A stretch of DNA of 59,023 bases, the filler included, from Dugesia japonica (Eukaryota), in NCBI GenBank assembly GCA_001938525.1. It is 5 parts of 5 records of this genome, joined end to end, with 100 filler letters (N's around TTAATTAATTAA, not from the genome) between each part and the next. Parts side by side here need not be neighbours in the genome. Positions count along the whole stretch, not along the records: positions 8,804 to 23,033 come from MQRL01623499.1; 4 more parts are not named here. The stretch is one strand, 5' to 3'. Both the position numbers and the translations under genes were made by a program. Position 1 is the first letter of the stretch. Each line of letters opens with the position of its first letter. Under the pieces are notes generated by a model. That model ran no database searches. It saw only the letters and a program-made list of their open reading frames with translations, and was not told the origin of the DNA. Of the stretch, positions 1-59,023 are shown piece by piece.

Positions 1-68
<68 letters not shown>

Positions 69-69
69 C
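1..69. repeat. (ATT)n microsatellite
   Basis: Perfect ATT trinucleotide run at the window start. Confidence 0.97.
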
Positions 70-309
70 ATTCTGGTTATTATTATAATAAAGATTGGAG
101 AAATATTATAATTATTATAAGAACAGAAAATCAAAGTATGAATAGTTATTGTATTTATATTCAATATTATTGTTATTATTTATATTCATTATTATTTCTT
201 TATTATCTATATTCATTGTTAGTGAATTATGTTATTATCTATAATGATAATATTTGTATTTTATATTTACAAAGGTTACTCTGGTGACATTTTAAATTTG
301 AAGCAAACA

Positions 310-460
310 ACGGTGACTCAGTTTGAATTTGAAAAAAAACCTACTGAGCTGTTTCAAAAAATATGTAGGTCCAACGGTAGTGGAGCAGTGGCATTATGGA
401 TACAAAAGATTATTAATGTTCCGGAGGGTGAACTTTCTCAAAGATAGACCTATGCCGCTC
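310..460 (+). mobile_element. Degenerate mariner transposase N-terminal HTH fragment
   Basis: Frameshifted FEFEKKPTELFQKICRSNGSGAV...FRRVNFLKDRP resembles the Mos1-type HTH (FEF..G..A.EA...I...YG..AV...F..G.F.LED.PRSGRP). Confidence 0.5.
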
Positions 461-555
461 ACCAAAACACAATTATCATCGATCCGGAGTATGGTTTTCA
501 AAAAATTGGAAACTGCAGAAACGATGATTTTATTTGAATCGATTCAATGATTTTG

Positions 556-591
556 GTGGGTGCTCGCAGTGAGCAACGAGGCCCACCTAGT
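556..591 (+). mobile_element. Helitron-like 3' end (hairpin followed by CTAGT)
   Basis: GTGGG-TGCTC..GAGCA..CCCAC hairpin immediately followed by CTAGT. Confidence 0.4.
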
Positions 592-2279
592 TTTAAAATA
601 ATATAAAAGAAGAACAGAACTTAGTATAACACTTACTTCTTTATAAATCATCAAACAATATCTGCAGTATTACTGTTGATATCGGCACTACTACTTAATT
701 CAGCACGTTAATACTCAACAGCCATTAGAAAATGGTTAAAGAAAACTTAACTGAGGAACAGTCCAGAATCAGACATTCAGCGAAACATTAAAAGTAATTG
801 AACGAGAATATTATATGCTGAACCGAGATCATCCACCAGAAGGATGAAATAATATTGAAATATTATGAAGAGGAAGTCATAAATTAATATTGAAATAATA
901 CTGAAAAGATTAATATTGTGAAAGTGAAGTCGCAGATGAATATTAAAGCTGAAATAATGATTGATAGAATAAAGATGAAATCATAAATTAATAATGAAGA
1001 CGAAATAAAATAATAGTTTGAAGATGGTGAAATAGATTACTAAAAGATGATTAGGATCAATTGAGGAGGGTTAGAACGACAATCTTAAACTTAAAGAGTA
1101 TAAATCAACAATGAAAGCCAACTGGTGATGATCTGGGTTTCCGCTCTTGATTATATTTTAATTCGAATGATTAATGGTCGTAAGATTGTTTTATTTAATT
1201 AATATGTAACGCACACGTAATAGTAGTGATTTTATATTAATTGCATTATTTAATTTTATTGACTCGGTTATATTTTGATTTTACATTAATATATTTTTAA
1301 TTTGATATTGACTCTACTTAATTTAATTTGTTAATTGGATGTTTAAATGAAAAGGCAACGTATGCTATTGATTAGGACTCGTTATGATTAAAACTATTAT
1401 AATGATTTTAATGATACTTTAATTATGAATGTTTTATTAATATTATAAATGACATTGAATAAAAACTTACTACATTATTAATTTGATGATTTGAATGCCT
1501 CGGAATAAGATTTATAGCAGTAAGTATATGTATTTTATGATTTACTACATTCTATATACAGTCCTTTGATTTGAATTTATATCGAATTTGATATTTAATG
1601 ATTTTGAATGATGATAAAGTATTGATACATAGAATAATAATAGATAAAATGAATTGGATTAACTTGAATACTTCCTATGGAAAAGGGATTTTTGGATATA
1701 AGGATTTAAGTATAGTCTCTAAGGTATAAGATCTTTTGTTTTAATGAACTAATAAATACTAAAATATAGGTTTAAAAATTAGGAAGCTTAGATTTTTTTA
1801 GGATTACTATTGAATAAGACATAATGATTATTGATAATATTTGAATAATATTGATTTTTAGCTGTTGATGATTTTATTTAATTATGATTTTTTTATTTCA
1901 TTATCATTAGTCTATTGAAAAATTGAATTGGTTATATAAAATGTTTAGTTTGAAATTAATTGTTTTAAAGAACTCATCTTATAGTAGTCGTACGATATTT
2001 TGTTCACGATATTTTATGATAGAAACTTTAAATAACAATTTAAAATGAATTACGTGACTCAAAATCATTCCTAATAACTATCCATACGCATCGCGAAGGA
2101 GGAAGTAGAATTCCCTGAGGACAATAAGATACTAAGTTCTCACAGCGGAATTCTAACTCCTGTTTCGTTTAAATAACAATAATTATATGAGAAATCAATT
2201 GTATAGTAAATGAATTAAAACATTCACTCGTGAATAAATGCAACTGATTATTATTTAAATATGAATTGTTGTGATTTAG

Positions 2280-2750
2280 ATGTCAAGAAAGATAAACTTG
2301 TCAGAAGCCGAGAAATCGCTCAAGGGATGGTCCTTCACAACAGGAGCATGTAATAACATGCCAACACTGTATGACTCCTGGACAGACTTTGGCACGGANA
2401 AGGAGCCTTGGTGGATGGCCGCCGATAGAATACGGATAAAGGACTGTGAAATTAGAGATAAGAATAGTGAAATCGACAAGCTGAGAACACAACTGGCAGA
2501 AGTTCAAGAGCAACTCCGACAACAAGAGGAAGACAGAGCCCAGTGCGATAGTGCTCTAGCCGATCTCTTATATCGAGTTTCGCAACATCTACAAACTTCC
2601 CCGACTATCAATGAACACGGCAAGGTATATGAAATAAAACTATTGTCGCATATCCAAGCATGGAAGCGATTAACCAGGCACATCGAGCAAACAATGCCGT
2701 CCATAGTCACACATTTGGATTCTTTGGAAGGAGAGGAAATTGCCGAATAA
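2280..2750 (+). CDS. Orphan 156-aa ORF with central coiled coil, function unknown
   Basis: Open ATG-to-TAA ORF (one N base), GC higher than flanks, heptad segment EIDKLRTQLAEVQEQLRQQEEDRAQ. No recognisable domain. Confidence 0.5.
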   Translation: MSRKINLSEAEKSLKGWSFTTGACNNMPTLYDSWTDFGTXKEPWWMAADRIRIKDCEIRDKNSEIDKLRTQLAEVQEQLRQQEEDRAQCDSALADLLYRVSQHLQTSPTINEHGKVYEIKLLSHIQAWKRLTRHIEQTMPSIVTHLDSLEGEEIAE

Positions 2751-2966
2751 CAATGAATTTTACTTATGCGTGATATACCATAATATATTTCTAGTTTGTA
2801 GATTAATTTGAACAAGAATTTTCTTATGAATAGTTGGAATAAAAATAGGATAAAATTTATTTACATGAACTAACAAAAGAGCAAAATTAAATGAGTATTT
2901 CAGAGTTTTAATTAAATAATTAGCGTTGTTGAAATTGAATTCCATTAATTATTTGTGAATTATAGA

Positions 2967-3314
2967 ATGTCTACCAGAATAACGAGACCAACGCAGGAAG
3001 AGTTATTGGTGGAGCAGCAGAAACTTCGAGCCGGAACGAAAAAGCTACAGAAAGAAATAAAGGAACTGAAGGACACCATCAGCAACACAAACAAGAAATC
3101 AGCCGTATTACGAGAACGATTGAGTGTGGGTCGGCGAAGGGAACTCACACTCATCTCGAATAACCAAATGCTAGCCGATCTCGTCAAGTCATACGCAGAT
3201 AGGGAAGCTGTGGTTCTAACTAAAACCAAACAACTATGGAAGGAATGTCGAGTTAAGGAGCGAGCGGAGACAGAAAATGTAATCACGGAGGAGACGATAT
3301 TTGGTTCACCGTAA
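2967..3314 (+). CDS. Orphan ~115-aa coiled-coil ORF, function unknown
   Basis: ATG at 2967, open frame, GC higher than flanks, heptads LQKEIKELKDTISNTNKK. Confidence 0.5.
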   Translation: MSTRITRPTQEELLVEQQKLRAGTKKLQKEIKELKDTISNTNKKSAVLRERLSVGRRRELTLISNNQMLADLVKSYADREAVVLTKTKQLWKECRVKERAETENVITEETIFGSP

Positions 3315-4199
3315 TGTAGACAATAAAATATTGAAAAGATTTGCTTTCATTTACTTAACATAAGCTTAGACATTTTACCAGTTTACACTGAGCAAGAATG
3401 AACATCGATTGGAACTTTCTGTCAAGACGAGATACAGCATAGTCTCGCTGAACTCGGGAATGGGGGATCGTGATGTAGGAGAAGACATTACAAATTTCTG
3501 TGGTTACTAGGTATCATCCACCGGAAATTCTTTTAATCGACAAAGCAATAAAGAGTCAGATATGCCAGACTGAATACAGCTAACATCAAAAGCCTAGTAA
3601 CCCAACAAATGTTTAATTAAAAATAATATTTATACTTTTATGTTATATTAGGTAATAAATTTTGATAACTTAAATATGTTTTGGAAGGCTAAATTTAAAT
3701 GTAAATACAATTTAAAATATTTTGTAGGTCTAAATAAGGTCTAAAATTGTTTGGGTCTAAATAAAGTCTAAAAANNNNNNNNNNNNNNNNNNNNNTAAAG
3801 TCTAAAAACGAACTTGTTTAGATCTAAAAAAATTACCCTAATGATAAGGCTAACGAATAAAGATTTATATAATTTCAGGATTATTATGATTTCTAAATTA
3901 TATAAATATTAATCCAAGTAGACATACAATAATAATATAATTATTTAACTAGAAAATATAAAATCCATATATTATTATGATTATAAATTCAGAATAGAGT
4001 AGAAAATAGAAAACCTTTTAATAGAAGAAGTAATAATAGTCAATTATTAATATTGTAATTAATATAATGGGGGATAATAAATTGTAAATAATTTATTAAT
4101 TAATCATTAATATCAATATGATTTTTAAAATTATTATTAACACGTAGTACAGGCATAATTTAAGCAGCATATTTTTAATTTTAAACAGCTATAAAAATG

Positions 4200-5290
4200 G
4201 CCATGTCAAAATAAATAACTTCTACAGTTTATTTAAAATTTCTATTTTGAAAAGACTATTCTGCAAGTTTAACGGAATTAAAGAAAATGCTCCCCGACAA
4301 GTACATACAAAAGAAAGCAAACCAAANNNNNNNNNNNNNNNNNNNNNNNNNNNNNNNNNNNNNNNNNNNNNNNNNNNNNNNNNNNNNNNNNNNNNNNNNA
4401 GAAAAAGATATTCGAATAAAAGAAGTGTAACAGATTTTGACAGAAACACGAAAGACAAGCACCTATGTAATGTCACAAAAGCTGTCAATTCCGCAATTGA
4501 CTGTTTTCAGAATTTTAAAGGAAGATTTAGGACTAAGAAAAAAATAGGCGGTTATATTCCACACGATTTTAACAAAAATCAACGGCAACATCGAGTTTTA
4601 GCCTACTCAAACAATATTAANNNNNNNNNNNNNNNNNNNNNNNNNNNNNNNNNNNNNNNNNNNNNNNNNNAGACTATTCTGCAAGTTTAACGGAATTAAA
4701 GAAAATGCTCCCCGACAAGTACATACAAAAGAAAGCAAACCAAAAATGATTCACTAACTTTAGAAAAGGTGATTTTCCGATAACAGACAAGCGAGGTGTT
4801 GATAGGACAATCGTCGCAGAAAAAGATATTCGAATAAAAGAAGTGTAACAGATTTTGACAGAAACACGAAAGACAAGCACCTATGTAATGTCACAAAAGC
4901 TGTCAATTCCGCAATTGACTGTTTTCAGAATTTTAAAGGAAGATTTAGGACTAAGAAAAAAATAGGCGGTTATATTCCACACGATTTTAACAAAAATCAA
5001 CGGCAACATCGAGTTTTAGCCTACTCAAACAATATTAAAGAATACAAAAAGCATAAAGAACGACTCAAACATACTTTGGCTATAGATGAGACATGGGTCA
5101 GATTTTACATGATTGCTTAGGCCCTCTTAAAAGAGCTCTTCGGGATGAGCAGCATGCAGATTGGTTACAATTCGAAAAACATCTAATGCAAGTTATTAAA
5201 GAAGGCACACAAAAAAGCTTATATGAAGGCGTTCAGCGATTTCCAGATCGTTGGCAAAGTGCCATTGATAAGAACGGGGACTACTTATGA
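4200..5290 (+). mobile_element. Mariner transposase relic with internal deletion; part duplicated across an assembly gap
   Basis: FRKGDF HTH segment, YIPHDF (WVPHEL motif), IDETWV (first catalytic D) fused to the C-terminus GPLKRALR...RWQSAIDKNGDY. 4251-4620 repeats 4671-5040 around a 50-N gap. Confidence 0.85.
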
Positions 5291-5319
5291 TATGTTCAAA
5301 ATTTTAGAGATTTCTTTGC

Positions 5320-5740
5320 TGCAAGTGCGTCAGTATTTTACCAAATATATTGAAGGATCGGGTAATTTGCATTGAGCTGATTTTTTACGAATTTGTGAAG
5401 CTGAAGCCAAAAATGAAATTAAAGAAATGATAAAAACAAGCCAATTGTTATAATGGTTGATGAATCTTTGACGCTGTATCTTTGCTGTATTGTTGAAAAC
5501 GGTTCTACCATCTACTGAACAGATTACTGTATTGGCATGAGTTAATTTCTTGGACACTTGCTGCCAGACAGTAGTAGACACTATGAGAGATTATAATGTC
5601 TCTTATACAAGTAAAGTTAGTTTAGTTTCGGATTAAGTCACCTATATGATTGCATGTTTTAGTAGTTTAAAAATTTTAATAGGAGAAAATATATTACATT
5701 TCCAGTGCTTGGCACATAAAATAAGCCTAATTGGAAAAAT
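5320..5740 (+). mobile_element. hAT/CGGBP-like transposase fragment
   Basis: Manual translation: VRQYFTKYIEGSGNLH*ADFLR (cf. CGGBP1 FLSRHVKNGGSIPKSDQLR), IVIMVDES, VSD*VTYM...ILHFQCLAHKISLIG (CxxH motif). Confidence 0.65.
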
Positions 5741-5859
5741 TACAATATTCTTGTCCTCTAGAATATTTCAATAACAACTAACTGATTAGAATATTTATTA
5801 AATAAAAATAATACCGTTAATTCGTATTATTCAAAAAAAGTTATCTCGAATTTTCATTA

Positions 5860-7860
5860 CTCTCCCCTCCTTCAAAACGTTTTCCGTGTTTTTAGCCATT
5901 CTATTCTTCTGGTTTTCAAACCATTTAGAAACTTGATTTCTACTTGATGTGCTGATAAAAACTTCATTATGTGATATGGCCCTTCATACAGCAAACCTTT
6001 TTTCTTTTGTTTGTGTGGTTCTACTCGGACTAATACCCACTCTCCCTCTTTCAAATATCTTTGTCCTCACTTATCTTTCTCGAAATTTTCCATTTTCTGC
6101 GCCGCCTTCTCCAAATTTTGTTGCACTATCTCTTCTCTGCCTGTCCTTCCTTTTGAGAGCGTTTCTTCTTTGGTATGCAGATTTATCTTTCGACCAAATA
6201 CCATTTCGAATGGAGAGAATTTTGTTGACNNNNNNNNNNNNNNNNTAATACTAACTTCTACTCTCGGTAATTAAGTCTCCTAATCTTTCTCATTACATTT
6301 CCCTTTTATTGATATCGTAATCATGCCCCTCACTGTTCGGATCACTCGTTCTACCAAACCATTCAACTGGTGTTGATACGGGGAACTAAACTCCTGTACA
6401 ATTCCAAATTTTCCTAGTTTTTTTGACATCGTTTGACTTTCAAGCCCTACTTCTGTCAATCAGAATGGGTTTGGGTTTACCAAAACGGTATATCCATGTG
6501 TTCAAAATTATCATAAAAATCGTTTTTTCATCCATTTTTGAAAATGCAGATAAGCTGACTAGACTATTAAAACGATCAATAATCACCACCATATATTTCT
6601 TTCCAAACTTGCTCTGTTCCATGAGCTATAACTAACACGATTTGTTCTAAAAAAATTTGGCTTCTCTATGGTATAAGTTTTTCTATTGTACGACTTTGTA
6701 CTACTTTTCTTTTGGCACACATCTCGCATTTATCAATACTTTTATTAATTTTCTCTCGCAACCTTGGCCAAAAATAACCATTTTGTACGTATGAAAATAA
6801 CCTTTTCCTTTCAGCATGAAATAAATCTTCATGAACTTTTTATATCACTTTATCAACTATGCTTGTCAGAACAATAAAAATGTATTTGCTCTTTCCACTC
6901 CTAACAAATCATCCACTATTTTCAATTCGTGCTTCAGTTTCCACACTATTTCTAGTCTCTAAACTTTCTTCTCGCAACATTACTACACAGCTTTGCATTT
7001 CTGAATCTTCTGTCTGATCCTGTCATTAATCATTGTAATTATATCGGTCTCATGTTGAATTTAATTGATATGTTTCACTCTGGCTTTTTATAAACTCTCC
7101 TTTAACCTCGACAACCCAACGCATTGTTGCGTTCTTCGCCTTTTCTATACTTAAATTCAAAATCATATTCTCCCAAATTCGCCATCCACTTCTGGAATTG
7201 TGGACTGATTTGTTTCTTTGTGTTGTTCATAAACACCAATGCTTTATGGTCCGTTCTTACTAGAAATCTCTTTCCATACAGATATTGTTTGAATTGTTGT
7301 ACAAATTTGTGTATAGCTAATAGTTCTTTCCTTGTCACACAGTACCATTTTTCATGAACTGTCAAATGTCGGGATCCATACACTATTACCACTTCCTTTT
7401 TCTCTTTGTATTGACTAAGAACTGCATCGATAGCCCCAAAACTAGCATCAGTGTCTAAAATGAACATCCGATCCTTTCTGGGATATTCTAATACTGGAGC
7501 ACTACATAGCTTGTCTTTTAATGCATTGAACTGTTCTGGCATGCTTCTGTCCAAACTAACGGTTTGTTGCAACCTGAGGTTGNTTCATATAAAGGAGCTG
7601 CTATTTTTGCATAATCTTTTATGAAACGCCTGAGGTAGTTTGTTAATCCGAGAAACGAAGGGAGTTTTGAAGAACATAATGGAACTATAGCATTCTTAAT
7701 CTCTTGAATCTTAACTTCATTAGTGCGTATATCAGTTGCACTAACTGTATGTCCCAAGCATAATACTTATTTCTGATAAAACTTAGATTTATCCGAGTTT
7801 ATTCTTAATCCCGAGTCTCTAATCCTGTAAAAGACTGTCTCTAACATTTTGTCGTGATCC
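5860..7860 (-). mobile_element. Ty3/Gypsy pol relic (RT end, RNase H, integrase) with polypurine tract
   Basis: SFLGLTNY, FILDTDAS, RTDHKAL, integrase core VIIDRF...IDR, GPY motif, then PPT GAAGGAGGGGAG at ~5862-5873. Many stops and frameshifts. Confidence 0.93.
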
Positions 7861-7869
7861 TCCAAACAT

Positions 7870-8130
7870 TAAAAGGAGCCGAAACAAGATTCTCGACAAT
7901 AGAATAAGAATTTTATGCAATAATATACGCGTTCAAACAATATCCGACAATTTATTTACTGTACTTTAGTCTCCATACGAACAGATCATAAGTCATTGGA
8001 GGGTTTATGGAAAAATAAAGAAACATCAACTAAAATATTTAAATGGGCCATGAAGATACCAGATATGAATATAAAGATCAAATATAAACCAGTGCAAGCT
8101 AACACAAATGCATATACACTATCTGAATTC
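7870..8130 (+). mobile_element. Second Gypsy RNase H fragment in the opposite orientation
   Basis: ETRFSTIE*EFYAIIYAFKQ...IRTDHKSL...KWAMKI...IKYKPVQANTNAYTLS. Confidence 0.8.
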
Positions 8131-8703
8131 CTAACATAAAAGAAGTAGATACTGTAAGTATAATTTTAGATAGTTAAATTTATTGATAGTTGGACCGAAG
8201 TTTTTAAAGAAAATAGTTTGATAAATAAAGAAATTAACTTCATGTAATAAAGTTGAAAGATTTAATTCAAAATATTTTGTTAAATATTAAATTTTGTAAA
8301 ATGATTAATTTTTGAAATTTAATTGAAAATATTTTGTTAAATATTGAATTTTATAAAATGAATAATTTTTTTAATTTATCATTTTTTAAATATTTTAAAA
8401 TAATTTCGGTCAGAATTAAATAAAAAGGTTAGCTAGTTTTAAAAATTTGTTTAAAAAACAAATTGATAGTTTGTTTTGATTGTGAATAAATCTTAGAATG
8501 AAAAGTGTTCTTTTTTTAATGCAAATATGAATGTTACACATTCATCTAACAGATACAATGGAGTAAATGGTTATAACAGAAAGTATAAATGGAAAAACGT
8601 TCGCAGAAAAGCAAAAACGAGAAATATATAGAAAATACAATATAACTTAAACGGAAATATGGTATATAAATTGTACCTGTTATGCCAAGAAAGGGAAGAT
8701 TAA

Positions 8704-8803
8704 NNNNNNNNNNNNNNNNNNNNNNNNNNNNNNNNNNNNNNNNNNNNTTAATTAATTAANNNNNNNNNNNNNNNNNNNNNNNNNNNNNNNNNNNNNNNNN
8801 NNN
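8704..8803. other. Artificial 100-nt scaffold spacer (N44-TTAATTAATTAA-N44)
   Basis: Six-frame stop linker centred in Ns; the same structure occurs four times. Confidence 0.95.
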
Positions 8804-8838
8804 AAGTATATAATTTAAATCATTTTTCATGAGTCTTT

Positions 8839-9066
8839 TCAATATTTAAGAAGCGTTTTTTCATTTTCTAAATTAAAATAATTATTGAGAAAAATCAAAA
8901 AGTTTAACGAACAGTCACTAAGTCTAGATCGAATTTTTGAAGAGAAATTTCCAGCTGTGGATAATGAATGTTCACTCTTTGTAGAAATCAGTTTCAAAGT
9001 CANTATAGCATTATAAATTTTTGTTCTTTCATTTGTCGTTTCAAAGAAATTAAATTCCTTTTCCAA
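8839..9066 (-). mobile_element. hAT transposase C-terminal dimerisation domain fragment
   Basis: STKSEHSLSTAGNFSSKIRSRLSDCSLNFLIFL matches the S..SER.FS.AG..R.RL consensus. Confidence 0.8.
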
Positions 9067-10599
9067 ATTTATTTTAGAAGAACATCCTTTCTTTTTCGAT
9101 TCTTCATTTTCATTTAATGCGCTTTCAATACCTAGATTTTTCTTTATTTAAATCTTTCATTTCAATCTGGGAAATCTTTTTATTATTATTAAAATTAACT
9201 AAATTAAATTAAATTTAATTTAATTAAGTTAATTTATTTTTGTATGAGATGGGGTAGTCTTGATATTTTGCATGCAGAGTCTCTATATTTTGCATAAGAT
9301 GGGCAGTCTTGATATTTTGTAATATATTACTACTAGATATCGGGCATACTTTATATGTTTTAAGTTATTATTACAATATATCGGACAGTCTTGGTATTTT
9401 ACATCGTATGTGCAGTCTATATATATTTGTGCATAATATGAACAGTCTTGAAATGTCGAACTGGGAGTCACTTTATTTAACATGGGGAGCCTCTATATTT
9501 AGCGAATTAGTTGCATCTGAGTTGCATACGTATTGCATTTGTTTCAAAAATTTAAAATTGAGTTTTTTTTAAATCAAAATGGTTGCTACATTAAGTTTTA
9601 AAAAATCAAAATGTTGAGTTTTATGTTGAGTCTATGTTGAGTTTTAAAAATTTTCAGACTTGTGATTTTCAGTGTATGTGTGTTGCAGCTGTAATGCTTC
9701 TGAGNNNNNNNNNNNNNNNNNNNNNNNNNNNNNNNNNNNNNNNNNNNNNNNNNNNNNNNNNNNNNNNNNNAACTTTTATTAAAATATTCAAATAAAAAAG
9801 TTCAAAGTCTTTGTGATATTTACATGTTAAAATATATCTATCAAAAAACTTTAGAGAGGGGAGTCTTTGTAATATTTACACGATGAAATATATCTATTAA
9901 AAAACCTTAAAGAGGGAAGTATTTGTGATATTCAAATAAAAAAAGTTCAAAGAGAGAGTCTTTGTGATATTTGCATGATACAATATTCAAATTAAAACTT
10001 TTCTATACAAGATGACAAAAACAGAACTTTTTTCATAAAAAAAATATTAACTAGGTAATTATCTATAAAATCATATTAGTGATGCACTTTTAAATAAAAA
10101 AATCTCATTAGCGATCCAATTTTAAATAAAAATACTCATTAGTGTTGCAATTTTTAATAAAAAATCTCATNNNNNNNNNNNNNNNNNNNNNNNNNNNNNN
10201 NNNNNNNNNNNNNNNNNNNNCATTTAATAAATAATCTATTTACCGTTGCAATTTTTAATAGCAAATCTCATTAGCGATGCAATGTTTCATTTAAAAACAC
10301 ATATCTAGTGACAATATTTCTAAAAAAACATATTACTAGTGACAATTTTTCTATAAGCATTATATTGGTGATGCAGGATGTCTATAATAAACACCTATGT
10401 AATGACAATTTCGTATACAAAATGATAAAAACATAGAAACTTTCCATATAGCCTATATAAAAAAGACTTATAAGTAAATATTTTGATATCTAAATAGGGT
10501 TTATGAGTGTATAAAGTTTAAGAGTGAAGAGGATTAAAGAAGAAAGAGGGTTTATGAGTGTACGTTTTGCATTGGTACCTTGTATTATAGGATTTGTTT

Positions 10600-11520
10600 C
10601 TATAATTCAGATGACAAATCATAGTTACTATCTTTTATTGACATAGCAACTATGTAATATAAGGTTTATGAGTGTATTTATACTTAGTAAAATTGTATTA
10701 TATGGTTTATGAGTATATTATTTACATAGTTACCTTGTATTATTTACATGCAACCGTTTATAATAAGGATTAAAAGGATTATGAGTGCATTATTTACATA
10801 TGTAAATAATATGTAAATAATATGTAAATAATTACACCTTGTATTATTTACATAGCAACAATGAAATATAAGGTTTTTGTAGTATAAGACTTATGAGTGT
10901 ATTAATATAATGTTTACGGGTATATTATTTGTTTAGATACTAATATTTAGATAGTAATATTTACATAACAACCTTTTAATATATAATTTTTGCGTCTATT
11001 ATTTACATATTAACCGTGTATTATAGGATTTATCAGTGTATTATTTGCATAGTTACCTTGTATTATTTACATAACAACCATGTATTATAGGGATTTTGTG
11101 TGTATTAATACATTGTAGCCCTGTATTATAAGGTTTACGTGTATATTATTTACAAAACAACCGTTTAATGGTTTTTGTATGTATTTTTTACACAGTAACC
11201 TTATATTATATGGTTTATGAGTCTGTTTTTCACATAGTTAATTTTTATTATTTACATAGCAACCATGTATTATAAGGATTTGTGTGTATTAATACATAGT
11301 AACCATGTATTTAAAGTTTTATGAGTATATTATTTACATATTAACCATGTAATATATGTTCATCATGCACAATACNNNNNNNNNNNATGTTCATGACAAT
11401 TTTAGATAACAAATAAATAATAAGTCTATATAAAAACTTATAAGAAAATATTTTTATGATTGTATAGGGTTTGTATTATTTGTATTATTTACATATTTGC
11501 ATTATTTACATATTAACCGT
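10600..11520. repeat. Degenerate ~40-bp minisatellite (TATTATTTACATAGCAACCATGTATTATAAGGTTTATGAGTG-like)
   Basis: Many degenerate copies; inverted copies at 13100-13510. Confidence 0.85.
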
Positions 11521-11995
11521 GTAATGAATTATTAATGAATTATTTATAAACAATTTCCACACTTAACTATTAAAAAAAACAAAAATACCTATTGGAAATA
11601 TCTGAATTGAATACATGCAAGAAAATGTAGTTTTCTCATTTTTCGTGAACCAATTTCTAGCTGAAAGAATTTGTTTTGCTTTTAAGAATTCCGAAAAAAT
11701 AAGAATGTAGCATTTCCACCGAATATTCTTAGAGTTGAAATATATAGATCACCATCCTGTATTGTTTGTGAATTAAATTCCATTAAATTCTAATTTATTT
11801 TAAATTTAACAATCAATTCTATTTAGTTATATAATATTATATAATGTTATAAAAAATTGATTTTTTTTCTTAAAATTATAATTATTATAATAACATGTAT
11901 TTTTCTTTTATTGAAAAATTAAAACAAAAATCCATTTTCAATCATAATTTGTAACCATAAAAAGGACTAGTTTATCGTTCTCATTCCCTTATTAT

Positions 11996-12336
11996 TCATA
12001 ATTCTATCCTTGATAGAAGAAATTGAAAGCATTTCTCTTTTAACATAGATTTTCTTTGATCATTTGTGATTTCAACATGAGTCGGCCACTCGTTCATTGG
12101 ATCCAAAACGATCCTCTCTATGTCCATCTGTAAGAAATGTGGCATGTTCTCCCAATAAGAAAACTTCCAATGTTTGACCAGCGTCTTGAGACATGGGAAC
12201 GTCTCCTCTAGTATATCCTTTACTAAAATTAATAATAAAATAAAACTTTACTTTTCTCGTCATGGAAAACTTCCTCTTCTTGTTTGATATCTTCATCTCT
12301 GATAAGACATCCTTCTTCATATTGAAATAGAGCCAT
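11996..12336 (-). CDS. Putative spliced 103-aa unknown protein (exons 12336-12252 and 12222-11996, 29-nt GT-AG intron)
   Basis: Removing GTAAAG...TTTTAG joins MALFQYEEGCLIRDEDIKQEEEVFHDEK to IKDILEETFPCLKTLVKHWKFSYWENMPHFLQMDIERIVLDPMNEWPTH...SRIEL*. The unspliced frame stops inside the intron. Confidence 0.45.
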
Positions 12337-12524
12337 TTAGTGATTTTTTTCAAAATATATATAATTAAAAATAATTAATAATGTTAGTAATATATTATAT
12401 TTGAAAGTAAAATACCACAACGTAATATATTTAATTAATTTAATTTAAAAATTTTAATTTAAATTGTTATTATTTGCACCTGAGTTGTACTTGTATTGCA
12501 TTTGTATTGCGAATTTTCCAAGTT

Positions 12525-12962
12525 TTTTCAATCAAATTAAATAAATCTAAAGTAGTATTATTCACATATTTTTGAAAATTCAAATTTTTTAGTTCTAGTA
12601 TTACTAGCTTTCATGTTGAGAACTAATTTACAGATAAATAGTCATATCTTAAAAGTCTTAGAGCAGGAAATAACTCTGTTTCAAACCAGTAGTTATCTAT
12701 TCTTGTTAATTTATACAAATTAGTTGAAACTCATGTGTTTACGTAAATTGATAACGGCTGTAAATTTTTATATCCTAGGGTTCAAATGATGTGGTTCCAA
12801 TGGTTTCGTACAACCAATTATTCTACATTTTCCTGATCTAAAGTATATAATTGTAAATTTATCACTTTTGACTTTAAATTAACACGGTTTGCCTGTAGGA
12901 AAGCTTATTTTCTTTGTTACTTCTTGTGTCGTTTCACCTCTGTAATAAATATTGGTTATCAT
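12525..12962 (-). pseudogene. TBP-like pseudogene, paralog of 51813-52256
   Basis: Manual translation: MITNIYYRGETTQEVTKKISFPTGKPC*FKVKSDKFTIIYFRSGKCRIIGCTKPL ... NLYKLTRIDNYWFETELFPALRLLRYDYLSVN*FST*KLVILELK. Contains stops and a frameshift. Confidence 0.85.
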
Positions 12963-14169
12963 AATTGATGAATTAAAGAGGAACATTAGGGTTTTGATGA
13001 ATTTAATTTAATTGATTCATTAAAACAATGTACTACATTATAAATAAATTGAAGAAAATCGAGATAAAGAAATGATAATCAAATTATTCTACGTAAAAGA
13101 AATACCGTCATAAGCCCTAGTTTACACAGTTATTAGAAAATAATACATAGCTGTTATGTAAATGATACACTCATAAAACCTATATTACATAGCTGCTAAG
13201 TAAATAATACAATGTGAATATACAAATATTACACTCATAAACTATATATTACATGGTAACTATGTAAAAATACCTTCATAAACCCTATGTTGGACGTTTA
13301 CTATGTAAATAATTCCCTCATAAGTCTTATATTTCATAAACCTTATATTTCATGGTTGTTATGTATAAAATACACTCATAATCCTTATAAGACATGGTTG
13401 CTATGTAAATAATACAAAGTAAATATGTGAAAAACAGACTCATACATGGTTAATAATAAATAATACATACAAAAACCATTAAACGGTTGTTTTGTAAATA
13501 ATATACGCGTAAATAGATTATTTATTAAATGTTTCNTTGTCAATGAGATTTTTTATTAAAAATTGCAACACTAATGAGTATTTTTATTTAAAATTGGATC
13601 GCTAATGAGATTTTTTATTTAAAATTGCATCACTGATATGGTTTTATAGAAAATTACCTAGTTAATATTTTTTTTATGAAAAAAGTTCTGTTTTTGTCAT
13701 CTTGTATAGAAAAGTTTTAATTTGAATATTGTATCATGCAAATATCACAAAGACTCTCTCTTTGAACTTTTTTNNNNNNNNNNNNNNNNNNNNNNNNNNN
13801 NNNNNNNNNNNNNNNNNNNNNNNNNNNNNNNNNNNNNNNNNNNNNNNNNNNNNNNNNNNNNNNNNNNNNNNNNNNNNNNNNNNNNNNNNNNNNNNNNNNN
13901 NNNNNNNNNNNNNNNNNNNNNNNNNNNNNNNNNNNNNNNNNNNNNNNNNNNNNNNNNNNNNNNNNNNNNNNNNNNNNNNNNNNNNNNNNNNNNNNNNATA
14001 AATTCAACTCAGAAGCATTACAGCTGCAACACACATACACTGAAAATCACAAGTCTGAAAATTTTTAAAACTCAGCATAGCTGCCATTTTGATTTTTTTT
14101 TAAAACTTAATATAGCCACCATTTTGAATTTTATTTTATTTAATTATAATAAAAAGATTTCCCTAATTT

Positions 14170-14810
14170 AAATGAAAAATTTCCCTCCAAAATAATTTTT
14201 TTTGAATTTCCCGCCAAAAATATTTTTTTTTGAATTTCCAGCCAAAATTTTTTTTTTAAATTTCCCGCCAAAGAATTTTCAAAAATATCAAGACTCTTCT
14301 CTTCCCTGTTCGAAAATATTAAAAAACAACACTTCCCTGATCAAAATACCAAAAAATAAAAGAAAATTTTAAAAAAATACATCAAATACTCAAAAATAAC
14401 ATTACTTTCATTAAATTCATCAATTTAAGGAAAATACACTATTTTTAACCAAAATAAATATTTCAAAAAATTATAATTACATAACCACTCGACAGAAAAA
14501 TTTCAAAAAATTCTTAAAAATTCGATAATTAATTCTCTTTCCACACATACCAACCTGCACTTCACAAAAATTTTTTTAACACTTTTATACTACTTACACA
14601 TTAAAACAATCAAATAGTAGCCCTTAAAATAAAAAATCAAAGCACATTTGACAACCAACATCTTCACCATCACATTACCTCTCCAACAAACCATCAACCA
14701 ACAAATTCGATCAACCACATACCAACCTACAGCCTCCATAAAAACTACCACGATAACTCATACGACTGTGCCCGTGTGCCACTACCCTTGTATCAAAAAC
14801 CATCCATCCA
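14170..14810 (+). repeat. Conserved non-coding block with TTTCCCGCCAAA tandem units, homologous to 53290-53940
   Basis: Colinear similarity, e.g. AAATAAAAAATCAAAGCACATT and CCACGATAACTCATA.GACTGT...GCCACTACCCTT in both copies. Confidence 0.85.
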
Positions 14811-14864
14811 ATTTCATAAGTTCTTTAGACAATATATAGACCAAATTTTTGTCCAACCACAAAC

Positions 14865-15210
14865 AAATCTTCAAAACAACAAAAAAATTATCTCCAAGAT
14901 ATCCAGCTCCTTCTAGTTTTTTCCACTCTTACACAGGCAACGACGCACACAAACTCAACTTGATCTACTTTTTAAAAACCATCTTAGCAACCCAAACACA
15001 CACAAAATTTAAAATTTAAAAATACACACACACACTTTCAGGATCAAAAAACTGGAAAAAAACTGCGGATCAGTTTTTTTGATCCTGAAAGTGTGTGTGT
15101 GTGTATTTTTAAATTTTAAATTTTGTGTGCGTCGTTGTGTGTATAAGACTGGAAAAAACGAGGAGGAGCTGGATATCTTGGAGATAATTTTTTGTTGTTT
15201 TGAAGATTTT
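14865..15210. repeat. ~350-bp fold-back palindrome centred near 15063
   Basis: ACACACTTTCAGGATCAAAAAACTG pairs with CAGTTTTTTTGATCCTGAAAGTGTGT; outer arms AAATCTTCAAAACAAC and GTTGTTTTGAAGATTT. Confidence 0.9.
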
Positions 15211-15344
15211 TTTTTTTAAAAACACACTTTCAGGATCAAAAAAACTGATATGATCAAAAAATAATTTGATCTGATCAAAATTTTTTGATCCTAAAAATCT
15301 TAGAAAAAAAATGCGCACAAAAATTATGTCTAAGAAAACGTAGC

Positions 15345-18300
15345 TCAAGCGTATTGTGAAGTGTTGCATTAATCAAACCTCGAATTTTCCTGAACTGTCT
15401 TTCAATTTGTCCGTTTGCATTATGATGGTAAGGACTCGAAAAGCAAAGTTTAGTATCTAACTTCAGTGCAAACTCTATCATAATTTAGGATTCAAAAGCT
15501 TTTTCACCATCGAGTCTTATTTCTCTTCGACATCCAAATCTTAATATCCACTTTTCAAAAATAGCTTTTCGCATTGTTTCCTCGTTTTGTCTAGGCAATG
15601 GTATAAGAACCAGATATTTACTGTACTGGTCGATTATTCCAAGAATTTATTTTTTACGTCCACTTGTTTCCTGCATTGACCCACATATATCTGTGAATAT
15701 GACTTCAAACAAATTTGTAGCTTCTTATCTCTTTGTCTTCTCTTTAGTTGCTGTCGTCACTACTTTGATTTTCTGACAAATTTTTCAACTACGAACTATT
15801 TTCTGTATATGGCTCCACATATTCTTTGAAATGTATTTGTTTCTCATGTATTCATACATCTTCTCAACTTCTGTATGACATAATAATTTATGTATTTTTT
15901 CTATTGTCTAATGTATTTTGTCATCCGAAACTTTTATTTTCTTGATTAAATTTGTGTCCTCAGAAATGTTTAATTGCTCTTCTTTTTCCTTTTCAATTAT
16001 GTTCAGTATTCTTGTTTTAATCTTCCCTTTCTTGGCATCTTCATGTGACATTTGNNNNNNNNNNNNNNNNNNNNATCTTGGTCTAGATAACATATCTGCA
16101 TTACCATGTTGAATTCCTTTTCTATATTCCAGAACCATGTCTAGACTACTCACATGATTAATCCATGTCTGAAATTGTGATGTAATTGGTTTCTTCGTCT
16201 TCATCATGAAGGTTAGAGCTTTATGATCTGCTCTCAGAGTAAATCTTCTACCGNNNNNNNNNNNNNNNNNNNNNNNNNNNNNNNNNNNNNNNNNNNNNNN
16301 NNNNNNNNNNNNNNNNNNNNNNNNNNNNNNNNNNNNNNNNNNNNNNNNNNNNNNNNNNNNNNNNNNNNNNNNNNNNNNNNNNNNNNNNNNNNNNNNNNCA
16401 AAACTGGCATCTGTATCTAATATAAATTCTCTGTTTATGTCTGGAAAACACAATATTGGTGCAGTCATTAGATATTTCTTTAGACCCTCAAAAGTATAGT
16501 TTATTTCATCTGTTCATTCTAATTATATGCTGCTTGGCTCGCTACACAACTGCTCTAAAATCCTTGATTTTCTTGCGTAGTTTTCTATAAACTTTCTATA
16601 ATAATTACATATTCCTAAGAAACTTCGTAACTTCTTCACACAGTTAGATTTACTAATGTTTTTATTGCTTCTATTTTAAACGGATCAGTTCGGACACTAT
16701 CCTTGCTAATTATGTGTCCAAGAAATTTGATTTCGTTTTGAAGAAGTTGACACTTTTCTGAATTAATCCTTAGACCAGCCTTTAATATTTTCGTCAATAA
16801 TCTTTCAATTACTTCATGAGCTTTATTGTTCGTAAATATCAAGATGTCATCAAGATAAACCATGGCTCAATTGGTTTCGCTTACCACTTTTGTCATCATC
16901 TCTTAAAATGTCCCTGGGGCCGCTGAGATGCCAAATGGCATTCTATTAAAACAAGATTGTCCATGGTTTGTTGAAAACGCCGTTTTTTCTTGAGATTCTT
17001 CTTCGAGTTCTACCTGATAGTATGCATTTCCCAAATCTATTGAACTGAAATATTTGGCTCCATCTAACTTGTCCAGCATTTCATCGATATCAAGTATAGG
17101 AAAGGCTTGTCTTTTTGTTACTGCATTCAATTGTCTAAATTCCAAACATAATCTTATGTCCTTCTTTTCCTTTATCCAAACACAGATCAGTGGGGTATTC
17201 CATTTTTTTCAATTTTCAGATAATATTATTCTCGATAAGGTTTTGGATAGCTTCTTTAATTTTAGATTCTAAATTCACTGGTTGCATGTACGGTTTTACA
17301 TTGTTCGGTTCACTACTTGTAATTATTCTGTGTCTTGTCAGATGATTGCATCCTACATCCCATTTATCTGCCATAAAAGCATCTTCTTTACTTCCGATGA
17401 TCCTCTTTAATTTTCAAAATATTTAAAGCTCTTGCCAATATCACTTAATTTGTCTTACAAATTTTGTTTCAATATTGCAAATGTAATTTTCAACTTTTTC
17501 ATCCGTTTTGCTATCGACCTTTCGCATAAGCTGGTATCCAAAAACTCTAAACATATCTATTCCTTTTATCAGATCTTTCAGCAACTAAGAAAGTAATCTC
17601 TTTGCAAACTTCGTCAATTATAACTCCAGTTCTTTTTTCCAACAATTTCAAGTTTACTATTATTTGCACAACGCAATCTTTTATCACTCATTTCTAAATG
17701 TAATTCTCGTAATTTATTAAAATAACTCAAACTCATCATGTTAATTCGAGCCTCTGTCTCTAATAGACATTCGACTTTATTTCCTTGAATTGATACTGTT
17801 ACATTTGGTTTGCCTTGCAATTTATGGTACAAAATATTTGTTTTCTGTTCTGCTTCAACTGCTCCAATCCATTTTACTTTTCTATCATCCAAAATAATTT
17901 CCCTCTTAAAGAACCTGTATACTTTTTCTAAACCTTTTCCGATATCATCCCATTTTTGGAGACCTTGAGGATAATCAATTATTTCATTTTCGTCAATTAA
18001 TATTTTATCGGAATATTTTAATTTTTAATTAATATTTTATTAATATTTTAATTAATATTTTATGGCTCCAACCAACTCTTCTACTGGTGGAGCCCTGCCT
18101 TTTTGATACTTTCTTTCCGAATCACTTTCATACACTTCTTCATATCTATCGTTTCTATTGACATCTTTATCTTAAATCGCATGTACTCGATTATATCGGT
18201 TTCTTGATATATCTGAAATTGTAAATTTGTCACTTGTTTTGTTCATTTTCAAGTTTGTGTAGCACTCTTCTGCTCTATGTCAGACATAACCACATCATTT

Positions 18301-19277
18301 ACACCTCACTTCTTGACATAACCTTCTAATATGGTCAACCTTTCCAAAGCCAAAACAATTTGTTGGTTTTTTATTTGGACAATCTCGAGTTATATGTCCT
18401 GTTTTATGATAGGTCCAACACTCTCCTACTTTTTTCGTTGGACAATTTGCTTTAGTATGACCGATCTTATGACATAACCAACACTCGATATTTTGTTTTT
18501 CCTTTCTTTGATCCACAGTATGATTTACAGGTTTCTGATAATTTTGACTTCTAACTTTCGCGTAACTTCTAACTGCATTGACTTGATCTCTGTTTTTCTC
18601 TACTCGATCTACTAACGTCATTGTTTCTTCAATTTCATCTATATTCTCTCGTTTTTGCAAAGTCACTTCTTCAACGTTTTTGTTATCTGAACAATATACT
18701 AGCATCTTTGCTACCATTTTTTCTTCAGTTAAATCTTTATTTGTAAATAATCGTTTTTCATTTTTAAAATAAACTTGAATCTCTTCATTTCCACGCCTGT
18801 AGTTAATCAAATTTTGAAAATCTTTGATAATATCTTTCTCTTTCTCAAATGCCATGCGTAAATCGGCCTGAAATCCTTCAACTTTTTTCAACGTCTTTGC
18901 ATATTCTTTTAACCAATCTTCATCTAACAAACACGAGACCAATCTCTATGTTGTTTCACATAGGTGATATTTTTAGCTTCAAAATACAATTTACACCGCT
19001 TGATGAATTTCTCAATATCATCTCCTCTGCGGAAAATTTCCGGCAATAACCTTTATGTAATGGAATCGGTATTTACCACTGCCACCATATTAGATAAATC
19101 TTCAATTGGTAATTCATTTTCCAAATCAAACCTAATATTTTGTTACATCATTTATTTTACTACTACAACTCTGCTATTTAGAAATAATTATCATTGAAAA
19201 GAACTGATTGAAACTTAGTGCTGAATTAACTCACTTTCTATTGTCTAAAAATATTAAATAATAATTATTTCCTTACA
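15345..19277 (-). mobile_element. Ty3/Gypsy element with 5' LTR (~19088-19277), PBS and degraded gag-PR-RT-RH-INT; 3' truncated
   Basis: Gag CCHC knuckles, CLLETEA (protease site), RMPFG, VYLDDI, FILDTDAS, integrase SSPYHHNANGQIER. PBS TGGTGGCAGTGG at 19087-19076; LTR begins TGTAAG. Confidence 0.95.
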
Positions 19278-19358
19278 TAGATAATATAAAAAAATAGAAA
19301 TGGAAGAAGAAAAAAATAATTTAATTCGAAAACCTACTTCCCAATATTAACAAAAAAA

Positions 19359-19643
19359 TTGGAATTTTGTATTGTATTCAATAAAAAAATGGATGAATTC
19401 TTAGAAAGAGTTTCTCAAGATAAAAATTACTTGAATCAAATTTGCCAAGAATATTCAAAAGTAAAACACTTAACATTGTTGAAAATTTTTCCACAATTAG
19501 ATCAATATAAAATTCAAATGGAAATTACTGGTGAGACAATATACCAGCTAGATATTAAAGTCGAGGTGTTAATTGAACGTTTAAAGAAATGGGGAGGTGT
19601 TGATGAAAATAAAATTGATAATAATAATAAAATTGATAATTGA
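19359..19643 (+). CDS. Unknown ORF upstream of the capsid-like relic, probable Polinton gene
   Basis: 94-aa open frame with no recognised motif; assignment from context only. Confidence 0.3.
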   Translation: MEFCIVFNKKMDEFLERVSQDKNYLNQICQEYSKVKHLTLLKIFPQLDQYKIQMEITGETIYQLDIKVEVLIERLKKWGGVDENKIDNNNKIDN

Positions 19644-19699
19644 AGCTAAAAATGCAAAAATTCGAGAAATTAATAAAGACCTATAAAGCTGTGTTTGTA

Positions 19700-20440
19700 T
19701 TAGACAAATGGAAGATAAATTATTACTTTACGGTGAGGCTACAATGGTGAGGCTACAATGATTGCAAAATTTAAATTATTAATTTTAGAATTACATATTC
19801 CAGAATGGAATTTAAATTCAAGAAAAGAAATGGAATATATAGATCAATTAACTTCAAATAAACCAATTCCAGTTTCATTTTTAAATAGATTATGTGGTAA
19901 TCAATCAATGGATACAGGAACAAATTATTCAATTAAAATTGGTAATTTAGCATATAAATCAAGATTTATTTTAATTGTATTTAAACAAGCAGAAATATCA
20001 TTTGAAAAAATAATTATTTATTTATACAAAAGAATACAATTATTATAATAATTATTACAATTATTATTAAAATAATTATTATAAAAATTATTTATTTAAT
20101 ACAATTACTGGAAAAGTTTCTGATAAAGATACACCAGTAGATTATTGTGTAAGAATTATTCAAATTTAATTAAATAATTCATATTTTTCAATAAATCGAA
20201 TGGAAATGAATATTAAAAATAATGAAGTAATATTTTCATATTAAACATATGTGTAGATACATGTTTAGAATTTTTTATTCAACCACAATTATCATTAATA
20301 GAATGGAAAACTTTGTATTCAATTTTTTATATGAATGTATCAGGCCAAGATTCAAAATTATCAATAAATATTGTTGATATAACTTCAAATGTAACAAAAG
20401 AAACAAATTTAAAAGGAAATATTTATTGGGTTATATATTC
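19700..20440 (+). pseudogene. Polinton/Maverick major-capsid-like (double jelly-roll) C-terminal relic
   Basis: ELHIPE...NKPIPVSFLNRLC...KSRFILIVFK and LSLIEWKTLYSIFYMNVSGQDSKL resemble remembered Polinton capsid motifs (W.MP.V..S...IP.AFR.RQC; KPRYIIV.FQ; LYPLFV.DVSKQ). Confidence 0.6.
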
Positions 20441-20944
20441 TAGAGAATTAAATAATCTTGGAGAAAACATTCTGGAGCAAGACATTTACCAGAACATAAA
20501 AGGCTATTTCTCATCTTTACATAAATTAACCATGTCTATTAAATAGATAATATTTGGCTGATTCCAAATCTATAAAAATAAAATCGTTAAAGTTTATTCG
20601 GGATGAAATAAATGTGGTTTTGTGACGGAAAATATCAAATTTTGATTTTTGGTGCTTAATTTTCTCTGCGTATATAACTCTTGTGGTTTCAAATTTGGAA
20701 TTATTTTACTCAGGAGAAAAAAGTGACTGTACAAAGTTAAAATATCATCTCGAAAAATATGCTTCCAAACGAATATATACAGCTATCATCCCGGAATTGG
20801 TAACTATTTTCCAAAATTGAAAGATTATCTCAAAATTGGTCAAAGAGGTATCTACTCGATAGGGACTCTTTCACTGATTCCAAATATTTAAACCTAAAAT
20901 CATCAAACCTTAAAGATAAAAAGTTATATAGAAAAAACATGTAT

Positions 20945-21210
20945 TCATTTAAAATAAAAGCTTCGATCAAAATTGTTTATTTAATTTGGTATTTGATAGC
21001 AATTCGATATTTTGACTTAGTCTTCTTCAGGAATTGACTTTCAATTGACTTTCAAAGTCAATTCCTGAAGAAGACTAAGTCGAAATATAGAATTTCTATC
21101 AAATACCAAATTATAAAAAACAATTTTGATCGAAGCTTTTATTTTAAATGAATTTTGTAAAATGATCAATGGTTATGTCCAACAATTATTCTCGCAATAA
21201 TTGCAATTAT
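20945..21210. mobile_element. Short PLE-end insertion: ~210-bp palindrome plus 3' tail
   Basis: Arms TTCATTTAAAATAAAAGCTTCGATCAAAA and TTTTGATCGAAGCTTTTATTTTAAATGAA; tail CAACAATTATTCTCGCAATAATTGCAATT recurs elsewhere in the window. Confidence 0.75.
21059..21095 (+). ncRNA. Minimal type I hammerhead ribozyme motif (mirror copy at 21000-21036, minus strand)
   Basis: aattc-CTGAAGA-A-GAC-TAA-GTC-GAAA-TATA-gaatt: stem I, conserved core, stem II, loopless stem III. Confidence 0.75.
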
Positions 21211-23033
21211 AAAAAAACGTACTTCAGTTTGGGAGTCTCCGAGGAAATTATGAATTTTGGAAAGACTAATTCGAATTTGAACATCAAAGTATCTATTCGA
21301 TAGATAATCTGACGTTGAGTAAGAAAGATATAGTTTCAAATAGTCAAATCTTATAGATAAAAAGTTATATAGAAAAACAAAGTGAAAATTAAATAGTCAC
21401 TCATTGATATCGAACCACCACTGATGAACTGTAAAATAAATGCTATTACCGCTGGAACATGAAGTAATTAAAAATCTACAGGTATCATTATTAATACAGA
21501 TAAAATTCACCAATTTTTATTATTCGTGAAAAAAATTAAAAACAAGTACTTATTATGAACTGCTCTCATGAATAATTATAGTCTCAAATAATAAACCATC
21601 AAATTTTGAAAAAATAAAAAGTAACTCAAATTTTAACATCAAAGTATCTATTGGATAGAAAATCATTTGGTGATTCTGAATATTATCAATTTAAATCGTA
21701 AAACATTATATGAGACTGTCAAAATCCGAAAACAAAGTGTAAAATAAATGGACAATCATAGGAATCGAACCCAAAACCACACGTATTAATACACCAGGAT
21801 ATACAAGGGTCATTTTTCAAACCAGAAAACTCTCCCCAGGATTAATTGAGTCCTGGTTTGGCCAGTGGAGATGCGGTAAGAAAACAAAAATAAAGAAATG
21901 GGAAAAAGGGAAAAAACTCAGAAAACACCCGAAATTTAGGACCCTATTTCAAATCTTCCTTTTCAGACTCACTGTCATAAACGATTCTACATTCGTGATC
22001 AGAATTGAATATTTCACTAGCTTGCCTTTTAAATCATGCAGGAAATGCTCTTTTCATCGCGAAAACTCAAGCACAAATTCTCTGCCATTGTGGTCCTTCT
22101 TCTTAATTAAATGGTTTCTTATCAAAAGATATGTAACATATAAAAAAACAATTAGAGATGTAAGTAATTAATCAGAGGAAATTATATTGGTATATTTGAC
22201 AGTTTCACCGGCATGTCCTTTGCATTTTAAATAAATTAGAAATGTGCATATGTATCAGAATATACTAATTTAAAAATAGTACTATCGATACTAATTATTT
22301 AAACTCATAGACAGTTTTTAAATCTCTATATGTTGATATCAAAAACTTTTTTAGTGTAATAGAAAAATATCTCTCTTGAAGCTTGTTGATAATTATCGAT
22401 TAAAGTATTGATTTGCACGATTTTAAAAATATCACAGAAACATTGGTCATTCTAATACGAATCCAACAATAAATAAGTTAATTAAAACAATAAAATAAGA
22501 AAATAGATGAAAAATATAAAATTTGTCATGAGAAAATTTAATTCGAAACTGGTATCAAAAACTCGATAACTGTGATGGGAAATTTTCGCTGTAGACTGTG
22601 TTTTGAAAATTTCTTAAAAAACTTTTTTAAAATATTGATTCGGATATTTGTTTTTCGACTTTAAAAATATTATAGTAATTTCTGTCATCCATTCACGTAT
22701 CCATCGATACCAGGATTGTCGTGATTAGACTATAAATAAAAGAACTGAAACAATTTTTTCACAAATTCGCAATTGTTCGTCAAGTGGTGCCATGCACAAA
22801 TATCTTTTTAAGTGACTTTTGCATACTAGCCTTTTAGGTAATAAAAACACAGTATTGTGGCCTCACCTCGTCCATGCAATCATAGTTTTAACAACGTGAA
22901 AATCAATAAGTGCAGTTGATTTTAGTAACGGTATTTTGTGAATATCAATTAGCACATTCGACACAATAAAATGAAAATAACGCCAATATGTGCACCTGTG
23001 CATTCCGCGTGCATGGATACCAGATTTGATCCA

Positions 23034-23133
23034 NNNNNNNNNNNNNNNNNNNNNNNNNNNNNNNNNNNNNNNNNNNNTTAATTAATTAANNNNNNNNNNN
23101 NNNNNNNNNNNNNNNNNNNNNNNNNNNNNNNNN
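23034..23133. other. Artificial 100-nt scaffold spacer
   Basis: N44-TTAATTAATTAA-N44. Confidence 0.95.
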
Positions 23134-24215
23134 TATAAATGGTAGTTTTACATATAGACCATGGTTGTCCAAAGTTTGACCCGTGGTCTCTTCTAAAGAA
23201 AATTTATGAAATTATTATTTATATATCTATTTAATTATTTTGAAAATGTTTTCCTGCAATTTATTTAATTATGAAGTTGAATATCATATATTTTTATACA
23301 TGTAATTTTTGTTTTACTTCAAGTTTTTACTTCATTCCCTTGCGTTGTGAATACACACATTTTACATATCGAATTATTCGATTTTCTTAGCCACATAAGC
23401 GTAACATTGCACTTCTTTCCTTTATTATATATTTATTAATAAAATTATCCAAAGGTCTATTCTTATCCATATTAATTATTGGTTTTAAGCTTTAAAATTT
23501 CACGTCAATGTGGTTTTATATTAAGTAAAATGATAAATTTATACGTACACGTTTTATTAAACATTTATTAATTTTTTAATTTAATTCAAATTAATATTAT
23601 TTTAAATATTTTACATCATATTATTGATTACCTACTTAAAACTTAATCTCCATTATAAATCAGTAGCGATGTTCTACAAAACTAAATGAATGAATTTATT
23701 GGCAGATTAAATATATTTGTTTTCTTGACAAAACTATTATTAGTAGTTGTAGCAGTTACGGGTTCGCAATCTGGNNNNNNNNNNNNNNNNNNNNNNNNNN
23801 NNNNNNNNNNNNNNNNCATTATATAATTGATTCGATTATTTTGGATTTGGAATGTATCTGGTTATAAATTCTAAATAGTCTTTCTTAAACATTGTCAATT
23901 ATTTTTGTCTAATGATATAATACGTCTGTGATGATATTTAATTGTTTACTTCAACGCTAAATCTAGTCTATTGACAGCCTCAAATATAAAATAAAATTTA
24001 TATTTCTTAAAGAAATATTCAATGTCAAATAAATAAAACAATGACAAATATTATTTACTTAACCAGTAAAACAAACAAAGAAATTCATTTACATTTATAA
24101 AATTGATTACTAGAGTGGAAAAAATAATCTTTTCTTTAATTTATTGATTTAATAGTGTCAGATTTTGACTGAATATTTTTTACAAAAATTTTCTTTAATT
24201 GAAATTTTCATTAAG

Positions 24216-24380
24216 GCTGCTGCAAAAATGGTTAAAGAAACTATGGATAAAAAATTTGGAGCTGCTTGGCATGTAATAATTGGTGAAGGCTACGGTTTTG
24301 AAATTACACATGAAACAAAGAATCTTTTATATATGTATTTCGGTGGAAATATGGCAATTGTTTTATGGAAGTGCTCTTAA
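24216..24380 (+). CDS. DNAL4: Last coding exon of axonemal dynein light chain 4
   Basis: After acceptor ttttcattaAG: AAAKMVKETMDKKFGAAWHVIIGEGYGFEITHETKNLLYMYFGGNMAIVLWKCS*, very close to the DNAL4 C-terminus. AATAAA at ~24457. Upstream exons not found. Confidence 0.92.
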   Translation, partial: AAAKMVKETMDKKFGAAWHVIIGEGYGFEITHETKNLLYMYFGGNMAIVLWKCS

Positions 24381-24964
24381 TTCAAATTAATATAAATACT
24401 ACAATTGTTACAGATTTTCTTTTTGATTTATTTTTGTCTAAGATATGAATCATGAGAATAAATTTTCACCTTCCATTTTGTAAATTAAAACAATTGTGAA
24501 TAATATTGTTGTATTATTAGTTCTTTCTAAGCTGAAATGAAATAGATTTCATTTTTTTAATTATTATTATTTTATCTTAATTGGGCGTATTTTTACATTG
24601 TGTTTTGGTTTTGTGTTTTAACGATGGAAATTCTTTCTATATTTTACATATTGTGAATTTTATTTCATCATAAAATTACAGAAAATTTCTCTTAATAGTA
24701 CTAGTTTGTGATTTTACTAACACGTTTTTACCTTACTCGAGAAAACGTAGCACTGATTTCTAATTTATATCAGTAATATTCAAATAAAACAATTTGTAGT
24801 TGATGATAGAAATTTGTGGATTTTTATTGAAATTGGAAAATAATATGAAGTATGTACATTTTTAACATTAAATTAGATAAAACTAATTTGATTTTAATTT
24901 TATTTAAACTTTTTATTTTACTTCTTGATAGGATCCCTCTGAATAACAAATAGTTTAATAATGC

Positions 24965-27900
24965 TGTGAGTATGTTTTGAAAAGCGTGTTGAAATTTTTG
25001 TGATTTGATTGGAAACTGTTTCTTTTAAAATCTTTTTAAAAAATTTAAAATCACAAATTAATTAAGAAGTTAAAATAATTATTTTGAATGGAAGTTTGAT
25101 CTAAAATTTTGCATTTGTTATTGAAATGATTTTTTTAAAAAATCTTCAAATTAGTTTTGAATGAAATCTGAAATTTTAAATCTATTAAAAAATAGTTTTC
25201 AATTAGAGCANNNNNNNNNNNNNNNNNNNNNNNNNNNNNNNNNNNNNNNNNNNNNNNNNNATGTTTTGAAAAGCGTGTTGAAATTTTTGTGATTTGATTG
25301 GAAACTGTTTCTTTTAAAATCTTTTTAAAAAATTTAAAATCACAAATTAATTAAGAAGTTAAAATAATTATTTTGAATGGAAGTTTGATCTAAAATTTTG
25401 CATTTGTTATTGAAATNNNNNNNNNNAAAAATCTTCAAATTAGTTTTGAATGAAATCTGAAATTTTAAATCTATTAAAAAATAGTTTTCAATTAGAGCAT
25501 GAAGTTTTAATTTGTTTGAATAAACAAATAATTTTATTATATTTTTTACAATTGCAATTATTACGAGAATAATTGTTGGTCAATTATATTTTTTGATGGA
25601 AATTAATTTTATTATAGAGTTGAATTTTGATGTTGATGATCCGATGAGTAATCAAAACTCATTTAACATTGTGGCATGGGATCACAGAAAGACTGTTGCC
25701 AAAAATATTTTGCAGAGGCGATGATTTAGAGAAATTTATTAAACGGTGTGAAATATACTTCGAGGTAAAGAACATCGTTATTAAGAAAGATCAAGAGCGC
25801 TTGATAACATGTATGCTTAATGAAGATTCAATGGAAGCATATGCGAAAACATTGAAGAAAACGGACGGATATCGAGAGAGATTGCAATTAACTTTTGAGA
25901 ACAAGAGAGATGTAACAAAGATTTGCAGAATCCTTTAAGCGATCGACGTGGTGATGAACAACTTGAAGTGCTTTTTACAAAAAGTGGAAGATTTGGTTGA
26001 TAAATGTTTAGCAAATGGAGAGCTGACGACAAAAAAACTCTTATCAAAAATGCTAATAATTTATGCAGATAGTAGAAAAGCAGAAGAAAGGGTAATCATG
26101 CGAAAATTGTTAAAAGTAGAAGATTTTAAAAAAGAGAACAAAATATCGAGAGTAACCTAACCACAGTTTTGGGCATGCCAAAGTTATCGGTAGACAAAAG
26201 AAGAGTGTCGAAAAAATTCTCAAGTGAAATGTTAGACTTGCCACAAGAAAGGGCATTTAAGTAGAAATTNTCCAGACAAGAAACCACCAAAATGTTTTGG
26301 GTGTGGTAAGATTGGTCATATCAGAAGGTTGTGCACAGAATTTGTATGCAGTAGATGTAAAAGACCAGATCATAGAGCGGAAGAATGTTATTCAAACATT
26401 AATAAACCAAGAATAGAAGAGAGAAGATACAATTTTTAAAGCGGACAACAAACAAAAGATTGGAGTCGGACCAAACTAATCTATGCCATTATCCTCAGGA
26501 GGCCGAAAAATGGNNNNNNNNNNNNNNNNNNNNNNNNNNNNNNNNNNNNNNNNNNNNNNNNNNNNNNNNNNNNNNNNNNNNNNNNNNNNNNNNNNNNNNN
26601 NNNNNNNCAATTGAAGAGAAGCAGAACGTAGAAATTTCATTTGATAAAATGCAAGGGAGACCTAGGATTTTAGTGATGATCAAGGGTAAACAGTTTGATT
26701 GTTTGTTAGATACAGGAGGAAGAATAATTGTAATGAGAATGAAATAATTTTGTAGATTTGGAGAAGCAATGTTAGAGAAAAGTTAGGAACGGTTACATGG
26801 CGCGAATAACAGCACATTGGAGACAATTGGAAAGATACGTGTTAAAGTTGTAGTTTCAGAGGTGTGTATTTGTAATAGTAGAGAAATTAATAACAGATCT
26901 AATTCATGGAGTGGAATTTCAGAATATATTTGGGTACCATCTTCAAAAACAGTGCAGGGCAAAAACCAATATTCATCAAGAAAAGTTGGTTTGCAACATC
27001 GAGGGAAAATTTGGAAGGCAGATACAGACGGGTGAATGATTGAGACATGTCATTGAGATTCTAGAAATTAACAAAGATCATAGATTGACTGCGATTATTC
27101 AGAATAACCAAGATTATATATGGCGGATAAATGGGACATTGGATGTACACACTTAACGAAGCATCGAATAATCACTAAAGNAGGTCCAATCAACATAAAA
27201 CCGTATCGNCAACCAATGAATCTAGAAGAGAAGATTGAAGAGGTCATGAAGAATCTGTATGATAACGGTATTATCCGGAAGTATAATTCTCAAAGGAATA
27301 CGCCATTAATCTACTTTTGGAAAAAGGAAAAAAAGGATATACAATTATGCGTAGACTTTAGATAGCTCAATGCAATAACGGAAACACAAGCTTTTCCCAT
27401 GCCAAATGTGGACGAAATGGTAGATGCTTTGGAAGGTGCACAGTATTTTAGCTCAATAATCTTGGGAAATGCATAATATCAAGTAGAATTTAGGGAAGAT
27501 TCTCAAGAGAAGACAGATTTTTTGATCAAACAAGAGCAATTTTGTTTCAACAGAATGCCTTTTGGAATTGCAGAAGCACCAAGTACGTTCCAGGAAATGA
27601 TGAATAAAGTGATCGAGAAAATAAAAGGAGCGGTTGTTTATTTAGACGATATTCTCATATTTACCGAAACAAAGGAGCAACACTATCACATAGTCAATAA
27701 AATATTGACATAAATTAATAATGCTGGTTTAAGAGTTAATCCGGAAAAATGTCAATTCATGCAAAAAGAGATCAACTTTTTGCAACAGGTTATCAGTAAA
27801 GAAGGTGTCTAATCAGATTTAACTAAAATAGAAATAATTAAGAACTTCGGTAAACAAAATACGTTAAGAATATGAGAAGCGTTTTGGGAATTTGCAATTA

Positions 27901-29902
27901 TTATCGCAAGTTTATTAAAGATTATTCGAAAAAAGATAGATTGCTGAAACAGCACAACTGTGTAGTGCGCCGAGTAACAAGAAAATTGAATGGGCGAATG
28001 AATTAGAAGAAGTTTTTAATGGAATGACAGAAGCACTAATAATGTCTCCAATATTATGTTTTTCAGATATAAATAGAGGATTTATTTTGGTCACGGATGC
28101 AAGTTTCGACACAATTGGTGCAGTACTATCTCAAAGGAACAACAATGGGCAAGAAAGAGTAATTGCATATGGGTCACATGCAATGACGAGTCATGAGAAA
28201 GGATATTGTACTACACGGAAAGAATCACTCGCAATCTATTACTTTTGTATTCATTTCCAACATTATTTATATGGGAAGAGATTTATCATCAGAACAGACC
28301 ATAAAGCTATCACTAAATACCAAGAGACCAATCATATCACAGTTTGAAACCAGGATTAATTATTTGAGCAGGTTAGATATAAAATTGGAATATAGAAAAA
28401 GATCGCTTCATACAAATGCGGATATGTTGTCAAGGAGTAAATGCGATACATGTGCACAATGTATAATGTCACATGAAGATCCCAAAAGTGGAAAATTAAA
28501 AACAAGGATGTTAAATACAGTAGATATTTAAGGAGAACAATGAGCTTTTGGAGAAAATGACGAAGGAATATGGATACCTGATGATAAGGTAGAAGAGGTT
28601 ATAAGGAGGATACACCATATTTTGTGTCATGCTGGAGCAGAAAAGATAGCAGCATATATGAAGCATAAATATAACGTGAAACATTTGTGGAGCAAAGTAC
28701 AAGAGGTTGTCCAAAGCTGTATAACACGCCAGAAAGTAATGTTTGAACTGTTACTTATATATGTGTGTAGACCACTGCCGGAGACAAGAGATCGGAAAAA
28801 ATATGTTCTCGGTATAATAGATCAATGCAGTAAGTATTTAGCCTTGAAATCAATGATCAGACAAGATGAAGATACCATAAGGTAAACAATAATGAAGTGG
28901 ATAATAAAGTGGATATTAAAGTTCGGGTATTCGAGAGAAGTTCGAATTGATTGTGGAAGAGGATTTGAGTCTAAATCAGTGAAAGATTTCGCAGCTGAAC
29001 TTGGAATTAAATTCCAGTTTTTTGTTCATATCATCATAACACAAATGGAAAAATCGAGAGACAGTGTAGAACCATGTGAGCTATGATAAATGCGACAATT
29101 AAAGAAAGAAAAATCTCAGATTGGGCTGATCTATTACCGGAGATAGAATTTACCTAGAATGCTACAAAACAGGAAACCATCGCGGAAAAGCCCAGCTGAA
29201 ATCGTATTTGGGAAAAGAATAAAAAGAGAAATATGGTACGAAACAGATTCTCAAAGTGATCACAAAGGACATGATAAAGATATATTGATTAAAAGAAAAT
29301 TCAAGATTAATAATGAGGTCTTAGGGAAAGTTGAAACAAGAACCAAGATCGTTTTGAAGGACCCTATAAGATTAAAGGAAAGGTTCACGACACACGATAT
29401 ATCCTTGAAGATACAAACGAAAAGTTTCGAAAGAAACGTAGAGAAGATCAAAAATTTTCTTAAAAGTGGGGATGAGAGTATGCTTTGAAAAGCGAGTTGA
29501 AATTCTTGTGCTTTGATTGGAAACTGTTTCTTTTAAAATCTTTTTAAAAAATTAAAAATTAAAAATTAATTAAGAAGTTAAAATAATTATTTTGATTGGA
29601 AATCTGGTCTAAAATTTTGCAATTTTTCTTGAAATTATTTTTTAAAAAATCTTTGAAGTGTTTGAATGAAAGCTAAAATTTTGCAATTGCTATTGAAATT
29701 ATTTTTTTAAAAAGTCTTCATATTAGTTTTGAATGAAATCTGAAATTTTAAATCAATTAAAAAATAGTTTTCAATTAGAGCATGAAGTTTTAATTTGATT
29801 GAATAAACAAATAATTATATTATAGTTTTTTGTTGGAAATAAATTTTACTATGGAGTTGAATTTTGATGTTAATGATCCGATGAGTGAAAACTCATCTAA
29901 CA
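24965..29902 (+). mobile_element. Near full-length, pseudogenised Ty3/Gypsy element; LTRs 24965-25668 and 29473-29902
   Basis: TG...CA LTR pair, degenerate PBS TTGTGGCA-TGGGAT, gag, CLLDTG protease, VYLDDI RT, TDAS/RTDHKA RNase H, integrase, PPT AAAAGTGGGGA. Same family as 15345-19277. Confidence 0.96.
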
Positions 29903-29920
29903 AAAGTAATTTTTTATTTC

Positions 29921-30155
29921 ATTAAATTAAAAGCTTCTATTAAAATGTTGTTCTATTTCTTTTTTTTGGTAGTTATCCGAATTTTTTACTATTGTGTTCT
30001 TCAGAAATTCCCGAATAAAACAATAGTAAAAAATTCGGATAACTACCAAAAAATGAAACAAAGCAACATTTTGATCGAAGCTTTTAATTTATTTAAATCT
30101 CAAATGCGATCAATGGTTACGTTCAACAATTATTTTCACAATGATTGTAATTGTA
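29921..30155. mobile_element. Short inverted PLE-end insertion next to the 3' LTR
   Basis: Palindromic arms containing TTTTGATCGAAGCTTTT, tail CAACAATTATTTTCACAATGATTGTAATT, decayed CTGAAGA core, approximate flanking duplication AAAAGTAA(T/C)TTTT. Confidence 0.65.
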
Positions 30156-31035
30156 AAAAGTAACTTTTGTTCGTTTATTGAAATCATTTTGACAGTTGAA
30201 AAAATGCAAAATGTACATCTCTAATCCTTAAAGCACTGAGTAGTATTTAAAAAAATTGGTTATAGTATTTATTAATAAGAAAATATATATTAAACCGTAA
30301 TCTATACATAATTCTTAACATTAACTTAAATATAATTAATGCTATTTGGATATTTATTTAAAAATCTCATTAATGTAACTGTTAAAATTTGGGCGTGCAT
30401 AACCCTCAGAACAAGACTCATGCATGTAAGTTGACATTTATTATAATTATTTAACAATAAAAATTAAAATAAAATTTATAACTAAATATACTAAATTAAA
30501 TAACTCTTTACTCCATTCTTTAAATCATTCGAATTCATTTTAAGAGCACAAATAATATTTCAAAAAAAATATTGTACAAATGTAAAAACCAATTTTATTA
30601 TTAGTATTTTAAATAAAAGATTATTTATTTTAAATATCAATAGAAAGGAAGTGTAAATATTATACATAAACAAAGAATTTCTGCCGAGAACTATAGAACT
30701 AAAACTATACAGATTAAATTTACCATGTATATATGTTCGCTTATTCAGTGAACACATAAAACTTGTGTTTATATAAATTATATTAGCTAATAAAACAAAT
30801 TAGAAAATAACAGAATATGGATATACCCGTAGTTGATAAAGATTTGGAAACATATCAATCGGATTTTATGTGCAGAATACAAAATAATAAAATTTGAAGC
30901 ATCTAAACAACTTAAATTTGAAAATATTAGTTTTTTCAAAACTCACTTATAAATCGTAAAATGCTAAGTAAATTTATTGTTTTGTAAATATAATGCAACA
31001 TAGAATGAAATGTTATTTTTTTTAAGTTATTAATT

Positions 31036-31270
31036 ACTAACCATGCCCGGCCACGCGTTGCTATGGCTCTGTTTGGTTGAATAAAACAGAAAAGAAAAGA
31101 GAATGAATACTTTCTAATATATTTCATTTTACAATGCTTGTGGATATACAATATTTGTTGTTCCATTTTTTGTGTAGATATTAAGATTGCTTGGTTTGCT
31201 GAATCTTGACAACGCAATATACAATTATTTATGTGAGAAGCAATCCGTCAACATGTCAAGGCTATTGGTG
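31036..31270 (-). mobile_element. Helitron helicase C-terminus and 3' end
   Basis: DCFSH...LYIALSRFSKPSNLNIYTKNGTTNIVYPQAL* (Helitron CFSHGQLYVACSRV...TKNIVY), then GC-rich GCAACGCGTGGCCGGGC and (T)TAGT terminus. Confidence 0.85.
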
Positions 31271-31329
31271 AAAATTTTATTCGTAGTTTTTCGATTTTGA
31301 ACAAACAAACATTTACATTTTTACTTGCA

Positions 31330-31569
31330 ACGGAAAAGGTTTCAAAATGTGGAAAATTGAAGAATTGGTATCACTGAATTTTTTGCATCAAAGCCTAAAA
31401 ATTGGTGCATGAATGGTATCAAAGAATTAAGGGGAAGATAGTTAAAGACAATTCAACAGAACGGGTTATAGTTTGAAGACTGATTCATGTTATAAATGTT
31501 ATAATAAATATTTGTTTTTTATAAATATGATTTCATATTGTAGTGACCAGGAACTTTTGGGACACCCTA
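31330..31569 (+). mobile_element. Mariner C-terminal relic with 3' TIR
   Basis: FFASKPKNWCMNGIKELRGR*LKTIQQNGL*FE, ending CTTTTGGGACACCCTA. Confidence 0.7.
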
Positions 31570-31922
31570 ATATTTATATAGATGAGGAAAAAAAGTTAAA
31601 TTTAAATTAAAACTAAAACAAGTCTAAAGATTTTGTAAATCAGAGTAATTTTTCATACATTTTTCAAAAATAAACTTTTTAAAATATATTTTTAATTTGC
31701 AAGTTAAGACAATTCCTCAAAAAAACTATACAATGCATTTACATTAATTTTTTATTTTAATTATGAAAACCTTTTAACTACCCAGTGTTACACTTTTTAT
31801 AGCATAAAATATTCAAATATTAATATTAACAAATTACTCCAAAATTAGTTTTTTTTCGATTGAAAATGCTCTTAAGAATAATTTAAATATAAAGGTTGTT
31901 TCTCAATCTCATAAAGTTATAA

Positions 31923-32022
31923 NNNNNNNNNNNNNNNNNNNNNNNNNNNNNNNNNNNNNNNNNNNNTTAATTAATTAANNNNNNNNNNNNNNNNNNNNNN
32001 NNNNNNNNNNNNNNNNNNNNNN
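31923..32022. other. Artificial 100-nt scaffold spacer
   Basis: N44-TTAATTAATTAA-N44. Confidence 0.95.
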
Positions 32023-32439
32023 ATAATAATAATAATAATAATGATAATGGTTGTAATTATCCTTGTTTGACTGGGGCAGACTTACCTAGCGCATTTAGTA
32101 GCGTTTTTATATCATTTTGTATGGTTTTATAAGATTTCATTGGGTTTTCATATGGTTTCGTAGAATTCTTTCTAAAGTCTTATAGAGTTTTCTAAGTTTT
32201 TATGAAATGTCATGTGTTTTACATGGTTTTCTAGTGTTTTATATGATTTCATTGATAAAATGATTCGTTGATAAACATTTTAAGGTTTGCATGATTTCTG
32301 CAGGGAGAAAGTGGACTTGGCCATGAAGGAAAATTAGTTCAAGAAAATACACACCAACTTTATCAAATTAATGAGCTTGAAACAGATTTTATGAAAAAAT
32401 TTATCTGTTTTTACAAATTTTAATTCTTTTATTACTATT

Positions 32440-32780
32440 AAACCAGAACTTTACCAAAATGAGATTATGCTCACCGTTTGAATGATTATTCGTTGATTTT
32501 TTGACTTTTAGGAAAACAATTACAAAAGATTAGAACTATCAGCAAATCGATAAGATTCACCAAAAAATGTCAAAAACTTCGATCGGTATTGGTCAACAGA
32601 GTAGGTTTTATTATTCTTAATGATATTGTCAAAACCGCACGATGCACAAATGACGATAAGAAATTTGAATGCGTTGGAATAGGAAATTATGAAGAATCGA
32701 CCATACTATTCGGATCTCTCACCTACCTATAATTATTTTTTAAAACATCTTAAACTCTTCCTACAAAGTAAATCTTTTAG
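32440..32780 (+). mobile_element. Mariner transposase relic
   Basis: KPELYQNEIMLTV and LVNRVGFIILNDIVKPHDAQMT...PYYSDLSPT (degenerate HDNARPH and YSPDL motifs). Confidence 0.7.
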
Positions 32781-33670
32781 CAACCCATGTAATGCTAATG
32801 TATTTTTTTTCAGTTGGCAATCGGTGTTATTTCAATTAATGAACATTATTTGGATATGACTTATTCGAGTTTTACAATAAAGGTAAAAAACGACAACNNN
32901 NNNNNNNNNNNNNNNNNNNNNNNNNNNNNNNNNNNNNNNNNNNNNNNNNNNNNNNNNNNNNNNNNNATCTCTTCGATATACATACATATAGATACAGATA
33001 TTATGTAGATAAATGGATAAATATTTGTTTCTTAATGAAATATATATAAATTAATTAGAACGTTTTAATAATGAATTAAGATTTTATTTTTAATTTTTTC
33101 TCAACCACTCATTGTTATCATTTATTTCGTTGATTATTCTTCTAAATACTTATCGGAAAAAAAGTTTATCGGACTAATAATCACAACAGATTTATTTAAT
33201 TTGATTAAATCATGAGACAATCAATTTGTTTCAAGTTTGAGATTAGCTATAATTAATTTTTAATAAAAAATCTCATCAAAGAAAACAAAATTAAAAAAAT
33301 AATTAATTCATTGCGATAAAAATTGAGATTTTTACTAAGATTTATCATAAATAAAGATTAAATCAATTTCATGAAATTTCAAAAAAATATTACTGAATTA
33401 AGTATTTTGTTTATATATTAAATTTAATAAGTGTATTATCTATTTATATTTTTAGCGAACACATTACTGATTTTGTTCAAATTAAACTATATAAAATAAA
33501 CATAGTTTTATTTTTTAAAAATAAACATGTCATTTAAAAAAATTTATTTATTTTCACAAATTTTTATTCTATGAATATGATTAATTATATTAAAAATTAT
33601 GATTTTGTGTTTTCAATTATGTTTTATAATGTAGTAATAATATTAATGTTATTAAAAAACTGAAATGTAC

Positions 33671-34010
33671 AATATAATATAATAATATAACATAATATAA
33701 TATAATATAATATAATATAATATAATATAATATAATATAACATAATATAATATAANNNNNNNNNNNNNNNNNNNNNNNNNNNNNNNNNNNNNNNNNNNNN
33801 NNNNNNNNNNNNNNNNNNNNNNNNNNNNNNNNNNNNNNNNNNNNNNNNNNNNNNNNNNNNNNNNNNNNNNNNNNNNNNNNNNNNNNNNNNNNNNNNNNNN
33901 NNNNNNNNNNNNNNNNNNNNNNNNNNNNNNNNNNNNTATAATATAATATAATATAATATAATATAATATAATATAATATAATATAATATAATACAATAAA
34001 ATATAATATA
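33671..34010. repeat. (TATAA)n microsatellite spanning a gap
   Basis: Pentanucleotide run on both sides of the Ns. Confidence 0.95.
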
Positions 34011-34097
34011 TAATTATAATGATACATTAAAACAATTGTACAGAAATATTAAATAAAAATCATTATTTTCATTTGAAAAGGTTAGTATTAATTTTAC

Positions 34098-34264
34098 CTC
34101 AAAAATTTGTACCGCACTTCCATCTTTAAGGGAATCTTCCAAAGATTTTATTACTGAACGAATGTCATCAACAAAATTTTTTCGTGGAAGGGGAGGGAGA
34201 GAGTCTTCATCTTCGGAATAACCGGTGTTATTAGATGAGACCAATTCATCAACATTGAGGTATA
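34098..34264 (-). CDS. Host exon of a PTPN3/PTPN4-like phosphatase (PDZ-to-PTP linker)
   Basis: AG/GT bounded. YLNVDELVSSNN...DIRSVIKSLEDSLKDGSAVQIFE resembles PTPN3 [22 protein letters not shown]. Phase matches exon 39867-39939. Confidence 0.65.
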
Positions 34265-36199
34265 CTAAATGGAATATTTTAAATTCTTTTTAATAGATTA
34301 TACTACCAAATAATTAATCACAACTGACCTATTCACAAGCCAAATCGATTAACTCTACTTTATTATTTTTATTGTATTTTCGTGTCAAAGCACTTGATAT
34401 ACTCCTAACTTTTTATTTTCATAATACGTTTCCGTAACAATAAAGATTAAGACCAATTATTGAAAAAAAATTTACTGGCCATCGAAATAAATACTTATTT
34501 TAGAAGCCAATTTAATTAATCTTATCACTTTTTTCAATCTTCTTATTTATGGAGTTAATTGATTTTGGAAGTAAGTGGTAAAATTATCTGGAGAATGAAA
34601 ATCCAATAAAAAATCATAAATAAAAGTTGAGTAAAACCAAGTTAATGTTAAACTGTATTTTTAATGTATTTATATCTTTGTTAAAATAATTATATTTATT
34701 ATTATTGATGTTATTAATTAAAGATATTAAAATATTTACAATAACAATGGTTTTTGATTCAGGAACTCTTAACTATAAAAAATAAGTTTTCGCATCCTTT
34801 TGGAGTATGAATGAAAATTTCTGTATTTTTAAATTAATTATTAGAGAAACGGTTAATTTATATTTTGCTATTTTCTTAATGACTTATTCTTATAATTGTG
34901 GTAAGGCAAAATATTTTATTAACATTCTTAAATGGAAACAACAACACTACTCGTCGGAGTAGCAAGGTAATAACAACGTATATATATATATATGAATTTA
35001 TTTGTAACGCTCTAGTTATAAATGTTAATATAAATAATTTTAAATAACTTTAATAGTAAAAGTAAAAATTATTTCNNNNNNNNNNNNNNNNNNNNNNNNN
35101 NNNNNNNNNNNNNNNNNNNNNNNNNATATTTTTATACACACGTTTCTCTGTATGTATGAAAGTGAATTCGTGTGTAACACTCGAGTTATAAAGATTAGAT
35201 AACTTATTACAGAGTACTTTCTAATAATAGAGGTAAGAATTTAAAGATTAAATGATCGTTAAATTCATGCAAATTATAATTTATAAAAAAAATCAATGAA
35301 ATTAAACGAATCGAAGATATATGACAAAGTAAAAATGTTTCTCGTAATTTATGAAGAATATTAATTTAGTCAACAGCCACGTAAATTAAGAATAATTGAA
35401 AATTTTGTTAAGGAAAATTTAAAAACCAATAAATAATTTGGTATTTTAGAAATTTAAAGGTTTTTCTTTTTATTTAAAGATAGGGCAAAAAGCGTGAGAA
35501 AAGGTTTTTAAATGTCACTAATTTTTTACAAATGATTGTTTTTATCTAAAACTAAGAAACTTTTCTTAAAACTTCACGGAAAATTTCCAAGTCTTAATAT
35601 ATTATATAATTATTTGGATAACTAAAAGTTTTTTTTGTATAAATAAAAAGTAACTATCGTTATATTAGGAAAATAATTATTACATGGTTTTAATAAAAGG
35701 GGTGTTCAATTATAAATAACAAGTAGGATGTAACTACAAAATGCATCTAACAAAAACGTACAAGTGACCCGTTGTTAATAATATGACTTTTAAAATCTAT
35801 ATTCCACAAGTTTAAATTTCTTTGAGAAATTTAAGTGAAAATAAATGTAAACAATCAGTGTAACTAATTTTTCGATGACATTAAATTAACTATTTCAACT
35901 GCAAGAAGTATATTTTCATTATATACCTCATAACTCATTTAGTTAATATGGTGATAATAAGTCGATGTATCAGTTCATTATATATAATTTTGAATATATA
36001 GAAATGAGATGCGATAATCAATTTGATAAGGAACAACAAATTGACGGATTCAAATTTTATTAATTATAGTTTTTTCAAAAGAATTTAGCTGAAATATTAA
36101 GCAATAATAATAATCCAATGTAGTGTGATTAAAAATTTGAATTTAATTTAAATTTGAATAAAATGATACAATAAAATTTTAAAAAATATAAATAATTAT

Positions 36200-37870
36200 G
36201 TAAAAAAACTCAAAAAATAATGGCAATTTTTTAAAAAAATAATTGAACACCATTTGTTAAAATATTTATTTGCAATCATTTTCGACGGAATAACCGTCAT
36301 CATCAGGCAATTAAAGAATATTAAAACAAACATTTTACAAAGTTTAAATGATTATATAATTTCAATTGTGCAATTTCAATAAAAAATTCAATGAAATAAT
36401 TTTAAGAGCGATGTTGAATCAGTCAATTGAACATTAACTTTAGGATTTAATGCCCTTATAAACAAAGCTTCACACATCACTTTCTCCCAATAATTATTAA
36501 ATTCCCTGCACAGAATTTTTTAACCAGAACTTTTTTAATCAGATTTTCTGCATGTTCTCCGATGCTCAACAATATTACTATTACCACTATTTCGACTATG
36601 CTCTTGAACTCTGGTGCAGAGATGATGGGAAGTCTCTCCAATGTATGTGGAATTACACCCATCACATTTAAATTGATAGACCAAATCAGAGCACAAGCCA
36701 ATGAGATTAAGATACAACCTTTATATTTAAAATATTCTTAAGAGCATTTTTAATCGAAACTTTGAAATTTGAAAGCCCTCGGAATAAGGTAAAGATAAAA
36801 AAATTTTAGGATCTGTTTCTACAACCTCATATACATCAACACGAGACAAGTTACTAGTAAGTTTATTCAAAGTTTCATAAACTAATTTGTCCGTAAACAA
36901 TTTAGAATACCCATAATTATGAAGTAAGTCAATTAAATTTTTTAGACTCTTGTCTGCTTTGATAAAAGTAGATTAGAGAGACCAAGAACGACGAATTAGT
37001 CATTAATCATATTACTTTTATATTTTATGTCACAAAAACTGACAGGATTTGTAAACAAACCGGTATCAGTTTTCTTTCTATATATCTCTGTTTCAAATGA
37101 AGTATTCCTTCTTTCAATAAGCAAATCAAGAAATAGGATAGTTGAATTGATCTCTTCTTTAATCGCAAAGCCTATATTTGGATGCAAATTTTATATACTC
37201 CAAAAACGGATGTATTTGGGAACGATTTTCAAAAACAAGAAAAATGTCATCAACATAACGTTTATAAACTAAAGGTTTAACAGAAGAATAATAATTAATA
37301 ATACTCCATAATTTAGACAAGAAAATAAAAGCTAATGTTGGAGCTAATGTGGATCCAATCGCCACACCATCAATCTGTCTATACCATTCATCATTAAAAA
37401 GATTATTTAACATTTGATGTTGCGAAGGTTAAAAGATCATGAAACGCTATATTATATAAAAAAGATTTATTAAGATTAAAATCACTCCATATTTCACAAC
37501 ACAAATCTATTGTATCTTTAAATGGAACATTATTAAATAAATTTGTGACATCAAATAAGACCATATAACAATCATTACTAGCCAATGGATACTCAGAAAT
37601 AATATATGAAAATTCAAAACTATCTTTGCACTCAAATTCAGATTTATGTAAAGGTTTAATAAGCTCATCCAACATTTTGCAACCTTATATTGAGCTGTTT
37701 TTAGGACGCATAGGAACATCTTTCTTATGAACTTTAGGAAGCCCATAAAGTTTCGCAGGTTGCGAACCTTTAGGACGTAATTTCTCAAATATATCTTTAA
37801 AATTAATGTTCAGTTGACGGATTCAACATCGCTCTTAAAATTATTTTATTGAATTTTTTATTGAGATTGC
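36200..37870 (-). mobile_element. PLE 1 (RT plus GIY-YIG), 5'-truncated, with inverted terminal copy
   Basis: [52 protein letters not shown]. 37805-37871 is an inverted copy of 36369-36435. Confidence 0.93.
36270..36310 (-). ncRNA. Hammerhead ribozyme motif downstream of the PLE 1 ORF
   Basis: ttgc-CTGATGA-T-GACGG-TTATT-CCGTC-GAAA-ATGATT-gcaa; stem III is imperfect. Confidence 0.75.
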
Positions 37871-38059
37871 ANNNNNNNNNNNNNNNNNNNNNNNNNNNNN
37901 NNNNNNNNNNNNNNNNNNNNNNNNNNNNNNNNNNNNNNNNNNNNNNNNNNNNNNNNNNNNNNNNNNNNNNNNNNNNNNNNNNNNNNNNNNNNNNNNNNNN
38001 NNNNNNNNNNNNNNNNNNNNNNNNNNNNNNNNNNNNNNNNNNNNNNNGATGCTAAATTC

Positions 38060-51689: not shown

Positions 51690-51812
51690 TTTATATAGAT
51701 TTAATTTAACACATTATTTATAATACTATTTGTATTTGTTTAAATGAATCAATTAATTTTATTTCTGAAAAATATGTATATATACACTCTCATTTATTAA
51801 AAATCATTATTA

Positions 51813-52256
51813 ATGTTAGTTAATATTAATTACAATGGTAAAGTGTCGCGAGATGTAACAAGCAAAATGAAGTTTCCTATCAGTAAACCTTCTCAATATG
51901 TTGACAAAAGTGGAAAATATACTTTAATATTCTTTAAATCAAGAAATTGTCGAATAATGGGATGTAAAAAATCGTTGGAATTGGAAACATTACAGTATGA
52001 TACAAAAGATATTTGTTTGCAATCATTAACAATTGTAATCAATTTAGCACAAGTAATCAATTTGTATAAATTAGCAAAAATAACAAAATGTTGGTTTGAA
52101 CCAGAATTGTTTCCTGCATTACAACCTAAAAAGTATGACCCTGTATGTGTAAACGTATTTTCATCATGCAAAGTTGTAATACTCGGTATAAAGACTTTAT
52201 ACTATCAAAGATATGTAGATAATATAATTTCTGATTTTCATAATTTAATTGTTTAA
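51813..52256 (+). CDS. Compact TBP-like protein (147 aa) within a Polinton
   Basis: Two TBP half-repeats: TLIFFKSRNCRIMGCK (cf. TALIFSSGKMVCTGAK) and WFEPELFPAL...VNVFSSCKVVILGIK (cf. YEPELFPGL...LLIFVSGKVVLTGAK). Open and intronless. Confidence 0.85.
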   Translation: MLVNINYNGKVSRDVTSKMKFPISKPSQYVDKSGKYTLIFFKSRNCRIMGCKKSLELETLQYDTKDICLQSLTIVINLAQVINLYKLAKITKCWFEPELFPALQPKKYDPVCVNVFSSCKVVILGIKTLYYQRYVDNIISDFHNLIV

Positions 52257-52599
52257 TTTCACAACATAAATGCATATGGTTGCAATATGAATGCAAGTAT
52301 AACAAGGCATTTTCTTGTTTGATTATTACTTGTTTTTCATTGGTCAATTTTAGTTGGTCAATTTGTGTTAAACAGAGAATTGTATATAACACATTACATA
52401 TTTCATTTTAATCAGTTGTTAATTAAATTTTTAAAAAAAAATATGTATCTAGTTCAAGTAGAAAATATTCGAAAGACATGTAAAGAACCGGCGGAATAAG
52501 ATGGCCAGGTAGATCTGATTAATGAAAAAAGTAATATTTAATTTGTATTTATTCATTATTTAACATTATTTGACTTTTATAATATAAGTCAATCTTTAA

Positions 52600-53138
52600 A
52601 TTATTTGATACTTTTATTCTATTTTTTTTATAAAGCTCGTTTGCTACAGTTGGCGGATCAAGTTTAAACAATTTTACCAAATTATGCATTAGGAAACTTA
52701 TGTTTTTTAATGAATCCATATTGAAATTTAGTTTTTCACACTTTTTTCTTTTCTTAATAATACCAAACTATCCAAAAATTGAATTGCCATCAACGCGTGT
52801 AAACCAGGTTCTAGTATATTTTCAAACTGATGTCGATAGAGTAATACCTCATTATTCGAAATCTTTTCAAAAGCATCCATGAAAAAATCGAGATTGTAAA
52901 CATTCTTCAGATTTTCTGCTTTGTTTGCTTTACATTCGCTTAAGAAATCAATATAATTTAAGCTTACGTATTTATCCTCAGTATTTAATGATGAAAGAAT
53001 TTTCAGAATTTTGGATTAGGCCATTTCTTTCTTGTATTCTTTTTCAATCTCTTCATTTCCAGAACACAAATATCAATATTTTTCATTATTTCTTCTTGTT
53101 TCAATGATTTTGCTAATATTTTAAAAATAATGATTCAT
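52600..53138 (-). pseudogene. Degraded unknown Polinton ORF
   Basis: Long frame with few stops: ...SKILKILSSLNTEDKYVSLNYIDFLSECK...FFMDAFEKISNNEVLLYRHQFENILEPGLHALMAIQFLDSL. Confidence 0.35.
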
Positions 53139-53289
53139 TTAAAAAATCATAAATTTATATACATGTCGGTGTGTCTGCGTGAATGTATGTAATAAACATA
53201 AATTAATCGGATTGGCTAAAAAATTCAAACAATACATAAATATAAAGTCTTTTCAAAATAAATTTAATTAAATTTAATTAAGTTTAATT

Positions 53290-53940
53290 AAATTAAAAAT
53301 TTTCCCCCGCCAAAAAATAGTTTTTAAAATTTCCTGCAAAAAATATTTTTTTAAATTTCTCACCAAAAAATATTTTATTTGAATTTCCCACTAAAATATT
53401 TTTTCTTTTTGAATTTGTTGCTAAAAATAACAAGACTAACCTCTTCCCTCTTCAAAACATAGAAAAACCCACCCTTCCCAATCAAAAATACTCAAAAAAT
53501 ACTCAAAAATACATAAAATACTCAAAAATATCATTACTTTCAATGAATTCATCATTTTAAACAAAAAACAGCATTTTTATACAAAATAAAAATTTCAAAA
53601 GATTATTACATTATACCCGCCTAACAGAAAAATTTCAAAAAAATCTTAAAAAAATTTGATAATTAATTCTTTTTCTACCCATACCACTCTCCCCTCCCGA
53701 ATTTTTTTTAACACACTTATACTACTTACAAATATCAACCAATCAAATTAAAGCCCTCAAAATAAAAAATCAAAGCACATTCGACATACATTATCTTTTC
53801 CATCATATTCCCTTTCCAACAACCCATCAACCAACAAAATCCAACTACCACATACAAACCAACAGCCTCCCAAAAAACACGCCACGATAACTCATAGGAC
53901 TGTATCGTGGCGCCACTACCCTTCTAACAAAAAATCCATT
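53290..53940 (+). repeat. Second copy of the conserved non-coding block (cf. 14170-14810)
   Basis: Colinear similarity, degenerate TTTCCCGCCAAA units, hairpin CGCCACGATA...TATCGTGGCG. Confidence 0.85.
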
Positions 53941-54429
53941 CATCATTGATTACACAATCGTTACGTAATCGGCCAAGAAGATTACGTAATCAACATGAAA
54001 GCATTATGAAATCGTTATGTAATCGTATTGGACATATTTCTTGATTACGCTATCGTTGTGAAATTATTATGCAATCGACAATTACCATTACATAATACTT
54101 ATGTAATCATTACGTAACTATTGCATAATTAGTCTCACCATTACCATATCAACTGTTTCCATAACAACCATTAATACAGTAAGGATTTTTTTAAAAAAGA
54201 ATTTACTTTTCTCGAGAACTATGTCAAGTTACACATCATTTGATGCAGAATTTTACGCTGCTCACGAATATCATAGTCTAAAAGTGTTAAAACATACACA
54301 GCAAATTTTTTAAAAACAAATTATAAAACAACAATATCGATATAATTAACAATAAAACAACAATAATAAATATAATAAGTTAAAATTAAACAATTCTTTT
54401 TACAAAATTTTATTATTTTTAAAAAATAT

Positions 54430-55980
54430 TTACAACAACGAGTAATGCCCATATGCCACACTGCTATTTTGAGAAGTCCAATTCCTTTTGTCATCAAACG
54501 GATCCAATGCTTTCTTTGTTGTCTGAATGGTAAATAATTGATGGTTCACTGTTCCAATTCTGCTTTGAACTACTCGTTTTTTTTCACCATTCTCATATGC
54601 ATCTATATAGTCTTGATGACTAATATTGGTTTGCTTGAGAAATATACATTTACTCTTCATCATTGTTTTTTCATCGGTTTGAAGTGAATTTGACTTTGGG
54701 CGAAGAAATATCCATTCTTTAAAATTAACCAGACCTTTATTTTCATCCTTAAACTTCCCAATAGCTTCTGTTAATTGTGCTGAATAAATATAATCTTATT
54801 TATGAAAATTAGAACTGTCTAGAAGCTTGTCTTGCATCATTGCTGGAAGAAGCTGCTGTTTCTGATCAATATTCTTGCACTCTAGAAAGAAGCTGTCTGT
54901 GCCTCCAGCAACGATGTTTATTTCACAATTAAATCTTTTTTGTATGACTCCATATTGTAACTTATACATTCTGAACTTTGAGAGATCCAGAACTGCTTGT
55001 CCGATATATGATGGTATATCCAATGTTACAATATCCTTATCTAATAAAAGGGCAACCAAATCATCGGTTATTTCGATTAAAACTTTGAATTGTGGCTTAC
55101 TAGCATATGTAATAAGTTTCTTTTCATTGTTGCACAGTCTCAAATTTATACGTTTTAATAGGTTTTCAACAGTTTTTCCATACAGAACTTTGTTTTTTAG
55201 TTTGAAAAAATCTTTCTCAAAGACGTTAGTAGATTGAGCCCGTCAGTCGATATATGACTTAAAAACAGAGCCTTGATCAAACGCTACCGCCCGATTGACT
55301 TTATCTACTTTTGCACCAGTTTCATAAACAATTGAGGCATCCAATAATGCATAATATAATTCTGTTTTGCTACATGTGTCAAAAGTAATTTCTTAACTTT
55401 ACTTCCTGGTGGGCATTACTTGATTGGAGCAAGTTGCAGTTGGTATTTTTGTTATGTTATTCAGGTGGAGTTGATAGGTCTACCTCAAAAACAAGTCCAC
55501 GCTCTTCTTTCTCCGTATCCAAATATTGCAATATTTCTAACATAGTCTTCAGCCAATCTTCATCAATTATACATTTAAAATGACCATATAGTAACGATTC
55601 ACTCAAAGCCCATCCATACAGATTATTAATGTCAGTATAAAGCAGACTTGTGTTTTCATCTGCACGTACTCTATGTTTATTGACAAAGGTCATTCCTCCT
55701 CTTATTCCAGCTTGGAAAAAGAAGTACATTTCAGGCTCTTGTAACAAATCAATCTTAACCGGACATGTTTTTATTGCGGTTGCTCAACTTAGAGCTGGTA
55801 TTGGTATAAAGTTTGCTGCTTTAAGCCCATCCTAATCCTTGACTTGTGTTCTAAATTGTTCAAAAACATTGACAAGCAGGTATATGTCTAATTTTATGTA
55901 TATTAGCATATACTGTAAGAGATTAGTGCAACCGTATTGCGTTCATACTTGTTTTGCTTCATCAGATTCTTCTTGCACCT
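54430..55980 (-). pseudogene. Polinton protein-primed family B DNA polymerase relic
   Basis: AGIRGG, YTDINNLYGWALS, FFKLKNKVLYGKTVEN, PSYIGQAVLDLSK, GGTDSF, KKALDPFDDKR...AYGHY. Confidence 0.95.
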
Positions 55981-56015
55981 TAGTTTTCATTGGTTTAATT
56001 TTCTTTTAAATACTT

Positions 56016-56213
56016 AATTACCAGTTACATTATTAGTAAAATCAAACTTAAGACTATAACTTAAACATTATTATATGGTTTCGATATGGAATATATGAGT
56101 TTCGTCATTGGAAAATAATGGATTTATCATAGACAATACGAGATTTACCATTGGAAAATATTTTATACATATTTTCATTCACCATGCTTAATTTGTCTAT
56201 ATTTTATCAATTT
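56016..56213. repeat. ~200-bp direct repeat of 58251-58450
   Basis: Near-identical sequence; the second copy starts right after a gap. Confidence 0.9.
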
Positions 56214-56545
56214 TATTCAACTGTTCTATGAGACATATACCAATCTTTAGTTTCACCTTCCGGATTTTCAAACTGTAATTTTAGTCCATGAACCACCTTA
56301 GAATGCTTGAATTTTCCAGCTTCTTTAAATACTTTATCACATCAAAACATATCTTCATATGACTTTCATTCATGATACGAGTCATCTTCTGATACTCATT
56401 ATTCCGCTTTTATAGTTCTGATAGAATTGGTGGTCTTTTTCACTTTCTTGTTGGATTAATTTGATTAATCGGCTCAACTTGATTGCTTGTAATTTATTTC
56501 ACTGATTTATCTTGGTTATTTGCCATTTGATTATTTATTTCATCT

Positions 56546-56806
56546 TTATTTTATTGTCCAACGTTGTTTTATGCTTCTTTCTTTCAATTTTAGGTTTTCA
56601 AAAATAGATTTCTTGGAAACTTTAAACGCTACTAGATGATCCATATACTTCCGGTAAAAATCCATATAGGAACTAACTTCTGCTGTCTTGCAAATCAGGC
56701 AAACATAAAATACATTTCTTTTTCTTTTCATCTTGTAATATAGGTCCATCACTTCGTGACAATCATCAACACCACCTGTGTGCGAAGCCAACCCCCCCGT
56801 TGACAT
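56546..56806 (-). CDS. Small unknown ORF with CxxC, probable Polinton accessory gene
   Basis: MSTGGLASHTGG...FYVCLICKTAE...; co-oriented with pPolB. Confidence 0.35.
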   Translation of the reverse strand: MSTGGLASHTGGVDDCHEVMDLYYKMKRKRNVFYVCLICKTAEVSSYMDFYRKYMDHLVAFKVSKKSIFENLKLKERSIKQRWTIK

Positions 56807-57229
56807 AATCGGATTATTACATAAGTGATCCAGTATTTTTCTAATGTAAATAGGCGGCGGCAAACATTTGTGAGCATTAGATAATGTAATTAATTTCGTC
56901 GCGAGATTATTACATAATTTGGTGTTACTTTTTCATTGTGTATTTAGTTGGGGAAAGTTTTTACACACAAATAAAGTCATAGGATTAATTTCATCGATGA
57001 AATTTTACGTAATAGAATTAACCGGTGTTTAATATTTCCTGTGTATTTAGTTGGGAAAATATTTTAGGCTTATTAGGCGGCAAGGGTTTTTGTATTTCCC
57101 GTGTATTTAGTTGGACAAATGTTTCAGGCTTTTTAAGCAACAATATTTTTTAGAATTACAATTATTGTGAGAATAAATTTTTATTTTGATCGAAGCTTTT
57201 TCTTATTTTAATGAAATATTTTTAAGGGT

Positions 57230-57740
57230 TTTTAGTTGGGAATTTATTCGGTGAAGTCGAATGAGGTCAATTTTTTATTGATTTTAGGGGTTTTTATCCA
57301 AAGTTTCCTCGGTGAGTTTGAATAAAGTCGATTTTTGATTGGTTTAACCGAGAATTAATTGTGGCGAATAAAATGACAACCAATTTTACCTAAATCACCC
57401 AAAGATTACCCAAACTATCCATTCCCGAGGAAATAAGTAACCAAATTTATCTGAACCAATCAAATATCCACCGTATTTGGCCTTGCCGAGTAAATTCCTA
57501 ACCAAATTGTTCAAAAATTACCTAAAACCGACCAAGTTTGCCCAAACTGACCAACCTCGAAGAAATAGTTGACCGAATCGTCAAAAAAATTATCCAAACT
57601 CACCTGAACCAACCAAAAATTGACCAAATCGTCCAAAAATGAACCAAATTAACCAACCGAGGAAATATTTGACCAAATCATCGAAAAATTACCCAAAAAA
57701 ATCGACCTTATTCATCCTCACCGAGGAAAAATTGAGTTTA
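57230..57740. repeat. Degenerate tandem and inverted repeat tract (CCGAGGAAA..GACCAAAT units)
   Basis: Repeated units; 57240-57350 is inverted relative to 57430-57730. Confidence 0.6.
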
Positions 57741-59023
57741 ATCTTTATCCATAATTAACTCAATTTCTATTTGCTCAAAATTATTAAATAATAATTATTT
57801 CTTCTTATTGATTTTAATAGAAAATCCGTCCTGATAAGAGCTGAATGATGGGCTTCGTTTCCTCACTACACGTAAGTAATTCAAGAATTAAATTGGGGCG
57901 ATATTTGATGACAACTAAACAATAATAAATCAGTGTTTAAACAACTGTGCTATTATTTAAACAATTATAACAATTGAAATAAATAATAAGCCTTGACGGA
58001 TTTGATTATTTCACAATATTAAATAATAATAATAAATGAAATGAAATTTACGCTTTTATTTTAACTGCTATCTTAGCAAAATTCAATTTTTAGCTTTCAC
58101 TGCTATATTGTAAATGAAAATGTTTAGTTTTAACTGCTAATTATAAGCTTTACACAAACTGCTACAATTTTAGCTAANNNNNNNNNNNNNNNNNNNNNNN
58201 NNNNNNNNNNNNNNNNNNNNNNNNNNNNNNNNNNNNNNNNNNNNNNNNNNTAATTACCAGTTACATTATTAGTAAAATCAAACTTAAGACTATAACTTAA
58301 ACATTATTATATGGTTTCGATATGGAATATATGAGTTTCGTCATTGGAAAATAATGGATTTATCATAGACAATACGAGATTTACCATTGGAAAATATTTT
58401 ATACATATTGTCATTCACCATGCTTAATTTGTCTATATTTTATCAATTTTCACTTATCTTTCCACCATTTCCCTCACTTTAGTGATTTTCTATCACTTAC
58501 CCTCTATTTTCATGATTTACCAATATTTAACTATATTTTGCTATATTTCCCAGTATTTTACACCATTTATCATCATTTACCACCATTTAGATATATTTAG
58601 CTATATTTTCCACGATTTACCCTATGTTGACCCAATTTTCTATTGGGTTTTATTGCATATTTTCACTTCATATTTTCATAGACCTCACTTCATTAATCTT
58701 TACAAAGTGTCATATATTAATAGAAGAAGACAATAAGATTGAATAAGATCTAGTATGATATGCTTTTTTTTTAAATAATAAAACTATTTCAGTATATTTT
58801 AATCACCTATTTATCCTTCTACTTCTTTGCTTGCTCATTGGCATCCCTGCTTGCTCTTTGGTTTGAATGGGTTTCTTTTTTTTTAAATACCTAATTTTCT
58901 GAAATTTTTGTAAAGAATAATAGTTCAACATGAAAAATATGGATCTCATCATTAAAAATACTTGATACAACATTGAAAGTAGTAGTTTCAATAGATAAAT
59001 TTATGATCTCATCAATAAGAACA

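What the first reader, a model, noticed from the sequence alone, without database searches (positions are those of the whole stretch)
12525..12962. Second, diverged TBP-like copy absent from the ORF track
Seen: a pseudogene colinear with 51813-52256 from the start Met to the C-terminus (NI.Y.G, FP..KP, F.S..CRI.GC.K.L, NLYKL..I, WFE.ELFPAL, K.VIL..K). It is on a different scaffold piece, about 1.2 kb from the same non-coding block; a capsid-like relic lies further along that piece. Many differences are conservative while motifs are kept. Inference: the gene is old, selected cargo of a family rather than a chance capture.
Basis: partly seen in the sequence, partly recalled or inferred. Interest (0 to 1): 0.8.

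Follow-up and report, generated by a model that had tools for sequence, protein, structure and literature searches.

The report
Mass-copied Polinton mini-TBP pseudogene
This is a dead copy of a shortened TATA-binding-protein gene carried by virus-like Polinton transposons, which likely use the protein to switch on their packaging and capsid genes, and in this host the gene's cassette has likely been copied hundreds to thousands of times without the rest of the virus.

Summary
The broken copy is real: colinear with 51813-52256, 68 of 134 codons identical, four stops, one frameshift. It belongs to a family of ~148-aa TBP-fold proteins. Of 66 metagenome loci, 29 have Polinton hallmark genes alongside (14 of 16 loci of 4 kb or more), and intact members are under purifying selection. 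In those elements an ATAAAC box sits 28-50 nt before 38 of 65 virion-module genes but only 4 of 77 TBP-class genes. The protein is therefore likely a late-promoter factor, as herpesvirus vTBP is. Both window copies are relics. New here: in the host's DNA runs, summed contig depth over the TBP cassette is about 180 times that over the polymerase relic. The broken copy sits between inverted, internally repetitive arms, most likely a non-autonomous Polinton derivative. Its ends, target-site duplication and true copy number were not determined. This scan already noted the mini-TBP and its box in other genomes; my literature searches found only a figure-legend label.

The parts
12525..12962 (-). 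Broken mini-TBP gene (pseudogene): four in-frame stops, one frameshift zone at 12764-12782, 3' end blurred
   Evidence: groups with intact homologues P0010/P0011 (100/99) in the tree
12963..13068 (.). Upstream region homologous to the divergent TBP/ATPase intergenic region of the ORF copy (51690-51812)
   Evidence: blastn 67% through this stretch; side by side
13050..13100 (+). Probable few-codon remnant of the packaging-ATPase start, cut off by the right arm (weak, inferred)
   Evidence: homology ends at the position of the ATPase start in the ORF locus; no tblastn hit
12363..12524 (-). 3' flank of the TBP cassette; left edge of the high-depth unit
   Evidence: summed contig depth rises from 552 to 23,809 (X1) at 12363
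11550..12362 (-). Lower-copy inner segment with a broken ORF of unknown kind (about 11999-12320)
   Evidence: depth 66-1,048 in X1; no Pfam hit at E 0.05; no homologue of 40-130 aa
10450..11547 (-). Left inner arm: degenerate ~42-bp tandem array, crossing an 11-N gap
13140..13513 (+). Right inner arm: the same ~42-bp array, inverted (67-83% identity to the left)
9794..10327 (-). Left arm: 56-bp and 31-bp tandem modules
13509..13773 (+). Right arm: 31-bp and 56-bp modules, inverted; 97.8% identical to 9939-10170 beside gaps, so possibly an assembly duplicate
9150..9704 (-). Left outer arm: 9571-9704 and 9150-9203 are inverted copies of 14008-14182 (82-85%); 9169-9221 matches the start of the block at the ORF locus
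14008..14808 (+). Right outer arm including the shared non-coding block (14168-14808); probable element end
   Evidence: depth falls from 23,315 to 291 just past the homologous end in the ORF locus
51813..52256 (+). Open mini-TBP ORF (147 aa); probably also a decaying relic, keeping 34 of 38 conserved positions, with broken neighbours
   Evidence: Pfam TBP E 1.8e-7; model pLDDT 94
51450..51689 (-). N-terminal part of the packaging ATPase, broken, head-to-head with TBP; ATAAAT (one mismatch from the box) 32 nt upstream
   Evidence: tblastn E 1e-28; translation; sequence
51064..51402 (-). Adenovirus-type protease relic directly after the ATPase part, so integrase and capsid genes are deleted here
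   Evidence: tblastn E 1e-27; Peptidase_C5 in relatives
52731..53200 (-). Broken ORF of unknown kind converging on TBP; intermediate depth
   Evidence: no Pfam hit
53288..53944 (+). Second copy of the non-coding block
54436..55969 (-). Protein-primed polymerase B relic, low depth
   Evidence: tblastn E 1e-120; Pfam DNA_pol_B_2 E 0.0097; depth 224-5,554 in X1
19320..20543 (+).
   Evidence: DJR-like_dom E 0.02; no match from the capsid cluster of TBP-carrying loci

Best explanation
The locus is a decayed copy of a shortened TBP gene carried by one group of Polintons, whose product likely reads a variant TATA box in front of their packaging and capsid genes, and this copy likely rode along inside a non-autonomous, mass-copied derivative of such an element. 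Step 1 (shown): the gene is a conserved, selected part of Polintons with ATPase, integrase, capsid, protease and pPolB. Step 2 (motifs shown, function inferred): most TBP genes have an initiator-like TCA(T/C)(T/A) motif and over half a canonical TATA box, so host polymerase II would express them early. The protein keeps the TFIIB-binding stirrup but has a remodelled DNA face, and would recruit host TFIIB and polymerase to (C/T)ATAAAC(A/G) boxes about 35 nt before the late genes. Step 3 (depth and arms shown, mechanism inferred): in this host, internal deletions left short elements holding TBP, its divergent promoter and the ends. These would be copied in trans by autonomous elements, reaching hundreds to thousands of copies. 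Step 4 (shown): this copy then decayed and no longer encodes a protein.
For: Family and context. L072 was found by ATPase alone and carries TBP and the box. Fold: pLDDT 94; VIA Z 12.5, rmsd 2.8 A over 147 residues to yeast TBP. The stirrup E96-P97-E98 and F100, F116, F41 are 97-100% conserved in 122 homologues, matching E144/E146/F148/F165/F74 of Arabidopsis TBP (PMC10005294, passages). Box: 16 of 19 ATPase, 9 of 13 c5, 5 of 10 c10, 4 of 9 capsid and 3 of 4 PLA2 upstream regions, against 1 of 39 TBP; Fisher p 1e-12; background 1.5%. Two integrase-found Polintons without TBP in the held stretch lack the box. Amplification: 4,059-4,412 contigs per run laid on 1.8 kb in 3 of 3 DNA runs from three studies; TBP:pPolB depth ratio 182 and 186 in 2 of 2 runs. 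Arms. Contigs joining the left array directly to the TBP 3' flank occur in 3 of 3 DNA runs.
Against: No binding or transcription data link the protein to the box. The control without TBP is only 2 distant elements, one of them half held. The box is missing from the -28 to -50 window before 0 of 9 integrase, 0 of 4 protease and 5 of 9 capsid genes, with starts guessed as the first ATG, and the 'late' grouping was made after seeing the data. Loci from few samples are not independent. The tool states that summed depth is no copy number: overlap of short contigs could inflate the ratio up to 31-fold, leaving about 6. No Polinton-type termini or target-site duplication were found. The arms cross four assembly gaps, and the ORF locus lacks the inner arrays. 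No genome was held for counting.
Confidence: 0.68

Rival explanations
1. The gene is Polinton cargo as above, but the mass amplification was done by an unrelated foldback-type DNA transposon (Mutator/FB, P/Galileo or hAT) or a Helitron that captured the TBP cassette as a passenger.
For: Long arms built of 31-, 42- and 56-bp tandem modules are typical of foldback elements (Galileo abstract start, PMC3573991, search listing). A fragment resembling a hAT transposase C-terminus (recalled motif; no Pfam hit) abuts the left arm. No Polinton-type ends were seen.
Against: The outer block also lies beside the ORF copy, between its TBP and pPolB, and both sub-lineages are amplified with the same TBP/ATPase promoter region. 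Two separate captures of the same cassette would be needed.
Confidence: 0.2
2. The mini-TBP is selected cargo but not a late-promoter factor. The ATAAAC box is read by host TBP or another viral protein, and the mini-TBP is a decoy or modulator of host transcription or acts at the replication origin.
For: TATAAAC is close to a canonical TATA box. No TFIIB or polymerase gene was found among 43 proteins from these loci. KSHV vTBP also acts in DNA replication (PMC6541308, abstract and introduction).
Against: The box has a fixed C and a fixed distance and segregates by gene class. The family has invariant non-canonical residues on the DNA face while keeping the stirrup. The box is absent from two Polintons without TBP.
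Confidence: 0.22
3. The foldback arrangement and the high depth are artefacts: scaffolding errors around gaps plus over-counted short contigs. The locus is an ordinary low-copy Polinton fossil.
For: Near-identical duplicates sit beside gaps here and elsewhere in the window (4400-4620/4818-5038, 56015-56214/58251-58450). The tool warns against reading depth as copy number.
Against: Inverted inner arrays flank the gene within one gap-free contig (11387-13773) at 67-83% identity. Thousands of distinct variant contigs occur, 73% of them under 95% alike in X1, with sharp and reproducible depth edges in three studies.
Confidence: 0.08
4. The gene is a duplicated host TBP paralogue or a one-off capture of host TBP.
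For: Pfam TBP hit and TBP fold.
Against: About 20% identity to cellular TBP but up to 71% to Polinton-associated homologues; the family forms its own clade apart from canonical TBPs.
Confidence: 0.02

Closest known systems
Cellular TBP and TBP-related factors (Pfam PF00352; PDB 1tbp, 1cdw)
   Same: Two-repeat saddle fold over the whole length (Z 12.5); C-terminal stirrup glutamates and three intercalating phenylalanine positions kept.
   Different: About 148 aa with no N-terminal tail and a shortened first repeat; about 20% identity; the outer N-terminal phenylalanine appears lost (inferred from spacing); several DNA-face positions carry other, invariant residues (S71, N114, L124 against N, L, T in the archaeal alignment; R47).
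Beta/gamma-herpesvirus viral TBP (KSHV ORF24, EBV BcRF1, HCMV UL87) and its TATT late promoters (PMC6541308; I read the abstract and introduction)
   Same: A virus without its own RNA polymerase encodes a TBP-like protein, and its structural genes have a modified TATA box about 30 nt upstream.
   Different: The herpes protein also binds polymerase II and works in a six-protein complex. The Polinton protein is a bare core with the TFIIB stirrup, the box is ATAAAC, and nothing is shown by experiment.
Polintons/Mavericks/adintoviruses (PMC8502044: passages and section 3.4; PMC6431247: passages)
   Same: Relatives carry pPolB, rve integrase with chromodomain, A32-type ATPase, adenain-type protease and a capsid-like gene; some carry PLA2.
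   Different: TBP is not a described core gene: only a 'TBP' label in the Fig. 5 legend of PMC8502044, whose figure I could not see. The window copies are internally deleted and lack integrase and capsid.
TBP-like proteins of large DNA viruses (Heterosigma akashiwo virus, asfa-like B263R, mimiviruses)
   Same: Viral TBP fold (Foldseek E 1e-7 to 1e-4).
   Different: They are longer (186-842 aa among the 21 hits at E 0.001 or less) and only 8-16% identical; many of those viruses encode their own RNA polymerase (recalled).
Foldback-type and other non-autonomous DNA elements (FB, Galileo; non-autonomous Polintons, recalled from Kapitonov and Jurka 2006, not read)
   Same: Long inverted arms made of tandem modules around a small core; apparently high copy number.
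   Different: The core is a Polinton transcription-factor gene with its divergent promoter; the mobilising enzyme and the ends are not identified.

Membership tests
TBP family (PF00352) | Two-repeat saddle fold | tested here: met
   Model pLDDT 94.3; VIA Z 12.5, rmsd 2.8, 147 aligned to 1tbp_A; Pfam 31.3 bits against cut-off 22.9
TBP family (PF00352) | C-terminal stirrup glutamates that bind TFIIB | tested here: met
   E96 in 118 of 122 and E98 in 122 of 122 homologues; role from PMC10005294 passages. Binding itself not tested.
TBP family (PF00352) | Four intercalating phenylalanines | tested here: inconclusive
   F41, F100 and F116 in 121-122 of 122; the fourth seems absent by spacing, but I saw no residue-level structural alignment
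TBP family (PF00352) | Canonical TATA-contacting residues on the concave face | tested here: not met
   S71, N114 and mostly L124 stand where archaeal TBP has N, L and T; that these positions touch DNA is recalled
TBP family (PF00352) | This copy encodes a protein | tested here: not met
   Four stops and a frameshift; 0 of 261 RNA reads at 99% or more alike
Polinton/Maverick (autonomous) | pPolB, integrase, ATPase, protease and capsid genes in relatives | tested here: met
   L008 and L021 carry all five clusters; 14 of 16 loci of 4 kb or more carry at least one. The capsid label is recalled from sequence; it has no Pfam hit.
Polinton/Maverick (autonomous) | The same gene set at the two window loci | tested here: not met
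   No integrase or matching capsid; ATPase, protease and pPolB only as broken relics at the ORF locus, and none by tblastn at the broken locus
Polinton/Maverick (autonomous or non-autonomous) | Terminal inverted repeats ending 5'-AG...CT-3' and a 6-bp target-site duplication (recalled) | tested here: inconclusive
   Inverted arms present; the left end is truncated, and the right ends of the two blocks do not show the expected terminus
Herpesvirus-type late TBP system | Modified TATA box about 30 nt before structural genes and not before early genes | tested here: met
   38 of 65 against 4 of 77; background 1.5%; measured from guessed start codons, not transcription starts
Herpesvirus-type late TBP system | The viral TBP binds the box and is needed for late transcription | not testable with these tools
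   Needs binding and reporter assays
Herpesvirus-type late TBP system | Polymerase II-binding extension and multi-subunit viral complex | tested here: not met
   The TBP fold spans residues 1-147, leaving no extra domain; no known partner family among 43 scanned proteins
Foldback-type non-autonomous element | Long, internally repetitive inverted arms around a core | tested here: met
   the outer parts cross assembly gaps
Foldback-type non-autonomous element | High, dispersed copy number | tested here: inconclusive
   Depth and thousands of variant contigs point to it, but insertion sites could not be counted
Foldback-type non-autonomous element | Identified partner transposase | not testable with these tools
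   No host genome held

The most novel reading that the evidence does not exclude
A group of animal Polintons runs a two-stage transcription cascade with a minimal, re-specified TBP as its own late-gene factor. In this host, defective derivatives that keep exactly the TBP/ATPase divergent promoter were amplified to thousands of copies in two sub-lineages because that region acts in cis for copying, making them satellite-like parasites of an endogenous virus and a major repeat family.
Probability: 0.25. Interest if true: 0.85.

Novelty: new variant of a known kind. Interest (0 to 1): 0.6.

Why it matters
How Polintons time their gene expression without their own RNA polymerase is not established in the papers I could search. 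A 148-aa TBP with a matching promoter box gives a directly testable answer and a minimal natural example of changed TBP specificity, parallel to herpesvirus late transcription. A staged early/late programme would also support the view that these elements are true viruses. Separately, if hundreds to thousands of TBP-cassette copies are real, a viral transcription-factor cassette is a large repeat family in this host; it could be mis-annotated as a TBP gene expansion and may scatter promoter boxes. The locus given is itself a dead copy and matters only as a marker of these two things.

Tried and rejected
No whole genome was held, so copies and flanks could not be counted. The protein atlas returned nothing for the ORF or for homologue P0002, so there is no taxon information. 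Controls without TBP were scarce. Capsid and ATPase alignments found no relatives in viral contigs (0 of 82 and 0 of 222 stretches). The integrase alignment gave 2 loci, whose full records were not held. A DNA pattern scan gave 3 loci with no TBP by HMM. The ATPase scan of prokaryote genomes gave 1 locus, a Polinton piece within a bacterial bin. The inner-segment ORF has no homologue of 40-130 aa and no similarity to the ORF beside the second copy. The capsid relic was rejected as part of this element. No RNA holder was listed by the run index, which is no evidence either way. RNA reads laid at 80% likeness came mostly from other copies, and 74-94% ran on into unlike sequence, so expression of an intact gene is not shown; X15 showed no clear strand bias. 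The idea that the ATAAAC box is just the stop codon of the gene before was considered; the fixed distance and fixed C argue against it, but I did not test reading frames. No complex was predicted: TBP with TFIIB needs DNA and would pass by likeness to solved structures. Five of 71 loci (L001, L067, L069, L070, L071) were dropped before the flank count as canonical-like TBPs. Literature: searches (TBP in Polintons; promoter motifs; non-autonomous or foldback Polintons). In-text finds gave no TBP mention in 10.64898/2026.06.19.733378 or PMC10748475 and none in the one held supplement of PMC8502044. Figures and bioRxiv supplements were not seen and may name the element labelled TBP; subscription papers and Repbase are not searched.

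Full report
Observation. The window is five scaffold pieces joined by artificial spacers; the broken copy is on piece 8804-23033 and the open ORF on 50456-59023. tblastn with the ORF finds the broken copy in two frames, E 2e-14 and 3e-19, and DNA similarity is 67% over 570 columns, extending about 105 nt upstream of the start. Compared piece by piece, 68 of 134 codons give the same residue; there are four stops and one frameshift zone.

What the gene is. The ORF scores above the Pfam TBP cut-off. A confident model (pLDDT 94) matches cellular TBP over its whole length (Foldseek E 9e-9; VIA Z 12.5, rmsd 2.8, 147 aligned) at about 20% identity. A single-sequence search found 43 homologues among 56 candidates. 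The profile found 385 among 2,342 candidates, and none of the 120 listed came from NCBI or UniRef. In the 50%-cluster library, 55 representatives scored E 1e-30 or better. In a 51-row tree the family is separate from five canonical-like TBPs, which sit on long branches. The broken copy groups with P0010 and P0011 (100/99) and the ORF copy lies outside that group, both within one 15-row clade. They are therefore two sub-lineages rather than a recent duplicate.

Context. I fetched 71 loci and dropped 5 canonical-like TBPs. Of 66, 29 carry Polinton hallmark genes, 32 carry only accessory genes shared among these loci, and 5 contigs of 1.0-1.7 kb carry neither. Of 16 loci of 4 kb or more, 14 carry hallmarks. 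Pfam confirms A32-type ATPase, rve integrase with chromodomain, Peptidase_C5, DNA_pol_B_2 and a PLA2-like gene; the capsid label for cluster 9 is recalled. Many loci come from few related samples. L072, found by ATPase alone, also carries TBP. In the window, the ORF copy lies head-to-head with a broken ATPase start, followed directly by a protease relic, with a pPolB relic downstream: an internally deleted Polinton.

Selection. Among 44 open ORFs (946 pairs), 167 pairs with pS between 0.05 and 0.6 give median dN/dS 0.47, and the 13 closest give 0.15-0.60, 10 of them at or below 0.31. The two window copies give 0.50, 0.65 or 0.75 depending on the transition weight (bootstrap upper bounds 0.79, 1.01, 1.16), against 1.31 (0.85-2.05) for a neutral simulation at matched divergence. 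This fits selection in the active past followed by decay. The broken copy keeps 26 of 37 conserved positions and the ORF copy 34 of 38, while 98 of 122 homologues keep 36 or more. Both are probably relics.

How it likely works. The stirrup glutamates that bind TFIIB in cellular TBP (PMC10005294, passages) are kept in 118 and 122 of 122 homologues, and three phenylalanines in 121-122 of 122. Several positions on the DNA face hold other residues that are themselves nearly invariant. An unguided 6-mer count found ATAAAC in 59 upstream regions against 5.1 expected. It clusters 31-45 nt before the start codon with consensus (C/T)ATAAAC(A/G). With stricter de-duplication it precedes 38 of 65 virion-module genes and 4 of 77 TBP-class genes (p 1e-12; background 1.5%); it is absent from that window for 9 of 9 integrase and 4 of 4 protease genes. 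TBP genes instead have an initiator-like motif (36 of 41) and often a canonical TATA (24 of 41). Two Polintons without TBP in the held stretch lack the box, a weak control. I infer an early/late cascade like that of KSHV ORF24 and its TATT promoters (PMC6541308, abstract and introduction), but through host TFIIB. Binding is untested.

Amplification in this host. Ten runs of one organism hold part of the stretch, at most 40% of its words. At 80% likeness, 4,059-4,412 contigs per run were laid on 1.8 kb in three DNA runs of three studies. Summed depth in X1 is 66-1,048 over 11509-12362 and 21,000-387,000 over 12363-13200, while long single contigs have depth about 7-35. At the ORF locus, depth is 157,000-630,000 over the ATPase start, TBP and 3' flank, 224-5,554 over pPolB, and drops from 23,315 to 291 just past the block. 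The TBP:pPolB ratio is 182 and 186; if all possible over-counting (31-fold) fell on TBP it would be about 6. Rough bounds are a floor of about 230 and 430 copies for the two types and a ceiling near 33,000. The tool warns that summed depth is no copy number, so 'hundreds to thousands' is an inference. Replicating virus would raise pPolB equally, and the spread of identities indicates an old genomic family.

Structure around the broken copy. Reading outward on both sides are a 42-bp array, 31- and 56-bp modules, and two unique segments, all inverted. The block is therefore most simply the outer part of the element's end, which explains why it lies 5' of one copy and 3' of the other. Contigs that join the left array directly to the TBP 3' flank occur in all three DNA runs. 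One large deletion from the ATPase start to the right arm would give this core. Against this reading, the arms cross four gaps, one 97.8% match beside gaps may be an assembly duplicate, no expected termini or target-site duplication were found, and capture by an unrelated foldback transposon remains possible.

Expression. In RNA run X12, 261 reads lay on the broken locus, none at 99% or more and 3 at 95-99%. Orientation is sense to TBP if the library is of the usual stranded type (64 against 7 in the best bin), and 78% run on into unlike sequence. Relatives are transcribed at some level; this copy is not shown to be. X15 was weak and showed no clear strand bias.

Known or new. Searches found no description of a TBP family or a late box in Polintons beyond a 'TBP' label in a figure legend of Starrett et al. 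(PMC8502044 and 10.1101/697771; passages and section 3.4 read, figure not visible). Searches found no TBP-carrying non-autonomous Polinton in listings or abstract starts. After my motif analysis, I found that earlier agents of this scan had reported the mini-TBP and a shared box in other genomes; these unchecked notes agree but are not independent evidence. The host is not identified; a dynein light chain fragment and recalled transposon motifs suggest an AT-rich animal.

Verdict. The locus is a dead marker of a new variant of viral TBP systems and of a likely high-copy defective element. Interest 0.6.

Noticed in passing
L071:1406-1960 with 2336-3137: A TBP that groups with the canonical-like TBPs lies beside Polinton protease and capsid genes, possibly a second, separate TBP acquisition.
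   Followed up: partly
window 10577-11376 and 13140-13513: The 42-bp arm unit contains CATAAAC, pointing the same way relative to the core on both arms (4 and 3 copies). It is close to the late box but mostly followed by C, which 0 of 78 boxes have.
   Followed up: partly
window 9510-9560 and 12470-12520: A motif from the TBP 3' flank recurs inside the left arm, perhaps a remnant of a nested copy.
   Followed up: partly
upstream of TBP in L006, L010-L017, L022, L038, L042-L054 and both window copies: Many TBP genes without a clear TATA box have a TTGTTT(T/A)A motif about 40-60 nt upstream, a near-reverse of the late box; it may be autoregulatory.
   Followed up: no
L008:7217, L021:7942, L039:5890: The capsid gene's box lies inside the 3' end of the preceding small gene, which may constrain that protein's C-terminal motif.
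   Followed up: no
window 54396-56010: Low-level RNA reads over the pPolB relic in X12 are mostly in the sense direction, suggesting some transcribed relatives.
   Followed up: no
window 19320-20543: Relic of a capsid gene of a different Polinton type (DJR-like_dom, weak), so at least two Polinton types seem to have invaded this host.
   Followed up: partly
window 14861-15213, 20943-21153, 29916-30098, 41619-41887, 42750-43188, 48082-48958: Several palindromic, MITE-like or foldback repeats.
   Followed up: no
window 24156-24377: Host gene fragment: dynein light chain (Pfam E 1e-20).
   Followed up: no
L072 (whole contig): A 3.8-kb Polinton fragment is filed inside a bacterial metagenome bin, probably mis-binned.
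   Followed up: no
window 7102-7542, 15300-18950, 25650-29500: Decayed Ty3/gypsy-type retroelement pieces (motifs recalled; seen).
   Followed up: no
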